Positions 1 through 64,000 of a stretch of 64,000 nucleotides of DNA are shown piece after piece. Under the pieces are notes generated by a model. That model was not told the origin of the DNA. It did no database searches and worked only from the letters and a program-made list of their open reading frames with translations. The translations under genes and the position numbers were made by a program. Positions within the stretch are counted from its first letter, which is position 1. Each line of letters opens with the position of its first letter. The DNA lies in IMG/VR virus record IMGVR_UViG_3300021964_000023, positions 32,001 through 96,000 of that record. One strand, given 5' to 3'. Origin of the DNA: a virus.

Positions 1-362
1 TCAGACACAATAATACAATCAATGAAGTCATATTTTGCAAGTTTCTCGGTTGCTTGAGGTCCACCAAATTCTATAACGCAATGTGGATACTTCTCTTTTA
101 TTAACTTAGCAACATGCAGATTGTATTGTTCATTCCAAATGTATGTGCTAAATGCACAAACTACTGGATCTTCCAATCTCGCAACAAGTTCTTCTGGATT
201 CTCTCTTTTAAAAATAAAATCCTTCAAGTGATAACCACTAGCAACATCACCATACTGAAGACAATATGCCCAAAGACACCCAACACTATACGGTAACCAA
301 TACGTATCCTCTTTTCTAACTTCTACCGCATATTGCGGTTGAAACATGTATAGATTTCTCAT
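1..362 (-). CDS. B12-binding radical SAM protein, paralog 2 (N-terminal part; runs off window start; not in ORF track)
   Basis: Hand translation from ATG at 362-360: MRNLYMFQPQYAVEVRKEDTYWLPYSVGCLWAY...WNEQYNLHVAKLIKEKYPHCVIEFGGPQ, colinear with the N-terminus of 359..2164; ATGA overlap with its stop. Confidence 0.85.
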   Translation of the reverse strand, partial: MRNLYMFQPQYAVEVRKEDTYWLPYSVGCLWAYCLQYGDVASGYHLKDFIFKRENPEELVARLEDPVVCAFSTYIWNEQYNLHVAKLIKEKYPHCVIEFGGPQATEKLAKYDFIDCIIVS

Positions 363-2164
363 AATTTTACTAAAGTGTTCTTTGTCAAATCCTTACGTTT
401 AATCACAAACAAATTATATCTTTCTTCTTCTGTTCTTTCATTTTCTATAGAATATCTGGTATCTTTTTTATCCCATGTGTCCAAATCAAAAGGTAAAGTA
501 GATACACAAGGATAGTCTACATCAGGATCATACATAAATTTCTTTTGAATAGTAAACACATCATCATCAATATTTAATACTTCGTCTGCAAATTTTTTAA
601 CAAAGTCTAAAATTCTTTCTTTGTTTTCAAATTTTGATAATGTGTCATTAGGCATACCAACACCAAGTCCATGACCACTTGAATGATTCTTAGGAACCTT
701 TCCAGTTGCAAAATACTCTCGAATTGCTTTTAGATATTCTCTAAACTCAACACCTAAAAATCCAGAGTCATTTATAGTATAGTCATATAGAAGCTCATAA
801 AACTTTCTGTAACTCATTCCCAAAACATGCCTACAATATTTTGACAGTATTTGAGTATACCCAACATAATGAAATTTAATTGTTATCCATGAGAACATGT
901 GAGCATCAAAAAATTCATCTTCTGTCATTGTATCTGTTGCACGAATGAGTTCAATATATTCTTTGGTATCATCAAACTCATCATTACAAAATGAAATGTA
1001 GTCTTCTGCTTTAACAGTTTTTATACCATAAGTCTTTCTACTAAACTCACTTCCAAGTTCTGCGTTCTCAAATACTTGACAAAACCAAGAATCGACAGAA
1101 AAATGTTGTCCATTCTCCATCAATAAATCTATACCATCCTTCCAGGAATCCACAGTTTCTTCAGGCATTCCAAGAATTAAGTCTGTATATAATTTTACAT
1201 TATACTTGTTAGCAAGATCAACATGACCAGCAATATCTTTCACATGAAGATTCTTTCTTTTAATCGCTTTTAGAGTTGGCATGTTCATACTTTGAACACT
1301 CAAAGTAACTCCTCTACGAGAATATTCTCCCATAATTTGTGCTATTTCAAAAGCAGCTTCATTTGAGTTTTTGGAATATTGAAGATCAATATTGTCAAGC
1401 ATTAAACTATTCTCTGCTGCTTTGCGTAGCATTTTTGCTATTTCAATATCGCGTTCTTTAAAAATTCCAAAATTAGCATCTGAGCATAAGACATATGCAA
1501 CTCTATTTGTTCTAATCCACTCAATATCTTCAGCGACTCTCTCTAATCCAAACTTATTGATTTTACTCATTGTTGTTCCTCCCCAATCACAAAATGTGCA
1601 TCTGTGAGGACACCCTCTATTTGTTTCTAAAATTGCAGCCCATATGACATCTGGATTTTTTTCAGACAACCAATCAAAAACACCAGACTGATATGGACTT
1701 TTAAATTCTAGATCATTTAATCTTTGACGTTCATGAACTTTATCAATTTTATTTCCAGCATTAATGTCACGAAGTAATTTTAAAAATGCCTCTTCACCTT
1801 CACCCAGTATAACACAGTCAATGAATGGATTTTCATCCATCATTTTTGTAGTAACTTGCGGACCACCAAATTCAATAATACAATTTGGATATTTCTCTTT
1901 GATTAGTTTGGCAACATGCAGATTATATTGCTCATTCCACAAATAGCAGCTAAATGCACATATTACTGGATTTTCTAATCTATCTAAAAGATGTTCTGGT
2001 TTTTCTCTTTTAAAAACAATATCTTTTAGATCATAAGATTTTTTTATATCATCAAATTCTTTACAATAACTCCATAAGCAAGCAACACTATATGGCATCC
2101 AATAATTTTTAGTGTCTCTTACATTGACACTATATTGTGGCTGAATGAAGTATACGTTTTTCAT
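359..2164 (-). CDS. Cobalamin-binding (class B-type) radical SAM protein
   Basis: N-terminal B12-binding-like region (FGGPQV..D.VILGEGE), ETNRGCPHRCTFC (CxxxCxxC), DANFG. Confidence 0.85.
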   Translation of the reverse strand: MKNVYFIQPQYSVNVRDTKNYWMPYSVACLWSYCKEFDDIKKSYDLKDIVFKREKPEHLLDRLENPVICAFSCYLWNEQYNLHVAKLIKEKYPNCIIEFGGPQVTTKMMDENPFIDCVILGEGEEAFLKLLRDINAGNKIDKVHERQRLNDLEFKSPYQSGVFDWLSEKNPDVIWAAILETNRGCPHRCTFCDWGGTTMSKINKFGLERVAEDIEWIRTNRVAYVLCSDANFGIFKERDIEIAKMLRKAAENSLMLDNIDLQYSKNSNEAAFEIAQIMGEYSRRGVTLSVQSMNMPTLKAIKRKNLHVKDIAGHVDLANKYNVKLYTDLILGMPEETVDSWKDGIDLLMENGQHFSVDSWFCQVFENAELGSEFSRKTYGIKTVKAEDYISFCNDEFDDTKEYIELIRATDTMTEDEFFDAHMFSWITIKFHYVGYTQILSKYCRHVLGMSYRKFYELLYDYTINDSGFLGVEFREYLKAIREYFATGKVPKNHSSGHGLGVGMPNDTLSKFENKERILDFVKKFADEVLNIDDDVFTIQKKFMYDPDVDYPCVSTLPFDLDTWDKKDTRYSIENERTEEERYNLFVIKRKDLTKNTLVKL

Positions 2165-3033
2165 ATAAAATTTTGATGTAGAGTTTTATACTTATCCTCA
2201 AAATATTTAGAGTCCCACCTACTGATGTCTCTTTCCATCAATATATCATTATTCTTTCCATATGAAAAAAATTCATCTAGGGTAAACTTATCTCTATCAT
2301 GTGTCCACCATTCATAATATGCTTCATAGCAAAAGATAAACGTCATCATTGGATACCAACTTCCTTTATGGGATGCACCTTCAAGAAGAGGATTGCATGG
2401 AATCAAAGGTAATGAATAAGTTTTTCCACATTGGCATATGAAATAGTCAGGAGTTCCTGCAAGATCTATAAAGTGTCCGTTATCATTTATCCCAGAATCT
2501 CTATTTAAATAGTATGCATTTGCAACAGTGCCTTTAAAATTATACCCAGTACCATCAAAGAATAGTGATATTAATTTCTCAACATAACTTCTTTTCAATA
2601 AAGAAGGACCAGTTGAGTAATTAGGTTCAATTGGATGAAGATAAAATCTAACCTTATCTTCACACTCAAATCCCATTTGAAGGCAATCCCAATCATACGG
2701 GAGTCGATCAATCAAGTCCTTCCAAGTGAAGTGCCATAGATCAACAAAACTAAGGTCATAATCATCTTCCATTAAAATTACATATTCGTCTTTAGATTCA
2801 AAGTACCATTTTTTTAGAGTATCTATCAAATAACAATTGTATGCTAAACATCTAGTTGATGCTTTTTCAGAATGCCCTGGACTTAATTTATACAAAATAT
2901 CATCGTCTCTCATTACAACCATAGAATATCTCATGTTGTAATAATTGAACTGATTTTCCATGTATACATGTCTGTCTACCTTATCTGGTAGCGTAAAGCA
3001 GTATACATGCGGAATCCCATTCAAGGCAACCAT
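2161..3033 (-). CDS. GT25-like glycosyltransferase
   Basis: DRHVYMENQF, ILMEDD, LPYDWDCLQMGFE, GKTYSLPL; paralog of the 33337-37531 genes. Confidence 0.65.
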   Translation of the reverse strand: MVALNGIPHVYCFTLPDKVDRHVYMENQFNYYNMRYSMVVMRDDDILYKLSPGHSEKASTRCLAYNCYLIDTLKKWYFESKDEYVILMEDDYDLSFVDLWHFTWKDLIDRLPYDWDCLQMGFECEDKVRFYLHPIEPNYSTGPSLLKRSYVEKLISLFFDGTGYNFKGTVANAYYLNRDSGINDNGHFIDLAGTPDYFICQCGKTYSLPLIPCNPLLEGASHKGSWYPMMTFIFCYEAYYEWWTHDRDKFTLDEFFSYGKNNDILMERDISRWDSKYFEDKYKTLHQNFI

Positions 3034-3051
3034 TATAAAAATTGTTTTTTA

Positions 3052-3066
3052 TATTTATCCTAAATA
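3052..3066. promoter_or_regulatory. Back-to-back T4-type late promoter boxes
   Basis: GATAAATA on minus strand (3059-3052) and CTAAATA on plus strand (3060-3066). Confidence 0.55.
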
Positions 3067-3089
3067 ACTGAGTAATCCACATTTTAACA

Positions 3090-3251
3090 ATGGACGACAT
3101 TTTAGATATGATTATCGGTGACGAATCTCCATCGAACGTCTCTGATAAGATCAAAGATATGCTCTATGCAAAGACTTCGGAAAAGGTAGAAGCACTGAGA
3201 CCTGAGGTGTCAAACAGTATGTTTGATGATGCTGGTGAGGTTGAAGACTGA
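3090..3251 (+). CDS. Small protein upstream of gp21 (prohead-core-associated?), 53 aa
   Basis: Hand-read ORF MDDILDMIIGDESPSNVSDKIKDMLYAK...; position before gp21, late box upstream. Confidence 0.65.
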   Translation: MDDILDMIIGDESPSNVSDKIKDMLYAKTSEKVEALRPEVSNSMFDDAGEVED

Positions 3252-3256
3252 ACGCG

Positions 3257-3264
3257 GATAAATA
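3257..3264 (+). promoter_or_regulatory. Late promoter for gp21
   Basis: GATAAATA 28 nt upstream of ATG. Confidence 0.55.
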
Positions 3265-3291
3265 ACTAAATAATCGATTGCGTGTTCAGAG

Positions 3292-3945
3292 ATGAAGCTG
3301 ATTAGGGAAGAGATTGAGAAGGTTGAAGTTCTCACTGAGACCGTTAATGGTAAGAAGAACATGTTCATTAAGGGTGTGTTCCTCCAAAGTGAGATGGTCA
3401 ACCGTAACGGTAGAATGTACCCCTTTCCAATCATGGAAAGAGAAGTGAAGAGATATTCTAAGGATTATGTTGCTAAGGGCAGAGCACTTGGCGAACTGGG
3501 TCATCCTGATGGTCCAACCGTAAACCTCGATAGAGTATCCCATAAAATTACCGAACTCAAGCAGGACGGTAATAACTTTATCGGTAAAGCACAAATTCTG
3601 CATACCCCTATGGGTAAGATTGCGGAAGCACTTCTCAAAGATGGCGTAACACTCGGCGTGTCTTCTCGTGGAATTGGTTCCCTGAGAGATAACGTCAAGT
3701 CGGGTTATAAAGAAGTTGGTGAAGACTTCATGTTGGCAACTGCTGCTGACATTGTTGCTGATCCATCTGCTCCTGATGCTTTTGTTCAAGGCATCATGGA
3801 GGGTAAAGAATGGGTTTGGGATGGAGGTATCCTCCGCGAAAAACTCGCTCAACAAACACAAATGAGAATTGAAGCAGCATCTAGACAAAGGGTATTAGAA
3901 GAGAAGAAATTGGACTTGTTCAATGACTTCCTGAATAATCTTTAA
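3292..3945 (+). CDS. gp21: Prohead protease
   Basis: NRNGRMY, ALGELGHP, GVSSRGIGS, DIVADPSAPDAFV. Confidence 0.97.
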   Translation: MKLIREEIEKVEVLTETVNGKKNMFIKGVFLQSEMVNRNGRMYPFPIMEREVKRYSKDYVAKGRALGELGHPDGPTVNLDRVSHKITELKQDGNNFIGKAQILHTPMGKIAEALLKDGVTLGVSSRGIGSLRDNVKSGYKEVGEDFMLATAADIVADPSAPDAFVQGIMEGKEWVWDGGILREKLAQQTQMRIEAASRQRVLEEKKLDLFNDFLNNL

Positions 3946-3977
3946 GACGCTATATATACAGTTCAACTTTTAAAAAT

Positions 3978-3989
3978 AATAAATAAATA
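3978..3989 (+). promoter_or_regulatory. Late promoter for gp22/gp23
   Basis: Overlapping AATAAATA boxes. Confidence 0.5.
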
Positions 3990-4025
3990 TAGATTAAATT
4001 ACAAAGGTTAATCGGAGAGTCTCAA

Positions 4026-5216
4026 ATGTCTAGTGACAACAACTTACAGGAAATGGAAGCAGGCACAACTCAATCCAAGACCGCTGTCAATGCTGGTGCA
4101 AAGGCAGGCGATCCCATGCAGAAGCTTGCTCCTGGCGCAGTAGCAGGTCAAACGGGTTCGTATGAAGATCTTGGTGGTCCTACTCCAGACAACTATAAGT
4201 CCGACGACGAATCAGCTAAGCTGAAGACCCCTGGCGCAACCCTCAAGCAGGTACGCGACGTTGTAAACAAAGGCGCTAAGTCTGCGGATGCAATGAAGGG
4301 TATGAAGGAAGAGGAAGAACTCGATTCTGAAGAGGTAATCGAAGAAGACGAGGAAGTAACCGCAGAAGCAGAAGAAGTCGTATCCGAAGAAGAGGAAACC
4401 GAAGAAGAGGTTGTCTCCGAAGAGGAAGAGTCTGAAGAGGAAGTTGTCGCTGAGGCAGAAGAGATCGAAGAAGAGGAGTTTGATGTCTCTGAAGATGTCA
4501 GCGCCCTTCTTGAAGGTGAAGAGCTCTCGGAAGAATTCCAAGAAAAAGCTCGCACCATCTTTGAGGCAGCACTCCGCTCCAAGGTCGAAGAGATCAAGGA
4601 AGGAATGATTGCCGCTTATGACGAAGCATACGAGGAGCGCCTCGTAGAAGAAGTAACCGAGATTAAGTCTGCTCTGACAGAAAGAGTAGATTCTTATCTT
4701 GAGTACGTAGCTGAGGAATGGGTTACCGAAAACAGACTCGCCATTGAGAGCGGTCTGAGGGCAGAAATGTCTGAATCCTTCCTTTCTGGCATGAAGAGTC
4801 TTTTTGAAGAACATTATGTATCCATCCCTGAAGAGAAATATGATGTACTTGAGAGCATGGTAGAAAAACTTGATGAAATGGAGACAAAACTCAACGAGCA
4901 GATCGAAAAGAATATCACACTCAACTCCCGCCTCTCTGAGTCGGTTGCTGATGGTATCTTTGATGAAGTAGCTGAAGGTCTTGCCCTCAGTCAAAAAGAG
5001 AAGCTCGCCTCACTTGCCGAAAGTGTAGAGTTTGAAAGTGGCGACAAGTATCGTGAGAAACTGGAGATGCTGAAGGAGTCCTACTTCTCAGCAAAGAAAG
5101 CTCCTAAAGCGCAGACCGAGAATCTGTCTGAGGAAGTAGATATTGATGCAACAGGTCATGCACCTGATTACATGAATAGCTACCTCAGAACACTTGGTGC
5201 TGTTAGCAAGAAGTGA
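4026..5216 (+). CDS. gp22: Prohead core scaffold protein
   Basis: Acidic coiled coil, KARTIFEAA, DSYLEYVAEEW; between gp21 and gp23. Confidence 0.95.
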   Translation: MSSDNNLQEMEAGTTQSKTAVNAGAKAGDPMQKLAPGAVAGQTGSYEDLGGPTPDNYKSDDESAKLKTPGATLKQVRDVVNKGAKSADAMKGMKEEEELDSEEVIEEDEEVTAEAEEVVSEEEETEEEVVSEEEESEEEVVAEAEEIEEEEFDVSEDVSALLEGEELSEEFQEKARTIFEAALRSKVEEIKEGMIAAYDEAYEERLVEEVTEIKSALTERVDSYLEYVAEEWVTENRLAIESGLRAEMSESFLSGMKSLFEEHYVSIPEEKYDVLESMVEKLDEMETKLNEQIEKNITLNSRLSESVADGIFDEVAEGLALSQKEKLASLAESVEFESGDKYREKLEMLKESYFSAKKAPKAQTENLSEEVDIDATGHAPDYMNSYLRTLGAVSKK

Positions 5217-5257
5217 TTTTTTAATTATCAATCAAACGTAAACTAAGGTAAAAGCAA

Positions 5258-6661
5258 ATGTTCCAATCCGAGCATCTGCAGGAAAAGTGGGCACCACTTC
5301 TCGACTATGATGGTATTGATCCTATCAAGGATAACCACAGAAGAGCAGTAACCGCTGTCCTGTTAGAAAACCAAGAAAAGTTCCTCCGCGAACAACAAGC
5401 ATTCCAAGGCGGAATTCTGAACGAAACCCCAACCAACGCAGCAAACGCTGCTGGTGCTAGTGGTGGATTCGGTGGAGACGCAGCTGCAGGTGGTCCTGTT
5501 GCTGGTTTCGATCCCGTTCTGATCTCCTTGATTAGACGTGCAATGCCTAACCTGGTCGCTTATGACCTCGCAGGCGTTCAACCAATGAGCGGTCCTACTG
5601 GACTGATCTTCGCAATGCGTTCCCGCTACACCAATCAGAGCGGAACCGAAGCACTGTTCAACGAAGCAGATACTGCATTCTCTGGTCAGCCAGATGGTCT
5701 TGATCAGGCTGCAGGATTCTCTGATGGCGTTGCAGGTATGGGTACTACTGCACAAGCAGGCAGCAACCCTGGTCTTCTGAACCCTGTTGGTACTGCATCC
5801 TCCACTGGCTACAACGTTGGTCAGGGTATGGTAACTGGTGATGCTGAGAACCTGGGCAATGGCGACGGTAATCAGTTCAACGAGATGGCATTCTCCATCG
5901 AGAAGGTTCTCGTTGAAGCCAAGTCCAGAGCACTGAAGGCAGAATACAGCCTTGAGCTTGCACAGGACCTGAAGGCAATCCACGGTCTGAACGCTGAAGC
6001 GGAACTCGCAAACATTCTCTCCACTGAGATTCTTGCTGAGATCAACCGCGAAGTCATCAGAACCATCTACAAGGTTGCTGAGCAAGGTGCTGCTGCAAAC
6101 ACCGCTACCGCTGGTGTATTCGACCTCGACATCGACTCCAACGGTCGCTGGAGTGTTGAGAAGTTCAAGGGTCTGCTGTTCCAAATCGAGCGCGATGCTA
6201 ACGCAATCGCACAAAGAACTCGTAGAGGAAAGGGCAATGTAATCATGTGCTCCGCTGACGTTGCATCCGCACTGTCCATGGCTGGCGTACTCGACTACAC
6301 CCCTGCACTCAACGCTAACCTGAACGTTGATGACACTGGTAACACCTTCGCTGGTGTTCTGCTTGGTAAGTACAGAGTCTACATCGATCCTTATGCTGCA
6401 AACGTTGCTGCTCAGCAGTACTACGTTGTTGGTTATAAGGGATCCTCTCCTTACGACGCAGGTCTCTTCTACTGCCCATATGTACCCCTCCAGATGGTAC
6501 GTGCAGTTGGCGAGAACACCTTCCAGCCCAAGATCGGATTCAAGACCCGTTATGGTCTTGTTGCAAACCCCTTCGCAGAAGGAACCGAGCAAGGTCTGGG
6601 TCGCCTCAAGGTCAACCAGAACCGTTACTACAGAAGAGTTCAGATCAAGAACCTCATGTGA
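5258..6661 (+). CDS. gp23: Major capsid protein
   Basis: GVQPMSGPTGLIFAMR, SRALKAEYSLELAQDLKAIHGL, FQPKIGFKTRYG. Confidence 0.99.
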   Translation: MFQSEHLQEKWAPLLDYDGIDPIKDNHRRAVTAVLLENQEKFLREQQAFQGGILNETPTNAANAAGASGGFGGDAAAGGPVAGFDPVLISLIRRAMPNLVAYDLAGVQPMSGPTGLIFAMRSRYTNQSGTEALFNEADTAFSGQPDGLDQAAGFSDGVAGMGTTAQAGSNPGLLNPVGTASSTGYNVGQGMVTGDAENLGNGDGNQFNEMAFSIEKVLVEAKSRALKAEYSLELAQDLKAIHGLNAEAELANILSTEILAEINREVIRTIYKVAEQGAAANTATAGVFDLDIDSNGRWSVEKFKGLLFQIERDANAIAQRTRRGKGNVIMCSADVASALSMAGVLDYTPALNANLNVDDTGNTFAGVLLGKYRVYIDPYAANVAAQQYYVVGYKGSSPYDAGLFYCPYVPLQMVRAVGENTFQPKIGFKTRYGLVANPFAEGTEQGLGRLKVNQNRYYRRVQIKNLM

Positions 6662-6685
6662 TCCATCGGATTCACAATCTGTTCC

Positions 6686-6711
6686 AGAGACCCGCAAGGG
6701 TCTCTTTTTTT
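6686..6711 (+). terminator. Rho-independent terminator after gp23
   Basis: AGAGACCC-GCAA-GGGTCTCT followed by a T-run. Confidence 0.9.
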
Positions 6712-6733
6712 GTCTAAATAAAATTATCTTGGA

Positions 6734-7543
6734 ATGTTTAAGATGAAGGATGTTCTGATAACTTTTGGATGTAGTTGGACCTTTGGTCAAGGTTCTGCAT
6801 ACAAAGAAGGGATGACAGAAGATGAATACGATAAAATTTATCTTGACAAAGATTTATGTTGGGAGAATGGTTGGAGAAGACATGTTGTAGAACATTTTGA
6901 TTTTGACCATATAAACTTTGGTCTTGGTGGTAGTAGTAATGATAAGCAGTTTAGATTAGCACAAAAATTCTTTGTATCTAAAAGATTCAAAGAGATATAT
7001 CAACAAAATAGAAAGATATATGTTTTATGGGGTACAACTTCTGTTAATAGATATGATTTTTGGATCAAACAAAACTATCAGTATGAGCATATCTTTTTAA
7101 AGCATACTGATGGTCAGGATGTTCATCCAGATCTATTTGGAAGAAATTCAGAACCTATAGACCATATTGCTGCTTGTTTGACTAAATATTCTTACTATGA
7201 ACCTGCTAGAGTAAAAGAATTAGAACTTCAATTTTTACATTGGAATCAGTATTTTAAACTACTGGGTATTAAAAATTTTTGGTATGATACATTCTCTTCA
7301 TTTAATTATTCAGTAGATCTTCCAAACTTTTTTGACTTGAAGAAAAGAAGAAGAGATCTTTTATCTGTTCTCGTCAATAAGCATAGAGAAAAAGTCAAAT
7401 CAAAAATACCTATATGGCATATTGATGATTTTGTATATGCCCGTGATAATAATTTGCTGAATCCATATACATATCATCCCAAAACTGATGGATATAAGCA
7501 ACTAGGTGATCATATGATCAAAAAACTTCAGGAGCATATCTAA
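6734..7543 (+). CDS. SGNH/GDSL-like hydrolase or acyltransferase (start may be 6743)
   Basis: FGCSWTFG (block I-like), NFGLGGSSND, C-terminal HP..GY; TCTAAATA late box at 6713-6720. Confidence 0.5.
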   Translation: MFKMKDVLITFGCSWTFGQGSAYKEGMTEDEYDKIYLDKDLCWENGWRRHVVEHFDFDHINFGLGGSSNDKQFRLAQKFFVSKRFKEIYQQNRKIYVLWGTTSVNRYDFWIKQNYQYEHIFLKHTDGQDVHPDLFGRNSEPIDHIAACLTKYSYYEPARVKELELQFLHWNQYFKLLGIKNFWYDTFSSFNYSVDLPNFFDLKKRRRDLLSVLVNKHREKVKSKIPIWHIDDFVYARDNNLLNPYTYHPKTDGYKQLGDHMIKKLQEHI

Positions 7544-8115
7544 TGGCATTCCCAAACGTAGGAAACGCCTACACCAATCAGATACAAAATAGAAACTTCT
7601 TATCCTCAATTGGATTCAGATTTACTCTGAGTAGAGCAAGGAAGGTATCGTTCTTTTCTAACAAAGCAAATATTCCTGGAATTACTTTAGGTATTGCTGA
7701 ACAACCAACATATCTTAAGAACATTGATCTTCCTGGAGACAAATTACAATACTCTGATTTTACTCTAAGTTTTATTGTTGATGAGAACTTAGAGAATTAC
7801 ATGCAAATCCATAAATGGATTAGAGGACTTGGATTCCCAGAATCTCAAAATGAGATATTTGAATTACAAAGAGATGATCCAACTCAAGTTAGATATGATG
7901 GACAGGGAATGAATATCTATTCTGATGGCACTCTTGCTGTTTTGAATAGTAATCAAAGAACTGTATTTAATGTTGAGTTCACTGACATGTTCCCATATAA
8001 CTTGTCAGATCTATCTTTTGATGCTACCAATACAGACACTGAATACTTTACGGCAGAGGTCGATTTCAAGTATACTATCTACAATATAACAGATCCTGAA
8101 GGCAATAGACTATGA
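7543..8115 (+). CDS. gp3: Tail completion/tube terminator protein
   Basis: NRNFLSSIGFRF, ANIPGITLG, PGDKL, FIVDENLENY. Confidence 0.9.
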   Translation: MAFPNVGNAYTNQIQNRNFLSSIGFRFTLSRARKVSFFSNKANIPGITLGIAEQPTYLKNIDLPGDKLQYSDFTLSFIVDENLENYMQIHKWIRGLGFPESQNEIFELQRDDPTQVRYDGQGMNIYSDGTLAVLNSNQRTVFNVEFTDMFPYNLSDLSFDATNTDTEYFTAEVDFKYTIYNITDPEGNRL

Positions 8116-8546
8116 TCGATCTTGAATCTATCCAAGAGATGTGGAAGAAGGACTCTCACATCAACATGGATAACTTACATGATGAGTCAATTAAGGTCCC
8201 CGCGTTACATGCTAAATATTTCGAGATTTACAATACTGTAATTCTTCTTAAGAAAAAAGCGGAACAAACCCGCAAGAATGTCAGGCACGAACGTTACGAA
8301 TACTTCACAGGTAAAGCAGATCCTGAAGTGTACGTGGAATCACCATTCCCCAAAAAAGTAAGAGACAAAGACACTCTACAAAAATATCTTGACGCAGACG
8401 ACAAATTATCACAAATAAGTTTGAAGGTTGAATATTACGATGTCACTTTAAACTATTTGGAAAGCATTCTGAAGGTAATTCAGAACAGAACTTACCAGAT
8501 AAAGAATGCTATTGACTTCCTAAAATTCCAGGCAGGATATGGCTAA
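8112..8546 (+). CDS. uvsY: Recombination mediator UvsY
   Basis: LHAKY, YEYFTGKA, RTYQIKNAIDFLKFQAG. Confidence 0.92.
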   Translation: MIDLESIQEMWKKDSHINMDNLHDESIKVPALHAKYFEIYNTVILLKKKAEQTRKNVRHERYEYFTGKADPEVYVESPFPKKVRDKDTLQKYLDADDKLSQISLKVEYYDVTLNYLESILKVIQNRTYQIKNAIDFLKFQAGYG

Positions 8547-10011
8547 TACTCATGATCTCCTTATTCAAAAATCAAATGAAGTCTTTGTAAAGATTAAGTG
8601 CGAACCTCATATTGAGTATGAGTTAAGAGACCACTTTAAATTTGAAGTTCCTAATGCTAAGTTTATGCCCCAGTATAGGGGTAGAAATTGGAATGGTGAG
8701 ATTCATTTGTTCGATATGAGAACAAAACAATTATATGTTGGGTTATTAGATAAACTTATATCTTTTTGTGAGACTTATAAGTATTCTTACAAATTTGAAG
8801 ATAATAAATTCTATGGTATGCCATTTGAGATAAATGATGGCATATCAAAAGAAGGTGTTAAAGATTATATGAATTCAATTACCTCAATTCGTCCCAGAGA
8901 CTATCAAATTGAGGGAGTATACGATGCTCTAAGACATAACAGAAAATTACTGATATCACCGACTGCCTCAGGTAAATCATTGATGATTTATTCAGTAGTT
9001 CGGTATTACTCAGATAAAGGGAAAAAAATCCTCTTAGTTGTTCCAACGACATCGCTAGTAGAGCAGATGTATAAGGACTTTGAGGATTATGGTTGGGATG
9101 CTCAGACATATTGCCACAAGATTTATTCTGGACGTGAAAAAGTTACGGATGCTCCTGTGACAATTACTACATGGCAGTCAATTTATAAATTAGATCGATC
9201 ATTTTTTGAGGATTATGAGGTGGTCATTGGTGATGAGGCGCACCTTTTTAAAAGTAAGTCTTTAATATCTATAATGACAAAGCTTCACCATGCCAAATAT
9301 AGGTTTGGATTTACAGGAACTTTGGATGGTACACAGACTCATAAGTGGGTTTTGGAAGGATTGTTTGGACCATCTTATAAAATTATTAGAACCGCAGAAT
9401 TGATGGCACAAGGTCATCTATCTAAACTTGATATTACATGCTTGGTATTAAAGCATAATCCTCAAATATTTGCAACCTATGAAGACGAAGTTCAGTTTAT
9501 AATTACTCATGAGAAGAGGAACAACTTTATTAAGAATTTAGCACTAGATCTTAAAGGAAACACTTTAATTCTATTCTCAAGAGTAGAAGCTCATGGCAAA
9601 CCTCTATATGAGATGATTGATGCTGCAAAAAAAGGAGATAGAAGAGTCTTCTTCGTTCATGGTGGTGTAGATACTGAAGAAAGAGAACTTGTTAGAGAAA
9701 TCACTGAAAGAGAAGAGAATGCAATTATTGTTGCTTCATATGGTGTATTTTCTACAGGAATAAATATAAGAAACCTACACAACGTGGTTTTTGCTTCACC
9801 CAGTAAATCCAGAATTCGTAACTTACAATCTATCGGAAGAGTCTTGAGAAAAGGCAAGAACAAGACCAAAGCAATGTTATATGACATCTCCGATGATTGT
9901 ACACACAAGTCAAGAAGAAACTATACGTTGAATCACCTGATTGAAAGAATCAAAGTTTACAATGAAGAGAAATTTAATTATGACATTATAAACGTCAATT
10001 TAAAGGTATAA
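8539..10011 (+). CDS. uvsW: SF2 DNA helicase UvsW
   Basis: SPTASGKS, DEAH, GFTGT, QSIGRVLR. Confidence 0.97.
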   Translation: MANTHDLLIQKSNEVFVKIKCEPHIEYELRDHFKFEVPNAKFMPQYRGRNWNGEIHLFDMRTKQLYVGLLDKLISFCETYKYSYKFEDNKFYGMPFEINDGISKEGVKDYMNSITSIRPRDYQIEGVYDALRHNRKLLISPTASGKSLMIYSVVRYYSDKGKKILLVVPTTSLVEQMYKDFEDYGWDAQTYCHKIYSGREKVTDAPVTITTWQSIYKLDRSFFEDYEVVIGDEAHLFKSKSLISIMTKLHHAKYRFGFTGTLDGTQTHKWVLEGLFGPSYKIIRTAELMAQGHLSKLDITCLVLKHNPQIFATYEDEVQFIITHEKRNNFIKNLALDLKGNTLILFSRVEAHGKPLYEMIDAAKKGDRRVFFVHGGVDTEERELVREITEREENAIIVASYGVFSTGINIRNLHNVVFASPSKSRIRNLQSIGRVLRKGKNKTKAMLYDISDDCTHKSRRNYTLNHLIERIKVYNEEKFNYDIINVNLKV

Positions 10012-10014
10012 CAT

Positions 10015-10422
10015 ATGGAAGATGATTTTTACGCAACTATCAAATTAAGATCTGGAGAAGAGATATTCTCAAAAGTCTCACCCTGTACAGAAGAAGAAAA
10101 AACATTCTTACTTGTCTCAAATCCAATTACATTCTCTGAAGTTAAGACTAAAAGAGGTGTATCTGGTTACAAGATGGAATCTTGGTTAAAAACTTCTCGT
10201 GATGACATGTTCATTATAGATATGGGTGATGTCATGACCATGAGTGAGTCTAAGGACATTGAAATGATCATGATGTACCAAGCATGGATTAGAGAGTCTA
10301 AAGACTTTACTGATTCTGAGGATCCCACTGGATACAGACAAAGAATCGATAGAAAGATGGGTAGGATCGGTAACGTCAACGATACCAAAGAGATCCTAGA
10401 AAGATTATTTAAAGAAAGCTAA
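10015..10422 (+). CDS. Conserved hypothetical protein (Sm-like fold?)
   Basis: ATIKLRSGEEIF N-terminus; usual slot between uvsW and gp55. Confidence 0.7.
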   Translation: MEDDFYATIKLRSGEEIFSKVSPCTEEEKTFLLVSNPITFSEVKTKRGVSGYKMESWLKTSRDDMFIIDMGDVMTMSESKDIEMIMMYQAWIRESKDFTDSEDPTGYRQRIDRKMGRIGNVNDTKEILERLFKES

Positions 10423-10449
10423 TATTGTTTCTGAACCTCCACAAAGGTT

Positions 10450-10478
10450 ATTGTACACAGATTCAGGGGTCTTGTCAA
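10450..10478 (-). promoter_or_regulatory. Antisense sigma70-type promoter
   Basis: Minus strand TTGACA-N17-TACAAT with TG extension. Confidence 0.65.
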
Positions 10479-10481
10479 GCC

Positions 10482-10510
10482 TTGTGTTTATTCGTTCATC
10501 TTGATATAAT
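10482..10510 (+). promoter_or_regulatory. sigma70-type promoter for gp55
   Basis: TTGTGT-N17-TATAAT. Confidence 0.55.
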
Positions 10511-10542
10511 AATGATATCACTGTGAACATAGATATACTATT

Positions 10543-11037
10543 ATGGTTATCGGACCCATGACTAAAAGAAAAAGATCAGTACACTATGTTAACAACAAAG
10601 AATTTCTTGCAGCATTAATTGCGTATAGGGAATCGGTACAGTTAGCAGCAACTAGAGGAGATCCAAAACCACAGATTACAAATTATCTGGGAGAATGTTT
10701 CTTAAAGATTGCAACACACTTGTCATTCAAGCCAAACTTTGTAAACTATATCTTTAAAGATGATATGATCTCTGATGGCATTGAGAACTGTGTTCAATAT
10801 ATCCATAACTTTGACCCTGAAAAGTCTCAAAACCCGTTTGCTTATTTCACTCAAATTATTCACTACGCGTTTCTACGTCGTATACAGAAGGAAAAGAAAC
10901 AGCTTGAGATTAAAAATAAGATCTTGGAGAAGACGGGTTTTGATGAAGTCTTCTACGATGATAACACGATTGACGGAGCAAACTACTCCGACTATAATCA
11001 AATAAAGGATAGTATTCATTCCAAGTCTAGGTATTGA
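10543..11037 (+). CDS. gp55: Late-transcription sigma factor
   Basis: HYVNNKEF, DMISDGIENC, NPFAYFTQI, AFLRRIQKEK. Confidence 0.97.
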   Translation: MVIGPMTKRKRSVHYVNNKEFLAALIAYRESVQLAATRGDPKPQITNYLGECFLKIATHLSFKPNFVNYIFKDDMISDGIENCVQYIHNFDPEKSQNPFAYFTQIIHYAFLRRIQKEKKQLEIKNKILEKTGFDEVFYDDNTIDGANYSDYNQIKDSIHSKSRY

Positions 11038-12080
11038 TGAAGGTTGCTATTATTACTGATCAGCACTTTGGTGCTCGTAAAAACTCTAAGCAATTTCACG
11101 ATTACTTCCTGAAGTTTTATAATGATGTGTTCTTCCCTACATTAGAGAAGCACAAAATTAAAACTGTTGTTGACATGGGTGATACCTTTGATAGTCGTAA
11201 AGGTATTGACTTTGCTGCTCTTGCTTGGGCAAAAGACAATTACTACGATCGACTTCAAGAGATGGGAGTCACTGTCCATACAATTGTAGGTAATCATACT
11301 GCATACTACAAAAATACAAATGAGTTGAATGCAGTTGATCTCTTGCTTAGAGAATATAAGAATGTCAAAGTATATTCTGAACCAACTGAAGCAAAGTTGG
11401 GTAAATTAAACGTATTGTTCATTCCTTGGATTAATGATGAAAATTTTGAAACTACCCATCAATCTATTAAAAGTAGCAGTAGCAAGTGCGCGATGGGGCA
11501 CCTTGAACTACGAGGATTTCCAGCTTATCGTGGACACACCATGGAGGAAGGTCTTGATGGCAAGTTATTTGCGTCGTTCACCCATGTCTTCAGTGGTCAC
11601 TATCACACTAGATCAACAGACGGAAGAATAAGTTATTTGGGTAATCCATACGAGATTTACTCAAATGATATTGGTGATGATAGAGGATTCCACATTCTCG
11701 ATACTACTACGATGGAATTGGAATCAATCAATAACCCATACACAATGTATGAAGTAATTGATTATGAGGATACTCCATATCAAACCTTTGATACCAGAAA
11801 GTATGAAGGCAAGATTGTCAAGTTGATTGTTCGTAAAAAGAGTGATCCTAAAAAGTATGAGAAGTTCGTTGATAAACTTCTTGGATCAGATATCAATGAG
11901 ATGAAAATTGTTGAAACCTTTGTCGATGTTGAGACAAACTTTGACGACTATGATCCAGAGTCCGAAGATACTATTTCTATTTTAAGTAAATATATTGATG
12001 ATTCTGATCTATCTCTAAATAAAGCAGAAGTCAAACATTTGATACATCAGGTTTACAAACAAGCATGTGAATTGATATAA
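11037..12080 (+). CDS. gp47: Recombination nuclease subunit (Mre11/SbcD-like)
   Basis: TDQHFG, GDTFD, GNH, SGHYH. Confidence 0.96.
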   Translation: MKVAIITDQHFGARKNSKQFHDYFLKFYNDVFFPTLEKHKIKTVVDMGDTFDSRKGIDFAALAWAKDNYYDRLQEMGVTVHTIVGNHTAYYKNTNELNAVDLLLREYKNVKVYSEPTEAKLGKLNVLFIPWINDENFETTHQSIKSSSSKCAMGHLELRGFPAYRGHTMEEGLDGKLFASFTHVFSGHYHTRSTDGRISYLGNPYEIYSNDIGDDRGFHILDTTTMELESINNPYTMYEVIDYEDTPYQTFDTRKYEGKIVKLIVRKKSDPKKYEKFVDKLLGSDINEMKIVETFVDVETNFDDYDPESEDTISILSKYIDDSDLSLNKAEVKHLIHQVYKQACELI

Positions 12081-12081
12081 T

Positions 12082-12342
12082 ATGTTTATTCTCACTCTAT
12101 CTGGAAAAAATAAAGAAGGAGCATACTCTGTCACGAATAGTAAAGGAAATCAAATCCTTTATATTTTTGAGCAAGAAGATGATGCTCTTCGTTTTTCTAT
12201 GATGCTTGAGGATAAGGATTATCCAGAATTGGATGTTGTTGAAGTAGATGATGATCTCATGATTCAAACATGTGAGATGCATGAGTATAACTATGCCATC
12301 ATTACTGCCAATGATCTTGTAATACCGCCAGATGAAGATTAA
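12082..12342 (+). CDS. Conserved hypothetical protein
   Basis: FEQEDDALRF; sits between gp47 and gp46. Confidence 0.7.
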   Translation: MFILTLSGKNKEGAYSVTNSKGNQILYIFEQEDDALRFSMMLEDKDYPELDVVEVDDDLMIQTCEMHEYNYAIITANDLVIPPDED

Positions 12343-14054
12343 TGATTTGTTTTGAGAAGATTCGTTACAAGAACTTTCTTAGTACTGGAAATCAATTTAC
12401 TGAATTAGATTTTACAAAAGCATCAACTACTCTTGTTGTTGGCAACAATGGTGCTGGTAAAAGCACAATGCTTGATGCATTGACTTTCTCTCTATTCGGT
12501 AAATCATATCGCGGTGTTAATAAACCTCTCTTGATTAACTCTGTTAACGAGAAGGATTGTCTTGTTGAGATTGAATTTAAAATTGGGAATACTGCTTGGA
12601 AGGTTGTGCGTGGCATTAAACCTACAGTATTCCAAATTTATAAAGATGGGGAACTATTAAACTCTGATGCAGCTTCCAAAGACCAGCAGACCTGGTTGGA
12701 GAGAGTAGTTCTAAAGATGAATTATAAGTCATTTACTCAGATCGTGATTCTGGGTAGTAGTAACTTCATTCCCTTTATGCAACTCCCTGCAGCATCTAGG
12801 AGAGAAGTTATTGAAGATTTGTTGGATATTAAAATCTTCTCCTCTATGAATACTGTTGTAAAGGAGAATATTAAATCAATTAAAGATGAAATTCGTACTC
12901 TAGACTATAAGACCGATAATCTTGAAGAGAAGGTCAAGATGCAAAAAGACTTCATTGTAGAAGTTGAGAGACTTGCTACAGAAGATATTGGTGCCAAGAA
13001 AAATCAAATCAAAACTCTAACAGATACTCAAGATAAACTTTTAAAAGACTCTTTGGATGTTGAGAATTCTTTGATTGAAAAGCAAAAAGAACTTGAAAAG
13101 TATTCTGGTGCAACTGCTAAGTTGAGGAAGTTGGGTAATTTAAAGGGTAAGATCTCACAGAAGGTATCTGTCATTACTGAAGAACATAAGTTTTTTAGTG
13201 ATAATACGGTTTGCCCCACTTGTACCCAGTCTATTGAAGAGACCTTTAGAATAAATAGAATTAGCGACGCTCAAAATAAAGCAAAAGAGTTGCGTTCTGG
13301 TTTTATACAACTAGAAGAGGCAATTAAAGAGGAAGAAGATCGAGAGCGTCACTTCTCTACAGTTTCTAAAGAGGTTACTAACCTTACACATGAGATTTCT
13401 CAAATCAATACTAAGATCTCTGGATATCAAAGACAAGTCCGAGATCTTGAACAGGAAATTCAAACTGTTGCCACTAGACTTGCAGAAAGAAATTCTGAAC
13501 ATGAGAAGCTAGAGAGTTTACAAGAACAATTTAGGACCGCTTCCGAAGAGACGGAATCTAAAAAAGATCAACTGACTAACTTTAACTTTGTGTATGATCT
13601 TTTAAAAGATGGAGGCGTCAAAACACAAATCATTAAAAAGTATCTGCCACTTATTAACAGTCAAGTTAATAAGTATTTGCAGATGATGGAGTTTTTCATT
13701 AACTTCTGCCTGGACGAGGAGTTTAATGAATCAATCCAATCTCCCATCCAAGAGGATTTTTCTTACTCTTCATTCAGTGAAGGTGAGAAGATGCGTATCG
13801 ATCTTGCTCTCTTGTTTACGTGGAGAGAGATTGCTAAGATTAAGAACTCTTTAAATTGTAACCTCATCATCTTTGACGAAACTTTTGACTCGTCTCTTGA
13901 TGGGTTTGGAACCGATGAATTCATGAAGATTATTCGGTTTGTTATTAAGGACGCTAATACGTTTGTCATCTCTCATAAAGAGGGAATGCGTGATAAGTTC
14001 TTAAACGTGTTAAAATTTGAGAAGCAAAAGGGATTCAGTAGGTTAGTTGTATGA
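12342..14054 (+). CDS. gp46: Recombination ATPase (Rad50/SbcC-like)
   Basis: GNNGAGKST, CPTC zinc hook, FSEGEKMR, DETFDSSLD. Confidence 0.97.
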   Translation: MICFEKIRYKNFLSTGNQFTELDFTKASTTLVVGNNGAGKSTMLDALTFSLFGKSYRGVNKPLLINSVNEKDCLVEIEFKIGNTAWKVVRGIKPTVFQIYKDGELLNSDAASKDQQTWLERVVLKMNYKSFTQIVILGSSNFIPFMQLPAASRREVIEDLLDIKIFSSMNTVVKENIKSIKDEIRTLDYKTDNLEEKVKMQKDFIVEVERLATEDIGAKKNQIKTLTDTQDKLLKDSLDVENSLIEKQKELEKYSGATAKLRKLGNLKGKISQKVSVITEEHKFFSDNTVCPTCTQSIEETFRINRISDAQNKAKELRSGFIQLEEAIKEEEDRERHFSTVSKEVTNLTHEISQINTKISGYQRQVRDLEQEIQTVATRLAERNSEHEKLESLQEQFRTASEETESKKDQLTNFNFVYDLLKDGGVKTQIIKKYLPLINSQVNKYLQMMEFFINFCLDEEFNESIQSPIQEDFSYSSFSEGEKMRIDLALLFTWREIAKIKNSLNCNLIIFDETFDSSLDGFGTDEFMKIIRFVIKDANTFVISHKEGMRDKFLNVLKFEKQKGFSRLVV

Positions 14055-14968
14055 ATTGCTTAGTAACAGGTGGTAGTGGATTTATTGGTTCTAATTTGGT
14101 AGATGCTCTAGTAGGTGCTGGACATACGGTAACAGTAATTGATAATGAGTATTCGGATGCTCATGACCAGTTTTATTACAATGAGAAGGCACATTATGTA
14201 AAGCAAGATATTTGTAATTACGAACTCACTAGAATTTTTTATTGTGGGGTTGATTGGGTCTTTCATCTTGCAGCAGAAGCAAGGATTCAACCAGCAATTA
14301 AAAATCCACTTAACGCTGTTAAAATTAATACTCTTGGTACAGCAACCGTTCTTCAATGTGCTAGAGAAGCAAATGTTAGCAGGGTGATTTACTCATCTAC
14401 TTCCTCTGCATATGGATTTAATTCTCCACCAAACACTGAGACTCAAGGAGATGACTGTCTGAATCCTTATTCAGTATCTAAGGTTGCTGGTGAGAAGTTG
14501 TGTGCGATGTATACTGATCTGTTTAATCTCAATACGATTATCTTCAGATACTTTAATGTTTATGGTGAGCGTCAACCACTTAAAGGTCAATATGCTCCTG
14601 TGATTGGAATTTTCCTTCGTCAACTTGCTAATGGTGAAGAGTTGACTGTAGTTGGTGATGGTGAGCAACGTAGAGACTTTACTCATGTCTCTGATGTTGT
14701 CCAGGCAAATATTCTTGCCGCAACTAAAGATCTACCTGAAGACGCTTTTGGTAAAGTTTATAATGTGGGTAATGGGGAGAACTACTCTGTCAATGAGATT
14801 GCAGCGATGATCTCTTCCAGGAAGCGATTCATTGATGCTCGTCCAGGAGAGGCAAGAATCACTCTTGCAGACAACTCTAGACTTAAAGAGACCCTTGGTT
14901 GGGAACCTACAGTAGACCTTAGGGAGTGGGTTGCCAAAGCAGTGGACAGTGTAAAAACTGGTTCCTGA
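14051..14968 (+). CDS. NAD-dependent nucleotide-sugar epimerase/dehydratase
   Basis: TGGSGFIGS, HLAA, YSVSK (YxxxK), RYFNVYG, RDFTHV. Confidence 0.92.
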   Translation: MNCLVTGGSGFIGSNLVDALVGAGHTVTVIDNEYSDAHDQFYYNEKAHYVKQDICNYELTRIFYCGVDWVFHLAAEARIQPAIKNPLNAVKINTLGTATVLQCAREANVSRVIYSSTSSAYGFNSPPNTETQGDDCLNPYSVSKVAGEKLCAMYTDLFNLNTIIFRYFNVYGERQPLKGQYAPVIGIFLRQLANGEELTVVGDGEQRRDFTHVSDVVQANILAATKDLPEDAFGKVYNVGNGENYSVNEIAAMISSRKRFIDARPGEARITLADNSRLKETLGWEPTVDLREWVAKAVDSVKTGS

Positions 14969-15020
14969 CCGTCCATATGGGGATTCCTCTTTGTATACTG
15001 TGTTCAGTTCAAACGAATCC
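14944..15020 (+). promoter_or_regulatory. Putative phage early promoter, copy 1
   Basis: GGACAGT..AAACTG, TATACT (14994-14999), leader TTCAGTTCAAACGAATCC; same architecture as 17172-17238. Confidence 0.55.
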
Positions 15021-15022
15021 CG

Positions 15023-17170
15023 ATGACTATCAACCACGAAGTCAAAGGACAACTTGCAAAACTGCTTGCCACTGAAGACCTGGTGGTTGAGCATCGTGCT
15101 GTAGATACTGCTCAGTTTAATGTCCATACCCGAGTGCTGACGCTCCCTCAGTGGAACAAGGCATCTAATAATGTGTATGACCTTCTGGTGGGTCATGAAG
15201 TTGGTCACGCCCTATATACACCAGATGAAGATTGGATTAAGGATCGTAAGATCCCACCACAGATTGTCAATGTTGTCGAAGACGCTCGTATCGAGAAGAT
15301 GATGAAGCGTCGGTATGCTGGTCTTTCCAAGACCTTCTACCGAGGATACGAGGAGTTGGCAGCAGAAGACTTCTTTAGTATTGATGATGAAGATGTGTCA
15401 ACCTTCAATCTTGCAGACAAAATCAACCTGTACTGTAAGATTGGTAATTACGTAGACATTCCATTCACTAATGAAGAAGAGTCTCTTCTATCTGCAGTTT
15501 GCGATTGTGAGACTTTTGCACAAGTGCTGGATGTATCAGAAGCAATTTATAACTATTGCAAGGATGAACAGAAATCAGAGTCCCCTGCAGACGTTCAATT
15601 ACAGCCGAATAATGGTGGGTCTTCCACCATCCCACAGGGATCAGATAGTCAGGAGGGAGAATCAGAATCCCCGTCCAGCGAATTATCCCAAGGAACCAAC
15701 GATTCTAACGATGATGATATTCAGGGATCTCCCACAGATGTAGCAGATCAACCCACTATGGGTGGAGATAATGGTGGAGACTTCAATGTTGATACGATGA
15801 AATCATTTGAGGATGCCATTAAGGATCTGACTAGTGATCAATCTTATGAGAATCAATATCTTGAGGTTCCTAAGGTTAATCTTGACGCCATTATTATTCC
15901 AAACGAGGAAGTCTATCGGGATGTTCCTGAACGTTGGAATGATATTGATCCAAAATACTTTTATGAAGTTGATAAGAGATACTCTGAGTTCAAGAAGTCG
16001 GCTCAAAAAGAAGTCAACTATTTGGTAAAGGAGTTTGAATGTCGCAAGTCTGCCAGCGCATATGCTCGCGCTACCACTGCTCGTACTGGTGTCCTAGACT
16101 GCACTAAGCTTCACACCTATAAGTACAATGAAGATTTGTTCAAGAAGGTCAGTGTTGTTCCTGATGGTAAGAATCATGGATTGATTTTTATCCTTGATTG
16201 GTCTGGATCGATGGCAGATGTTCTTACAGATACTGTCAAACAACTGTTCAACTTGATCTGGTTCTGCAAAAAGGTCAGTATTCCCTTCGAGGTATATGCC
16301 TTTACTAGTGACTTCCCTAAGTATGGATTTAGTGTCGATGAGGACGGAGAGCGCATCTATAAATGTCCTCCAGATACATATAAGAAGCGGGATGGTGTTT
16401 TGCAAGTCTATGAACAGTTCTCTTTGATGAACATGTTTTCTAGTAAGACAAAGATCAAAGAACTGGACAATCAGATGAAGACTATCTTCCGCATTGCAGA
16501 AGGGTTTAATCGCAATCACTATACTTATTATCCCATTCCTGGCAAACTATCTCTGTCAGGCACTCCCCTGAATGATACTCTTATTGCTTTGCATGAGATT
16601 ATTCCTCAATTCAAGGAGAAGAATAATATTGAGAAGGTTCAGTGTGTGATTCTTACTGATGGTGAAGCACCTCCTTTGAAGTTCCATAAGACTGTTCAGC
16701 GTCACTGGGAGAATGAACCTTATCTTGGTGTTCGTCAGGTTTGTAACAACAACTGTATTCTTCGTGACCGTAAACTTGGAACTACTTATTCTCTAAATGG
16801 TAACTGGTATGAGGTTACCGATGTTCTTTTGACTCATCTCAAGGATAAGTTCAAGGATACTAACTTTATTGGTATTCGTGTTCTTGAAGGTCGTGATGCC
16901 CATAGTTTTATTGCTCGTTACTATGGTCGATGGAATGATGATCATGATCGCATTCATGCCATCTGGAGGAGGGAGCGTGCATTTACGATCACCAACTCTG
17001 GATATCATTCTTACTTTGCTATGTCTGCAACTTCTTTGGCACAGGACAACACCTTTGATGTCAAAGAGGATGCAACCAAATCCCAGATCAAGAGTGCATT
17101 TGTTAAGAGTCTTCGTACTAAGAAAATGAACAAGCGAGTCTTGAACGAGTTCATCGATCTGGTCGCTTGA
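15023..17170 (+). CDS. Metallopeptidase-like + VWA (CobT-like) protein
   Basis: HEVGH (HExxH), LDWSGSM MIDAS motif, LTDGE; partner of the adjacent AAA ATPase. Confidence 0.88.
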   Translation: MTINHEVKGQLAKLLATEDLVVEHRAVDTAQFNVHTRVLTLPQWNKASNNVYDLLVGHEVGHALYTPDEDWIKDRKIPPQIVNVVEDARIEKMMKRRYAGLSKTFYRGYEELAAEDFFSIDDEDVSTFNLADKINLYCKIGNYVDIPFTNEEESLLSAVCDCETFAQVLDVSEAIYNYCKDEQKSESPADVQLQPNNGGSSTIPQGSDSQEGESESPSSELSQGTNDSNDDDIQGSPTDVADQPTMGGDNGGDFNVDTMKSFEDAIKDLTSDQSYENQYLEVPKVNLDAIIIPNEEVYRDVPERWNDIDPKYFYEVDKRYSEFKKSAQKEVNYLVKEFECRKSASAYARATTARTGVLDCTKLHTYKYNEDLFKKVSVVPDGKNHGLIFILDWSGSMADVLTDTVKQLFNLIWFCKKVSIPFEVYAFTSDFPKYGFSVDEDGERIYKCPPDTYKKRDGVLQVYEQFSLMNMFSSKTKIKELDNQMKTIFRIAEGFNRNHYTYYPIPGKLSLSGTPLNDTLIALHEIIPQFKEKNNIEKVQCVILTDGEAPPLKFHKTVQRHWENEPYLGVRQVCNNNCILRDRKLGTTYSLNGNWYEVTDVLLTHLKDKFKDTNFIGIRVLEGRDAHSFIARYYGRWNDDHDRIHAIWRRERAFTITNSGYHSYFAMSATSLAQDNTFDVKEDATKSQIKSAFVKSLRTKKMNKRVLNEFIDLVA

Positions 17171-17171
17171 T

Positions 17172-17238
17172 AAACTGTCCACGGGGGATCTTAGTTCCCC
17201 CACCTCTCCACTATACTAACTTCAGTTCAAACAAATCC
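17172..17238 (+). promoter_or_regulatory. Putative phage early promoter, copy 2
   Basis: AAACTG, TATACT (17212-17217), leader TTCAGTTCAAACAAATCC. Confidence 0.55.
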
Positions 17239-17239
17239 A

Positions 17240-18337
17240 ATGGGTCTCTCCAAAGAAGGCATCGTCAACTCTCTGCAAGATCTCTACGGAGATTCTGTGA
17301 CTGCAGCAGACATTCGTGCTTGGTGTGCGATGAACGATGCCAACTATCAGACCGTTACCAATAAAATTGCTGATTGTAAAGTTGGTCGTGGTAAGTGGAA
17401 TCTTACTGTTCGGGAACAGATGGAGCAAAACTACCAGGCACCTGCTGCATCCCCTGCAATTATTCCCTCTCAGGAACAAAACCTTATCCCTGAAAAAGAT
17501 GATTCCTTCGTCAAGTTTGGTAACTTCGCTGATATTAAAAAAATTATTCAGTCCCATCTATTCTATCCAACGTTCATTACTGGACTCTCTGGCAATGGTA
17601 AAACGCTCTCAGTTGAGCAAGCGTGTGCAGCTTTGGGTCGGGAACTCATCCGCGTAAATATCACTATTGAAACTGATGAAGACGATCTTATTGGTGGCTT
17701 CCGTCTTATCGATGGGGCAACTGTTTGGCATAATGGACCTGTCGTTGAAGCACTCGAACGAGGAGCAATCCTGCTACTCGATGAAATTGACCTTGCTTCC
17801 AACAAAATTCTATGCCTCCAGTCCATCCTTGAAGGTAAGGGTGTGTTCTTGAAGAAGATTGGTAAGTTTGTTCAACCTACCGCTGGGTTCAACGTCATTG
17901 CAACTGCCAACACTAAGGGTAAGGGTAGTGATGATGGACGATTCATTGGAACCAATGTTCTCAATGAAGCATTCCTTGAGCGATTCCCAGTGACGTTTGA
18001 GCAGTCTTATCCTACGGTCTCTGTTGAGAAGAACATTCTCTCCAAGATTTGTGGTGATGATGACTTCTGCCAACGTCTTGTAGATTGGGCAGACATTATC
18101 CGTAAGACCTTCTATGATGGTGGTATTGAAGAGATCATCAGCACCCGTCGTCTGGTTCACATTGTTAAGGCATATGAGATCTTTGGCAATAAAGAGAAGG
18201 CAATGCAAGTTTGTATCAATCGATTTGATGAAGATACCAAGCAAGCATTTCTGGAACTCTACGACAAAGTTGATGCTGACTTTGACCTGACTGCTACTGG
18301 TGAGAAGGTATACATTGACCAAGAGATTGGATCCTGA
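17240..18337 (+). CDS. cobS: CobS/MoxR-like AAA+ ATPase
   Basis: GLSGNGKT, LLLDEID, ATANTKG, NEAFLERF, ISTRRL. Confidence 0.92.
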   Translation: MGLSKEGIVNSLQDLYGDSVTAADIRAWCAMNDANYQTVTNKIADCKVGRGKWNLTVREQMEQNYQAPAASPAIIPSQEQNLIPEKDDSFVKFGNFADIKKIIQSHLFYPTFITGLSGNGKTLSVEQACAALGRELIRVNITIETDEDDLIGGFRLIDGATVWHNGPVVEALERGAILLLDEIDLASNKILCLQSILEGKGVFLKKIGKFVQPTAGFNVIATANTKGKGSDDGRFIGTNVLNEAFLERFPVTFEQSYPTVSVEKNILSKICGDDDFCQRLVDWADIIRKTFYDGGIEEIISTRRLVHIVKAYEIFGNKEKAMQVCINRFDEDTKQAFLELYDKVDADFDLTATGEKVYIDQEIGS

Positions 18338-18343
18338 TATAAT
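18315..18343 (+). promoter_or_regulatory. sigma70-type promoter
   Basis: TTGACC-N17-TATAAT. Confidence 0.65.
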
Positions 18344-18357
18344 GATAACTGATAACT

Positions 18358-18900
18358 ATGCCTCATGACCCCCGCTACTTTGTAATGGATCAAGTAAAGC
18401 ATTCCGATTATTATTACGACTATGATCGTAATGGCAGTGACAGACCCAATCCTTTCAGCACATCTAATCAAGACTTCTGGGAGGAAGATGGGTTCAGTTT
18501 GACTGGTAATCCTGGTGCTATGGCACCAGACACTATTTCATTCAACCTTACTATGGAACCTGAAGACAAAATTGATTTGAACCTTGATCAACTTACGACC
18601 AATGGTTTTTGGAAGTACGAAGAAGATAAGACTATGAAAGAGATTCGTGAGTATCTCTCTTCAACATATAAATCTCACTACACCTCTCAAGAATCTAAAA
18701 CCCAGACTCTTGACTTGATTGAGAGCATTGGTGATTCAGAACCCTTCTGTCGATCTAATGCAATCAAATACCTGTCTCGATTTGGTAAGAAGAACGGTAA
18801 GTCAAAGCAAGACATTCTAAAAGCAATTCACTATTGCATTCTTCTCTACCACTTCTCTGGACTGCATAATGAAATTAAGGGAACCTATGAAACTTTCTGA
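18358..18900 (+). CDS. DUF3310-like conserved phage protein
   Basis: HY..QTLDLI..FC.SNAIKYLSRFGKKNG..DILKAIHY. Confidence 0.7.
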   Translation: MPHDPRYFVMDQVKHSDYYYDYDRNGSDRPNPFSTSNQDFWEEDGFSLTGNPGAMAPDTISFNLTMEPEDKIDLNLDQLTTNGFWKYEEDKTMKEIREYLSSTYKSHYTSQESKTQTLDLIESIGDSEPFCRSNAIKYLSRFGKKNGKSKQDILKAIHYCILLYHFSGLHNEIKGTYETF

Positions 18901-19549
18901 TAAGACAATCAACCTTCTGAAGAACTTCTCGGACATCAATCAGTCCATCTTGTTCAAAAAAGGCAACAAGCTCCGCACTATCTCTGTGATGAAGAACATC
19001 ATGGCAGAAGCAGAGGTTCAAGAAGAGTTCCCTAAAGACTTTGCAATCTATGATTTGACTCAGTTCCTTCGGGGTATGTACCTGCACAACCAACCAGAAC
19101 TTGATTTTGGTAATGATGGGCACGTTGTCATTCGTGAAGGCAAGACTCGCTCTAAGTACTTCTTCGCTGACCCCAGTGTAATCGTAGTACCCCCTGAGAA
19201 GTCTCTAACTCTTCCCACAATGGATGTTGAGTTTGAATTGGCTGCAGAGCAACTTGAGAAGATTCGTAAGGCAGTTTTGGCATTCCAGCTTCCTGATCTC
19301 TCCGTTGTCGGTGAGGCAGGAGTTGTTAAACTTGTTGTTCATGACAAGAAGAATGATACTTCCAATGACTTTCAAGTTATTGTTGGTGAGACTAATGAAG
19401 AGTTCTGCTTCCATTTTAAAGTTGAGAACATCAAGGTTATTCCTGGTGATTACAACGTCAGCATCTCCAGTAAACTTTTGTCAAAGTTTGTCAACACTGA
19501 CTATGATCTGACCTATTATATTGCTCTGGAACCTGATTCTAACTTCTAA
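18887..19549 (+). CDS. gp45: Sliding clamp (alternative start 18869)
   Basis: MKLSDKTINLLKNFSDINQSI, FAIYDL, YYIALE. Confidence 0.96.
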   Translation: MKLSDKTINLLKNFSDINQSILFKKGNKLRTISVMKNIMAEAEVQEEFPKDFAIYDLTQFLRGMYLHNQPELDFGNDGHVVIREGKTRSKYFFADPSVIVVPPEKSLTLPTMDVEFELAAEQLEKIRKAVLAFQLPDLSVVGEAGVVKLVVHDKKNDTSNDFQVIVGETNEEFCFHFKVENIKVIPGDYNVSISSKLLSKFVNTDYDLTYYIALEPDSNF

Positions 19550-19761
19550 TGCGTACTCTTACGTTGATGAGGATTGTGGGCAGCATTGGTGTCATTGCTG
19601 CCTATTTCATTATCCTCCATGTCAATGTTCTTACGGGTGTGATCATCAACTTCATTGCTGATCTGATCTCTATTCCGTATTTTGCAAAAACAAAAGCCTG
19701 GGATGTAGTGATCATGCTATCATTCCTACTGGCAATTTCAATGTCAAAACTGGTACAATGA
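19549..19761 (+). CDS. Small membrane protein
   Basis: Hydrophobic 70-aa ORF coupled to gp45 stop. Confidence 0.6.
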   Translation: MRTLTLMRIVGSIGVIAAYFIILHVNVLTGVIINFIADLISIPYFAKTKAWDVVIMLSFLLAISMSKLVQ

Positions 19762-19869
19762 ACATAACCCAAGCGATGACCCTCCTACTTCTATCTAAGT
19801 GTTTGGTTCATCCACATCTGGGTTTATGCTTTATTCTCTTTATTACTGATCCAAAAAACAAGATTGGAT

Positions 19870-20817
19870 ATGACTCGTGACGAATTCCTTTGGGTTGAGA
19901 AGTATCGACCCAAAACAATTGAAGATTGTATTCTCCCCAATGAAATCAAGAAGACCTTTGTGGAATTCTTGTCAAAGGGCGAAGTTCCCAATCTTCTTCT
20001 TGCTGGACCTGCTGGGTGTGGTAAGACAACGATTGCTAAAGCACTTTGTAATGAACTAGGAGTAGACGTTTATGTCATCAACGGATCCGACGAAGGTCGA
20101 TTCCTCGATACTGTCAGAAACAATGCGAAAAACTTCGCTTCGACCGTATCGCTTACGTCAACTGCTAAACATAAAGTCATCATCATTGATGAGGCAGATA
20201 ACACAACCCATGACGTACAACTCCTCCTACGGGCGTTTACTGAGGAGTTTGCTGGCAACTGTAGGTTCATCTTTACCTGTAACTACAAAAACAAAATCAT
20301 TGAACCCCTCCACTCCCGATGTGCAGTGGTTGAGTTCTCAATACCAGCAAGCAAGCGTCCAGAGATGGCATCCAAGTTCTTTGGCCGCCTCCAAAAAATC
20401 CTGGATGCAGAGAGTATTGAATATGATAACAAGGTCCTGGTAGAACTTATTAATAAACACTTCCCTGATTGGAGGAGAGTTTTAAATGAATGTCAACGTT
20501 ACTCGGCGGGTGGAAAAATCGACTCCGCGATTCTGGCGTCTTTTGCAGATGTCAAGACGAATGACCTTGTTAAAAAACTTAAGGAGAAGAACTTCCCTGA
20601 AGTACGTAAATGGGTCGTCAATAATCTGGACAATGATTCTAGTGTACTTCTGCGTCGTATTTACGATGCTTGTTACGAATCCTTGGTCCCTTCTACCATT
20701 CCTGCTGCTGTGCTCATTATTGCTAAGTATCAGTATCAGGTTGCCTTCGTTGCCGATCAAGAGATTAATCTTTTGGCGGCGTTGACTGAAATTATGTGTG
20801 AATGTGAATTCAAATGA
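19870..20817 (+). CDS. gp44: Clamp loader large subunit
   Basis: LWVEKYRP, GPAGCGKTT, IIDEAD, PLHSRC. Confidence 0.97.
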   Translation: MTRDEFLWVEKYRPKTIEDCILPNEIKKTFVEFLSKGEVPNLLLAGPAGCGKTTIAKALCNELGVDVYVINGSDEGRFLDTVRNNAKNFASTVSLTSTAKHKVIIIDEADNTTHDVQLLLRAFTEEFAGNCRFIFTCNYKNKIIEPLHSRCAVVEFSIPASKRPEMASKFFGRLQKILDAESIEYDNKVLVELINKHFPDWRRVLNECQRYSAGGKIDSAILASFADVKTNDLVKKLKEKNFPEVRKWVVNNLDNDSSVLLRRIYDACYESLVPSTIPAAVLIIAKYQYQVAFVADQEINLLAALTEIMCECEFK

Positions 20818-20996
20818 AAAAACCTAGACAGACAAAATCCAGAATGTACTATTACTTCTGGTCTATTATGACTGCTTGCGTCCTCATTGGACAGATCTAT
20901 GTTGGTACTGGATACCGTGTAATGGCAGCAAGCACCCTACAACTTACTGAGTTTTTTAATACTCTTTTGTCCACTGATCTTAAAGACTACAAATGA
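20814..20996 (+). CDS. Small membrane protein
   Basis: One hydrophobic segment; ATGA overlaps at both ends. Confidence 0.55.
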   Translation: MKKPRQTKSRMYYYFWSIMTACVLIGQIYVGTGYRVMAASTLQLTEFFNTLLSTDLKDYK

Positions 20997-21280
20997 ACGT
21001 TAAACTTGTCCGTACCACCTCTGGTGAAGATGTCATCTGTGAGGTTCTAAGTGAGACCGATGATTCGGTTACTTTCTCTAATGCAATTGTTGCAGTTCCT
21101 GCTGGCAATGGTCAGATTGGTTTTGCTCCCTGGTCTCCACTTCTTAGTAAAGAGGTAAAGGAGTTGACAATCGACAAAAAGTTTGTAATGTACATTGCAG
21201 AAGCACAGGACCAGATCGTGACTGAATATCAGTCTATGTTCAGTCCCATCATTGCTCCTAACAAAAAACTCGCTCTCTGA
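20993..21280 (+). CDS. Conserved hypothetical protein (Sm-like fold?)
   Basis: VKLVRTTSGEDVI, FAPW. Confidence 0.7.
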   Translation: MNVKLVRTTSGEDVICEVLSETDDSVTFSNAIVAVPAGNGQIGFAPWSPLLSKEVKELTIDKKFVMYIAEAQDQIVTEYQSMFSPIIAPNKKLAL

Positions 21281-21295
21281 GTCTTTTATTTTATT

Positions 21296-21817
21296 ATGAT
21301 TAACATTGATCGCATCAATCTTGAAGAGTTCTTTGGTTGTGTGAACGCTACCAATACCAAAGAGATGAAGTCCAATGCATTTAAAACTATCCGTACCTGG
21401 TTGCAGGAGAAGTCCTTTGCCAAGTGGAGTGATGGTCAGCTTGAGTATGTTGGAGACTTCAAAGATGGAGTTGATTTTGTCTCTGAAGACAACATTAACT
21501 ATGAGATGAAGGGTAAACTCAAGATGTTCAACAAGAATGGGTCTACCTCATCCATCGTTCTTAAGAACTTCCAAGGCGACAACAAAGTGATTGAGAAAAC
21601 GTTTGACTACATGCTTCTGGTAGACACTGGATCCATGGCAATTGGCATTACTGATTGGGACACAGTAGAAAAGCGTATTTACTACACCCCCAAATCTCCT
21701 ACTGCCAAGGTCAAGTTTCTCCCAGGAGACTTCACTATCCTTGCCAAGGACATTAAACCTGCAAAGAAGAGTATTACTTCTGCAGAGATCCTCGATAACC
21801 TGCAAGAGATTCTTTAA
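21296..21817 (+). CDS. Hypothetical protein, possible PD-(D/E)xK nuclease
   Basis: E..GVDF-x7-EMK pattern; TAATG-coupled to dam. Confidence 0.45.
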   Translation: MINIDRINLEEFFGCVNATNTKEMKSNAFKTIRTWLQEKSFAKWSDGQLEYVGDFKDGVDFVSEDNINYEMKGKLKMFNKNGSTSSIVLKNFQGDNKVIEKTFDYMLLVDTGSMAIGITDWDTVEKRIYYTPKSPTAKVKFLPGDFTILAKDIKPAKKSITSAEILDNLQEIL

Positions 21818-22728
21818 TGAAAAGTTTTAAGACTCCTCTCCGCTACCCTGGAGGCAAGTCCAGGGCATGTAAAAAGATGGATCCTTACTTCCCTGATCTC
21901 AGGGATTATAAGGAGTACCATGAGCCATTTATTGGTGGTGGCAGTGTTGCCCTACACATCACTAAGAAGTATCCTCATCTGAAGATCTGGGTAAATGATC
22001 TTCATCCACCTTTAGCAACCTTCTGGCAGCAACTCCAAACTAATGGACGCCAGATGCAAGAGAAACTTAATGAACTCAAGTCTCGTTATCCTGATAGGGG
22101 TTCTGCAAAGGGAATTTTCCTAGCATCTAAAGAGTATCTTGCCACCGATCTGTCCGAACCTTTGTGGACAGCAATCTCTTTCTATATTGTTAATAAGTGT
22201 TCTTTTTCTGGTTTGAGTGAATCATCATCGTTCTCTCCACAAGCATCTGATAATAATTTCTCTATGAAGGGTATCCTTAAATTGACTGGATATCAACAAC
22301 TTATACATAATTGGAAGATCACCAATTATTCATATGATCAGATTCTAGATGAATCTTCTGATCGATCTGGTGTGTTTGTTTATCTTGATCCTCCATATGA
22401 TATTAAAGATAATTTGTATGGTAAAAAGGGTGGGATGCACAAAGGATTTGATCATGATAAATTTGCAGAAGACTGTAGTAACTCTTCTACAGACATGATG
22501 ATCAGTTATAATTCTGATCAACTTGTTAAAGATCGTTTTATCGATTCTAAATGGAGAACTGGAGAGTTTGATCTCACATATACTATGAGATCTGTTGGTG
22601 ATTACATGAGTGATCAAAAAGAACGTAAAGAACTACTTTTAATGAACTATGAAAATAGAAGTCTCACTCTACAAGGCGGGCAAACTCTGGAAGGAGGAGT
22701 GTCAAGCAGCAGACTTCCAGGATGCTAG
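21817..22728 (+). CDS. dam: DNA adenine methyltransferase (Dam/D12 class)
   Basis: LRYPGGKS, EPFIGGGSV, YLDPPY. Confidence 0.93.
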   Translation: MKSFKTPLRYPGGKSRACKKMDPYFPDLRDYKEYHEPFIGGGSVALHITKKYPHLKIWVNDLHPPLATFWQQLQTNGRQMQEKLNELKSRYPDRGSAKGIFLASKEYLATDLSEPLWTAISFYIVNKCSFSGLSESSSFSPQASDNNFSMKGILKLTGYQQLIHNWKITNYSYDQILDESSDRSGVFVYLDPPYDIKDNLYGKKGGMHKGFDHDKFAEDCSNSSTDMMISYNSDQLVKDRFIDSKWRTGEFDLTYTMRSVGDYMSDQKERKELLLMNYENRSLTLQGGQTLEGGVSSSRLPGC

Positions 22729-22831
22729 AGTGATTGCTCTAGAGAAAAATCCTGGCGCAACAATTGTTGGTGTCAGTGCCAATTTGTGTGCTGATCAAAT
22801 TGGAGACATCCCCGATTACTTTAAAAAATAA
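22649..22831 (+). CDS. Small hypothetical protein
   Basis: MKIEVSLYKAGKLWKEE..NPGATIVGV; overlaps the dam tail. Confidence 0.55.
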   Translation: MKIEVSLYKAGKLWKEECQAADFQDARVIALEKNPGATIVGVSANLCADQIGDIPDYFKK

Positions 22832-22833
22832 TC

Positions 22834-23547
22834 ATGACCTATAGGTATGAGTTCTCACCTCGTATTAATCCTGGAATACTTAAGTGGAAATTAAATAAAG
22901 ATCATATGGATCTTCTATGGGCATATCTTAAAAAACCTACTACTAAAGGTGCCTGGAAGTTTGACGATAATAATAAGATTATTGAAAGAACTCCATATCA
23001 AGAATGGGCACTCGATGACTATACTAAAAGATTTAGATCTGAAGTATTAGCACCAGCAATTAAGGAGTATGTAGACTATTGGGGATACCCAATGGCACTT
23101 AAGACTAGTCATTATCCGATTCCTAAAATGAATCGATGGTGGGTTAGAGTCTCTGGCAAAGGTGAATATCAACCACTTCATGATCATCAATCAATTTGGA
23201 CATTCATTATTTGGATGAATATTCCTTTTGAATATGAGGATGAGCAATCTGGTGATGCCATAGAACTATATCCAGAAGCAGGCAATGTTACTATTCATTA
23301 TCTTGATTCTATTGGAAGACTTCAAGTGTATCCATTTAGATTGGGTAAAAAAGATGAAGGAACTATGCTTTTATTTCCAGGAGATCTAAATCATACAGTT
23401 TATCCTCATTATACTACCGATGAATACAGAATTAGTATTGCGGGTGATATTGTAATTGATAGTTTAAACTGTGATCAATTAGTTCCAGTTTATCGAAAAA
23501 ATGATCATGAGTTTTCTAACTTTCGCGAAGAGGACTATGGAACTTAA
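22834..23547 (+). CDS. 2OG-Fe(II) oxygenase-like protein
   Basis: HDH..LFPGDLNHTVYP..RISIAGD; paralog of 32690..33340. Confidence 0.75.
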   Translation: MTYRYEFSPRINPGILKWKLNKDHMDLLWAYLKKPTTKGAWKFDDNNKIIERTPYQEWALDDYTKRFRSEVLAPAIKEYVDYWGYPMALKTSHYPIPKMNRWWVRVSGKGEYQPLHDHQSIWTFIIWMNIPFEYEDEQSGDAIELYPEAGNVTIHYLDSIGRLQVYPFRLGKKDEGTMLLFPGDLNHTVYPHYTTDEYRISIAGDIVIDSLNCDQLVPVYRKNDHEFSNFREEDYGT

Positions 23548-23902
23548 AGATTGGTTGAATTCTATCAATCAAACAAAAGAAGATTTGTCTGAGGACATCA
23601 AGTCATATCCACCATTCATTGTTAATCGTTGCTTGTCTGGTCATTTAGATTGTGTTTTGTTTGCCAATGAGATGAATAAGAATGGTCACCTTGATAAAGA
23701 CATGCAATATTCTTTTTATCTAAATAGTTTGAGGAAGCGTAAAAGGTTTTCTCCTTGGCTCCGAAAGGATAAGATTACTGATCTTGATATTGTCAAGCAA
23801 TACTATGGTTATAGTAATGAGAAGGCAATGCAGGCATTGAAGATCTTGTCAAAAGATCAAATAGATTTTATTAAGAAACGACTTGACATTGGTGGAACAT
23901 GA
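23537..23902 (+). CDS. gp62: Clamp loader small subunit
   Basis: LKDWLNSIN, YPPFIVNRCLS, YYGYSNEKA; GAGGA SD before 23537. Confidence 0.95.
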   Translation: MELKDWLNSINQTKEDLSEDIKSYPPFIVNRCLSGHLDCVLFANEMNKNGHLDKDMQYSFYLNSLRKRKRFSPWLRKDKITDLDIVKQYYGYSNEKAMQALKILSKDQIDFIKKRLDIGGT

Positions 23903-24336
23903 CAAACAGTATTGAACCTCAGGTAAACTGGAAACCTGAGATGATGGTTGAAGTTATGTTGAATGAACCTGATGACTTTTTGAAGGTTCGTGAGACTCTT
24001 ACTCGTATCGGTGTTGCTTCACGCAAAGAAAAGAAACTTTATCAGTCTTGCCACATTCTTCACAAGCAAGGTAGGTATTACATCACTCACTTCAAGGAAC
24101 TGTTTGCTCTTGATGGCAAACATGCAAACCTTACTGTAAATGATGTTCAGAGACGGAACAGGATTGCGAGACTCCTCTCTGATTGGGGTTTAATTAGCGT
24201 AGTAGATGGCGAATCCATTATGGATATCGCACCTTTAAACCAAATTAAGGTTTTATCCTATAAAGATAAGAACGACTGGATCCTGGAACAGAAGTATAAC
24301 ATTGGGTCGAAGAAAAAAGTAGAAGCGACCGAGTAA
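23899..24336 (+). CDS. regA: Translational repressor RegA
   Basis: DDFLKVRETLTRIG, LYQSCHILHKQGRYYITHFKELF. Confidence 0.97.
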   Translation: MTNSIEPQVNWKPEMMVEVMLNEPDDFLKVRETLTRIGVASRKEKKLYQSCHILHKQGRYYITHFKELFALDGKHANLTVNDVQRRNRIARLLSDWGLISVVDGESIMDIAPLNQIKVLSYKDKNDWILEQKYNIGSKKKVEATE

Positions 24337-24340
24337 TCAA

Positions 24341-24535
24341 ATGGAAGAAGAGTCATACGAATATCAACTATTTTTATCAATAGATGATGTTCGTATGCTT
24401 TATAACCATACTTGTTATTCAATTGAGAAATGGCCAGGAGCACCTGCTAGACCATATGAAGAACAAGAGTTCTTGTGGCATATGAAGTCTCAACTTTTTG
24501 CTATGCTTGCTGACCACACATTCAATAACGGTTAA
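24341..24535 (+). CDS. Small hypothetical protein
   Basis: 64-aa ORF with WPGAPARP. Confidence 0.6.
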   Translation: MEEESYEYQLFLSIDDVRMLYNHTCYSIEKWPGAPARPYEEQEFLWHMKSQLFAMLADHTFNNG

Positions 24536-24595
24536 CCCCATAACCATATTCGGTTATTACGGTTACTCTTTTTTGTAGTTTATGGTTAAATAGTA

Positions 24596-24651
24596 GTGGA
24601 TGCCGAAGGGGTCCACACAACATAAACTCGCTTAGTAAAGGAGCTAAAACC
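24596..24651 (+). promoter_or_regulatory. ROSE-like RNA thermometer in hsp20 leader
   Basis: Hairpin 24596-24616, then CTC(G)CTT-AGTA-AAGGAG stem sequestering the SD with a bulged G. Confidence 0.6.
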
Positions 24652-25083
24652 ATGGGTAACCTCATGAGATACGGTGCTGCAGATATTTCGCAGCTTCTGG
24701 ATAGAATCAATCGTAATAGTATTGGAATGGACGAGTACTTTGATCGTCTTTTCAACATCCATGAATCATCTACCAACTATCCTCCCTATAATTTGATCCA
24801 GGTTAGCAATGTAGAGTCGCGTTTAGAAATCGCGCTTGCTGGATTCAAAAAGGAGGAGGTAAATGTCTACACCGAGTACGGAAAACTTTTTGTCGAAGGA
24901 CAAAAAGAATCCAAAGGAGATACGAACTACGTCCATAGAGGAATGGCTCAACGATCTTTCACCAGAGCATGGACGCTCAGTGATGATACGGAAATTAGAT
25001 CAGTTACTTTTGAGGATGGGTTACTAAGTATTGAACTTGGTAAAGTAGTTCCAGAACATCATGCTCGCAAAGACTACCTATAA
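24652..25083 (+). CDS. hsp20: Small heat shock protein
   Basis: NYPPYNL, LEIALAGF, HRGMAQRSFTR, FEDGLL. Confidence 0.96.
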   Translation: MGNLMRYGAADISQLLDRINRNSIGMDEYFDRLFNIHESSTNYPPYNLIQVSNVESRLEIALAGFKKEEVNVYTEYGKLFVEGQKESKGDTNYVHRGMAQRSFTRAWTLSDDTEIRSVTFEDGLLSIELGKVVPEHHARKDYL

Positions 25084-25162
25084 ATAACTGCGGGGCATAC
25101 CCAAATATCGTCGCCGCACGGGCAGGGTTGGTCAGAATCAACCCTTGCCCACTTTTCTTTTT
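25079..25162 (+). ncRNA. Late promoter followed by a two-hairpin element and U-tract (candidate small RNA or terminator)
   Basis: TATAAATA 25079-25086; hairpins 25089-25118 and 25120-25150; T-run 25153-25162. Confidence 0.4.
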
Positions 25163-25194
25163 CGTGCTAATATCACATTAAACTTCGTTTAGTC

Positions 25195-25542
25195 ATGGCA
25201 ATTAAATTAGCTGTCGTAAAGACAGGAGAACAAATCATTACTGATGTTGAAGAGATGCTTCTCGAAGACAAAGTAGTTGGATATTTCTTTAACAAACCCT
25301 GTATAGTAAAAACAGGTGATCCAGAGGTTAGTGAAGAGGGTGGTGCATCCTTTGAGATTAAATTGAGTCCTTGGATTGCTCTGGGTAAAGGTTATAGATT
25401 CCCAGTTCCTCTTGATTGGATCGTAACGTTCGTTGATCCTGTCAATGAACTTCATCGTATGTATTTGGTTGACATCCTCAAAGAAGAGGAAGAGGATCAA
25501 AGTCAATCCATGGTAGTAACTGATAGTTGTGAGGACTGTTGA
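25195..25542 (+). CDS. Conserved hypothetical protein (Sm-like fold?)
   Basis: IKLAVVKTGEQII, LSPWI, PLDWIVT; TTGCCC-N17-TAATAT upstream. Confidence 0.7.
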   Translation: MAIKLAVVKTGEQIITDVEEMLLEDKVVGYFFNKPCIVKTGDPEVSEEGGASFEIKLSPWIALGKGYRFPVPLDWIVTFVDPVNELHRMYLVDILKEEEEDQSQSMVVTDSCEDC

Positions 25543-25543
25543 T

Positions 25544-25798
25544 ATGGACCCTAAAGTTATTATTTTTCAAACTGGTGGAACTCTGATTTCTCGATTAGAG
25601 GAAGCACCATCTGCTGATATTGGTGAACCAGATTGTATTCTGGTACAACCATTTAATATTATGCCTGACGGAACTCTTAAAAGTTGGTTGGGTGATATTA
25701 CGGGAGATCAAAAGTTCAAGATTCATTCCGATAAGATCTTGACCATTGCCGAACCAACTGATAGAATCAAGGAACTGTACGGCAACTTGACTAAGTGA
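25544..25798 (+). CDS. Conserved hypothetical protein
   Basis: ADIGEPDC, HSDKILTIAEP; precedes gp43. Confidence 0.7.
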   Translation: MDPKVIIFQTGGTLISRLEEAPSADIGEPDCILVQPFNIMPDGTLKSWLGDITGDQKFKIHSDKILTIAEPTDRIKELYGNLTK

Positions 25799-28290
25799 GA
25801 TTTTATACGAACGTCCAGATGGTCGGGAACCAATTCCTCGTTAGGGGTTATGAAGACGGTAAACGCTTCACAACTCGCGAGAAGTGGAACCCGACCCTTT
25901 TTGTGCCCTCACAAAAGAAGACGTTCTATAAGACTCTTAGTGGAGAACAGGTTGAAGCAATCAAACCTGGGACCGTACATGAGTGCCGTGAGTTCATCAA
26001 AAAATATGATGGTGTAGAGGGATTTAAAATCTACGGTAATGAGCGGTTTATTTACCAATACATCTCTGAGAAGTATTCTGAGCAAGAGATCAAGTTTGAC
26101 ATTGGTAAGATCATGCTATCTACCATTGACATTGAGGTCGCTTCTGAGAATGGATTCCCAGATGTAGAGTCTGCTGCCGAGGAAGTTCTCCTTATCACCC
26201 TTCAGGATTATGCGACCAAGGAAATCATCACTTGGGGTCAGGGTCCATTCAAATTGAAGCAAGGGAATCATTATTACAAGCAGTTCAACAATGAAGAAGA
26301 TCTTCTTCATGACTTCATCAGTTGGTGGATTGACAACACCCCCGAAGTTGTCACTGGATGGAATAGTAAACTGTATGATATTCCATATCTAGTTCGCCGC
26401 ATTGATCGAATCCTTGGAGAGAAGTTGATGAAGAGACTCTCTCCATGGGGTCTTGTGACTGAGCAAGAAGTCTACATTCAAGGTAGGAAGCAAATGTCTT
26501 ATGACATTGGTGGAGTCTCTCAGTTAGATTATCTAGATCTCTATAAGAAGTTTACTTATACTAACCAAGAGTCTTATCGACTGGATCATATTGCAAATGT
26601 AGAGTTGGGTCAGCAGAAGCTAGACCACTCAGAATTTGATACCTTCAAGGATTTCTACACCAACGGTTGGCAGAAGTTTGTAGAATACAACATCATTGAC
26701 GTGGAACTTGTTGACCGATTGGAAGACAAGATGAAGTTGATTGAACTTGCGTTGACTATGGCATATGATGCTAAGGTCAATTATGAAGATGTGTTCTATC
26801 AAGTGAGGATGTGGGACACAATCATTTATAACTATTTGAAGGGAATGGGGATTGTCATTCCTCCCAAGGAAAAATCCGATAAAAACGAAAAGTACGCAGG
26901 TGCTTATGTCAAGGAACCGATTCCAGGAAAGTATGATTGGGTTGTGTCTTTTGACCTTAATAGTCTGTACCCTCACCTTATTATGCAGTACAACATCTCG
27001 CCAGAGACGCTTCAGGATACCAGGCATCCATCAGCAACAGTTGATCGAATTCTTAATGAAGAGATAGACTTTGAGGATTGCAAAGATAGTGCGGTCTGTG
27101 CTAACGGATCCATGTACCGCAAGAATACCCGTGGGTTCTTGCCAGAACTCATGGATAAGATGTATAGCGAGCGAGTGATCTTCAAGAAGAAGATGCTCAA
27201 AGCGAAGCAAGCATATGAGAAGACACCTACTAAAGAATTGGAGAAGGAAATTGCACGTTGTAACAATATTCAGATGGCTAAGAAGATCGCCCTTAACTCT
27301 GCCTATGGTGCTATTGGCAATCAATATTTTCGTTACTATAAACTTGCTAACGCCGAAGCAATCACCCTATCTGGACAAGTCTCCATCCGTTGGATTGAGA
27401 ACAGAATGAATGCCTATCTAAATAGGATTCTAAAGACAGAAGGCAAGGACTATGTTATTGCTTCTGATACTGACTCTATCTACCTACATCTTGGTCCACT
27501 TGTTGATCGCGTATTTCCTGAAGGAACTGACGATAAAGCAAAAGTAGTTGAGTTCCTTGACAAAGCATGTCAAGATCAGATCGAACCATTTATTGATAAG
27601 AGTTACAAAGATTTGGCAGAATATGTCAACGCTTATGATCAGAAGATGTTCATGAAGCGTGAGAACATTGCTGACCGTGGTATTTGGACAGCTAAGAAGC
27701 GATATATCTTGAATGTCTGGAACAGCGAGGGTGTTGCTTATGCTGAACCTAAACTGAAGATCATGGGTATTGAGGCAGTTAAGTCATCAACTCCTGCACC
27801 TTGTCGGGCAATGATTAAGGGTGCTCTAAAACTTATGATGACTGGTACTGAGGAGGACGTGATTGAATTTATTGATAAGAGTAGGCAAGAGTTCAAGCAA
27901 CTCCCTCCCGAACAGATCTCATTCCCAAGATCCGTATCGAATGTCAAGAAGTATGAGTGTAGAACTTCTATCTATACAAAGGGAACACCTATCCATGTCA
28001 GGGGTGCTCTTCTATTCAATCATCATGTAAAGGACAAAAAACTGACTAATAAATACTCACTCATCAATAACGGAGAGAAGATTAAGTTCTGCTATTTGAA
28101 GGAACCAAACCCACTGAGAGAGAATGTTATCTCATTCATTCAAGAATTTCCTAAGGAACTTAACCTTGACAAATATATTGACTACAACCTACAATTTGAC
28201 AAGAGTTTTGTTGAACCCGTAAAAACTATTCTCGACGCCATCGGATGGAATGTTGAGAAGACTGTAAACCTTGAACTATTTTTTGGATAA
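25795..28290 (+). CDS. gp43: Family B DNA polymerase
   Basis: DIEV exonuclease, SFDLNSLYP, KIALNSAYG, DTDS; no intein or intron seen. Confidence 0.98.
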   Translation: MRFYTNVQMVGNQFLVRGYEDGKRFTTREKWNPTLFVPSQKKTFYKTLSGEQVEAIKPGTVHECREFIKKYDGVEGFKIYGNERFIYQYISEKYSEQEIKFDIGKIMLSTIDIEVASENGFPDVESAAEEVLLITLQDYATKEIITWGQGPFKLKQGNHYYKQFNNEEDLLHDFISWWIDNTPEVVTGWNSKLYDIPYLVRRIDRILGEKLMKRLSPWGLVTEQEVYIQGRKQMSYDIGGVSQLDYLDLYKKFTYTNQESYRLDHIANVELGQQKLDHSEFDTFKDFYTNGWQKFVEYNIIDVELVDRLEDKMKLIELALTMAYDAKVNYEDVFYQVRMWDTIIYNYLKGMGIVIPPKEKSDKNEKYAGAYVKEPIPGKYDWVVSFDLNSLYPHLIMQYNISPETLQDTRHPSATVDRILNEEIDFEDCKDSAVCANGSMYRKNTRGFLPELMDKMYSERVIFKKKMLKAKQAYEKTPTKELEKEIARCNNIQMAKKIALNSAYGAIGNQYFRYYKLANAEAITLSGQVSIRWIENRMNAYLNRILKTEGKDYVIASDTDSIYLHLGPLVDRVFPEGTDDKAKVVEFLDKACQDQIEPFIDKSYKDLAEYVNAYDQKMFMKRENIADRGIWTAKKRYILNVWNSEGVAYAEPKLKIMGIEAVKSSTPAPCRAMIKGALKLMMTGTEEDVIEFIDKSRQEFKQLPPEQISFPRSVSNVKKYECRTSIYTKGTPIHVRGALLFNHHVKDKKLTNKYSLINNGEKIKFCYLKEPNPLRENVISFIQEFPKELNLDKYIDYNLQFDKSFVEPVKTILDAIGWNVEKTVNLELFFG

Positions 28291-28460
28291 TGGAACTTCC
28301 TATTAATGATGCAGAGCTCGCTACTATCGTAGGTGCGCTTCGTTTGGGTGGAGATACCTCTCTCTATCAAAAGTTGAAGATCATCAAGGAGATTCGTGAG
28401 GAGAACCCTGGCGGACCTTATAAAAGAATTGCTCGTGAAAAGTTTGGATTTGTGATCTAA
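28290..28460 (+). CDS. Small hypothetical protein (56 aa)
   Basis: MELPINDAELATIVGALRLGGDTSLYQKL...; TAATG-coupled on both sides. Confidence 0.7.
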   Translation: MELPINDAELATIVGALRLGGDTSLYQKLKIIKEIREENPGGPYKRIAREKFGFVI

Positions 28461-29476
28461 TGGATTTTTTAAAAGATATTGTAAAAGAGATTGGCGATGA
28501 CTACACTCAGCTCGCTGCAGATATTGACGAGACTGAGCAGTATGTTGACACAGGTTCGCACATTTTTAACGCACTCGTATCAGGTAGTGTATTTGGTGGT
28601 GTATCTGGGAACAAGATTACTGCTATTGCTGGAGAGTCTTCTACTGGAAAGACTTTCTTTTCTCTCGCTGTGGTTAAGAATTTTCTGGATTCTAACCCCG
28701 ATGGTTATTGTCTCTACTTTGATACTGAGGCTGCTGTTAACAAGGGACTACTCGCTAGTCGCGGAGTTGATCTAAACCGAGTTGTTGTGGTCAACGTTGT
28801 AACTATCGAAGAGTTCCGAAGTAAAGCACTCCGTGCAGTAGATATGTACCTCAAAGCGCCTGTAGAGGATCGCAAACCCTGCATGTTTGTGCTAGACTCT
28901 CTTGGAATGCTATCCACCGAGAAGGAGATTACAGACGCTCTCAATGATAAGCAAGTTCGGGATATGACCAAATCCCAACTTGTCAAAGGTGCGTTCCGTA
29001 TGCTCACTCTTAAGTTGGGTCAGGCAAACATCCCCATGATTGTTACTAATCACACCTATGATGTTATCGGTGCTTATGTCCCCACAAAGGAAATGGGTGG
29101 CGGTTCTGGTCTTAAGTATGCTGCTTCCACTATCATCTATCTCAGCAAAAAGAAGGAGAAGGATGGAACAGAAGTGGTAGGTAATATCATCAAGGCAAAG
29201 ACTGCTAAGTCTCGTTTAAGTAAGGAGAACAAAGATGTGGAAATTCGCCTTTATTATGATGAGCGTGGTCTTGATCGATATTATGGTCTTCTTGAACTCG
29301 GTGAGATTGGCGGGATGTGGAAGAACGTTGCTGGTCGATATGAGATGACCATAGATGGTGAGACTAAGAAAGTCTATGCCAAAGCAATCTACAAAGAACC
29401 TGAGAAGTATTTTACTTCTGAAGTTCTAGAGCAACTTGACGTTATTGCTAAGTCCGAATTTAGTTATGGTGAGTAA
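28460..29476 (+). CDS. uvsX: RecA-like recombinase
   Basis: AGESSTGKT, FDTE, LDSLG, MGGGSG. Confidence 0.97.
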   Translation: MDFLKDIVKEIGDDYTQLAADIDETEQYVDTGSHIFNALVSGSVFGGVSGNKITAIAGESSTGKTFFSLAVVKNFLDSNPDGYCLYFDTEAAVNKGLLASRGVDLNRVVVVNVVTIEEFRSKALRAVDMYLKAPVEDRKPCMFVLDSLGMLSTEKEITDALNDKQVRDMTKSQLVKGAFRMLTLKLGQANIPMIVTNHTYDVIGAYVPTKEMGGGSGLKYAASTIIYLSKKKEKDGTEVVGNIIKAKTAKSRLSKENKDVEIRLYYDERGLDRYYGLLELGEIGGMWKNVAGRYEMTIDGETKKVYAKAIYKEPEKYFTSEVLEQLDVIAKSEFSYGE

Positions 29477-30861
29477 TGGAGTCTATTGAGCACACGATTC
29501 TAAAGAATCTTTTATATAATGAAGAATACTCCCGCAAGGTAATCCCCTTTATCAAACCTGAATACTTCCAAGAGGTGTCTCAGAAAATTACGTTTGAGGA
29601 GATTGTTACCTTCATCACAACGTACAATACTCAGGTTACAGTTGAAGCACTCCTCATTGAGATTTCTAATAGGAAGGATATCAATGAAGGTATGCTCAAA
29701 GAGTTGCAGATTCTTATTACTAATTTGGAAGATAGTCCTGCAGATCTTCAGTGGTTGTTTGATACTACTGAGAAGTGGTGCCGTGATAGGGCAATCTATC
29801 TTGCTTTGATGGACTCTATTAACATTGCTGATGGCAATGATGAGAAGAAGAATCGAGATGCTATCCCATCTATTCTTAGTGAAGCATTGGCAGTCTCTTT
29901 TGACAATAATATTGGTCACGATTACTTTGCAAATGCTGATGAGCGATTCGACTTCTATCACCAGAAGCAGGAAAAAATCCCCTTCGACTTGGAATACTTT
30001 AACAAGATTACCAAGGGAGGTCTTGTTAATAAGAGTCTTAATGTCGCTCTTGCTGGGACAGGCGTCGGTAAGTCTTTGTTCATGTGCCATATGGCTAGCG
30101 CCTGTCTGCTTAACGGACATAGCGTCTTATACATTACAATGGAGATGGCAGAGGAGAAAATTGCTGAACGTATTGATGCAAACCTCCTCAATGTTCCCAT
30201 ACAGGAGATTGCTGATCTTCCTAAAGTGATGTTTGACAGCAAAGTCACAAAGTTGTCACAAAAAACACAGGGTTCTCTTATAATTAAAGAGTATCCAACT
30301 GCGGGCGCACATAGTGGACACTTTAAGGCACTTCTTAATGAGCTTGCACTTAAGAAGTCATTTAGACCTGATATTATTTTCATTGATTACCTTAATATAT
30401 GTGCTTCCTCTCGGTATCGCCAGAGCGGCACTGTCAATTCATATTCTTATATTAAGTCAATTGCAGAAGAGCTTAGAGGATTGGCTGTTGAAGCAAACGT
30501 CCCTATCGTTTCTGCCACGCAGACCACTCGTTCTGGTTATGGTAGCAGTGATGTTGACCTTACTGACACTTCTGAATCCTTTGGTCTCCCTGCTACTGCT
30601 GATCTTATGTTTGCCCTTATTAGCACAGATGAATTGGAAGAACTCGGGCAGATTATGGTGAAGCAGTTAAAGAATCGATACAATGATATTTCTATTAATA
30701 AGAGATTTGTTGTTGGTATTGATCGTGCTAAAATGAGACTGTATGATTGTGAGCAGTCTGCACAGAATGATGTCCTTGACAGTGGTCAAGACGAAGAGTA
30801 TGAGTTTGATGAGAAGAAGTCTTCTCGCAAAGAAAAGTTTGGATCCTTCAAGTTTGATTGA
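29476..30861 (+). CDS. gp41: Replicative DNA helicase
   Basis: AGTGVGKS, IIKEYPT, IDYLNI, SATQTTR, SESFGLP. Confidence 0.97.
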   Translation: MESIEHTILKNLLYNEEYSRKVIPFIKPEYFQEVSQKITFEEIVTFITTYNTQVTVEALLIEISNRKDINEGMLKELQILITNLEDSPADLQWLFDTTEKWCRDRAIYLALMDSINIADGNDEKKNRDAIPSILSEALAVSFDNNIGHDYFANADERFDFYHQKQEKIPFDLEYFNKITKGGLVNKSLNVALAGTGVGKSLFMCHMASACLLNGHSVLYITMEMAEEKIAERIDANLLNVPIQEIADLPKVMFDSKVTKLSQKTQGSLIIKEYPTAGAHSGHFKALLNELALKKSFRPDIIFIDYLNICASSRYRQSGTVNSYSYIKSIAEELRGLAVEANVPIVSATQTTRSGYGSSDVDLTDTSESFGLPATADLMFALISTDELEELGQIMVKQLKNRYNDISINKRFVVGIDRAKMRLYDCEQSAQNDVLDSGQDEEYEFDEKKSSRKEKFGSFKFD

Positions 30862-30863
30862 TT

Positions 30864-31412
30864 ATGAAGAGCATTAACCCAGAACTAATCGGTGATTTTA
30901 AATCCATTGATTACCCTGCACGCAGACAGTTCCCTAGCGATGAGATTGTAGAGCGTTGGAAAAATCTTGGTCATCTGTATGTCAATTATACTGGACTTCT
31001 TCGTGAAGAGTATCGCGGGGTTCCTGAATGGAGTCATGAGATCGTAAAGGTTCTTAGGAAGAAATATATTCCAGTTGGTGATAAGTGGTACTTTATGGAT
31101 AAGACTTCTTTGTCACTCTATAACATGCCCCCAGGCACAATTATGCCAGAGCATGAGGATACTTATCCAAGGTTCCGAGAGATCTATGGAGAACCAGACA
31201 TCAATAAAATTTGTAGAGTTCTAATTTTTCTTGAAGACTGGAAGACGGGACACTATTTTGAACTGGATCGTCAACCATATACCAAATGGAAGAAGGGTGA
31301 TTATCTTTATTGGACTGGAGATACTACTCACCTTGCAGCAAACCTTGGTAAAGAGAATAGATATACTATGCAAATCACGGCGACTTTAAAATGCGGAAGC
31401 GAAGAGCAGTAG
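30864..31412 (+). CDS. 2OG-Fe(II)/cupin oxygenase-like protein
   Basis: PPGTIMPEHED, HLAANLG..RYTMQIT. Confidence 0.7.
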   Translation: MKSINPELIGDFKSIDYPARRQFPSDEIVERWKNLGHLYVNYTGLLREEYRGVPEWSHEIVKVLRKKYIPVGDKWYFMDKTSLSLYNMPPGTIMPEHEDTYPRFREIYGEPDINKICRVLIFLEDWKTGHYFELDRQPYTKWKKGDYLYWTGDTTHLAANLGKENRYTMQITATLKCGSEEQ

Positions 31413-32104
31413 TAGATGATCTTGTAGAGCAGTATGGTAACTACTGCTCTACTTTTACTTTTAAGTTAAGATCTGGATTAGAAGGACAAATCCATAAAGA
31501 AGGATTTATTAATTGCTTCTGGCATAAAACTAGTAAATTAGTTTATATGCATATTGATAAGTGTGGAAGTACATCAGTGTCCTCTGCACTAAAGTTACAT
31601 TGTCCTAACTTTTTGTCTCTTGATTTATTAAAGACCGACAAAGATCCAGATTACCTTGCAAAATATTTTGTTGAGAGTGGTCACACATTTTTTGCTGTTA
31701 CTAGAGATCCAGTCCAACGGTGGATCTCTGGATTAAATGAATTTATGTGTAGATATAAACCACCAATTGATTGGGTCATAAAACAAATTGAGAATGGTAA
31801 ATATATTTTTGATGAACACACTGGACCTCAAACAGCATTTTTGAGATTGTGTTTGGAGAATGAAGGAAAGTTGAAACTTATTAAATTGGATGGTGATTTA
31901 TCTACAAAAGTAAATTTATTTGTAAAAAATCATACGTCAGATTATAAACCATTTGAAGTGCCTCACCTTAGAGATTCAAAATATTTCACCCCCAATTTCA
32001 AACCACTCTGTGCTAAGATATATACAGAATACGTAGAACCTAATAACAAAAGGTTTTGTGATCTTTATGAATCGGACTATGAGTTATACGCAAAAGGTGT
32101 CTGA
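31391..32104 (+). CDS. PAPS-dependent sulfotransferase (Sulfotransfer_2-like)
   Basis: HIDKCGSTSV (5'-PSB), RDPVQRWISG (3'-PB), HTGPQ. Confidence 0.8.
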   Translation: MRKRRAVVDDLVEQYGNYCSTFTFKLRSGLEGQIHKEGFINCFWHKTSKLVYMHIDKCGSTSVSSALKLHCPNFLSLDLLKTDKDPDYLAKYFVESGHTFFAVTRDPVQRWISGLNEFMCRYKPPIDWVIKQIENGKYIFDEHTGPQTAFLRLCLENEGKLKLIKLDGDLSTKVNLFVKNHTSDYKPFEVPHLRDSKYFTPNFKPLCAKIYTEYVEPNNKRFCDLYESDYELYAKGV

Positions 32105-32693
32105 CCCATTTCATGAGGTTGAAAAATTTGAGGACACTATCGCAAACTTTTATGGCGCAAAGTATGGAATCGCAACAGACTGTTGTACTCATGCTATTGA
32201 GTTGTGTTTAAGATATGAAGGATATGATAAGGTAACAATACCAGAACGCACCTATGTCTCCATTCCAATGACCTGCATGAAGATTGGTCTTGAATGGAGA
32301 TTTGATAATATTGAGTGGTATGATCAATACCATCTTGGTGGTACTAATATTATTGATGGTGCAGTTTTATGGAGACCAAATTCATATATCTCTGGGACTT
32401 ATTTGTGCTTGAGTTTTCAATATAGGAAGCATCTATCTTTGGGTAGAGGTGGAATGATCCTGACAGATGATAAGTACGCTGCGGAACAGTTGCGAATGAT
32501 GACCTATGATGGACGTAAGAAGTACGTTCCTTGGGGAGATCAAAACATTAGTGTGATGGGGTATCATTATTATATGACCCCAGAGACTGCAAAAAAAGGT
32601 ATTGAGGTATTCTGGAAAGTCAAAGACTCATTTCCTCTTATCAAGGACTATAGATCTTACCCTTATCTTCCTAATATGAGTGTATTCAAATGA
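32079..32693 (+). CDS. Short DegT/DnrJ/EryC1/StrS-family PLP aminotransferase
   Basis: CTHAIEL, IIDGA, SFQYRKHLSLGRGGMILTDD, GYHYYM. Confidence 0.8.
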   Translation: MSYTQKVSDPFHEVEKFEDTIANFYGAKYGIATDCCTHAIELCLRYEGYDKVTIPERTYVSIPMTCMKIGLEWRFDNIEWYDQYHLGGTNIIDGAVLWRPNSYISGTYLCLSFQYRKHLSLGRGGMILTDDKYAAEQLRMMTYDGRKKYVPWGDQNISVMGYHYYMTPETAKKGIEVFWKVKDSFPLIKDYRSYPYLPNMSVFK

Positions 32694-33340
32694 AAATTGC
32701 AAGAATTGATTTACCCAATCCTGGAGTTTTGCAAGCAGATTTAAGTCAAGAGGAAATTGATAATCTGTGGAAACTTATTCATAAGAATTCCCCAAAGACT
32801 GCAGAGTGGGATGAAAATAAATTATTGAATATTGATGTTGAGTTTAAACAGTGGACTATAACTGATGATGGATCATTTAAACAAAATGTTTTGATGCCAC
32901 TAGTTCAAGAGTATTTGGATCAATTTGGAACTCCATTTCGTCATAAGACAAGTAATTATCATGATCTTGTTTTAAATAGATTTTGGACTAGAGCATCTAC
33001 TGAGGGAGACTATCAAAGTTTACATGACCACGAGGGCATCTTTACTTTTGTTGTATGGATGAAAATTCCTTTTGATGGAGAAAAAGAGAACACAGTCCAA
33101 TCTGGATTTAGACCATATGCCAGCGATTTTGGACTAGTGTACCCAAATACATGTGGAACTTTAATTAAGCAAAACTGGACTTTAACTCCAGAAATGGAGG
33201 GAACTATGCTTTTATTTCCCAGTGATATAAATCATATTGTTTATCCTCACTTTACGACTAAAGAGTACAGGATATCTGTTGCTGGTGATATTTCATTAAA
33301 TAGTCATATTTCATCTGATGTAATTAATCCAGCATTATGA
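32690..33340 (+). CDS. 2OG-Fe(II) oxygenase-like protein
   Basis: HDH..LFPSDINHIVYP..RISVAGD. Confidence 0.75.
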   Translation: MKIARIDLPNPGVLQADLSQEEIDNLWKLIHKNSPKTAEWDENKLLNIDVEFKQWTITDDGSFKQNVLMPLVQEYLDQFGTPFRHKTSNYHDLVLNRFWTRASTEGDYQSLHDHEGIFTFVVWMKIPFDGEKENTVQSGFRPYASDFGLVYPNTCGTLIKQNWTLTPEMEGTMLLFPSDINHIVYPHFTTKEYRISVAGDISLNSHISSDVINPAL

Positions 33341-34191
33341 ATAAACTGAAGGGACTTCCTCCCATAATGTACTTGAACTTAGATCATAGGACTGATAGGA
33401 AGGAACATATCGAAGGTCAATTTAAAAAGTGGGGGATCACTGATTTTACTCGGTGGTCTGCTTCTAGGTTTTCTACTAAAAAAATTGATGAGTGGGGACA
33501 TAAGTTGGACTTAATGCTTCTCGCTCCATCTGATGCATCAATCGTCATGAATGAATTTACAATGATGATTGAATGGTATGAATCTGGAATATCAGAGAAC
33601 CTTCTCATCATTCAGGATGATCTTTGTTTTGATCTTGTTGAGTATTGGCCATTTGATTGGGAAGATGTAATGAAAGCACTTCCGTATAATTGGGAAATTG
33701 TGCAGTTTTATCATTGCCATGACTATGAAATAAAAATGCATCTTAATCCTAGAGAGTGGCATAGTTCCTCTGCTGCCATCTTTATGGTTAACAGATCTTT
33801 TGTTGAGAAGTTGATGAAGATTCATCTACAACCAGATGGATCATTTAAGTTAGATCAAAGTCTTAGAGATCTTCAAGTTCCTAGAGAATCGTATAGTAGT
33901 GATGACTTTTTGATTTATCAGGTGGGTAAGTCTTATTCATTGCCATTACTAACTCTAGATCCAAAATTAGCAGTGGCACAAGATAATAAGCAGCAATCTG
34001 ATGATGATTATGATCCAATCATTGCTGTTTATCATAATAAAATATATGATATTCTTGCCACCTCAAGCATCAAGAAATGGTGGGAAGAGAAGAGTTCTAG
34101 ATATACTGCTGACGATATTTTATCCTGGGGAGGTGCAATTCACGAGACAATGGTAATGAAGTTGCCAAGGTATGATCATATAGCGCCATGA
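33337..34191 (+). CDS. GT25-like glycosyltransferase 1
   Basis: YLNLDHRTDRK, IIQDD, LPYNWEIVQ. Confidence 0.65.
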   Translation: MNKLKGLPPIMYLNLDHRTDRKEHIEGQFKKWGITDFTRWSASRFSTKKIDEWGHKLDLMLLAPSDASIVMNEFTMMIEWYESGISENLLIIQDDLCFDLVEYWPFDWEDVMKALPYNWEIVQFYHCHDYEIKMHLNPREWHSSSAAIFMVNRSFVEKLMKIHLQPDGSFKLDQSLRDLQVPRESYSSDDFLIYQVGKSYSLPLLTLDPKLAVAQDNKQQSDDDYDPIIAVYHNKIYDILATSSIKKWWEEKSSRYTADDILSWGGAIHETMVMKLPRYDHIAP

Positions 34192-35033
34192 GTAAAATAA
34201 AATTTGAGACTAGTGTAAGATTTAAAGGTTTACCTAAAATCATCTATAGAAATTACGATAGTAATATAGATGGTAAAGCGTTTATGGAGAATCAATTCTC
34301 ACACTGGGTTATTGATGATTATCATAGGCACTCTAATAAGTATCATGAAGATAACTATTCTGAGTGGGAAGATTTAATTCTTGATGATCAACTTCCAATA
34401 ACACCAAAAGAATCTGCATATTGCTTAAATGTTATTGACTCTATAGTTGAATGGTATGATTCAGAATCATCTGAAGTGTGTATTTTTGCAGATGACTGTG
34501 TTGATTTTTCTGTGTCTGATGATTGGATGTTTGATTGGCAATTTTTAACTCATCATCTTCCTTATAATTGGGATTGTATTCAGTTTTATGCATCTCCAAA
34601 TAGATCAATTAAGATGCATCTTCACCCTTGGATTGATCAAAATAAATCACAGCGATGCTGCATGGTTACTAGGAGTTTTGCAAAGCGTTTAAAAAAGTTT
34701 CATTTGATTGATGGTAAATATAAACTATCATACCCATCACCAAATAGATCTTTATTGTTTACTGAATTTGGATCTCTTGATTCATTCTTTTATGATCTTG
34801 GAATAACATATACTCTTCCTATATTTGCATTAAATACTAAAGGTGAATTTAGTCATACCGAAAAAATATCATCGGATGCTATTAGATATTGGTGGGAGAA
34901 TAAATCACCAGTGTTCTCAAACTTTGAATTCTTTCACTACAATAAGGGAGACAAAGAGTGGAAAATGGAAGTTCAGTTTGATTCTGATGGAGTTTATATG
35001 GATCCTATGGAAGGTATAATGATATGGATTTAA
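34188..35033 (+). CDS. GT25-like glycosyltransferase 2 (divergent)
   Basis: FMENQF, IFADD, LPYNWDCIQ. Confidence 0.55.
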   Translation: MSKIKFETSVRFKGLPKIIYRNYDSNIDGKAFMENQFSHWVIDDYHRHSNKYHEDNYSEWEDLILDDQLPITPKESAYCLNVIDSIVEWYDSESSEVCIFADDCVDFSVSDDWMFDWQFLTHHLPYNWDCIQFYASPNRSIKMHLHPWIDQNKSQRCCMVTRSFAKRLKKFHLIDGKYKLSYPSPNRSLLFTEFGSLDSFFYDLGITYTLPIFALNTKGEFSHTEKISSDAIRYWWENKSPVFSNFEFFHYNKGDKEWKMEVQFDSDGVYMDPMEGIMIWI

Positions 35034-35929
35034 ATAATAAACTAAAGGGATTTCCAAAAGTTCACTTCTTCAATCTTGACAATAGGAATGATAGAAGGGA
35101 ATGGATGGTTGATCAGTTTGATTACTATGGTATTGAGTATGAACGTATCTCTGGAACAAAATATCTTGCTTCTGAAAGTAGTAAGTGGAAACATCTAATC
35201 AAAGATATTGAAGATTACAAACTTCTAGTTCCTATTGCAGCTAATGCTGTATCTCATCTTGATTTTTTAAAGAGGTGGTTTAAAGAGTCTAATGATCCAT
35301 ATGTTCTTCTAATGGAGGATGATTATGATATTAGACTGATTGACTATTGGCATTTTGATTGGCAGACAGTGCTTGATAGACTACCTTATGATTGGGACTG
35401 CCTTCAAATGGGATTTGAAAATCCAGATGGAATGAGATTCCATTTGCATCCTATTGAAGCAGCACATGATTTTGGTCCTGTCCTTTTAAGAAGATCATTT
35501 GTTGAGAAGTTATTGGATCTTCATTGTGTCGGAGATCAATACAAGTTAGTAAATACTGTTGCTAATGCTGCATGGAATAGGCAATCTGATGTTGCTGGTT
35601 CTGGAACTGTTGATTACTTTATGGTTCATACTGGAAGAACCTACTGTTTGCCTTTGATTACTATTAATGCAAACTTTGGTAGTTTTGAAAATAATAGTAT
35701 TATTCAAAAATTCTATAGGAGTGAGGGAGATATTCTTGCCAGGAACACCCAATACTTTTGGTGGCAACATGAGAGAGATCGATTTACTTTAGATGAATTT
35801 TTTACCTATGGTACTAGGAAGCATGATAGTATGGTTCTAACACCTAGTAATTACCGTACATTTGATATCACTGGGAAGTCATATAAATTATATGGGGAAT
35901 CATACCTTGATTATTTTAGAGGAACATGA
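35024..35929 (+). CDS. GT25-like glycosyltransferase 3
   Basis: NLDNRNDRR, RISG, SH, LLMEDD, LPYDWDCLQMG. Confidence 0.72.
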   Translation: MDLNNKLKGFPKVHFFNLDNRNDRREWMVDQFDYYGIEYERISGTKYLASESSKWKHLIKDIEDYKLLVPIAANAVSHLDFLKRWFKESNDPYVLLMEDDYDIRLIDYWHFDWQTVLDRLPYDWDCLQMGFENPDGMRFHLHPIEAAHDFGPVLLRRSFVEKLLDLHCVGDQYKLVNTVANAAWNRQSDVAGSGTVDYFMVHTGRTYCLPLITINANFGSFENNSIIQKFYRSEGDILARNTQYFWWQHERDRFTLDEFFTYGTRKHDSMVLTPSNYRTFDITGKSYKLYGESYLDYFRGT

Positions 35930-36729
35930 ATTTATACGATAAGTTTGCTGGGGTTCCTACCTTCTATTACTTTAATCTAGATTCAAATACTCCATTGAAA
36001 AAGCACATGGAGAGAAATCTAGATAACTTAAAGATAAAGAATTATCAGAGGGTATCTACTTCAAAGTACACAAACAGTAATGTAAGTGAGTGGAAAGATT
36101 TATTGGTCAATAGATCTAAGTATAAACTTCCAATCGCTACCGCAGCATATTCAATATCAATTCTTGAATTCTTGAAGCATTGGTATGAGAATACTGAAGA
36201 AGAAACTTTAATAATAAGTAAGGATACTATTGACTTTGGGTTAGTTGAACACTTCCATTTTGATTGGGAGTTTTTAATGAAAAAGCTTCCCTATGATTGG
36301 GACTGCTTTATCTTGGGATTTGAGAATCTAAATTATATCCCATTTTACTTACATCAAATTATGCCAGCCCACACTTATAATACTGCTCTTCTTAATAGAA
36401 GGTATGTGAAGAAGTTGATCAAACTTCATTGTGTTGGTGATAAGTATAATCTATCAAACTTTAGTGCCAACAAAAACTTTGGACTCCATTCTGGAACTCC
36501 AGATTATTTTATTGGTCATTGCGGTAAAACTTATTGCTTACCAATGTTCCCAAATCATACTGATTTCTTTGATAAAAAGACAAAGAAGTATATTTTGGTT
36601 AAGGGATGCAGATTGGCGTATTATGATTGGTGGAGAACTGATAAGAAAAGATTTAGTATGGATGATATATTTACGTATGGAAAAACCAATGATAGAGGGA
36701 TGTTGAAAAAAATATCGAAGTACGTTTAA
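35926..36729 (+). CDS. GT25-like glycosyltransferase 4 (EDD motif degenerate)
   Basis: YFNLD, SKDT in place of EDD, LPYDWDC, GKTYCLP. Confidence 0.55.
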   Translation: MNLYDKFAGVPTFYYFNLDSNTPLKKHMERNLDNLKIKNYQRVSTSKYTNSNVSEWKDLLVNRSKYKLPIATAAYSISILEFLKHWYENTEEETLIISKDTIDFGLVEHFHFDWEFLMKKLPYDWDCFILGFENLNYIPFYLHQIMPAHTYNTALLNRRYVKKLIKLHCVGDKYNLSNFSANKNFGLHSGTPDYFIGHCGKTYCLPMFPNHTDFFDKKTKKYILVKGCRLAYYDWWRTDKKRFSMDDIFTYGKTNDRGMLKKISKYV

Positions 36730-36730
36730 A

Positions 36731-37531
36731 ATGGATCTGCGAAACAAGTTAAAAAACTTCCCACACATTCACTATGTAAATCTCGATAATCGTACTGATC
36801 GTAGAGAATACATGGAGGAGCAGTTTAATTATTGGAAGTTACCATTCACTAGAATATCAGGATCAAAATTTTTAGCATCAACTATCGAAGACTGGGTGTC
36901 CGATTATGTTGTTGGTACTGTCAAGGGAATACCTGCTTATGCCATTGGTAATGCAGTAACTCATCTTGAATTTATGAAGAATTGGATTCGGAATAGTGAT
37001 GATGATTATCTTCTTCTTATGGAAGATGATTATGATTTAACTCTCTTTGAATACTGGAATTTTGATTGGGATTATTTGATGTCTCGATTACCTTATGATT
37101 GGGACTGTCTTCAAATTGGGTTTGAATCTTCAGAGTTTATACCATTCTTCCTTCATCCAAAGTTGAGACATTCATATTTTGGTCCAGTAATTTTGCAGAG
37201 AGATTATGTTGAGAAGATACTACATCTTCATTGCTACAAGGATAAGTATAGATTCGATCATACGACTGCAATACGTGGTTTTAGTGGTAACTCAACTACT
37301 GTGGATTATTTTGTGGGTCACACTGGCAAGACGTATTGTATTCCGTTAATAACAACCAATGTTAAGTTGCCAAGTACAGAGTTTGGTCTTGACATAAAAC
37401 GCAAACACCACGAGAATTCTAGACATGCATATTATTATTGGTGGATGGCAAAGCACTTAAAATTCTCTTTGGATGATTTTTTTACTTTTGGAAAACGAAA
37501 TGATCACAAGATGGTGATTTTAACAGCATGA
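36731..37531 (+). CDS. GT25-like glycosyltransferase 5
   Basis: YVNLDNRTDRR, RISG, LLMEDD, LPYDWDCLQIG. Confidence 0.72.
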   Translation: MDLRNKLKNFPHIHYVNLDNRTDRREYMEEQFNYWKLPFTRISGSKFLASTIEDWVSDYVVGTVKGIPAYAIGNAVTHLEFMKNWIRNSDDDYLLLMEDDYDLTLFEYWNFDWDYLMSRLPYDWDCLQIGFESSEFIPFFLHPKLRHSYFGPVILQRDYVEKILHLHCYKDKYRFDHTTAIRGFSGNSTTVDYFVGHTGKTYCIPLITTNVKLPSTEFGLDIKRKHHENSRHAYYYWWMAKHLKFSLDDFFTFGKRNDHKMVILTA

Positions 37532-38493
37532 ACTCAAGAAACGAATGGGATAAACTTAAGAAGGTAATAGTTGGAGTTGCTGATTTTGCTCAGATACCTG
37601 AGATGGACAAAAGTCTCAGGACTATCAATTATGCAGATCGCTCTGATGTATCTTCGGTTAAAGTTGGACCTTATCCTCAACAAGTCATTGATGAGGCAAA
37701 TGAGGACCTTGAAATCTTCTGTGACTTTTTGCGCGGTGAAGATGTAGAGGTTCTAAGACCAAATAGAGAACCAACCGAATATTATAATTACTGCCCTAGA
37801 GATTCTGTGTTTATTCATGGTGATCTTGTATTGGCGACTCCGCAACCCTTGAGGTCAAGAGTTGGAAATTGGAGATCGTTTAAGCATCATCTTGAAAACG
37901 TTTTTGAGATGCCATGCTCTTACCATGATGGACTTTATAACGAAAAGTGTATTGGCAATCCAGACATTCTTGCATTGACTGAAGTTACACCAGCTTTTGA
38001 TGCTGCTAATGCAATTAGAGCAAATGGCGATGTGCTTTACTTGCAATCAAATAGTGGTAATGCTGCAGGAGCACATTTACTTCAGAAGTTATTAAATTGT
38101 GATGCACATGTATCTGTTGTTAAAGATATCTATACTTATGTGCATATAGATACTACAATTGCATTTTTACGAGAAGGATTGTTGATGGTTAATCCTACTA
38201 GAGTTACAGATCCTGGTAGTCAACTACCACATCCATTCAACACTTGGGATGTGATTAATGCACCAGATCCTATTGACATTGGATATTATCCTGGGTATAA
38301 TAATGCTTCGGAGTGGTGTAACATGAATTTGTTTAGTGTATCACCAAATTTGGTTGCTCTTGAAGAACATCAGCATCCAACTAGAGAGGTATTAGAAACA
38401 TATGGTATTGAGTGTGCTATGCTTCCCATGAGGCATCAAAGAACTCTTAGTGGAGGATTCCACTGTGTAACGTTAGATCTGGAGAGAGGATGA
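37528..38493 (+). CDS. Amidinotransferase (AGAT/StrB1 family)
   Basis: NEWDKLKKVIVG, CPRD, FDAAN, HIDTT, GGFHCVTLDL (Asp-His-Cys triad). Confidence 0.9.
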   Translation: MNSRNEWDKLKKVIVGVADFAQIPEMDKSLRTINYADRSDVSSVKVGPYPQQVIDEANEDLEIFCDFLRGEDVEVLRPNREPTEYYNYCPRDSVFIHGDLVLATPQPLRSRVGNWRSFKHHLENVFEMPCSYHDGLYNEKCIGNPDILALTEVTPAFDAANAIRANGDVLYLQSNSGNAAGAHLLQKLLNCDAHVSVVKDIYTYVHIDTTIAFLREGLLMVNPTRVTDPGSQLPHPFNTWDVINAPDPIDIGYYPGYNNASEWCNMNLFSVSPNLVALEEHQHPTREVLETYGIECAMLPMRHQRTLSGGFHCVTLDLERG

Positions 38494-39821
38494 AAGTAGG
38501 TATTATTGGGACAGGTAGACTTGGTGGTCCAGTATCAGAGGCGTTTGCGGAATCTGGTCATGAAGTATTTGCTTATGATATTGCTGGTGGCAAAAATATC
38601 AAAGTAACTGAAGAGGGTGGATCCAGAAAGTACTACAAAACTATTAAAAGTGTGGTGCAAAAGACTGCTATGGTTTTTGTTGCTGTCCCTACACCGCACA
38701 GTGAAGAGTATGATGGTAGTTCTCCATGTATGGATTTAGAACCAAAAGATTTTGACTATACTATAGTTAAAGAAGTTTTAACCGAAGTTAACAAATATGC
38801 ATCATCTCACCAGCAAGTAATTTTAATTTCTACAGTTCTTCCTGGAACTATTAGAGAGCAGCTTCTTCCTTTGGTCCCTAATTGTACTCTCATTTACAAC
38901 CCATATCTTATTGCTATGGGTACAGTAAAGGATGACTTTAGAAATCCAGAGATGATAATGGTTGGGACAGAGAATAATTTGTCGATCGATAATATTTTGT
39001 TTAGATCCTTAATCAAGTTCTATTGTAGTTGCAGTAGTATTTTTGATAAAGATGATGATAGGCGAGAAGATAATCCAGAATTTTTGAATAAATTTGTTAC
39101 TGGAACATATGAAGAGATGGAATGCGTAAAGGTGTTTTACAATACCTTTATCAGCAGCAAAATATCTTTCGTTAACATGATTCAAGATGTTGCAGAACGT
39201 CAAGGAAATATTGATGTTGACGTTGTAACCAATGCTCTTACTAGTGCATCTACTAGAATTATTAGTTCTGCATATATGAAAGCGGGTATGGGTGATGGTG
39301 GTGCTTGTCATCCGAGAGATAACATTGCTCTTAGATATCTTGCTCAAAAATTAGATCTGGGATATGATATCTTTGAATCTGTAATGCGTTCTAGAGAGCA
39401 ACAAGCAAAAAATCTTGCTGAGTTCCTAGTTAAACTTGCAGATACTTGTAGAACTCCCATTGTTATTCATGGCAAAGCATACAAACCTAAAGTGCCATAT
39501 ATTGACGGTAGTTACAGTCTTTTAGTTGGTCATTATGTTGAACAACTTGGTGAGAGAGTTAGATATGTTGACCCATATACTGGTGATAAGTGGAGTGGTC
39601 CAGCAATTTTCCTACTCGCACATAGTGTAAGTACTACGTATAGGTATTGGGAAAAACAAAACACTGGTGATGAAGTATACTGTGATTTCCCATTTGGTAG
39701 TGTTATTGTTGACCCTTGGAGGAAGTTTAAAGCTCCTGATGATGAACCTCTAGAGGTAATTTATTATGGTAATACTAGAGGCAAAGCAGAACACGACGCT
39801 AAAAGCATAGACAAATCCTAA
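38490..39821 (+). CDS. UDP-glucose/GDP-mannose dehydrogenase family protein
   Basis: GTGRLG, VPTP, STVLPGT, K..NTF..KISFVN, GGACHPRD. Confidence 0.9.
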   Translation: MKVGIIGTGRLGGPVSEAFAESGHEVFAYDIAGGKNIKVTEEGGSRKYYKTIKSVVQKTAMVFVAVPTPHSEEYDGSSPCMDLEPKDFDYTIVKEVLTEVNKYASSHQQVILISTVLPGTIREQLLPLVPNCTLIYNPYLIAMGTVKDDFRNPEMIMVGTENNLSIDNILFRSLIKFYCSCSSIFDKDDDRREDNPEFLNKFVTGTYEEMECVKVFYNTFISSKISFVNMIQDVAERQGNIDVDVVTNALTSASTRIISSAYMKAGMGDGGACHPRDNIALRYLAQKLDLGYDIFESVMRSREQQAKNLAEFLVKLADTCRTPIVIHGKAYKPKVPYIDGSYSLLVGHYVEQLGERVRYVDPYTGDKWSGPAIFLLAHSVSTTYRYWEKQNTGDEVYCDFPFGSVIVDPWRKFKAPDDEPLEVIYYGNTRGKAEHDAKSIDKS

Positions 39822-39858
39822 TTTTTAAAGTAAACTATTAGTAAATCAAACTAAAATT

Positions 39859-40263
39859 ATGTCCGTTGATACTCAAAAGTACGTCGAGTTCGTCAAGCAA
39901 ACCACCAGTGCTCCTAGTCTAGACTATCCTGTCTTGTCTGCTCGACTGTCCGAACTTGAAGCAAATGGTTGTAATGTCACTCAATTGATGACCGCTGCTT
40001 TTGGTCTGTCTGCTGAAGCAGGTGAGTTTACCGAAGTTGTGAAGAAGATTGTCTTCCAAGGTAAACCTTATAATGAAGAGAATGCATTCCACATGAAGCG
40101 AGAGTTGGGAGATATTATGTGGTATCTTTCTCAAGCATGTATGGCACTGGATATTAGCATCGAAGAAGTTATTCAAATGAATTTTGAGAAACTTAGTGCT
40201 CGTTATCCTGAAGGTGCATTTAGTATTGAACGTTCTGAGAATCGTGTAGAGGGTGATCTGTAA
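39859..40263 (+). CDS. mazG: MazG-like NTP pyrophosphohydrolase
   Basis: GLSAEAGEFTEVVKK, ELGDIMWY, KLSARYP. Confidence 0.95.
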   Translation: MSVDTQKYVEFVKQTTSAPSLDYPVLSARLSELEANGCNVTQLMTAAFGLSAEAGEFTEVVKKIVFQGKPYNEENAFHMKRELGDIMWYLSQACMALDISIEEVIQMNFEKLSARYPEGAFSIERSENRVEGDL

Positions 40264-40295
40264 GCCTAGATAGTGCTATAAAAAATATAGTAAAA

Positions 40296-41789
40296 ATGAA
40301 GATAACTAATATTTGCATACTAGGTGGAGGGACCGCTGGTTTTATGACCGCAGCGGTCCTTTCTCAGTATGTAAAGAATTGCAATCTTGATATTAAAATA
40401 AAGTGTGTATATTCTAGCAAAATCGGAATCATTGGTGTAGGAGAATCTACCCAACTTGCAATAAATGATATCTTTCAGTTTTTGCGACTGAGAGATTCTG
40501 ATTGGATGTCTAAGTGTAATGCAACTTATAAAACAAATGTGAGATTTGAATCTTGGTGTAATCCTGGAGAAAGTTTTTACTATCCATTTGGAGATTTGAC
40601 AGGTGAGGATTTATCCCCATTTTTTATCCTACAAGAATTATTTCCCGATCAAATAGATAAGACTCATTTTGCTAGGTATGCTAGAGATCACTCCAGATTT
40701 GCTGAACTAAACAGACTGACAGATAAGGGGTGGGAATTTCATGAACTAACTGCATATCATTTTGATACTCATTTGCTATCTAAAGTTTTATATGATGTCT
40801 GTATCAGTAATGACGTAGAGTTTGTTGATGACGAATATTTGAGTTCGCATCAAAACTCCAGGGGCATTGAATATATTGAGTGTGAAAATACGGGACTGCA
40901 TTATGCAGATTTATTTGTAGATTGTACTGGATTTAAATCTCTTTTGCTTGGTGAGGAGATGGGAGTTCCTTTTGTACCCTACTCTAAAACTTTGATTAAT
41001 AATAGAGTTGTTACTGCAAAATTAGAATATACAAATAAAGAAGAGCAGTTAAAAAATTATACAAATAATGTCACTATGGATAATGGGTGGTGTTGGGAAA
41101 TACCTCTTTGGGATGGATTGTCTGTTGGTTATGTTCATTCTTTGAAGTTTACAACAGAAGATAAAATAGAGAAAGAATTTATCAAAAGATATGGGGTAGC
41201 GCCATCGAGAGTTGTTGAATTTAAAACTGGTAGGAGAGAAAGGGCGTGGGTTAAAAATGTTGCTTCTGTTGGATTATCTTTTGGTTTTATTGAACCTTTA
41301 GAAGCAACAGGATTGGCATCAATCATAACTAATATTTTTAGACTTTTAGAAGTATTCTCAGCAAACCATAGAATAAATTCCTTCGATAGAGAGTTATTCA
41401 ATTCTTCAGTTATCGGTGAGTTGGATGGACAAAAAACATTTATTGATATTCACTATTCATCTGCTCAAAGATCTGATACAGATTATTGGTATCATGTAAC
41501 TAATGAGATAGAATATGATTGGAATTTTGGAAACTGTAAAAGATCTATAGATGCTACTGTTGGTGATAGAGATTATTCAGATAAAAAATTAAACGGTGGA
41601 GTTCCATTTATTCTTGTTGGTAATGAATATTCTCCAACGTCTTCTGGGTTTGTAAAGTCTCTTGGTGATAAAAAGCACTATGAAAGTGCGTTGAATGAAT
41701 GGATTGAATATGATTCTATATCTAATCAAACAGTTTTAGAGCAACCAACTACGTATCAGTTTTTGAAGAACAATGTTTATAGATCATAA
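40296..41789 (+). CDS. prnA: Flavin-dependent tryptophan halogenase-like protein
   Basis: GGGTAG, GVGEST, ATYK, DCTGF, WCWEIP (WxWxIP), FIEPLEATG. Confidence 0.88.
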   Translation: MKITNICILGGGTAGFMTAAVLSQYVKNCNLDIKIKCVYSSKIGIIGVGESTQLAINDIFQFLRLRDSDWMSKCNATYKTNVRFESWCNPGESFYYPFGDLTGEDLSPFFILQELFPDQIDKTHFARYARDHSRFAELNRLTDKGWEFHELTAYHFDTHLLSKVLYDVCISNDVEFVDDEYLSSHQNSRGIEYIECENTGLHYADLFVDCTGFKSLLLGEEMGVPFVPYSKTLINNRVVTAKLEYTNKEEQLKNYTNNVTMDNGWCWEIPLWDGLSVGYVHSLKFTTEDKIEKEFIKRYGVAPSRVVEFKTGRRERAWVKNVASVGLSFGFIEPLEATGLASIITNIFRLLEVFSANHRINSFDRELFNSSVIGELDGQKTFIDIHYSSAQRSDTDYWYHVTNEIEYDWNFGNCKRSIDATVGDRDYSDKKLNGGVPFILVGNEYSPTSSGFVKSLGDKKHYESALNEWIEYDSISNQTVLEQPTTYQFLKNNVYRS

Positions 41790-42387
41790 AGAGATTAATA
41801 CTAAACTTGCTTTATTAAACACATATCATGATACTATCTTAAATGAGTATCGTTCTAATATCTCTGAATTAGAATTTAGAGATTTTACTAATGAGCAAAA
41901 CTATTATATTAGTAGATACAAACAAGGATATCCTATTGGATATGATACCTATTATAAAGCCCGCTTAAAATCTGATAAGTTTGGGTGGCACATTGCCCCT
42001 CTTTTTGCGGAACAAAAATTGTATACCCGTAATACCATTAAACTCCCAACACTAACATCAGTTCTTAGTCAAATTGGACTTACTGATGTTTGTGCAATTA
42101 ATGTATTAGATCCAGGACAGTCTTTGAACTGGCACATTGATAAAGATTATATTCCTGGAGTTCAGTTACTCAGAATAATTTGGGGTATGGATATTGGTGA
42201 AGGATCATGCATTCAAATTTTGAATGATGATTATAGTATAGAAACAAAGATAATGAAGAACAAAGAGTTCTATATCTTTCATCCTCAGTCACGGCATAGA
42301 GTTGAGAATCTTGGAGATAATCCTCGTGCTGTTGTCTGCATAGACTACATTACTGATGCTAAATATAGAAAGTCTGGCATATTGTAA
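41773..42387 (+). CDS. Asp/Asn beta-hydroxylase-like 2OG oxygenase
   Basis: LDPGQSLNWHID, HRVENLGDNPRAVVCID. Confidence 0.75.
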   Translation: MFIDHKEINTKLALLNTYHDTILNEYRSNISELEFRDFTNEQNYYISRYKQGYPIGYDTYYKARLKSDKFGWHIAPLFAEQKLYTRNTIKLPTLTSVLSQIGLTDVCAINVLDPGQSLNWHIDKDYIPGVQLLRIIWGMDIGEGSCIQILNDDYSIETKIMKNKEFYIFHPQSRHRVENLGDNPRAVVCIDYITDAKYRKSGIL

Positions 42388-42527
42388 TGGCTAAAGAATA
42401 CAAGACTAGTGTAACTCTTCCATTGACAAAAGAATTAGTGGGTAAGGTTCTTAGGAAGACTAAATTTAAAAATCTTGATGAATATTTAAATGCAAAACTC
42501 CAGGAAGATCTAGAAAGATTAACTTGA
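42387..42527 (+). CDS. Small protein (46 aa), possible ribbon-helix-helix
   Basis: MAKEYKTSVTLPLTKELVGKVL..LDEYLN; TAATG-coupled. Confidence 0.45.
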   Translation: MAKEYKTSVTLPLTKELVGKVLRKTKFKNLDEYLNAKLQEDLERLT

Positions 42528-42533
42528 TACAAT

Positions 42534-42541
42534 TATAAATA
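42534..42541 (+). promoter_or_regulatory. Late promoter
   Basis: Perfect TATAAATA 20 nt before ATG 42561. Confidence 0.75.
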
Positions 42542-42560
42542 TTATTATATCCTGACAGAT

Positions 42561-43172
42561 ATGAAGAAGTTTTCGCAATACATTGACGAAACAAGATCCC
42601 TTGCCTCAATTCAAGGTAAGAGACTTGGTTTGGTGCCCGATGGGCATGGATCTTTTCATGACAAAAAAACTGGTGAATTTATTGCGAAGAACGTTGGTGG
42701 TAAACTAAAGTTCTATAACCAGAACCAAATTCTTGGTGAACCCGACCCACCACAAAAAAGAACTCAAAATAATCAGAGACCAGTAGCAACACAAACTTCT
42801 AAAAAGAAGACAAAAAATAGTGTAACTACTGAAGTTCCAGAACAACTCACTCGTAGACAAGAGCAAGAACTTAGAGAAAAGTATATTGCTGGTGATATTT
42901 TTTGTGAGGGATCTTTTGTTCATAATATTAAGACTGATCAGATTGGGAAGATTGTTCGTAGAGGAACAAATCATCTTATCTGTGTAACATCTGAAGATGT
43001 TATGTTTAAGTCATGGATTAGAGATGTCCGAGAGTGGACTGAAGTATCTGGGGTTCCTGCCGATCAAAGACTAGTCGGAACGGATGCTCATAGGGAGTAT
43101 GCCATGAGAATGACTGGAACAAAGAAAATCAGGAATTTCATAAATAAATACAAGGCAAAAAAGACGCATTAG
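42561..43172 (+). CDS. Putative internal head protein, related to termini of cyanophage cytidyltransferase-like proteins
   Basis: N-terminus MKKFSQYIDE resembles the T4 capsid-targeting sequence; DGHG..GKLKFY; GTNHLICVT..FKSWI. Confidence 0.6.
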   Translation: MKKFSQYIDETRSLASIQGKRLGLVPDGHGSFHDKKTGEFIAKNVGGKLKFYNQNQILGEPDPPQKRTQNNQRPVATQTSKKKTKNSVTTEVPEQLTRRQEQELREKYIAGDIFCEGSFVHNIKTDQIGKIVRRGTNHLICVTSEDVMFKSWIRDVREWTEVSGVPADQRLVGTDAHREYAMRMTGTKKIRNFINKYKAKKTH

Positions 43173-43176
43173 AGTA

Positions 43177-44595
43177 ATGGCAAACCTTAAGCATGTTGTC
43201 TCTGATCTTCATCAGGTATATCTGGCGGAGATGGAAGCAAAGATTAAACCTCAGTTAGATAAGTCTTCTGCATCTTCCAGCGGATCAGGTGACGGTGAGA
43301 AGAAAGATTCTGCTGGTGGTGGTGGGGACAATGTTCAGAAGGCAGCGAGACAGCTTGCTTATGACACCAGATATAAAGCAAGAAGGGAAGGTATTCCTTT
43401 AGAGAGAGCATTTACTCAGTCTGTTCAGAACTCTAGCGCACCTGCTCCCGTTAAAGATGCTGCTAAGTCGATGCTCTTTAAAGGTGGTGATAAGAATGAA
43501 TCTTTTGAGATTGAAGAAGGAAGAAAGGGTGATAAAGAAAAAGTTAGAGTTACTCCCAAGAAGGGATACGGTGATGCTAAAGGATATGTAAGATTTGCTG
43601 ATGCTAAAAAGAAGCATGAATTGAGAGCAAACCCTCAAATTCAATCTGTAACTCCTACAGATCATGGTGACGCTTATGAGGGTGAGGATGATAAGAAGAA
43701 GTCTAAGAAAAAGTCTGGCAAACTTGATCCAGTAGGTCAGGAAGACGGTGATGTAAACAATGACGGTAAGAAGGATTCTTCTGACAAGTACCTCATGAAG
43801 CGCCGTAAGGCAATTGGTAAGGCAATTGCCAAAACCAAAAAAGAAGAGTTCTCTAATTGGAAGGCAGAACTTGGTCTTGAAGAAGAGACCATGGTCGAAG
43901 TTGCTGGAGAAGAGAAGTCAAAAAAGATCACTGAGAAGAACGTAAAGAACAAGATTGAGATTCATCCTGATCTCAAAGAAGGCATCGCTAAACTCGGCGG
44001 CGAAGTTCTTGAGGTTGAAGAAGTTGATCAGATTGATGAAATCACTGCCATGGCAAAGCGTGGTCATGATGAGACTGCAATCCGCAATAAGATTGCCAAG
44101 TCAACTGGTGGCGGTAAGTCTGCCGATAGGGCAACTGCACTTGCAGATAAACCCACCTACGGTAATGACAAAGCTGCTAAGCAGAGATCTGATCTTGCTA
44201 GAAAGCAAAGAGGTGACTTCCGTAAGACTGCTTCTTCTTCTCCTGGTCTTCATGGTTATGGACACAAGTCTGATGACCCTAAGGTAAAGGCAAAGCAAGC
44301 AGCACGAGGTGCTCAACGTGGTGCTCTGACACCTAACGAGAAGAAGTCTCTGAATAGAGAAGAAGTTGAGCAGATTGGTGAAGAGAGACCTGTAGATAGA
44401 CTTGATCGTTTAAACAGGGAAAGAATCGCTAAGCAGAAGGCAGCAAAAGATGCTGAGACTGCAAAGAGAGATCAACGTATTTCTGATTTCAAAAGTTTTA
44501 GAGCAGGTGAACGTGCTAAGGGAACTCGTCACGATCACATCCTTGACAAGTGGCAACAGAAGAAGATTGCTGCTGACAAAGCAAAAAAGCAGTAG
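43177..44595 (+). CDS. Late, Lys/Glu-rich putative virion protein; N-terminal part of a -1 frameshift fusion
   Basis: CATAAATA upstream; LDPVGQEDGDVNNDG..DKYL..RRKAI; ends at A AAA AAG CAG TAG. Confidence 0.75.
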   Translation: MANLKHVVSDLHQVYLAEMEAKIKPQLDKSSASSSGSGDGEKKDSAGGGGDNVQKAARQLAYDTRYKARREGIPLERAFTQSVQNSSAPAPVKDAAKSMLFKGGDKNESFEIEEGRKGDKEKVRVTPKKGYGDAKGYVRFADAKKKHELRANPQIQSVTPTDHGDAYEGEDDKKKSKKKSGKLDPVGQEDGDVNNDGKKDSSDKYLMKRRKAIGKAIAKTKKEEFSNWKAELGLEEETMVEVAGEEKSKKITEKNVKNKIEIHPDLKEGIAKLGGEVLEVEEVDQIDEITAMAKRGHDETAIRNKIAKSTGGGKSADRATALADKPTYGNDKAAKQRSDLARKQRGDFRKTASSSPGLHGYGHKSDDPKVKAKQAARGAQRGALTPNEKKSLNREEVEQIGEERPVDRLDRLNRERIAKQKAAKDAETAKRDQRISDFKSFRAGERAKGTRHDHILDKWQQKKIAADKAKKQ

Positions 44596-44625
44596 GCGAG
44601 GCGGCACAACCTAGTGCTTCCTCGC
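44583..44625 (+). other. Programmed -1 ribosomal frameshift signal
   Basis: In-frame A AAA AAG, 6-nt spacer, GC-rich hairpin; -1 frame is open into 44661..45074. Confidence 0.65.
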
Positions 44626-45074
44626 TAAGAGCAAAACAGCAGGATACCGAGCGTCAGCAAATGCAGAATGCAAGAGCTGAATTGGAGACCTCCAGAGCAT
44701 CTTCTGGTCAGGCAAAGATCCAAGCAAGGAAGGATGAGAAGGCACTTAACGATAAAATTCGTTCTATTGCCAGAGAGGAAGCCGAACTAGATGAGCGTAC
44801 TCGTTACGCTAAAGAGACTGGTAAGGATCCTCAGACAGGTAAACCATCAGTAAAAGGTGGAAAAAAACCAGACGCAGCATTTGCTAAAGTCTCTGCTGAA
44901 CTGCGTAAAACTGGTGGAATGATGTCCTCCAGAAGAAAACCTATTCAACCGCAAGGTAAGAAAAAGGAAAAGGGTAAGAAGGGTTACCAAGGAGTAACTC
45001 CTGTTGATAGAATCAAAGGAGAACTTGCAAGGAAGAGAGCACCCAAACCTGATATTGGGTCTCGCTTTGATTAA
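44589..45074 (+). CDS. Basic module, probable -1 frame C-terminal extension of 43177 ORF (track start 44661)
   Basis: Frame open from 44589; EEAELDE linker and K/G-rich composition match the upstream protein. Confidence 0.65.
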   Translation, partial: AVGEAAQPSASSLRAKQQDTERQQMQNARAELETSRASSGQAKIQARKDEKALNDKIRSIAREEAELDERTRYAKETGKDPQTGKPSVKGGKKPDAAFAKVSAELRKTGGMMSSRRKPIQPQGKKKEKGKKGYQGVTPVDRIKGELARKRAPKPDIGSRFD

Positions 45075-45126
45075 TTAAAAAATCCTTAAGTCTGCTATAT
45101 AGTCTGTACGGCAGACTGAGGACACT

Positions 45127-45321
45127 ATGCTTGCATTCCTTCTTCCATTAGCACAAAAAATCATTGTAGATGCAGTTGCTAAGATCCCCGATAACGAGGA
45201 ACTGGGCGAAAAACTGATTGAAATTTGCCTGATCATCCTGGGCAAAGCGGTTAAATTGACCAAGACAGACATGGATGATAGGTTACTTGCGAAGGTAACT
45301 GAGGCGATGAAAGCTCGCTGA
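45127..45321 (+). CDS. Small conserved hypothetical protein
   Basis: GAGGA SD; LTKTDMDDRL. Confidence 0.7.
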   Translation: MLAFLLPLAQKIIVDAVAKIPDNEELGEKLIEICLIILGKAVKLTKTDMDDRLLAKVTEAMKAR

Positions 45322-45332
45322 TAATTGATCCC

Positions 45333-45353
45333 AGGGGAGCGTTGCTCCCCTCT
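45333..45353 (+). terminator. Hairpin, possible terminator
   Basis: GGGGAGC-GTT-GCTCCCC. Confidence 0.4.
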
Positions 45354-45371
45354 CTTGTACGGGATGGTTTT

Positions 45372-45379
45372 TATAAATA
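45372..45379 (+). promoter_or_regulatory. Late promoter
   Basis: TATAAATA. Confidence 0.75.
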
Positions 45380-45413
45380 AAAAAAGGTAACTGAATTTTA
45401 CGGACAGTAAGAC

Positions 45414-45944
45414 ATGGCACTCTGGGGAAATAGTGATAACGTAACCTCTGCAGGAACAGTAACCCTGAACTACGCGACTGGTATCTGTACTGGATCCAAT
45501 ACTGCATTTGGCGATGCAGGTAGTGCTCAGGAAGGTGATGTGATCAGATTCGGTGATCGCAGTGGTACTTATTTTGGTGATGCTGTAATCGTTAGCATCG
45601 CAAGCACAACTCAATTGACTATTGGTTCTACCGCAGGACTCAGTGGCGTAGCAATTGCTGCTACCTCGTTCACCGTCTCGCAGTGCCCTGTCAGCTCTAT
45701 TGGTGATGTCACCTTCAGTGAAGGTGCTTCTGGTACACAGGACAAGGTTGTATACGGTGTTGCTGCTGAAGGCGTAGACGCTACAACTACAAGTAAGTAT
45801 GCGGTAGATCATGGTGGTTGGGTTGGTGTTACAACCTACGTTGATCAGCATGGGGAATTGAGAGTCAAGAAGGAAGTTCTTGTTGCGATGTCTGGCATCA
45901 CAACTGGTAACGCTCCTGTATATGACGCTGATCCACTAGGTTGA
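45414..45944 (+). CDS. Putative virion structural protein
   Basis: MALWG N-terminus, G/T/S-rich, HGGWVGVTTY..LRVKKEVLVAMS; late promoter. Confidence 0.75.
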   Translation: MALWGNSDNVTSAGTVTLNYATGICTGSNTAFGDAGSAQEGDVIRFGDRSGTYFGDAVIVSIASTTQLTIGSTAGLSGVAIAATSFTVSQCPVSSIGDVTFSEGASGTQDKVVYGVAAEGVDATTTSKYAVDHGGWVGVTTYVDQHGELRVKKEVLVAMSGITTGNAPVYDADPLG

Positions 45945-45959
45945 TATATGATATAGATT

Positions 45960-46346
45960 ATGCAATTTAATGAGTTGAATGAAGATAACTTCCTTCTCTT
46001 TGCAATAAAAAATTATGAGAATCCTCAAGCGGTAACAAAAGAGGATTTTGATAAAGACTTAAATCATTTTAAGTATATAAAGAGATTGTTGAAGAGGTAT
46101 CGCAATACGGGTCAATTAAAGACTCATTTGCTTATAAACCATTTTATAGTTCTGTATAATATATTTGGAGAAGCAGCAACGCCAATGCTCTTCTACAAAA
46201 TAGAGAGAGATCTGTGGGATGTTATGAAGACGTTCATAATTTTTTTGAATCGTTTCCCAGAGTACCCAAAGACATATATTCATGACATCCCAGTTGATAT
46301 TAACTGTCTGTCCGAGTTAAGAAAGGTCTATACTAATGCAGATTGA
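45960..46346 (+). CDS. Conserved T4-like hypothetical protein
   Basis: FAIKNYENP, FKYIKRLL, LINHFIVLYNIFG. Confidence 0.8.
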   Translation: MQFNELNEDNFLLFAIKNYENPQAVTKEDFDKDLNHFKYIKRLLKRYRNTGQLKTHLLINHFIVLYNIFGEAATPMLFYKIERDLWDVMKTFIIFLNRFPEYPKTYIHDIPVDINCLSELRKVYTNAD

Positions 46347-46536
46347 CAAAATCATTCAAATGATTCGTGAATCCATGGTCGCTAATGCTCCTGGCACTGG
46401 CGGCGGATTTAGCAACTCTTCTGATTCTGCGGGACCTACTGCTGGATACGATGCTCCTCTGAGCACCTTAAAAGTATTCAAGCGTAACAAAAAATATATT
46501 TACCAGAAAAATACTCGTAAAAATTGGAAGCAGTAA
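46336..46536 (+). CDS. Small hypothetical protein
   Basis: IRESMVANA..GPTAGYD. Confidence 0.65.
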   Translation: MQIDKIIQMIRESMVANAPGTGGGFSNSSDSAGPTAGYDAPLSTLKVFKRNKKYIYQKNTRKNWKQ

Positions 46537-46537
46537 G

Positions 46538-46945
46538 ATGGCTTTTGGTCTTCAAAAGTTAGCGGTCCTTGAATCCAAACTCGATATTTATGAAGACCTA
46601 AGTAAAGAAATGCTCGACAAATTAGAACGAGCTGTAGGAACTATTTCTGAAAATAGTAATAAGATTGCTATAATTTTGGAGCGTCATGAAGGACGCTTAG
46701 AAGAGAGTGAACGAACAGATAAACTCATCATCAAAATGATTGAGGATCTGAAAATCAAGGTGGATAAAGACCACGAAGCAATGCACAAGAGAGTGTCTGG
46801 TCTTCAGAAGAAAGTAGATACCAATGCCAAGTTTGTCATTGGTGCTGGTGCAGTATTGGCTACTCTTGTTGCAGTTCTACAAGTAGTTCCGCCAGTAATA
46901 GAAGTATTAACAGCAACACCAACTCAAGTTAGCATTCAAAAATAA
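46538..46945 (+). CDS. Coiled-coil protein with C-terminal hydrophobic anchor
   Basis: LAVLESK..MLDKLE, FVIGAGAVLATLVAVL. Confidence 0.7.
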   Translation: MAFGLQKLAVLESKLDIYEDLSKEMLDKLERAVGTISENSNKIAIILERHEGRLEESERTDKLIIKMIEDLKIKVDKDHEAMHKRVSGLQKKVDTNAKFVIGAGAVLATLVAVLQVVPPVIEVLTATPTQVSIQK

Positions 46946-47069
46946 ATAATCATGGTTTAAAAACAAACCATGGAACGACATAAAGATTCGCTGTACTACT
47001 TCCAAAAACTATCTAACTCGGTCTACATGTGGACCAGTATGATGACTGTCTGCTTGTGGGACCTGGAGG

Positions 47070-47098
47070 TTGACAGTAGGTTTTGGGAGTGTTAGGAT
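47070..47098 (+). promoter_or_regulatory. sigma70-type promoter for the primase-nrd operon
   Basis: TTGACA-N17-TAGGAT. Confidence 0.55.
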
Positions 47099-47119
47099 CC
47101 CAGCATAGACACTTACAAC

Positions 47120-48094
47120 ATGGATTTCGTTGACGTTAGGTTCATCAACCTAATATCCACCAGACTGCCAAAATTTAAGAGGGTCAAACCTGATCTCTAC
47201 AACTTCAGGTGCCCTATCTGCGGAGATTCCGAGAAGACAAAAAATAAAGCGCGTGGATACCTTTACAGGATAAAGACCAATACAAATTACAAATGTCATA
47301 ACTGTGGTATCAGTTTGTCATTTAATAATTTCTTGAAGCAAGTAGATCCTTCTCTTCACAAAGAGTACACTCTTGAGAAGTTTAAAGAGGGTCACACTGG
47401 TAAGAACTTTGTTGCCAAAGAACCTAAGTTTGAGTTTGAGAAACCAAAGTTTAAGAAGACACTAAAGATCGGGTTACCTAAAGCATCCTCAAATGAGGAT
47501 GCCAAGAAATATCTTGAAAATAGAAAACTTGATCCTGATAAATTTTATTATACGGATAAGTTCAAAGAGTGGACTAATTCTAAAGTTCATACTTTTGATG
47601 ATCTCACCTATGATGAACCAAGGATTATCATTCCTTTGATTTATAAAGATGAGTTTATTGGATACCAAGGAAGATCCCTAGGTCCAAGCAAGGTTAAATA
47701 CATTACCGTAATGTTGAATGATGACGCACCAAAAATCTATGGACTTGATACAATCAGAGGAGATGCTCCAGTCTTCGTTACAGAAGGACCTTTCGACAGC
47801 ACGCTCATACGGAATTCGATTGCTATGTGCGGAGCTGATGCTGATGTTAGTCGTTGGGGGGTTGACAATCCTATCTATATCTACGATAACGAACCTAGAA
47901 ATAAAGAAATTGTCAACAGAATCAGTAAAACCATCGACAGAGGTTATCAAGTAGTTATTTGGCCAGATCACATCAATGTAAAAGATATAAATGATATGGT
48001 AATGTCTGGACTTGATGTGCAAAACCTGGTAGAATCTAATATCTATAGCGGACTACAAGCAAAGCTAAAGTTTACAAACTGGAAAAAAATATGA
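47120..48094 (+). CDS. gp61: DNA primase
   Basis: RCPICGDS..CHNC zinc finger, EGPFDS, DNEPRN, KDINDM. Confidence 0.97.
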   Translation: MDFVDVRFINLISTRLPKFKRVKPDLYNFRCPICGDSEKTKNKARGYLYRIKTNTNYKCHNCGISLSFNNFLKQVDPSLHKEYTLEKFKEGHTGKNFVAKEPKFEFEKPKFKKTLKIGLPKASSNEDAKKYLENRKLDPDKFYYTDKFKEWTNSKVHTFDDLTYDEPRIIIPLIYKDEFIGYQGRSLGPSKVKYITVMLNDDAPKIYGLDTIRGDAPVFVTEGPFDSTLIRNSIAMCGADADVSRWGVDNPIYIYDNEPRNKEIVNRISKTIDRGYQVVIWPDHINVKDINDMVMSGLDVQNLVESNIYSGLQAKLKFTNWKKI

Positions 48095-50388
48095 GCAACG
48101 GTATTAAGGTAGTTAAGCGTTCAGGTCAAATTGAACCCATTGACCTAGAGAAGATGCACAAGATGGTTGACGCCGCTTGTGAGGGTCTTGCAGGGGTCTC
48201 TGCGAGTCAAGTTGAGATCCAGTCTGGTATTCAGTTTTATGATGGTATTACAACGGGTGAGATTCAAGAGATCTTGATTCGCTCTGCAAGTGATCTTATT
48301 GATTTGGATCATCCTAATTATCAGTTTGTAGCAGCACGTCTTTTGCTTTTTTCTATACGCAAATCTGTGTATGGTAAGATGCGCGATCTTCCAGATCTTC
48401 TTTCCCACATCAAAGAGTGCATCAATCGCGGTATCTACGATGCAGAAGTCCTAGATAAGTATGGTGAGGATGAACTTGAAAAAACTAATTCCTATATTGA
48501 TCATCATCGTGACTTCCTGTTCACTTATGCAGGTCTACGTCAGGTCGTTGACAAGTACCTCGTGCAAGATCGCAGCACTGGAAAGGTTTACGAGTCGCCA
48601 CAATTTATGTACATGATGATCGCCCTGACGATCTTCCAGGATTACCCCAAAGAGACGAGACTCAATTATGTCCGAAGATACTACGACGCAATCAGCAAGC
48701 ACAAAATCAACATTCCCACACCTATCATGGCGGGAGTGCGAACTCCACTTCGACAATTTGCTAGCTGTGTGCTTGTTGACGTTGATGACACCCTCGATTC
48801 TATCTTTAGCTCTGATATGGCTATTGGCAGATACGTTGCACAAAGGGCGGGAATCGGTATCAACGCAGGCAGAATCCGTGGCATCAACGCTAAAATCAGA
48901 GGCGGAGAAGTTCAACACACAGGTGTTGTACCATTCCTCAAAAAATTTGAGAGCACTGTCCGATGCTGCACTCAAAATGGCATTCGAGGCGGAAGCGCGA
49001 CTGTCCACTTCCCAATCTGGCACCAAGAAATCGAAGACATCATCGTCCTAAAAAATAATAAAGGAACTGAGGATAACCGAGTTCGTAAACTAGACTACAG
49101 TATTCAAATTAGCAAACTGTTCTATGAGCGGTTCATTAAAGATGGGGAAATCACTCTCTTCTCTCCACACGACGTTCCTGGTCTTTATGATGCTTTTGGT
49201 ACTGATCGATTTGACGATCTATATGTGGGTTATGAACGAGATCAATCTGTTCCTCGCAAGACTATCGGAGCTCAAAAACTGATCATGGATCTCCTGAAGG
49301 AGAGAGCAGAGACTGGTCGTATTTACATCATGAATATTGATCACTGCAACAGTCACTCTTCCTTCAAGGATAAGGTGAACATGAGTAATCTATGCCAGGA
49401 AATTACTCTACCTACAGACCCCCTTCAGCATATCGATGGTGAGGGCGAGATTGCTCTTTGTATCTTGTCTGCGGTTAATGTTGGTAAAGTTAAGTCTGAT
49501 CATGAACTAGAAGAACTTTGTGATCTGTCTGTTCGTGGACTTGAAGAACTGATTGATTATCAGAAGTATCCCATCCTTGCAGCAGAACTTGCTACAAAGG
49601 CACGTAGATCGCTTGGAGTAGGTTTTATTGGACTGGCACACTATCTTGCCAAGTTGGGATATAATTACGCTGATCAAGAGGCATGGGACGCTGTTCATGG
49701 TCTGGCAGAATCCTTCCAGTATTACTTGCTGAAGTCTTCTAATCAGATTGCAAAAGAGAAGGGTGCATGTAGTGCATTCCCCCGTACTAAGTACGCCGAT
49801 GGAATTCTTCCTATCGATACATACAAAAAGGACGTAGACGAGATCACCAGCATTAAGTATGAGCATGATTGGGAGGGTCTTAGGAAGTCTATCCTGGAAC
49901 ACGGACTGCGACACAGCACATTGTCCGCACAAATGCCTTCAGAGAGCAGTTCCGTTGTGTCAAACGCAACCAATGGAATCGAACCACCTAGAGGATACCT
50001 GTCCATTAAAAAGAGTAAAAAAGGACCCCTTAAGCAGATTGTTCCGTCTTATTCGACGTTGAAGAACAACTATACTTTGCTTTGGGATATGCCAGACAAC
50101 ACTGGTTATATCAACGTTGTGTCTGTGATGCAAAAGTTCTTCGACCAAGCAATTAGTGGAAACTGGAGTTATAATCCAGAGAACTATCCTGATAGCGAGA
50201 TTCCAGTATCTGTTATGGCGGGTGATCTACTTAAAACTTATAAGTATGGTTGGAAGACTTCATACTATCAAAACACATATGATCTGAAGACTGATGAAGT
50301 CTCTGATGATAAAATTGATAAGTTGGAATCGTTACTAGCTGAACTGGATACTGCGGACGAAGAGGACTGTGAGTCCTGTAAAATTTAA
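48091..50388 (+). CDS. nrdA: Class Ia ribonucleotide reductase alpha subunit
   Basis: ATP cone VVKRSG, PTPIMAG, SNLCQEI, C-terminal CESC. Confidence 0.98.
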   Translation: MSNGIKVVKRSGQIEPIDLEKMHKMVDAACEGLAGVSASQVEIQSGIQFYDGITTGEIQEILIRSASDLIDLDHPNYQFVAARLLLFSIRKSVYGKMRDLPDLLSHIKECINRGIYDAEVLDKYGEDELEKTNSYIDHHRDFLFTYAGLRQVVDKYLVQDRSTGKVYESPQFMYMMIALTIFQDYPKETRLNYVRRYYDAISKHKINIPTPIMAGVRTPLRQFASCVLVDVDDTLDSIFSSDMAIGRYVAQRAGIGINAGRIRGINAKIRGGEVQHTGVVPFLKKFESTVRCCTQNGIRGGSATVHFPIWHQEIEDIIVLKNNKGTEDNRVRKLDYSIQISKLFYERFIKDGEITLFSPHDVPGLYDAFGTDRFDDLYVGYERDQSVPRKTIGAQKLIMDLLKERAETGRIYIMNIDHCNSHSSFKDKVNMSNLCQEITLPTDPLQHIDGEGEIALCILSAVNVGKVKSDHELEELCDLSVRGLEELIDYQKYPILAAELATKARRSLGVGFIGLAHYLAKLGYNYADQEAWDAVHGLAESFQYYLLKSSNQIAKEKGACSAFPRTKYADGILPIDTYKKDVDEITSIKYEHDWEGLRKSILEHGLRHSTLSAQMPSESSSVVSNATNGIEPPRGYLSIKKSKKGPLKQIVPSYSTLKNNYTLLWDMPDNTGYINVVSVMQKFFDQAISGNWSYNPENYPDSEIPVSVMAGDLLKTYKYGWKTSYYQNTYDLKTDEVSDDKIDKLESLLAELDTADEEDCESCKI

Positions 50389-50423
50389 ATCTTATAAATT
50401 AATTTACCTGGAGTAAGGAAGAA

Positions 50424-51623
50424 ATGCATCAATACGACTTTGTTGAATCAAAATCGATGAACTCTTCAACAGTACAAAAAAAACTTGAAGGCATGACAGT
50501 CTTCAATACCGAACAAGTTAATACTAAAAAGCAACCGATGTTCTTCGGTAAACCCCTAGGGGTTCAAAGATATGATTCGTACAAATACCCCGTATTTGAC
50601 AAACTGACTACTCAACAACTTGGATACTTCTGGAGACCAGAAGAAGTCTCTTTACAAAAGGACCGTGGAGATTATCAAACACTTCGCCCAGAACAAAAGC
50701 ATATCTATACCTCTAACCTCAAGTACCAGATTATGCTTGACTCCATTCAAGGGCGTGGTCCTGGGATGGCTTTTATTCCTTACTGCAGCTTACCTGAACT
50801 AGAGGCATGTATGGAGGTCTGGGGATTCATGGAGATGATCCACAGTCGCTCTTACACTTACATCATCAAGAACATCTATTCTGACCCCTCTGAGGTCTTT
50901 GATAAGATTGTTACTGATGATCGCATTCTAGAGCGTGCTAGTAGTGTCACACAGTCTTATGACGACTTCATCAACTCTGCACATCAATACGATAATGGTA
51001 CTATGTGGGAACTTGCCACAGAGGGTCATTATGCAGGAACCCTGGAGCGTCGTGAGTTGAAGCGTAAACTCTATAGGGCAGTGGCAAATGTTAACATACT
51101 GGAAGGCATTCGCTTTTATGTCAGTTTTGCTTGTTCTTTTGCATTTGGTGAACTCAAGCTTATGGAGGGATCCGCTAAGATCATCTCCCTTATTGCAAGA
51201 GACGAGAACCAACACCTGGCGATAACTCAGAACATTCTCAACAAGTGGCGTGATGGTGACGACAAAGAGATGCAGCAGATTGCTGCAGAAGAGGAAGAGT
51301 ATGTTTACTCTATGTTTGATCGTGCTGTGAATGAAGAGAAGAAGTGGGCGGACTATCTGTTCAAGGATGGATCAATGATTGGTTTGAATGATAAACTCCT
51401 TCAGCAGTATGTTGAGTGGATTGCTAATCGTCGCATGAAGGCGATTGGTCTAAAACCAGTCTATGATATTGCTGCTAAGAACAATCCCCTACCCTGGACA
51501 CAGCACTGGATCTCTTCTAAGGGTCTACAGGTTGCTCCCCAGGAGACTGAGGTAGAATCTTATGTTGTAAGTGGAATTAAACAAGATGTCAAAAAAGATA
51601 CCTTCTCAGGATTCCAACTCTGA
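50424..51623 (+). CDS. nrdB: Ribonucleotide reductase beta subunit
   Basis: FWRPEE, EMIHSRSY, LEGIRFYVSF, RDENQH. Confidence 0.98.
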   Translation: MHQYDFVESKSMNSSTVQKKLEGMTVFNTEQVNTKKQPMFFGKPLGVQRYDSYKYPVFDKLTTQQLGYFWRPEEVSLQKDRGDYQTLRPEQKHIYTSNLKYQIMLDSIQGRGPGMAFIPYCSLPELEACMEVWGFMEMIHSRSYTYIIKNIYSDPSEVFDKIVTDDRILERASSVTQSYDDFINSAHQYDNGTMWELATEGHYAGTLERRELKRKLYRAVANVNILEGIRFYVSFACSFAFGELKLMEGSAKIISLIARDENQHLAITQNILNKWRDGDDKEMQQIAAEEEEYVYSMFDRAVNEEKKWADYLFKDGSMIGLNDKLLQQYVEWIANRRMKAIGLKPVYDIAAKNNPLPWTQHWISSKGLQVAPQETEVESYVVSGIKQDVKKDTFSGFQL

Positions 51624-51768
51624 TTGGAAAATTGAGTATCTAGAAATGATGGGGACTCAACTCAATCCGTTCCAAAGACGATTACTTGAGGAAGGTCCCC
51701 ATAAACTTACAGATGCTTGGGCACTTCAAGCAATGAAGTATGATTGGAAGAGAAAAAATAATAAATAA
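51586..51768 (+). CDS. Small hypothetical protein
   Basis: WKIEYL..LEEGP..AWAL..MKYDW. Confidence 0.55.
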   Translation: MSKKIPSQDSNSDWKIEYLEMMGTQLNPFQRRLLEEGPHKLTDAWALQAMKYDWKRKNNK

Positions 51769-51795
51769 TATTATCAAATTAAGTATTTTTCCGTC

Positions 51796-52845
51796 ATGGA
51801 TTTTAGAACAATCAAAGAGGAATATAACAGCATTTATAAGACTGCTCCTCAGTATTTGTCTGAAGAGACTGAAGACCTGGAACTCATTGATGAAGAGTAT
51901 GAAGCAGAACTTGATGCTCTTGTTGATGAGGACCTTTTAGAGGAAGTTGTTCTTGAACTCCTTGATGAAGGATTGACAGGAGATCAGATTGTTGAAGCAT
52001 ATGAAGAATTGGTCGAAGCAAGAATCACTTCTGATGCTGGTCGCACTGGTGGTGGCGGTAAAGTAACTTCTGGATCTGGTTCTAGAATGGCGGCAGCATC
52101 TAGACTTTCTCGCATGAAGAGTGCTCAGAAGATTGCTAGAGCAAAAGAGAGAAAGGAAAAGGTAAAGAGTGCAGTAAATAAGGTAAAGGATACTGCAAGA
52201 AAGGCAGTTGATGAACCAGCAAGAAAGTATGCTGAAAAAAGAGGAGTAGTAAAGTCTAAGTCTGGAAAAACTTCTTTGGGTGGTGGATCTGGAATTGGAT
52301 CTGTAAAGTTTAAGCAGAAAACTTCTGCGGGGAGAAGAGAAGTTCGTAAGGCAGTTGCTAAGGACATTGGTGATAGAGCAAAGGCAAAGGCAGCACGCGG
52401 TGCTAAGAAGGCAGGTAGTGCTGCTAAGACCGCAGGTCTCGCTGCTGTAGGTGCTGGAGTAGCAGCAGGTAAGGCAGCAAAGGGTGCTGCAAGTTCTGCT
52501 AAGAAAGCAGCGGTGAAGAAGGCAGCATCTGCTGCAGTATCTGGATATGCTGCTGCTAAATCTGTTAAGGATAAGGCAACTGATGTAAAGAACAGAGCGA
52601 AGCAGGGAATCAAGAATAGAATTGCTCAAGCAAAGCGTAATGTTAAGGGTGCTGTTGGTAAAGCAGCACGTAAGGTTGCTGACAAGGCAGGTGGAGTCGC
52701 TTCTAGAATGGGTGAGGAGACCAATTATGATCTGGTCCTCAAGTACCTTTATATTGAAGGTTACGTAGAGACCCTGGAAGAAGCAGAAGTAATTATGGTT
52801 AACCTCTCAACAGAGGACGTTCAGGCAATTCTGGAAGACTGCTGA
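51796..52845 (+). CDS. Late protein with acidic termini and histone-H1-like K/A-rich core (putative internal virion protein)
   Basis: AATAAATA at 51760; KAA-rich core; EETNYDLVLKYL..EGY..LEEA. Confidence 0.7.
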   Translation: MDFRTIKEEYNSIYKTAPQYLSEETEDLELIDEEYEAELDALVDEDLLEEVVLELLDEGLTGDQIVEAYEELVEARITSDAGRTGGGGKVTSGSGSRMAAASRLSRMKSAQKIARAKERKEKVKSAVNKVKDTARKAVDEPARKYAEKRGVVKSKSGKTSLGGGSGIGSVKFKQKTSAGRREVRKAVAKDIGDRAKAKAARGAKKAGSAAKTAGLAAVGAGVAAGKAAKGAASSAKKAAVKKAASAAVSGYAAAKSVKDKATDVKNRAKQGIKNRIAQAKRNVKGAVGKAARKVADKAGGVASRMGEETNYDLVLKYLYIEGYVETLEEAEVIMVNLSTEDVQAILEDC

Positions 52846-52860
52846 ACTGAATAAATTGTT

Positions 52861-52889
52861 AAGAGACCCCCGAAAGGGGGTCTTTTTTT
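52861..52889 (+). terminator. Rho-independent terminator
   Basis: AGACCCCC-GAAA-GGGGGTCT followed by a T-run. Confidence 0.9.
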
Positions 52890-52918
52890 ATCTAAATATG
52901 GTAAAGTGGGTAATATGA

Positions 52919-53359
52919 ATGAGTAGTGACTATGAAAATCCTTGGATTTACATGGAACGAGCTTTTAATAGTGATGATGTTGGGGACTACTTTGGTTTTG
53001 TTTATGAAATTACCAATCTCCTCAACGGTAGACGTTACATTGGGAGAAAGTATTTTTGGTCGTTTAGAACACCAAAAGGAAAAAAACGTAAAGTAAAACA
53101 AGAATCTGATTGGAAAAAGTATTATGGGTCCTGTCCTGAACTTAAGGAAGACATTATCAAACTGGGCAAGCAAAACTTTAGCAGAACTATTATCAGCCTT
53201 CATAAAACGAAGGGCAAAACTAATTTCGAGGAAACCCGACAGTTATTCGGAAACAATGTCCTCACCGAGTCCCTTGACGACGGGACTCCACTCTTCTACA
53301 ATAGCAACATTCTCAGCAGGTACTACCGAAAAGACTACTATGGCAGAGACGACGACTGA
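52919..53359 (+). CDS. GIY-YIG-like endonuclease
   Basis: GFVYEITN..RRYIGRK, YYGS, E..L, YNSNI. Confidence 0.7.
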   Translation: MSSDYENPWIYMERAFNSDDVGDYFGFVYEITNLLNGRRYIGRKYFWSFRTPKGKKRKVKQESDWKKYYGSCPELKEDIIKLGKQNFSRTIISLHKTKGKTNFEETRQLFGNNVLTESLDDGTPLFYNSNILSRYYRKDYYGRDDD

Positions 53360-53537
53360 AGAACTTGTGAAGATGGTTAATGATTGGGCAGTTCATCGCA
53401 TTGAGAGTATGGTTAAGAGTAGTGATACTACTCAACGTCAGATTCAAGATGCTCTTGCTCTTACTGATGAGTTCAAGGAATGGTTTGAAGATGACGGATC
53501 ACCTGACATTGAGATTATGTCTATAGAGGAGTATTGA
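53340..53537 (+). CDS. Small hypothetical protein
   Basis: MAETTTEE..DALALTDEFKEW (3' part of the 53124 track ORF). Confidence 0.6.
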   Translation: MAETTTEELVKMVNDWAVHRIESMVKSSDTTQRQIQDALALTDEFKEWFEDDGSPDIEIMSIEEY

Positions 53538-53634
53538 TACCTAAATAATAAAATCCACCCAAGAGCAATACCTTGACAAGTCATAAGACACCATACTATA
53601 TTTTGGTTTGCTTATTGGATACCTAGCATTTTGC

Positions 53635-53826
53635 ATGACTAACTTAACTAGGGACGTTTTAATCAAAGCAGTTGTCGCAGATGAGATGAGGAGCGTCAAC
53701 GGCGATGTTTACACGGAGCAACTCAAAACCACATACCACAAGTGGGAGCACGCTTCAAGTTATGATCTCTGCATTAAGTACAATCAAATAAACAAAACAA
53801 AGATTACTGTTGATGCTTTGCAGTAA
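53635..53826 (+). CDS. Small hypothetical protein
   Basis: MTNLTRDVLIK..YHKWEH. Confidence 0.6.
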   Translation: MTNLTRDVLIKAVVADEMRSVNGDVYTEQLKTTYHKWEHASSYDLCIKYNQINKTKITVDALQ

Positions 53827-53853
53827 TAAATATAACTGCCTTGCATTCTACAA

Positions 53854-54165
53854 ATGGCAGATACAAAGCCCAAAGTAGATGAGAAGGAGCATGATGAAGA
53901 TAAGAGTGAAGTTCTTGGTAATTTGGTGAAAGTTGTAGTCCTTATTTGGTCTGCATCCCTTCTCACATTCTCATACGTTAGACTTCCTAACGGACAAAAG
54001 ATTTTAGATTTTGATCCAACATTCATCGCATCTGTGTTTTCTGGATCTTTAGCTGCGTTCGGACTCTCTCCTGCTAAAGCGGGTGGTGCTAACGGTAAGA
54101 CACAAGCGAAGAAGACTGAGGAACCCCCTGTAGTCTCAGCTATTGACAAACCAAAACAATCTTGA
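53854..54165 (+). CDS. Two-TM membrane protein (holin-like?)
   Basis: Two hydrophobic segments, DPTFIASVFSGSLAAFG; late box 53825-53832. Confidence 0.6.
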   Translation: MADTKPKVDEKEHDEDKSEVLGNLVKVVVLIWSASLLTFSYVRLPNGQKILDFDPTFIASVFSGSLAAFGLSPAKAGGANGKTQAKKTEEPPVVSAIDKPKQS

Positions 54166-54189
54166 TAAACTCGTAGGGTCCATTTGACA

Positions 54190-54753
54190 ATGGTTATGAA
54201 AATTTTTGCTATTGCTGCACTATTAGCAGTCGCAGGAAGTTCTGTACCAGGAGAAGAAACAAAAACTCCCGTGGAACTTCCTGTAATTCCTGCTACTTGG
54301 AAGTGTCCTGATTGCTCTCCTGCTGAACAATATGTTTTAGCGGAACTGCAGGAACACACCAAAATTGCTGATCGCAATGCCCTTGCAACTATTTTGGGTA
54401 ACATCAAACAAGAATCTAAATTCATCCCTAACATCTGTGAAGGTGGTGCTAGGGTAAACTATGAAAACTGCCATGTTGGTGGTTATGGTTTGATTCAGTG
54501 GACTTCTATTGGTCGGTATCGGAACCTTGGTAAGTTTGCTGATAAATACGAATGCAACCCCAGTACATTAGAGTGTCAGACTCGTTACATGATTAACGAG
54601 AGTACATTCCAACGTTACCTTCCTGAGTTTGAGGGAAGTGGACGAACTGTCTCTCAATATATGGTTCCTGCCTATTATTGGTTAGGATGGGGCATTAAGG
54701 GTAATAGAGAATTGTATGCTTACGATTACACTAAAAAGATGGTTTTGTCATGA
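54190..54753 (+). CDS. Phage lysozyme-like cell-wall hydrolase with signal peptide
   Basis: ILGNIKQES, GYGLIQWT; N-terminus MKIFAIAALLAVAG. Confidence 0.7.
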   Translation: MVMKIFAIAALLAVAGSSVPGEETKTPVELPVIPATWKCPDCSPAEQYVLAELQEHTKIADRNALATILGNIKQESKFIPNICEGGARVNYENCHVGGYGLIQWTSIGRYRNLGKFADKYECNPSTLECQTRYMINESTFQRYLPEFEGSGRTVSQYMVPAYYWLGWGIKGNRELYAYDYTKKMVLS

Positions 54754-55217
54754 TTCAAAAAGTACTTAATTCGATTAAAGGAGTTTTTATTCCTAAGTCG
54801 GAATTTGAAGAATCTGAGACCCAGACCAGTCTTCTGAAGAAAAAAGCAGAACATTTCAAAGTTGAATGTGCTGTTGATGGTGAAGTAGTTCCTTGTTCTG
54901 AGATCAAAACTACACCATATACTGGTGTTCCTGCTCCCGCATATCTTGCAGAAGATCCTTGGTTCGGTCCTGCTCAAGTGTATACTGATACGCAAAAGGA
55001 CTACATGTCAATTGAAGCAGAGTATATGCAGCAGAAAAAAGAGTCATCCTCTAGTGTAGAGTCTGAAGACATACATGAGATGATGTATCAAATCGCCACA
55101 CGAACTGGTAGTCCAACTACACTTCAGTTGGATCCTCCTGGTGGTTCTGAGAACTTCCATGAAGGACCTGGTGGATGGCAATCGGGTAATGGTTACAATC
55201 AATTTCGCAAAGACTGA
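54750..55217 (+). CDS. Hypothetical protein
   Basis: ATGA-coupled 155-aa ORF. Confidence 0.65.
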   Translation: MIQKVLNSIKGVFIPKSEFEESETQTSLLKKKAEHFKVECAVDGEVVPCSEIKTTPYTGVPAPAYLAEDPWFGPAQVYTDTQKDYMSIEAEYMQQKKESSSSVESEDIHEMMYQIATRTGSPTTLQLDPPGGSENFHEGPGGWQSGNGYNQFRKD

Positions 55218-55220
55218 AAA

Positions 55221-55394
55221 ATGAGCAACGTACCTACAGGAGCACTTAACGATTGGGGTCATAATGACCTTGAGGGATTCGCTAACTATATCGGGTCCCC
55301 CGTGCAGCACATCAAAGATCTTGCCAAAAAAAATCAAGATGCAATAGAACAAGCAAAATCAGAAAAGGCGGTTGACGAACAGGAGACTGCCTGA
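55221..55394 (+). CDS. Small hypothetical protein (57 aa)
   Basis: Hand-read ORF MSNVPTGALNDWGHNDL... Confidence 0.45.
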   Translation: MSNVPTGALNDWGHNDLEGFANYIGSPVQHIKDLAKKNQDAIEQAKSEKAVDEQETA

Positions 55395-55400
55395 TATAAT
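55372..55400 (+). promoter_or_regulatory. sigma70-type promoter for tRNA-Arg/Ala
   Basis: TTGACG-N17-TATAAT. Confidence 0.75.
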
Positions 55401-55409
55401 AAACACATT

Positions 55410-55483
<74 letters not shown>

Positions 55484-55487
55484 CCTT

Positions 55488-55560
55488 GGGGAATTAGCTC
55501 ATTCGGTAGAGCGCCTGCTTTGCAAGCAGGAGGCGAGCGGTTCGATCCCGCTATTCTCCA
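55488..55560 (+). tRNA. tRNA-Ala(UGC)
   Basis: GGGGAAT/ATTCTCC with G3:U70, CCTGC-TTTGCAA-GCAGG. Confidence 0.95.
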
Positions 55561-55562
55561 TT

Positions 55563-56255
55563 ATGTACTACTTCCCAGACACTGAATACGTTTACTCAAG
55601 TCTTATGAGTGGGTTTTTTAAACAGGAAGAAGTTAATCCTGCACTAAACATTCTTAACCTTAACTACGAAAAAGTTAGGGATGAGTATGAATCCGTTGAA
55701 AATCAACTGGTCTATACTAACTGGCATAGTAACAACGCATATAACACCATTGAAAAAAATCCATATGAAGGATGGAAAGTTGCTGCGATGTATGCAAAGT
55801 ATCATCCAACAATGGAGTCTAGACTTCCTGAATTGGAAAAAATGTATGATCAGAGAGTATATCTTGATCCCCAAAGGGGAATTGCCTATACAGAGAATGC
55901 TAAAAAACTACCAACACTATTCAACCTGTGCTATGAAGCAGGACTACGTGTCCGTGTTGGTGTAAGTGTTCTTGAACCTGAAAAGGTTATTGATTGGCAT
56001 ACTGATCCAGATCCTACTCTTGATGATGATATGATTATTAGGGGTCTATGGGGAATAAAAGTTAATCCACAGAATCAAGAGACTTGCCAGATCATGCTCA
56101 ATAGTAAAGTTGATGGCGTGATCAATGAAGTGATGATGAACAATAGGATGCACTTCTTCTGGGGAAGAACTCAGCATCATGTATTCAATAATTTGACTAC
56201 TCCTAGAGTTTGTCTCTGTTTTGATAATATTGTTCCTCGACAGAATCTTCTCTAA
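55563..56255 (+). CDS. Asp/Asn beta-hydroxylase-like 2OG oxygenase
   Basis: VLEPEKVIDWHTD, HHVFN..RVCLCFD. Confidence 0.72.
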   Translation: MYYFPDTEYVYSSLMSGFFKQEEVNPALNILNLNYEKVRDEYESVENQLVYTNWHSNNAYNTIEKNPYEGWKVAAMYAKYHPTMESRLPELEKMYDQRVYLDPQRGIAYTENAKKLPTLFNLCYEAGLRVRVGVSVLEPEKVIDWHTDPDPTLDDDMIIRGLWGIKVNPQNQETCQIMLNSKVDGVINEVMMNNRMHFFWGRTQHHVFNNLTTPRVCLCFDNIVPRQNLL

Positions 56256-56280
56256 ATAGTAAACAACCGAAAAAGTGTAT

Positions 56281-56493
56281 ATGCGACAGTCACTAATATT
56301 AGCGGCATGTTTAGCACCACTTGGATTGATCTTTATTATTATGAAACTTGCTGTTTGGATGTCTGCTGTCAATACTGAACAGGATTATGTCAGACAAGAA
56401 CCTTTACGAAAACGAGGACCCTTTGTGGCAAACCCATATGAGGACGTTGATGCAGAGGAAGAAGAATATGGAAATCGCACAGACTATAGATGA
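56281..56493 (+). CDS. Small membrane protein
   Basis: N-terminal hydrophobic segment, acidic C-terminus. Confidence 0.55.
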   Translation: MRQSLILAACLAPLGLIFIIMKLAVWMSAVNTEQDYVRQEPLRKRGPFVANPYEDVDAEEEEYGNRTDYR

Positions 56494-56614
56494 TGCCCTA
56501 GAGGAGTATTATAGCGAGAAGGGTTTACCTGTTCCAAACTGGAAAAGGAATAAAGATCCTCAGTGGTGGACTGATTACTTAAATGGATTAGGTATTGACA
56601 AGGACAATTCTTAG
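56468..56614 (+). CDS. Small hypothetical protein
   Basis: MEIAQTIDDAL..PVPNWK..KDPQWW. Confidence 0.55.
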   Translation: MEIAQTIDDALEEYYSEKGLPVPNWKRNKDPQWWTDYLNGLGIDKDNS

Positions 56615-56623
56615 TGTTATACT
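56595..56623 (+). promoter_or_regulatory. sigma70-type promoter for tRNA-Asn/Val
   Basis: TTGACA-N17-TATACT. Confidence 0.75.
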
Positions 56624-56633
56624 TTCCACATAA

Positions 56634-56705
56634 TCCTCTTTAGTTCAGCGGTAGAACGAACGACTGTTAATCGTTAAGTCCCTGGTTCGATCCCAGGAAG
56701 GGGAG
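56634..56705 (+). tRNA. tRNA-Asn(GUU)
   Basis: TCCTCTT/AAGGGGA, AACGA-CTGTTAA-TCGTT. Confidence 0.95.
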
Positions 56706-56709
56706 CCTT

Positions 56710-56781
56710 GCTGGATTAGCTCAGCGGTAGAGCATCTCGTTTACACCGAGGCGGTCGGCGGTTCGATCCCGTCATCCAGCA
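56710..56781 (+). tRNA. tRNA-Val(UAC)
   Basis: GCTGGAT/ATCCAGC, CTCG-TTTACAC-CGAG. Confidence 0.95.
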
Positions 56782-56793
56782 TAGAATAAAATT

Positions 56794-57327
56794 ATGAATT
56801 ACATAGAAGATTGCTGCCAAATAGTTGGTAACTATAATTTGTCATTTTCTGAAGAAGATATATTAAACTTCATTCAGATCAGACGTAGATGGTCTGTAGG
56901 AACTTTGAGTGTTATAAACTATGCAAAAAATGAGACTAATTATCTCTATGAGAATGATGGATATTTGAATTATCCCAAAGTTAAACGTATGTATGATTTA
57001 GGATTTACTATACAAGCACCACATATTTTGGATCTTACGAAAGACCTTAGAGATCTGAATGAAAAACTTTTTGATATACGCGGATGCGATACAATAGGAA
57101 ATTTTTATTTCTCAAAAGGTAATAATAGTCTTCCTAGTTTTCTTCCACATACTCATGATTACAATGTTGTAGTTAAACCAATATATGGTCAGGCAGAGTG
57201 GTTGGTTGGGGAAGATACTTTTACTGCTGGACCTGATGATGTTATATTCATTCCTGCAAAGTGTCCTCACGCAGTTACTAAAGGTGAAGAACCAAGATTA
57301 TCGATAACTTTTAATTTAGATGAGTAA
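56794..57327 (+). CDS. JmjC/cupin-like oxygenase
   Basis: FLPHTHDYNV..YGQAEW, DVIFIPAKCPHAV, RLSITF. Confidence 0.7.
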   Translation: MNYIEDCCQIVGNYNLSFSEEDILNFIQIRRRWSVGTLSVINYAKNETNYLYENDGYLNYPKVKRMYDLGFTIQAPHILDLTKDLRDLNEKLFDIRGCDTIGNFYFSKGNNSLPSFLPHTHDYNVVVKPIYGQAEWLVGEDTFTAGPDDVIFIPAKCPHAVTKGEEPRLSITFNLDE

Positions 57328-57332
57328 AGACC

Positions 57333-57581
57333 ATGTTAGTACGATGCAAATGTTGCAATAGAGAGTTGCAATCTAATTCTATAAAGACTGTTGTTTGTGG
57401 TTGTTCTAATTCTCTTCAACTTAGAGGAGATGTGATAACAGCTGTTGATTTATCTAAGGTCATTATTGTAGAGGGACTTACTGACAATAAAAAACCAGAC
57501 ACACTATCAAGAGAAGATAGGGTCTGGCAAGAGAACCGACGTAAGCGTAAGGTTCGTAAGTTAGATTTTGATATTAGATAG
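57333..57581 (+). CDS. Small Cys-rich (Zn-binding?) protein
   Basis: CKCC..CGCSN. Confidence 0.65.
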   Translation: MLVRCKCCNRELQSNSIKTVVCGCSNSLQLRGDVITAVDLSKVIIVEGLTDNKKPDTLSREDRVWQENRRKRKVRKLDFDIR

Positions 57582-58179
57582 GGTGCATATCTAAGTCTTC
57601 ACCAATGATTGCATATTGCATACCGTCAGACTTTACTTCTCCAAATTTAAATACTTTTTTAGAAAGTATACTTCTTTGGAATGTTCCTTCTTGTTCAGAT
57701 TCGGAGTTGAATCCTTTATCAAATTTAATTCCTAGAGGGTGAGAGACGATAATATCACCAGGTTGTGCGTGAATTCCTTCCAACCACTCACCTTTAAGAA
57801 TTAACTTTCTGAATCTTTTGAATCCAGATACAAGGATTCTAGATCTTTCTGATGCCGTAAATTCGGTAGGGTCGATGACATACTCTGCTTCCCATCCCAT
57901 CTCACCAAGTCTCCCAGGTTCACCATACCTAATGTTGGTAATGAGATCATGCATTTTTCTATCAATGTCCTCTCTATTGAAACCAGACATAAAAAGTGAT
58001 TTCAACCCTACAGCAAGGTAACTCTTTTTACTGTAATATGGGACAATGAATGGACAAAGGTTTATTTGTTTACCGCCCGATATATAGGGAATTTTAATTT
58101 GTAGTTTGTCACCAGGTTCAAACAATTCCTCATCGGTAAAATAACCCATTTCGGATAAATACTTATCAATAACTTGCAT
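57574..58179 (-). CDS. Hypothetical protein (opposite strand)
   Basis: 201-aa ORF with TGC-TATAAT extended -10 upstream (58209-58201). Confidence 0.65.
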   Translation of the reverse strand: MQVIDKYLSEMGYFTDEELFEPGDKLQIKIPYISGGKQINLCPFIVPYYSKKSYLAVGLKSLFMSGFNREDIDRKMHDLITNIRYGEPGRLGEMGWEAEYVIDPTEFTASERSRILVSGFKRFRKLILKGEWLEGIHAQPGDIIVSHPLGIKFDKGFNSESEQEGTFQRSILSKKVFKFGEVKSDGMQYAIIGEDLDMHPI

Positions 58180-58257
58180 TAGATTGACACAGTTTTGATC
58201 ATTATAGCATGGATGTAAAGGTTAATCTTTATTACATATTTGTATCAACACGATACG

Positions 58258-58286
58258 TTGACATGCAACTATTCCCTATATAGAAT
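58258..58286 (+). promoter_or_regulatory. sigma70-type promoter
   Basis: TTGACA-N17-TAGAAT. Confidence 0.65.
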
Positions 58287-58314
58287 TTAAAAGCAAACGT
58301 AGCACTGTGCCTTA

Positions 58315-58566
58315 ATGGATCCATCTACTACATATACATCTTCTCTTCTTGGAGTTTATTTTCTCCTTTTGGTTATCGTGCTAATGATAGCATATGGCGG
58401 AGTAGAGGGTACGTTGAGAGTCTTTGCATATCTAGATCTTCAATTTAGATTTGCCATAGTCAAAATTCAGATGTTCTTCATTGAGAGGAAACTGAGAAGG
58501 AGACTTATTAAAGACACAGAAGACTACACTAAACTCATAAAGGAGATGCAAGATGACCAACGATAG
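58315..58566 (+). CDS. Small membrane protein
   Basis: Hydrophobic N-terminus. Confidence 0.6.
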   Translation: MDPSTTYTSSLLGVYFLLLVIVLMIAYGGVEGTLRVFAYLDLQFRFAIVKIQMFFIERKLRRRLIKDTEDYTKLIKEMQDDQR

Positions 58567-58816
58567 GGAATTCTCCGACCTCAAACTTGAGAGGAAGGAA
58601 TGTCCTAAGTGTGGTGCAATCTGGATAAACGGAGAGCACAGATGGTCTGGAACAGGTAACAAGGGAAATGAATTGGACCTTGCAGGATTGGTATGTAACA
58701 AGTTGGGCGACCACCAATGCATTAATCCCCAAAAAGGTATGGACGGTGGAGATACCTGGGCAAAGCGTCTAGAAGAACTTCATAAAAAGAGTGATGAAAA
58801 TGATGTCAATCTTTAA
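58553..58816 (+). CDS. Small Cys-containing protein
   Basis: CPKC, DLAGLVCN, CINP; AGGAG SD. Confidence 0.7.
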   Translation: MTNDREFSDLKLERKECPKCGAIWINGEHRWSGTGNKGNELDLAGLVCNKLGDHQCINPQKGMDGGDTWAKRLEELHKKSDENDVNL

Positions 58817-59030
58817 GAAACCGCTTCCACCAGAACCATTGCCAGACTATGCAACTAAAGAAGAAGTGCAGGAGATGATTGATGCTGCCATACGCCGTCA
58901 CAATCGGAATGCTTCGATTATTAGTATGTGTGTTGGTTGGGTTGTTCTTGCACTTTTTGCTGAAGGTCTTCTTCGACTTATCGGAGTAATTCCTCCCGTA
59001 TTGCCATGGCTCAACATTACCCTGAACTGA
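58800..59030 (+). CDS. Small membrane protein
   Basis: IDAAIRRHNRNASIIS plus a TM segment. Confidence 0.6.
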   Translation: MMSIFKKPLPPEPLPDYATKEEVQEMIDAAIRRHNRNASIISMCVGWVVLALFAEGLLRLIGVIPPVLPWLNITLN

Positions 59031-59185
59031 TTGGTATTGTTTTACTGTTAGTGTTTGCCGTCACAATGTTCTATCAGGGGACATTGATTGTGACAGGCAA
59101 ACGTGGTTATAGGCACTGCGAACGAGAAAAACAAAAAATGGAAAGTGCTCGCAAACAAGTAGAAGAATTATTTAAGAAAAAATGA
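59006..59185 (+). CDS. Small membrane protein (59 aa)
   Basis: Hand-read MAQHYPELIGIVLLLVFAVTMFYQG... Confidence 0.5.
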   Translation: MAQHYPELIGIVLLLVFAVTMFYQGTLIVTGKRGYRHCEREKQKMESARKQVEELFKKK

Positions 59186-59352
59186 GTCCAGAAGAGAAGA
59201 GGGAATTTTACAAATCTTTGAGAGAAAGGGTCCATCAGTTGAGAATGGGACATCTTTTTGAAGAACCATGCCCACTTTATGAACCTGAATGGGACGACTG
59301 TATTTGGGATTGCAGACTAACCTACGATCATGATGAAGAAGATGCCGCTTAA
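59182..59352 (+). CDS. Small hypothetical protein (56 aa)
   Basis: Hand-read MSPEEKREFYKSLRER..HLFEEPCPLYE; ATGA-coupled. Confidence 0.5.
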   Translation: MSPEEKREFYKSLRERVHQLRMGHLFEEPCPLYEPEWDDCIWDCRLTYDHDEEDAA

Positions 59353-59474
59353 TGAATTTTGGGAGTTTATCTCCTATGTAATGTATCTTTATGTTGCTTG
59401 GGTAAGTGGCATTCTTTTGGGATACGTTATCCGCAAAATGGAAGAATAAATAATCAAACACTTTTTTAAAGATA

Positions 59475-60080
59475 ATGTTTGTTGATCCTAGTCTTAGTAG
59501 AATAGATACTTCGATCTTCACTGATAATTATGGACAGATCAGGGAAGATTATATAAAGATGCGTAACTATGACTTCTTTATTGATTATTCTCATACGTAT
59601 GATTTGACAGCAAATCCTGGTGATGATTTTCTGGGGTTTACGCCAACCTTAACTCCAGATAGTCCTTGGAAGATATGTCCTCTCATATTCAATAGGAAAG
59701 ATATTAAGAGAACTCCGAAGTTATGTAGAGAGTGTTTTACTACGGAGTTGCTTTTAAACCAACCTATTCGACCAGTACTGGCAGTCTTCTCCATTTTAGA
59801 ACCAGGAGTAGAGTTAGAACCACATAGTGATGGTGATCAAAGAATTGATCCCAACTATGCAGATTCTAGTGTAATTAAGTTTCACTTTGGATTGGATGTC
59901 CCTCCAAATGGAGATTGTGGACTAGTAGTTAATGGTGAGAAGAGAGTTTTGGAGAATGGAGATTTAAATTTGTTTGATGAGAAGTTGTCTCCTCACTACG
60001 CATATAACCAATCAGCATCTCGTAGGGGTGTGCTAATCGTCTCTTATATTAGAGATGAAGTATTGACAGAACTGGGTTAG
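59475..60080 (+). CDS. Asp/Asn beta-hydroxylase-like 2OG oxygenase
   Basis: FSILEPGVELEPHSD, HFGLDVP, LFDE..HYAYN..RGVL. Confidence 0.82.
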   Translation: MFVDPSLSRIDTSIFTDNYGQIREDYIKMRNYDFFIDYSHTYDLTANPGDDFLGFTPTLTPDSPWKICPLIFNRKDIKRTPKLCRECFTTELLLNQPIRPVLAVFSILEPGVELEPHSDGDQRIDPNYADSSVIKFHFGLDVPPNGDCGLVVNGEKRVLENGDLNLFDEKLSPHYAYNQSASRRGVLIVSYIRDEVLTELG

Positions 60081-60091
60081 TATTGTACAAT
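60063..60091 (+). promoter_or_regulatory. sigma70-type promoter for tRNA-Pro
   Basis: TTGACA-N17-TACAAT. Confidence 0.75.
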
Positions 60092-60101
60092 AACTGAGTG
60101 A

Positions 60102-60175
60102 CGGGATGTAGCTCAGTTTGGTAGAGCACTCGCTTTGGGAGCGAGATGCCGCAGGTTCAAATCCTGTCATCCCGA
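60102..60175 (+). tRNA. tRNA-Pro(UGG)
   Basis: CGGGATG/CATCCCG, CTCGC-TTTGGGA-GCGAG. Confidence 0.95.
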
Positions 60176-60200
60176 TTTTTTATATAATCTTTTGTCACAG

Positions 60201-60824
60201 ATGTACGTAGAAAAGTATAAGACTGCAGAACCCGTAATTCAAGGGACGCATAGAATTGCAGAGCAACCTCTTGTTTATTATCGGGAAGTCATTCCATCAA
60301 AGATCATTGATGTAATGGTAGAAGAGCTTCGTGAGATGGAAGAGTTTAATGTTCCATTTGAAGATGCTGAAGTTGGAGGTGATCGTTTTGGTAAGATGGA
60401 TCACTCCGTCAGAAATTCAAAATTAAATTGGTGGTCTGAAGAGCATTGGTCAACTAGCGTAATCTCTCATTACATTGGACTTGCAAATAGAAAGTATTGG
60501 GAGTATGACCTGAATCTTCTTGAGAGTATTCAGATATCTGTTTATAATAAAGATGGTCATTATGATTGGCATAGTGATTATGGTACTTCTACTAATGGGA
60601 ACTTTACTAGAAAGTTAAGTGCTAGTGTTCTGGTTAGTGAACCTACTGATTATATTGGTGGAGATCTTGAGTTCATTGATTATCATGGCAATATAGTAAA
60701 GACTCCTAAAGAAAAGGGAACTATTATTGTTTTTGATTCTAGAATTCCTCATCGTGTAACACCTGTAACTCATGGTAGACGAGTCTCTCTTGTAACCTGG
60801 ATGTACGGACCTAAACTAAAATGA
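60201..60824 (+). CDS. PKHD/prolyl-hydroxylase-type 2OG-Fe(II) oxygenase
   Basis: YDWHSD, RKLS, GGDLEF, HRVTPVTHGRRVSLVTW; start moved downstream of tRNA-Pro. Confidence 0.88.
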   Translation: MYVEKYKTAEPVIQGTHRIAEQPLVYYREVIPSKIIDVMVEELREMEEFNVPFEDAEVGGDRFGKMDHSVRNSKLNWWSEEHWSTSVISHYIGLANRKYWEYDLNLLESIQISVYNKDGHYDWHSDYGTSTNGNFTRKLSASVLVSEPTDYIGGDLEFIDYHGNIVKTPKEKGTIIVFDSRIPHRVTPVTHGRRVSLVTWMYGPKLK

Positions 60825-61468
60825 TCACACACCCTTGGCCAAGATTTACAAAAGAAGGATTTAAAAAGACAAAGGTTCCTGATGACCTTTATCTTGATAT
60901 GGCAGTTGCATACAATCAAGCAAGATTTACCGACATTCAGCAAGACTATTATTATGAAGAGCACTATGGTCATTCTGTTGCTGGTGGATCGGTTGCAATG
61001 TATGACAACCCAAGACCATTTTATCTGAGAGCAAATATACAACAGCATATCTTCCGTCGTTGGGCAAAGAGACTTCAACCAATGATGGAAGAATGGTGTG
61101 GTGAAGAACTTGAGTTTATTCAGGGTTATGGAATACGCTCGTATATGAGAGATTCTATCTTATGTGTTCATCGAGATGAAATTCAAACTCACATTATTAG
61201 TCTTATTGTTCACATCGATGAATATCCCGATGTAAAATGGCCTCTAGATTTTATTGATCATGAAGGTAAGCATCATGAAGTAACCTTTGAAAAACAAGAC
61301 ATGTTGATGTATGAAAGTCTTTGTGTTCATGCAAGATCAACACCCTTTATGGGTGAGTACTATAGAAATATGTACTTCCATTGGTGTCCAGTAGATTGGG
61401 ATCCTTCCCCATATGAAGAAAATACTCTGAGATATAAGACTATTCAGGAGGCACTAGATGAAGTTTGA
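60821..61468 (+). CDS. 2OG-Fe(II) oxygenase-like protein
   Basis: YGIRSY..LCVHRD, WPL, HAR..F.G..Y.N..FH. Confidence 0.72.
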   Translation: MITHPWPRFTKEGFKKTKVPDDLYLDMAVAYNQARFTDIQQDYYYEEHYGHSVAGGSVAMYDNPRPFYLRANIQQHIFRRWAKRLQPMMEEWCGEELEFIQGYGIRSYMRDSILCVHRDEIQTHIISLIVHIDEYPDVKWPLDFIDHEGKHHEVTFEKQDMLMYESLCVHARSTPFMGEYYRNMYFHWCPVDWDPSPYEENTLRYKTIQEALDEV

Positions 61469-61640
61469 GTTTGATACTTACACGATCCAAGAATGGGAGA
61501 ATAACTGGGATGAGTTGTTCTCAAGAGTTGAGAATGGAGAAACCATAGGAATTATTAGTGAGGACGGTCACACAGCTGTCATGGTGCCCGCTGATGATGA
61601 GATGATTAGGTTGTATAGTGAACACGACGAAGCATGTTAG
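61458..61640 (+). CDS. Phd/YefM antitoxin-like small protein
   Basis: TIQEWENNWDELFSRVENGETIGII..GHTAVMVP. Confidence 0.5.
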   Translation: MKFEFDTYTIQEWENNWDELFSRVENGETIGIISEDGHTAVMVPADDEMIRLYSEHDEAC

Positions 61641-61644
61641 TCAT

Positions 61645-61716
61645 GGGACTGTCGCCTATTGGTTAAGGCCCACTGCTTATAACGGTGTGAACTGGGTTCA
61701 ATTCCCAGCAGTCCTA
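61645..61716 (+). tRNA. tRNA-Ile(UAU)
   Basis: GGGACTG/CAGTCCT, CACTG-CTTATAA-CGGTG. Confidence 0.88.
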
Positions 61717-61739
61717 TTTGCTATTCGCAAATAGCAAAC

Positions 61740-61812
61740 GCTCCTTTAGCAATCTGGTGAATGCAGCGAACTCATAATTCGCCTGAGGCGTGTTCGATCC
61801 ACGCAAGGAGCA
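61740..61812 (+). tRNA. tRNA with CAU anticodon (elongator Met or lysidine-Ile2)
   Basis: GCTCCTT/AAGGAGC, GCGAA-CTCATAA-TTCGC; lacks initiator features. Confidence 0.9.
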
Positions 61813-61813
61813 C

Positions 61814-61842
61814 TTGACGTAATAACGTCATACTAGTAAAAT
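61814..61842 (+). promoter_or_regulatory. sigma70-type promoter with a palindrome over the -35 box
   Basis: TTGACG-N17-TAAAAT; TGACGT-AATA-ACGTCA. Confidence 0.55.
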
Positions 61843-61866
61843 ACTATTGTCAACATTCACAGGACA

Positions 61867-62076
61867 ATGACAATCACTGTAAAGTTCAAGAAGGACATTC
61901 AGACTCTCAAGTCTGCTGCCAATGGAGATCTTTTTCTGGACGTAAAAAATCCTAAACTCTTCAAAAAAGTCCGTCGCTATTATGAGAACACTGGTGTTGT
62001 ATTTTCTGGCGATCCTCTAGATGACTATGACATCCTTATGGAGTCTCTGTTAGCGGACCTTGAATCTGTAGTATAA
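61867..62076 (+). CDS. Conserved small hypothetical protein
   Basis: AGGA SD; LDVKNPKLFKKVRRYYE..DDYDIL. Confidence 0.75.
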   Translation: MTITVKFKKDIQTLKSAANGDLFLDVKNPKLFKKVRRYYENTGVVFSGDPLDDYDILMESLLADLESVV

Positions 62077-62124
62077 GTTTCCTAGTTCTTAAAACTAGGT
62101 GGTGGAGTCACATACCCTAAAATT

Positions 62125-62745
62125 ATGCCAACTAAAAACGACTATAACGAAGACATAAAAGAACTACAAACCCTCAACCAAGATTTCATTGTCGTATGGG
62201 ACAATGTTATTCCAGATGATTTTTGTGATTGGTTGGTCCATTACTTAGAAGATAACTCTAGTTATCTTATGGGGAAGCGTAGTAGAAACTTTATGTCCGA
62301 TAAGCAGGTAGAGATGCATAACTTCTCTCCTGCTGAAGCTGATGGTCTTCAAAGTTTTGTTAATCAATGCTTTATAGATTATGCAGATGAGTATCCATAT
62401 TTAAAATCATTTCCTTTTGTGAGTAGTTGTGTTCTCCTTCAAAAGACTGAACCCAAAGAAGGATATCATGCATTTCATGGAGAAAATTTGGGTTGGAATA
62501 ATAAGAATAGAAGTCTTGCTTGGATGGTCTATCTTAATGATGTTGAAGAAGAAGGAGAAACTGAATTTTTATATCAAGAATTAAAACTCAAACCCAAAAA
62601 AGGTCGAGTAGTTATTTGGCCAGGATCTTTCACTCATCTTCATAGAGGCAATCCACCAAGAAGCACTAAGTACATTGCAACTGGTTGGTATGCTTGTTGT
62701 GAAGGAATGGAAGAGCGTTATGTGTCTCCTATGGGACAACCGTGA
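62125..62745 (+). CDS. 2OG-Fe(II) oxygenase
   Basis: YHAFHGE, WMVYLNDV..GETEF, HLHRGNPP..KYIATGW. Confidence 0.88.
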   Translation: MPTKNDYNEDIKELQTLNQDFIVVWDNVIPDDFCDWLVHYLEDNSSYLMGKRSRNFMSDKQVEMHNFSPAEADGLQSFVNQCFIDYADEYPYLKSFPFVSSCVLLQKTEPKEGYHAFHGENLGWNNKNRSLAWMVYLNDVEEEGETEFLYQELKLKPKKGRVVIWPGSFTHLHRGNPPRSTKYIATGWYACCEGMEERYVSPMGQP

Positions 62746-63569
62746 TACATGTACCTCATCTTGAATGGCATGTAACTCACTCCTGTAATTTTACTTGTCA
62801 GGGGTGTGGTCACTATACCAATGATGGATACAAACAAAATATAACTTTAGAGACTCTCAGAGAATGGTATCTTCTATGGAATAGAAGAATCCGTCCTCGG
62901 GAGTTATCTTTATTGGGAGGAGAACCATTTCTCAATAAAGATATTGTAGATATAATCTACATGACAAAGGAGGTTTGGGATATACAAGAAGATCAAGGAT
63001 ATGAATTAGTATCTAATGGACTCTTATTTGATAGAGTGGAAGGAATAAGTAAAGCATTAATAGATACTAATTGTGTTCTTACAATTACAAAACATTCTGA
63101 GAATAAAAATTATATTAGATTATTTGATAAGGCAATAAATATTATCAAAGAGTCTGGAGTATCTTATAGAATTCATGATGCATCAAACTATTGGTTAAAA
63201 ACCTATCATGGATATGGTTCAACAATTGAACCACTTCAGAGTGATGATTATAAAAAATCTTGGGACAATTGTCCAGGTGGACAAGAGAATTTTATTCTTC
63301 AAGATGGTAACATATATAAATGTGCAGCACTTGCATACCTACCATTACAAAAACAAAAGTATGGTAGCGAATTATCTACTAAGTGGGATCCCTATTTAAA
63401 ATATAAACCATTATCACCAGATGCAAGTGATTTAGATGTCTTGGAATTTTTTACTAGAACTGCCGAACCTGTCTGTTCAATGTGTCCTAAAAATAAAAAT
63501 TTCTTTACAAAAGAAACCCCTCTTCATTCGCCGCGATACATGAGGTCCTTGTATGAATCCAACAACTGA
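62742..63569 (+). CDS. Radical SAM protein with C-terminal Cys (twitch/SPASM-like) region
   Basis: CNFTCQGC, GGEP, SNG, C..GNIYKC..CSMC. Confidence 0.85.
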   Translation: MIHVPHLEWHVTHSCNFTCQGCGHYTNDGYKQNITLETLREWYLLWNRRIRPRELSLLGGEPFLNKDIVDIIYMTKEVWDIQEDQGYELVSNGLLFDRVEGISKALIDTNCVLTITKHSENKNYIRLFDKAINIIKESGVSYRIHDASNYWLKTYHGYGSTIEPLQSDDYKKSWDNCPGGQENFILQDGNIYKCAALAYLPLQKQKYGSELSTKWDPYLKYKPLSPDASDLDVLEFFTRTAEPVCSMCPKNKNFFTKETPLHSPRYMRSLYESNN

Positions 63570-64000
63570 AGTTCTAATTATTGATGATCTTTTTGATGAG
63601 TCAACAATATCTGAATTAAAAAGTAGCGTTGAAAAACAATTTAATGATAATTTATTAGCTAAAGATTTTATTGAGATAACAGAATCTATAGTTGACTGTC
63701 ATGGTTTGGCATTATCTGATACTGCTTATTTTCCATATTCTGAGAGGTGTTGGAATATTCTTTGCTTGAAAATAAAAAAGAATGTTGATAAGTATTCTGA
63801 GTCTTTGGGAATTGATCCTGTTTCAGTAATTCCTTATTCTTGCTGGGCAGAAAGATCTGTAAATGCTTCTGCAGAATATACTCGTCCTGTAGATGGAACT
63901 ATAGAATTTGATTTTCCACTTAGACCTAATGGGAATTACGTTAGGGACGCTGCCGAAATCGTAAAAGATCCTGACGGACAGGTCAGAAAACATTTTTTAA
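63553..64000 (+). CDS. Hypothetical protein, partial (possibly oxygenase-like)
   Basis: Open frame MNPTTEVLIIDDLFDE... to the window end. Confidence 0.55.
   Translation, partial: MNPTTEVLIIDDLFDESTISELKSSVEKQFNDNLLAKDFIEITESIVDCHGLALSDTAYFPYSERCWNILCLKIKKNVDKYSESLGIDPVSVIPYSCWAERSVNASAEYTRPVDGTIEFDFPLRPNGNYVRDAAEIVKDPDGQVRKHFL

Follow-up and report, generated by a model that had tools for sequence, protein, structure and literature searches.

A run of 11 genes that separates gp41 from mazG in a T4-like cyanophage raises the question of what these genes jointly make, and on which acceptor. Within the window (the whole 64,000-nucleotide stretch analysed), the island occupies positions 30858-39821, all on the plus strand, with overlapping or abutting ORFs (junctions of -47 to +1 nt, ATGA overlaps in most; Table 1), just as a preliminary description of this DNA had recorded. 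A motif scan found no late-promoter motif on the plus strand from 28055 to 42535, and the island genes appear to be transcribed together with the early/middle replication genes. No transmembrane segments were found in any island protein; all cassette enzymes are soluble and cytoplasmic. From the gene content, folds, catalytic motifs, conservation and co-occurrence observed here, we infer every substrate, the step order and the acceptor of a pathway by which this auxiliary cassette would build a guanidino-sugar glycan on a cytoplasm-facing acceptor, a reading to which we give slightly better than even chances and which leaves the earlier overall interpretation partly supported.

Table 1. Genes of the island and its borders, with positions in the window.
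Gene	Assignment	Position	Strand	Evidence and remarks
gp41	DnaB-like helicase	29476..30861	+	PF03796, E 3e-18; left border of insertion site, outside cassette
O1	Small Fe(II)/2OG oxygenase, AspH/LpxO type (PF05118)	30858..31412	+	Conserved core, both cassette types
O2	Carbohydrate-type sulfotransferase (Sulfotransfer_2)	31391..32104	+	PF03567, 27.5 bits vs cut-off 22
O3	Miniature DegT-family PLP aminotransferase, large domain only	32058..32693	+	PF01041, 62 bits; conserved core
O4	Second 2OG-Fe(II) oxygenase (phrog_81 family)	32690..33340	+	PF13759; phrog_81, E 1e-21
O5	GT25-like GT-A glycosyltransferase	33337..34191	+	Paralog alignment; phrog_2835, E 6e-33; QDD motif
O6	GT25-like paralog	34188..35033	+	Variable metal-binding motif
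O7	GT25-like GT-A glycosyltransferase	35024..35929	+	Modelled paralog
O8	GT25-like paralog	35926..36729	+	Paralog alignment; variant motif (R/K)D(T/I)xD
O9	GT25-like GT-A glycosyltransferase	36731..37531	+	phrog_2835, E 6e-43
O10	StrB1-like arginine-dependent amidinotransferase	37528..38493	+	Conserved core
O11	NDP-sugar 6-dehydrogenase (UDP-Glc/GDP-Man dehydrogenase family)	38490..39821	+	PF00984 + PF03721; type A only
mazG		39859..40263	+	PF03819; right border of insertion site, outside cassette

The co-occurrence on which the preliminary description had staked its reading was found in many genomes. Ten of the 11 island genes (all but O4) lie in the same order in ~35 IMG/VR contigs (type A), and because this order recurs in ~35 independent contigs, down to ~55% amino-acid identity, the grouping is not due to chance. 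A rearranged cassette (type B), with O3, O1 and O10 contiguous, occurs in ~40 further contigs and in the isolate S-SCSM2R; the two types (~75 contigs) share only O1, O3, O10 and three to six GT25-like transferases. S-SCSM2R, the only cultured phage found to carry the core (ORF301-310, PQ898602; O3 61%, O10 66% and O1 31% identical; four GT25-like genes), differs from the island in gene order and genomic site, has an extra radical SAM enzyme, GT2 and large 2OG oxygenase, and lacks the sulfotransferase and dehydrogenase. Its genome paper annotated three cassette genes as 'antibiotic synthesis genes', by annotation only (PMC12801897), so the combination, earlier thought uncharacterised in a phage, is indeed uncharacterised but has already been noticed. 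Type B cassettes are sited elsewhere in the genome than gp41-mazG, and mazG follows gp41 in cassette-free phages (the two abut in S-SKS1, and a single small ORF separates them in S-SM2); the position beside replication genes is therefore an insertion site, and not the pointer to DNA for which it had been taken.

Beyond phages, five Bdellovibrionota loci pair O10 with mini-DegT (O3) homologs (43-50%, E ~1e-50). Three of them also have an O11 homolog (44-46%), which in two cases is separated from the mini-DegT gene by an SDR epimerase/dehydratase. This supports the linkage of oxidation, DegT-type transamination and amidino transfer to which the preliminary description had appealed. The Bdellovibrionota clusters look like biosynthetic gene clusters; they contain several radical SAM enzymes but lack GT25-like genes, so the shared module may lead to another end product in these bacteria.

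Among the three core enzymes, O10 has StrB1 as its closest solved relative (1bwd; E 2e-53, 185 bits), followed by HsvA, which acts on polyamine (E 4e-35, 125 bits), and AGAT (E 1e-28, 104 bits), with SxtG a further clear relative; its FDAAN, HIDTT and GGFHC motifs (Asp/His/Cys) align with StrB1. O10 relatives are carried by 196 IMG/VR contigs, and all phage copies fall into one clade of the tree (SH-aLRT 100). The aminotransferase O3 kept its DegT assignment but proved to be a miniature form: the C-terminal (small) domain is missing, as are ~60 residues of the large one, which leaves catalysis and NDP-sugar binding putative. Of 55 unique homologs, 52 have lengths of 195-216 aa; two of the others are broken stubs and the third is 292 aa long. 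The true start of O3 is probably ATG at 32067 or 32079. Foldseek matched its structure model (pLDDT 90) to GDP-perosamine synthase (3dr4, E 2e-10), ArnB and BtrR (TMq 0.65-0.72), with WbpE and AHBA synthase also among the fold matches; the aspartate D100 and the PLP lysine K124 are invariant in 37 sequences. O1, which likely starts at the ATG at 30864, has no Pfam match of its own, but the 2OG oxygenase call is upheld by an invariant H99-x-D101...H158...R168 across 28 homologs, 17 of which match PF05118 (best E 1.4e-7). No TET/JBP and no clear AlkB appeared among the matches listed, and O1 is not PLOD-like.

The family calls for the sulfotransferase and NDP-sugar dehydrogenase were also upheld, as was that for the amidinotransferase. 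In O2, KCGSTS and RDPVQRWIS, read by eye, resemble PAPS-binding loops; O11 aligns with GDP-mannose dehydrogenase (1mfz, E 7e-17), including the catalytic Cys motif GGACHPRD, and matches TIGR03026 (E 6.5e-40). The earlier proposal of a sulfated (uronic) sugar is weakened, since its genes are accessories confined to type A, save for one weak (30%) O2 match in L079, a contig otherwise of type B. Because type B lacks the dehydrogenase and, L079 aside, the sulfotransferase, neither step is essential to the core chemistry. The second 2OG oxygenase, O4, had been counted as a cassette member and is not one: none of 80 related loci has a match to it, O3 and O5 being direct neighbours there, and it is a window-specific insert of a roaming gene, with a paralog at 22867-23490 (41.5% identity) and homologs scattered over 135 cyanophage records.

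The five GT25-like paralogs stood up at the level of fold, although all fall below the Pfam GT25 cut-off (O7 reaches 19.6 bits against 24). The O7 model (pLDDT 88) confirmed a GT25-like GT-A fold, named beforehand as a test of this assignment, and VIA-align superposed it on Mimivirus R655 (Z 14.7, rmsd 3.3, 191 aligned), the GT25 domain of human COLGALT1 (Z 14.4) and a bacterial beta-1,4-GalT, a LOS GT25 (Z 13.1). The paralogs form five tandem orthologous groups, anciently diverged (27-31% identity to O5, the first of the five). They share with known GT25 enzymes (LgtB/Lic2A type, COLGALT1, R655) the fold and, in O7 and O9, the EDD motif, but differ in their fivefold tandem arrangement and in a helical extension at the C terminus that bears an almost invariant WW pair. 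QDD is kept in every type A O5 ortholog, and EDDYD is almost invariant in O7 (32 of 34 type A sequences) and invariant in O9, whereas the DxD motif has diverged in O6 (DDC, EDN, EDI or DEN) and in O8, whose variant is conserved among its orthologs. O9 relatives occur in 98 cyanophage records, in most as a single copy. O6 is the fastest-evolving cassette gene (among type A loci its identity is 34-66%, that of O5 55-94%); this and the variable number of transferases are usual for glycan loci, and we counted both in favour of a glycan.

Two known routes resemble parts of the cassette. In streptidine biosynthesis in Streptomyces griseus, StsC (DegT family) transaminates a ketone and StrB1 adds an amidino group from arginine. 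The phage enzymes likewise comprise a DegT-family PLP enzyme and then a StrB1-fold amidinotransferase with an aligned Asp-His-Cys triad, but the aminotransferase is half-sized, the module is set among five to six GT-A transferases, the phage genomes lack inositol-phosphate synthase, cyclase and StrI-type dehydrogenase (a search of four genomes with the cassette, of which three were complete or isolate genomes, found neither sugar-phosphate cyclase nor inositol-1-phosphate synthase), the island lacks a kinase, and the substrate is probably a sugar rather than a cyclitol. In Gram-negative LPS biosynthesis, Ugd-ArnA-ArnB (UDP-L-Ara4N) and WbpA-WbpB-WbpE (UDP-ManNAc3NAcA) lead from an NDP-sugar 6-dehydrogenase through a keto-forming oxidase to a DegT aminotransferase, an order that the Bdellovibrionota relatives reproduce exactly (dehydrogenase, SDR, mini-DegT); ArnB and WbpE are also among the O3 fold matches. 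The phage cassette differs in having no SDR or GFO oxidase, an aminotransferase without the small domain, and a following amidinotransferase that both pathways lack.

We propose that a sugar, most likely nucleotide-activated, would be oxidised, with O11 taking C6 to the uronic acid in type A cassettes; that a ring carbon would become a ketone, through O1 or an SDR dehydratase/oxidase from another part of the genome (each of the four cassette-bearing genomes examined has SDR genes, including one for a GDP-mannose 4,6-dehydratase, outside the cassette); that O3 would carry out a putative transamination of the ketone to an amine; and that O10 would transfer an amidino group from arginine to this amine, giving a positively charged guanidino sugar. 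The five GT-A transferases might then extend a pre-existing acceptor that faces the cytoplasm with a short oligosaccharide, which O2 would sulfate. That only O1, O3, O10 and several GT25-like genes are kept in both types supports the earlier suggestion of keto-to-amine-to-guanidine chemistry on a sugar-like substrate coupled to glycosyl transfer.

A different scheme, which we consider unlikely, is that O1 hydroxylates a side chain of a virion, phage or host protein and the GT25-like enzymes add an O-linked oligosaccharide ending in a guanidino/sulfo sugar, with parallels in collagen hydroxylysine glycosylation and in the virion glycans of giant viruses and mycobacteriophages. Like PBCV-1 A064R and the makers of Mimivirus fibril and mycobacteriophage capsid glycans, the cassette has cytoplasmic, virus-encoded GT-A transferases that would build glycans with unusual sugars without host secretion machinery, but the island has no late promoters, and a virion-protein acceptor is here hypothetical. 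The best structural matches of O7, COLGALT1 and R655, act on protein, yet the bacterial LOS structure scores nearly equally; the O1 family includes protein Asp/Asn hydroxylases, yet O1 itself lacks PLOD likeness. A further GT25-like gene of the same genome (2215-3027, minus strand) does belong to the structural module and directly follows an ATAAATA late-promoter motif (3052-3058); against this, collagen-like repeats were found neither in the window nor in two complete genomes with the cassette, and the cassette has no co-occurring candidate acceptor protein. The hydroxylated acceptor proposed earlier is conjectural. R655 has been proposed as a collagen glycosyltransferase (PMC9546862).

Less probable still is a small-molecule natural product, released or intracellular: either a pseudo-oligosaccharide carrying guanidino and sulfate groups or a compound resembling aminoglycosides or nucleosides. 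The StrB1 likeness of O10, BtrR and AHBA synthase among the O3 fold matches, the resemblance of the Bdellovibrionota clusters to biosynthetic ones and the S-SCSM2R annotation point this way; the missing cyclase and synthase, the absence of a kinase, exporter or resistance gene from the island, and five to six transferases of a family known from LPS and glycoproteins, varying in number and sequence as in glycan loci, point away from it. We would be surprised if O10 acted on a non-sugar amine (glycine, a polyamine or an amino acid) as a mere neighbour of an ordinary glycan cassette: HsvA, AGAT and SxtG are clear relatives, cyanophages encode SpeD, and acceptor specificity in this family is not readable from sequence, but StrB1 scores far ahead, both phage cassette types and the Bdellovibrionota loci link O10 to mini-DegT, and ATGA overlaps join it to its neighbours. 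Hypermodification of DNA, with O1 hydroxylating a base and the transferases adding a guanidino-sugar chain that shields phage DNA from host nucleases, is very improbable: the island lies in the replication block without late promoters, a positively charged sugar on DNA is plausible chemistry and the base J pathway combines a 2OG oxygenase (JBP) with a GT-A-like transferase, but the position is an insertion site, O1 matches are of AspH/LpxO type, G000, two complete cassette-bearing genomes and S-SCSM2R contain no ThyA-like hydroxymethylase or C5 methylase (the hmC/hmU route), and we know of no precedent for five to six transferases acting on DNA.

If the cassette does make a guanidino-sugar glycan, we weakly favour a host envelope glycoconjugate of LPS/LOS type as acceptor, at somewhat under even chances; some other acceptor is unlikely, and a phage or host protein slightly more so. 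LPS-acting members exist in PF05118 (LpxO) and GT25 (LgtB/Lic2A). The same phage has a glycan locus just outside the window (Gmd, Fcl-like, GT11, GT6, GT4 and GT25), and a paralog of the island GT25-like genes just beyond the window's edge passes the Pfam GT25 cut-off. The GT25-like gene behind the late-promoter motif also fits virion glycosylation, which speaks against the proposed reading. Like the cassette, the LPS/glycan clusters of P-SSM2, S-SM2 and S-SCSM1 combine soluble sugar-nucleotide enzymes with transferases, including a single GT25-like gene (in S-SM2 its neighbours in an LPS/capsule-type cluster include phosphoheptose isomerase and GT11 genes), but they lack the amidinotransferase, mini-DegT, sulfotransferase and fivefold GT25-like expansion, all of which the cassette has. 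Such clusters of large cyanomyoviruses are thought to remodel the host surface, and if the envelope is the acceptor here, the surface of the infected cell would likewise be altered.

The preliminary description of an uninterrupted eleven-gene block from gp41 to mazG was confirmed: positions 30858-39821 are filled by eleven plus-strand ORFs (O1 to O11) with junctions of -47 to +1 nt, and 4-nt ATGA overlaps account for 7 of the 11 junctions, counting from gp41. The source is a T4-like cyanomyovirus, represented by an IMG/VR contig of 107 kb (estimated 56% complete; the window is its bases 32001-96000), and DNA of its replication block is ~75% identical to that of the Synechococcus phages S-SKS1, S-SM2 and Bellamy. 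Because mazG directly follows gp41 in S-SKS1, and a single small ORF separates the two in S-SM2, the 9-kb block is an insertion relative to these phages; a megablast search with the island as query gave no match among 50,697 phage records, a collection that may exclude the window's own record. No ATAAATA late-promoter motif occurs on the plus strand between 28055 and 42535, so the island genes are probably carried by early/middle replication transcripts. A perfect sigma-70 consensus (TTGACA-17-TATAAT, 12/12; window 38273-38301, plus strand) lies within O10, ~190 nt upstream of the O11 start, and is the sole perfect match in 18 kb, with the total of promoter-like sites at chance level. A terminator-like hairpin inside the 5' end of O2 (31424-31452) was rejected, as its z-score was only -1.85, its conservation tracks the coding sequence and its pairing is lost in distant relatives.

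Positions of the island genes, their replication neighbours and the related bacterial cluster (window coordinates unless a locus is named)
Feature	Position	Strand	Basis
gp43 polymerase	25795-28290
UvsX	28460-29476
gp41 helicase	29476-30861
O1, small 2OG oxygenase	30858-31412	+	HxD...H...R; PF05118 in homologs
O2, sulfotransferase (Sulfotransfer_2), carbohydrate type	31391-32104	+	Pfam 27.5 bits vs cut-off 22
O3, mini-DegT	32058-32693	+	PF01041
O4, 2OG-Fe(II) oxygenase, phrog_81 family	32690-33340	+
O5-O9, GT25-like paralogs	33337-37531	+	Paralog alignment, fold of O7
O10, amidinotransferase	37528-38493	+	StrB1 1bwd E 2e-53
O11, NDP-sugar 6-dehydrogenase	38490-39821	+	PF03721, PF00984
MazG	39859-40263		PF03819
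Bdellovibrionota cluster	L154 4552-14270; L095 8671-17717; L092 7949-11026

We mapped all the island proteins onto the best 80 of the 196 amidinotransferase-bearing IMG/VR contigs. Two arrangements were observed: the island's own order (type A; ~35 of these contigs, always at the gp41-mazG site, down to ~55% protein identity and sometimes with a sixth transferase), and a rearranged cassette (type B; ~40 of these contigs and the cultured isolate S-SCSM2R, PQ898602), in which several GT25-like genes are followed by adjoining O3, O1 and O10 homologs. Type B cassettes lack the dehydrogenase, and only one type B contig (L079, 30% identity) has a sulfotransferase match. The combination of amidinotransferase, DegT and GT25-like genes noted earlier occurs in both types, and the genes common to the two (mini-aminotransferase, amidinotransferase, small oxygenase and several GT25-like transferases) define a conserved core. 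Recombination has made the cassette a mosaic. It is real and conserved, and it belongs with the glycan-synthesis islands already known from phages. Relatives of O10 were found on at least 196 IMG/VR contigs, and the cassette bearing them is common among uncultured cyanophages of marine and lake origin.

Within the core, O10 clearly has the sequence of an amidinotransferase of the AGAT/StrB1 fold. Pfam-A assigns it no family at E 0.01, and its full-length match to StrB1 (1bwd, residues 4-320) precedes those to HsvA, AGAT and SxtG (E 1e-28 to 4e-35). Its FDAAN, HIDTT and GGFHC motifs line up with the motifs of the catalytic Asp, His and Cys of StrB1, with most triad-motif positions nearly invariant in an alignment that includes distant representatives. 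The phage amidinotransferases form a single clade (SH-aLRT 100). Besides S-SCSM2R, the sole isolated phages matching O10 are T4-like Campylobacter phages of the CP220/CPt10 group (~24% identity), whose proteins are annotated as a possible glycine amidinotransferase.

The aminotransferase O3 matches PF01041 (62 bits, cut-off 19.8) in two separate stretches, leaving profile positions ~100-185 and all those beyond ~250 uncovered, and does not have the two-domain DegT architecture of ~360-400 residues. Of 55 unique homologs from related contigs, 52 have lengths of 195-216 aa, two are broken stubs and one reaches 292 aa, so that shortness is the rule among these proteins. O3 is accordingly a miniature enzyme rather than a fragment, and it lacks the C-terminal small domain as well as ~60 large-domain residues. 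K124 (SFQxxK) and D100 (IIDxA) do not vary across 37 sequences and, by motif position, are the putative PLP Schiff-base lysine and PLP-N1 aspartate. An AlphaFold model (pLDDT 90) matched GDP-perosamine synthase, ArnB, WbpE and BtrR in Foldseek (probability 1.0, TMq 0.65-0.72), which points to a type I PLP, sugar aminotransferase-like fold. The dehydrogenase O11 matches both the N-terminal NAD domain (PF03721) and the central domain (PF00984), and its GGACHPRD segment, with the catalytic Cys, aligns to GGSCLPKD of 1mfz; its TIGR03026 score (137 bits) is below the 189.8 cut-off. O3 and O11 identities covary from contig to contig; we rejected the apparent functional coupling, since the pattern is largely explained by O11 following the gp41/mazG backbone.

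Cellular relatives of O10, sought in genomes with a 9-row alignment, were closest in the Bdellovibrionota (40-47% identity), where the homolog stands beside a mini-DegT homolog in five loci (43-50% identity, E ~1e-50), three of which also contain an O11-like dehydrogenase (44-46%). One of these loci forms a co-directional run of a twitch-domain radical SAM, a dehydrogenase, an SDR epimerase/dehydratase, a mini-DegT, an uncharacterised protein and an amidinotransferase. The Ugd-ArnA-ArnB and WbpA-B-E pathways to amino sugars work by the same succession of dehydrogenase, SDR and aminotransferase, to which the bacterial locus adds an amidinotransferase. This module gives independent support to the suggestion that the phage O3, O10 and O11 act on one sugar-nucleotide-like substrate. 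The Bdellovibrionota cluster (twitch-domain radical SAM, NF033640, 378 bits; NDP-sugar dehydrogenase; SDR; mini-DegT; amidinotransferase) also contains further radical SAM, GT2 and YdjC genes, and a conserved protein of 437-486 aa that is 33% identical between two genomes and has no Pfam or PDB relative. Two apparent counterparts were discarded: the radical SAM of the S-SCSM2R cassette has only generic radical-SAM similarity to those of the Bdellovibrio cluster, and the 161-aa ORF that follows the mini-DegT there is not homologous to O1.

The five transferases O5-O9 are true paralogs, of which O7 and O9 score below the PF01755 gathering threshold of 24 (19.6 and 18.1 bits, respectively) and O5, O6 and O8 have no PF01755 match. 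The five-paralog profile reached only E 0.098 against PDB sequences (to Mimivirus R655), and it took a fold search to confirm kinship with GT25. The O7 model (pLDDT 88) aligned with R655 (Z 14.7, rmsd 3.3 A, 191 residues), the GT25 domain of human COLGALT1 (Z 14.4) and a bacterial beta-1,4-galactosyltransferase (Z 13.1), with solved GT25 members outranking other GT-A families (GT13 at Z 12). Modelled O7 thus has a GT-A fold nearest to solved GT25 members, and because of this alignment the concern that the GT25-like assignment might fail for want of a GT-A fold falls away. Among orthologs, the acidic motifs of O5 (QDD, kept), O9 (EDDYD, 28 of 28) and O7 (EDDYD, 32 of 34) are candidate DxD-type metal-binding motifs; O8 keeps a variant, (R/K)D(T/I)xD, and the motif varies in O6, the fastest-evolving gene of the cassette.

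A sixth GT25-like paralog lies in the structural-gene region of this phage (window 2215-3027, minus strand; E 4e-67 to the island profile), with an ATAAATA motif directly upstream (3052-3058, minus strand). Just beyond the right end of the window, a second glycan locus (L170 1089-9571, equivalent to source-contig bases 97089-105571) looks like a fucosylated-glycan locus, with genes for a GDP-mannose 4,6-dehydratase (source-contig bases 97089-98138), a second SDR (Fcl-like), GT11, GT6, DUF7796, a HAD phosphatase-nucleotidyltransferase fusion, two proteins without assigned function, GT4 and a GT25 (source-contig bases 104771-105571; PF01755 44.6 bits, island profile E 2e-49). A third SDR epimerase/dehydratase (window 14060-14770, plus strand, or source-contig bases 46060-46770; PF01370, E 6e-59) is distant from both glycan loci. 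After mazG, window 40296-42387 (plus strand) encodes a tryptophan-halogenase-like flavoenzyme (PF04820, E 2e-89) and a PF05118 Asp/Asn-hydroxylase-like oxygenase, the latter retained beside mazG in many type A contigs.

Of the two 2OG oxygenases initially assigned to the pathway, O1 stands as part of the conserved core and O4 does not. The spacing of H99, D101, H158 and R168 in O1, all invariant in 28 homologs, is typical of Fe(II)/2OG oxygenases, with a predicted facial triad and 2OG-binding Arg; PF05118 (AspH/LpxO) is matched by 17 of the 28 homologs (best E 1.4e-7), O1 itself has no Pfam match, and its profile gave only chance-level matches in the PDB. O4 has no counterpart in related cassettes among the best 80 of 196 contigs, in which O3 abuts O5. 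A paralog 41.5% identical to it, also phrog_81, lies at window 22867-23490 (plus strand), and homologs in 135 cyanophage records occupy unrelated positions (in P-SSM2, one lies between uvsX and gp41), indicating a family that moves around the genome. O4 should be dropped from the pathway. The sulfotransferase O2 has no PDB relative by sequence, and its putative PAPS-binding loops were read by eye only.

The cassette chemistry is well motivated, with its substrates and steps predicted. The phage cassettes contain no SDR; SDR genes occur elsewhere in all four cassette-bearing genomes examined, including the GDP-mannose 4,6-dehydratase just past the window. The keto-forming oxidation could fall to an SDR encoded elsewhere in the genome or, alternatively, to O1. 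Because the island proteins include no transmembrane segment, flippase or polyprenyl-phosphate transferase, the sugar chain must be built on a pre-existing acceptor on the cytoplasmic side. We weakly favour a host envelope glycoconjugate as this acceptor, since the single GT25-like gene of S-SM2 lies within an LPS/capsule-type cluster, GT25 and PF05118 each include LPS-acting members, and the acceptor searches were negative.

Glycosylation of the virion is a live alternative, as the structural module of this genome also has a GT25-like gene preceded by a late-promoter motif. Far less probable is the proposal, drawn from the island's coupling to the replication operon, that the acceptor is DNA. 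In this very doubtful reading, the small 2OG oxygenase would hydroxylate DNA bases in the manner of base J synthesis, and the GT-A paralogs would go on to assemble on them an oligosaccharide with guanidino and sulfo groups; neither an oligosaccharide nor a guanidino sugar would have been found on any DNA before. This proposal is weakened by the location of type B cassettes far from replication genes and by the absence of ThyA-like (PF00303) and C5 methylase (PF00145) genes for an hmC/hmU route from the source contig, S-SCSM2R and two further cassette-bearing genomes that are 100% complete (G001 and G002); JBP-like direct hydroxylation of DNA may be the route left. A collagen-type protein acceptor is disfavoured by the window, which has no (GXY)6 stretch in any reading frame, and by the absence of PF01391 from both complete genomes; among these genomes the family is present only in S-SCSM2R, in a 978-aa collagen-repeat frame (E 2.5e-11; L171-L173, PQ898602 about 175000-175860, minus strand). 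A streptidine/aminocyclitol-type pathway does not fit, given no kinase in the island and neither inositol-1-P synthase (PF01658) nor sugar-phosphate cyclase (PF01761) as a cyclitol source in the source contig, the two complete genomes or S-SCSM2R.

We know of no bacterial surface glycan made by amidino transfer from arginine to an amino sugar and, although glycan genes of large cyanophages are known, of none tied to a product. In the literature, we found no description of such a transfer for any virus, and the only work touching these genes was the S-SCSM2R genome description, which annotates the mini-DegT, radical SAM and amidinotransferase as "antibiotic synthesis genes", without experiments, and the transferases as cell-wall genes (PMC12801897). 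The question is directly testable because this cultured phage has the cassette core. Together, these results point to a sugar chemistry in which an amidino group passes from arginine to an amino sugar; if true, it would represent a new charged sugar and a new class of miniature sugar aminotransferases, would offer a concrete handle on how cyanophages change the host surface or their own particles, and would drain host arginine, which matters in nitrogen-poor oceans.

What the first reader, a model, noticed from the sequence alone, without database searches (positions are those of the whole stretch)
44583..44628. dnaX-type -1 programmed frameshift fusing two virion-type ORFs
Seen: ORF 43177 ends GCA AAA AAG CAG TAG, an in-frame A AAA AAG heptamer (44583-44589). 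Six nt later is a hairpin GCGAGG-C-GGCAC-AACCTA-GTGCT-T-CCTCGC (44596-44625). The -1 frame is stop-free for 24 codons into ORF 44661..45074, which has no clear SD and shares the upstream protein's composition. Established: A AAA AAG plus a 3' stem-loop drives -1 frameshifting in E. coli dnaX and IS3-family elements. Inference: a 472-aa and a roughly 632-aa isoform are made at a set ratio. Known phage frameshifts are mostly in tail chaperone or capsid genes, not in this gene type.
Basis: partly seen in the sequence, partly recalled or inferred. Interest (0 to 1): 0.8.

Follow-up and report, generated by a model that had tools for sequence, protein, structure and literature searches.

The report
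Conserved ribosomal frameshift in cyanophage gene
An uncultured T4-like cyanophage and about thirty related marine viral contigs keep a classic slippery sequence plus RNA hairpin at the end of a late gene, so ribosomes very probably slip back one base and add a conserved 161-residue tail to part of the protein; the mechanism is textbook, but I found no report of it for this gene.

Summary
ORF 43177..44595 (472 aa) ends GCA AAA AAG CAG TAG. A_AAA_AAG (44583-44589) is in the slippery phase, and a -20.9 kcal/mol hairpin starts 5-6 nt later. The -1 frame runs 161 codons to 45074, giving a 632-aa fusion.

Comparative evidence strongly supports programmed -1 frameshifting:
- 31 loci (16 distinct sequences, several projects including Sanger GOS contigs) keep heptamer, 6-nt spacer and hairpin.
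- Four versions of the inner stem all pair, three of five pairs through double changes.
- The 18 codons after the hairpin, 12 of them upstream of ATG 44661, evolve as coding sequence in the -1 frame only.
- That ATG is missing in most relatives.
- Most other relatives carry the N-terminal modules and the C-terminal module in one ORF.
- Contigs from three independent DNA runs cross the site without an indel.

Sister cassettes exist on the same heptamer, one in the cultured phage S-BM3. Most picocyanobacteria sampled have only tRNA-Lys(UUU), as E. coli does. No protein or RNA evidence exists, and the protein's function is unknown; it is late-expressed and basic, and only its tail was modelled as extended. 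This scan has noted -1 frameshift cassettes in other cyanophage genes on other DNA, but not in this gene. Verdict: a new member of a known kind.

The parts
42534..42541 (+). TATAAATA, a T4-type late-promoter-like box 20 nt upstream of ORF 42561. It is the likely promoter of the operon that holds the frameshift gene.
   Evidence: That TATAAATA is the T4-type late promoter is established knowledge, not tested here.
43177..44595 (+). 0-frame ORF of 472 aa (pI 9.6, 52 kDa), a mosaic Lys-rich protein. This is the product when ribosomes do not shift.
   Evidence: Its modules recur in single-ORF relatives.
44583..44589 (+). Slippery heptamer A_AAA_AAG in the 0 frame.
   Evidence: Invariant in 31 loci, 16 distinct contexts.
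44590..44595 (+). Spacer CAGUAG holding the 0-frame stop TAG (44593-44595). The distance from the heptamer to GCGAGG is 6 nt in every variant.
44596..44625 (+). Stimulatory hairpin: a 6-bp outer stem, a 1x1 internal loop, a 5-bp inner stem and a 6-nt loop. G44595.U44626 can add one more pair.
   Evidence: -20.9 kcal/mol, z -4.3. (four inner-stem versions, all pairs canonical). (1 variable site in 43 nt, against 46 in 180 nt of flanks).
44589..45074 (+). -1 frame extension of 161 codons plus stop. It is read after the slip and carries the conserved C-terminal module (phrog_11470 positions 551-687).
   Evidence: The model is a long helix from residue 10 followed by a basic tail.
44661..44663 (+). 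In-frame ATG that gene callers use as the start of a separate 137-aa ORF. It is not conserved: Thr in L228 and Ala in the L009, L128 and L224 clades.

Best explanation
This is a programmed -1 ribosomal frameshift. Ribosomes translating the late gene 43177 reach A_AAA_AAG (44583-44589) while the hairpin 6 nt downstream sits at the mRNA entry channel and resists unwinding. The two tRNA-Lys slip back one base, from AAA-AAG to AAA-AAA.

Ribosomes that do not slip read CAG and stop at TAG, giving the 472-aa protein. Ribosomes that slip read on from GCA (44589) for 161 codons and give a 632-aa protein with the family's conserved C-terminal module. That module is a long helix plus a basic Gly/Lys-rich tail.

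Shown here: the signals, their conservation and covariation, selection on the -1 frame, and the fused architecture of relatives. Inferred: that slippage occurs, its rate, and that the point of it is a fixed ratio of a tail-less and a tailed form of a late, basic, possibly virion-associated protein.
For: 1. The signals are present and in phase.

2. The cassette recurs. GCAAAAAAG, a 6-nt spacer and the hairpin GCGAGG-C-5bp-loop-5bp-U-CCUCGC occur in 31 loci, 16 distinct contexts. They come from IMG/VR and from metagenomes of several projects, including Sanger GOS contigs.

3. The hairpin covaries. The inner stems are GGCAC/GUGCU, AGCAC/GUGCU, GGUAG/CUAUC and AGUGG/CCACU. All 20 pairs are canonical, and 3 of 5 pair positions show changes on both sides. 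dG is -18 to -21 kcal/mol.

4. The cassette is conserved above its flanks. Within the window's subclade, 1 of 43 cassette sites varies, against 46 of 180 flanking sites (Fisher p = 3e-4). The one change turns G.U into A-U.

5. The -1 frame is coding upstream of the ATG. In the 18 codons after the hairpin, variable columns by -1-frame codon position are 8, 5 and 17. Synonymous to non-synonymous codon differences are 593:287 in the -1 frame, against 70:826 and 87:824 in the other two frames. Twelve of these codons lie upstream of ATG 44661.

6. The ATG is dispensable. It is absent in L228 (ACG) and in the L009, L128 and L224 clades. In the L009 clade (L009, L015, L026) the next ATG/GTG/TTG is a TTG at codon 51 and the first ATG lies at codons 97-101; L128, L224 and L236 do have an in-frame GTG at codon 5.

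7. Relatives are fused. The majority of the 60 loci found with the C-terminal module carry it at the end of one ORF of about 470-870 aa, which in many cases also holds N-terminal modules of ORF 43177.

8. The site is not an assembly error. Contigs of three independent DNA runs bridge it with no indel.

9. tRNA supply matches the E. coli case. Of 41 genomes of the picocyanobacterial family, 38 show only tRNA-Lys(UUU). One Prochlorococcus genome with 35 tRNAs has no Lys(CUU). The window's 7 phage tRNAs include no tRNA-Lys. That a lone tRNA-Lys(UUU) makes AAG shift-prone in E. coli is established knowledge (Tsuchihashi and Brown 1992, recalled from memory).

10. Sister cassettes use the same heptamer. 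TCC GCA AAA AAG TAG has other 3' structures (z -4.4 to -6.4) and an SD-like AAGGAG 8 nt upstream. It occurs in L025, L248, L043, L328 and the cultured phage S-BM3.
Against: - No protein, ribosome-profiling or RNA evidence exists. The RNA contigs laid stop at 44502.
- This cassette has no upstream SD-like stimulator.
- The window's own subclade does have an in-frame ATG 24 codons after the shift site, so some independent initiation cannot be excluded there.
- L128, L224 and L236 have an in-frame GTG at codon 5 of the -1 frame, so independent initiation cannot be excluded there either.
- The C-terminal module also occurs in shorter, independently started proteins of 246-353 aa in S-BM3, S-ShM2 and ACG-2014d. 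It therefore does not strictly need the N-terminal modules.
- The host is unknown, and 3 of 41 sampled picocyanobacteria carry a tRNA-Lys(CUU).
- The alignment across the exact junction with fused relatives is weak.
Confidence: 0.85

Rival explanations
1. There are two separate genes. The 137-aa ORF is translated independently from ATG 44661, by de novo initiation or by reinitiation after the TAG. The heptamer is a by-product of Lys-rich coding, and the hairpin is an intercistronic element for mRNA stability or control of initiation.
For: - An in-frame ATG exists in the window's subclade.
- Genes here generally lack an SD, so its absence is no argument.
- A_AAA_AAG by chance is not rare. There are 4 in the window, and chance copies lie at the end of the upstream gene in many relatives, where the -1 frame closes after 9-12 codons.
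- The module works in shorter, self-started proteins in some isolates.
Against: - The ATG is replaced by ACG or GCA in relatives that keep the cassette, and in the L009 clade the next candidate start is a TTG at codon 51.
- The 12 codons upstream of it are under -1-frame purifying selection.
- The predicted helix runs through that position.
- The heptamer, the 6-nt spacer and the hairpin are invariant or covarying while the flanks drift.
Confidence: 0.07
2. Transcriptional slippage causes the shift. RNA polymerase adds one A in the A6 run, and the A7 transcripts encode the same 632-aa fusion without any ribosomal slip.
For: An A insertion gives exactly the same protein sequence, so the comparative data on the two frames do not tell the two mechanisms apart. 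No RNA reads across the site were available.
Against: - By established knowledge, productive slippage in bacteria needs runs of about 9 or more A or T; here the run is strictly A6 followed by G in all 31 loci.
- A conserved, covarying hairpin exactly 6 nt downstream fits a ribosomal stimulator. It cannot act on a polymerase that has not yet transcribed it.
- The G at heptamer position 7 is invariant, as expected for an AAG codon in the A site.
Confidence: 0.05
3. The gene is broken or the sequence is an artefact. A one-base deletion, real or from assembly, split a once continuous gene, and the downstream part is decaying.
For: Most relatives are single ORFs.
Against: - The same frame break is present in 16 distinct sequences from many samples and technologies.
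- Contigs of 3 independent runs show no indel.
- Both parts stay open and are under purifying selection across clades that are only about 56-63% identical in protein.
- No stops have accumulated in 161-228 codons.
Confidence: 0.02

Closest known systems
E. coli dnaX tau/gamma -1 frameshift cassette
   Same: The heptamer A_AAA_AAG is identical. A stable stem-loop begins about 6 nt downstream. The shift depends on tRNA-Lys(UUU) being the only Lys tRNA, which is true of most picocyanobacteria sampled.
   Different: This cassette has no SD-like element upstream. In dnaX the shift truncates the protein (gamma), whereas here it extends it by 161 residues. The gene is unrelated, and the context is a phage late gene.
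IS3-family (IS911, IS150) OrfA/OrfAB -1 frameshift
   Same: A_AAA_AAG with a 3' structure. The 0-frame stop follows closely, and the shift fuses two reading frames into a longer protein whose downstream frame has no start of its own.
   Different: The product is a transposase in a mobile element. IS911 also uses an upstream SD and a more complex 3' structure. Here the gene is a phage protein of unknown function.
Phage lambda gpG/gpGT tail assembly chaperone and T7 gene 10A/10B frameshifts
   Same: A late phage gene gives a short form and a C-terminally extended form from one mRNA, presumably at a fixed ratio.
   Different: Those use other heptamers (G_GGA_AAG; G_GUU_UUC region) in different genes. 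T4-like phages are reported not to use the chaperone frameshift (Vladimirov et al. 2022, as cited in PMC10885494).
Sister cassette in cultured Synechococcus phage S-BM3 (SBM3_00120 / SBM3_00119, OQ319121.1)
   Same: The same protein family, with the same GCA AAA AAG at the end of the upstream ORF. The -1 frame leads to the same C-terminal module, and a stable 3' structure follows.
   Different: The upstream and downstream modules differ. The stop follows the heptamer directly. An SD-like AAGGAG lies 8 nt upstream. An in-frame ATG lies only 12 codons after the site, so the need for a shift is less clear there. The record annotates two separate genes.

Membership tests
Canonical bacterial -1 PRF cassette (dnaX / IS3 type) | An X_XXY_YYZ slippery heptamer in the 0 frame. 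| tested here: met
   A_AAA_AAG at 44583-44589 is in phase. It is invariant in 31 loci.
Canonical bacterial -1 PRF cassette (dnaX / IS3 type) | A stable 3' RNA structure starting about 5-9 nt after the heptamer. | tested here: met
   The hairpin has a 5-6 nt spacer, dG -20.9 kcal/mol and z -4.3. Four covarying versions exist.
Canonical bacterial -1 PRF cassette (dnaX / IS3 type) | An SD-like stimulator about 8-14 nt upstream of the heptamer. It is present in dnaX and IS911 but is not universal. | tested here: not met
   No GGAG, GAGG or AGGA occurs in the 30 nt upstream in the window-type cassettes. One is present (AAGGAG, or GAGG in L043, starting 12-14 nt before the heptamer) in the L025, L043 and S-BM3 type.
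Canonical bacterial -1 PRF cassette (dnaX / IS3 type) | The -1 frame is a coding sequence without a conserved start of its own and overlaps the end of the 0-frame ORF. | tested here: met
   The -1 frame shows selection upstream of the non-conserved ATG, and it is closed by TGA 7 nt before the heptamer.
Canonical bacterial -1 PRF cassette (dnaX / IS3 type) | A trans-frame protein is observed, and shifting depends on the heptamer and the structure. | not testable with these tools
   No proteomic or raw RNA data were available. The RNA contigs do not reach the site.
Canonical bacterial -1 PRF cassette (dnaX / IS3 type) | The host decodes AAG with tRNA-Lys(UUU) only, the condition for high shiftiness of A_AAA_AAG. 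| tested here: inconclusive
   By similarity search, 38 of 41 genomes of the Prochlorococcus/Synechococcus family show only Lys(UUU) and 3 also have Lys(CUU). One full tRNA set has UUU only. The actual host of this phage is unknown.
PHROG 11470 / T4-GC_1139 C-terminal module proteins of cyanomyophages | A sequence match to the family profile. | tested here: met
   ORF 44661 matches profile positions 551-687 of 687, E = 5.8e-43. There are 21 invariant columns in 38 relatives.
Virion (structural or internal head) proteins of T4-like phages | Detected in virions, or homologous to a known structural protein. | not tested
   The evidence is only indirect: a late-promoter box at 42534, and a neighbouring gene family annotated as 'virion structural protein' in S-BM3. 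Pfam, PDB and the Atlas give nothing.

The most novel reading that the evidence does not exclude
The GCA_AAA_AAG frameshift cassette may be a portable joint in a mosaic protein family, and part of a wider recoding layer in T4-like cyanophages. The same upstream module ending ...EKEKSAKK is joined by the shift to two different downstream module sets (L025/S-BM3 type and L043/L328 type). Different upstream modules are joined to the window-type extension. Earlier notes of this scan report the same heptamer in other late genes and in lysin genes of cyanophages. If so, these phages systematically use the host's single tRNA-Lys(UUU) to set isoform ratios of several late proteins, and recombination shuffles protein modules across a conserved recoding site.
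Probability: 0.3. Interest if true: 0.7.

Novelty: new member of a known kind. Interest (0 to 1): 0.5.

Why it matters
T4-like cyanophages are among the most abundant viruses in the sea, yet their genomes are annotated as if every protein came from one plain ORF. Here gene callers report a 472-aa and a 137-aa 'hypothetical protein'. The comparative data say the real products are a 472-aa protein and a 632-aa protein carrying a widely conserved C-terminal module.

This corrects annotation for a whole family, including a sister site in the cultured phage S-BM3. It adds a gene type outside the usual tail-chaperone and capsid cases to the list of phage frameshifts, in a phage group reported not to use the chaperone frameshift. 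It also gives a simple handle on an unknown late protein: the tail-less and tailed forms can be made separately by recoding the heptamer.

Tried and rejected
A tighter pattern was needed, and even then most hits were unrelated terminator-like hairpins, which I filtered out by script.
- MAFFT misplaced the 3-nt loop gap. RNAalifold's pair table therefore understates covariation, and I counted pairs on a structure-anchored parse instead.
- AAAAAAG at the end of the upstream gene (...FINKYRKK*) in many relatives looked like a second site, but the -1 frame closes after 9-12 codons. These are chance copies and serve as a control.
- L027, L029 and L266 have the right geometry but an ATG within 2-8 codons of the heptamer, so they remain ambiguous.
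- S-WAM1 shares only a middle module at 94% identity and not the junction.
- Syn9 gp114 shares only an internal module and lacks the C-terminal module, so it says nothing about virion location.
- No cultured phage in the collection has the window-type or the L009-type cassette.
- Pfam (only a sub-threshold dockerin/EF-hand-like hit), the PDB sequence search and the ESM Atlas gave no function.
- The AlphaFold model is an extended helix plus tail (pTM 0.27), so I ran no fold search on it.
- All sequencing runs were held as contigs. The RNA contigs stop at 44502, so neither expression across the site nor A7 transcripts could be examined.
- Four literature searches found no paper on frameshifting in this gene or in cyanomyophages. 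The library is incomplete, so this is not proof of absence.
Full report
**What is there.** The window is part of a 107-kb IMG/VR record of an uncultured T4-like cyanomyophage, which CheckV estimates as 56% complete. Its neighbours include a gp61-type primase, ribonucleotide reductase and a cytidylyltransferase-tail protein. The nearest named relatives are Kyanoviridae.

ORF 43177..44595 encodes 472 residues and ends GCA AAA AAG CAG TAG. A_AAA_AAG at 44583-44589 lies in the X_XXY_YYZ phase. The -1 frame read from 44589 is open for 161 codons, to 45074. It is closed by TGA at 44574-44576 just upstream and has no ATG, GTG or TTG before the ATG at 44661. The virtual fusion is 632 aa, pI 9.75.

The hairpin GCGAGG-C-GGCAC-AACCUA-GUGCU-U-CCUCGC folds at -20.9 kcal/mol, with z = -4.3.

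**Is it more than chance?** The heptamer alone is not rare. It occurs four times in the slippery phase in 51.6 kb of coding sequence in the window, but only this copy has a -1 frame longer than 4 codons.

Many relatives have a chance copy at the end of the upstream gene (...FINKYRKK*), where the -1 frame closes after 9-12 codons. I scanned 220 loci collected by protein homology. The full geometry is a long upstream ORF, a 0-frame stop within 10 codons and a -1 frame of 100 codons or more. It occurs 14 times in the slippery phase and 0 and 1 times in the two control phases.

**Relatives.** A protein search with the -1 frame translation found 60 viral loci. In eight of them (L004-L009, L015, L026) the match begins at or near the first codon after the heptamer. 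All eight have GCAAAAAAG, a 0-frame stop 0-5 codons later and the hairpin.

DNA pattern scans of IMG/VR and of metagenomes raised this to 31 loci with 16 distinct 500-nt contexts. They come from several projects, including Sanger-sequenced GOS contigs. In all of them:
- a 0-frame ORF of 358-496 codons ends right after the heptamer;
- the -1 frame runs 161-228 codons.

**RNA-level conservation.** The distance from the heptamer to GCGAGG is always 6 nt, and the outer stem is invariant. The inner 5-bp stem exists in four versions: GGCAC/GUGCU, AGCAC/GUGCU, GGUAG/CUAUC and AGUGG/CCACU.

All 20 pairs are canonical, and three of the five pair positions change on both sides. The variants fold at -18 to -21 kcal/mol, with z from -4.0 to -5.5.

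Within the window's own subclade of nine distinct sequences, 1 of 43 cassette positions varies, against 46 of 180 flanking positions (p = 3e-4). The single change converts a G.U pair into A-U. In the -1 frame, third codon positions pair with third codon positions in the stem. Even so, the third positions within the outer stem never vary across any of the 31 loci, whereas 17 of the next 18 third positions vary in the 15-sequence set.

**Protein-level selection on the -1 frame upstream of the ATG.** In the 18 codons after the hairpin, 12 of which precede ATG 44661, variable columns fall 8, 5 and 17 on -1-frame codon positions 1, 2 and 3. Synonymous to non-synonymous codon differences are 593:287 in that frame. 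They are 70:826 and 87:824 in the other two frames.

The peptide SSL(R/S)A(K/R)QQDTER is kept with many synonymous changes. The ATG itself is ACG in one GOS contig of the nearest subclade. It is GCA in the L009 and L128 clades and GCG in L224/L236. In the L009 clade the next possible start codon is a TTG at codon 51, and the first ATG lies at codons 97-101. L128, L224 and L236 do have an in-frame GTG at codon 5. In most of these relatives, translation of this stretch can therefore be reached only by a -1 shift at the heptamer.

**Architecture of the family.** The 137-aa ORF matches the last 137 positions of a 687-position PHROG. In the majority of the 60 loci, the same C-terminal module ends a single ORF of about 470-870 aa. 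In many cases (for example L011, L018, L051, L033, L037) that ORF also carries N-terminal modules of ORF 43177. These include an 84%-identical dockerin/EF-hand-like motif.

The family is strongly mosaic, and shorter self-started versions exist in isolates. Fusion is therefore the common state, not an obligatory one. The alignment across the exact junction is weak.

**Artefact excluded.** Contigs from three independent DNA runs bridge 44583-44589 with no inserted or deleted letter. RNA contigs did not reach the site, so neither expression nor transcript editing could be examined.

**Sister cassettes.** L025/L248 and L043/L328 share an upstream module ending ...EKEKSAKK (in L043...KRKSAKK) with TCC GCA AAA AAG TAG. 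They continue in the -1 frame into two different module sets that end in the same C-terminal module. Each has its own stable 3' structure (z -4.4 and -6.4) and an SD-like AAGGAG or GAGG 8 nt upstream.

In L043/L328 a conserved NYEGPLYAP module lies before the first ATG. However, an in-frame GTG at codon 5 of the -1 frame precedes that module, so independent initiation there cannot be excluded.

The cultured Synechococcus phage S-BM3 has the L025-type site between SBM3_00120 and SBM3_00119, which its record annotates as separate genes. An in-frame ATG follows after 12 codons there, so that case is less compelling by sequence alone. It does offer an experimental system.

**Mechanistic plausibility.** From established work on dnaX, A_AAA_AAG is highly shift-prone in E. 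coli because a single tRNA-Lys(UUU) reads AAG weakly. I tested the analogous condition in likely hosts.

One Prochlorococcus genome, with 35 tRNAs found, has only Lys(UUU). By similarity search across 41 genomes of its family, 38 show only Lys(UUU) and 3 also have Lys(CUU). The window's seven phage tRNAs include no tRNA-Lys. The true host is unknown, so this is supportive only.

A T4-type late-promoter box TATAAATA lies 20 nt upstream of ORF 42561, the first gene of the operon. The next gene family downstream is annotated 'virion structural protein' in S-BM3. This makes a late, possibly virion-associated role plausible but not shown.

The AlphaFold model of the extension (38-sequence alignment, mean pLDDT 75, pTM 0.27) is a single long helix from residue 10 to 77. 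The helix runs through the Met position and is followed by a basic tail with two short helices.

**Rivals.**
- Independent initiation at 44661 is contradicted by the loss of that ATG in relatives and by selection upstream of it.
- Transcriptional slippage would give the same protein. It is unlikely for a strict A6 run, and it does not explain a covarying hairpin 6 nt downstream. It cannot be excluded without raw RNA reads.
- A broken gene or an assembly error is excluded by conservation and by the independent contigs.

**Comparison and novelty.** The signal is the dnaX/IS3 type, with the same heptamer and a 3' stem-loop at the same spacing, but without the upstream SD-like element. As in IS3 OrfAB and lambda G/GT, and unlike dnaX, the shift extends the protein.

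Four literature searches found nothing on frameshifting in this gene or in cyanomyophages. A 2024 survey tool paper cites work showing that T4-like phages do not use the tail-chaperone frameshift.

Earlier notes of this scan report -1 cassettes in other cyanophage genes on other DNA (lysins, another late gene with GCAAAAAAGTAG). None concerns this gene. I did not test those notes.

I rate this a new member of a known kind. It is well supported by comparative evidence and of moderate interest. The open questions are the function of the protein and the ratio of the two forms.

Noticed in passing
window 43139-43150, and the equivalent site in L013, L014, L028 and L029: The conserved C-terminal ...FINKY... 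motif of the upstream gene (ORF 42561) is encoded by (T/C)ATAAATA(A/G), a T4 late-promoter-like box. It lies about 30 nt before the start of the frameshift gene. A promoter may be embedded in the coding sequence and so constrain that peptide.
   Followed up: partly
window 43735-43824 (residues 187-216 of ORF 43177): A dockerin/EF-hand-like calcium-binding-type motif (DGDVNNDGKKDSSD, then YLMKRRKAIGKA). It is sub-threshold in Pfam (Dockerin_1, E = 0.019) and PDB (4fl4, E = 0.04). It is 67-84% identical in otherwise diverged relatives (L033, L037), making it the best-conserved N-terminal module.
   Followed up: partly
L485 3116-3200 (Synechococcus phage S-BM3, OQ319121.1, SBM3_00120 / SBM3_00119): A cultured phage carries a sister cassette: an SD-like AAGGAG, 8 nt, GCA AAA AAG TAG, then a two-tier structure of -28 kcal/mol whose inner hairpin holds the annotated ATG of the next gene in its loop. 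The record annotates two genes.
   Followed up: partly
L029 1447-1480; L266 2743-2800; L027 2797-2830: Further in-phase A_AAA_AAG sites lie at ORF ends with long -1 frames of 186-642 codons, but an ATG follows within 2-8 codons. They may be chance overlaps or further frameshift sites.
   Followed up: no
L468 and L469 (G025, G034); L481 (G021): Three of 41 sampled picocyanobacterial genomes (2.7-3.0 Mb) carry a tRNA-Lys(CUU). In two of them it lies about 130-140 nt from the tRNA-Lys(UUU) gene. Such hosts might support less shifting at A_AAA_AAG.
   Followed up: partly
L409-L413 (genome-contig hits to the window's hsp20, 24652-25083): Close homologues of the phage hsp20 (66-76% identity) sit on short contigs of MAGs labelled Psychromonas, Acidibacter, Thermoplasmata, Actinomycetota and Formosa. 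They are most likely cyanophage contigs mis-binned into unrelated genomes.
   Followed up: no
window 42561-42590: ORF 42561 begins MKKFSQYIDE. The S-WAM1 cytidylyltransferase homologue begins with a similar ...RFRQFIIE. This is relevant to whether the operon's products are packaged.
   Followed up: no
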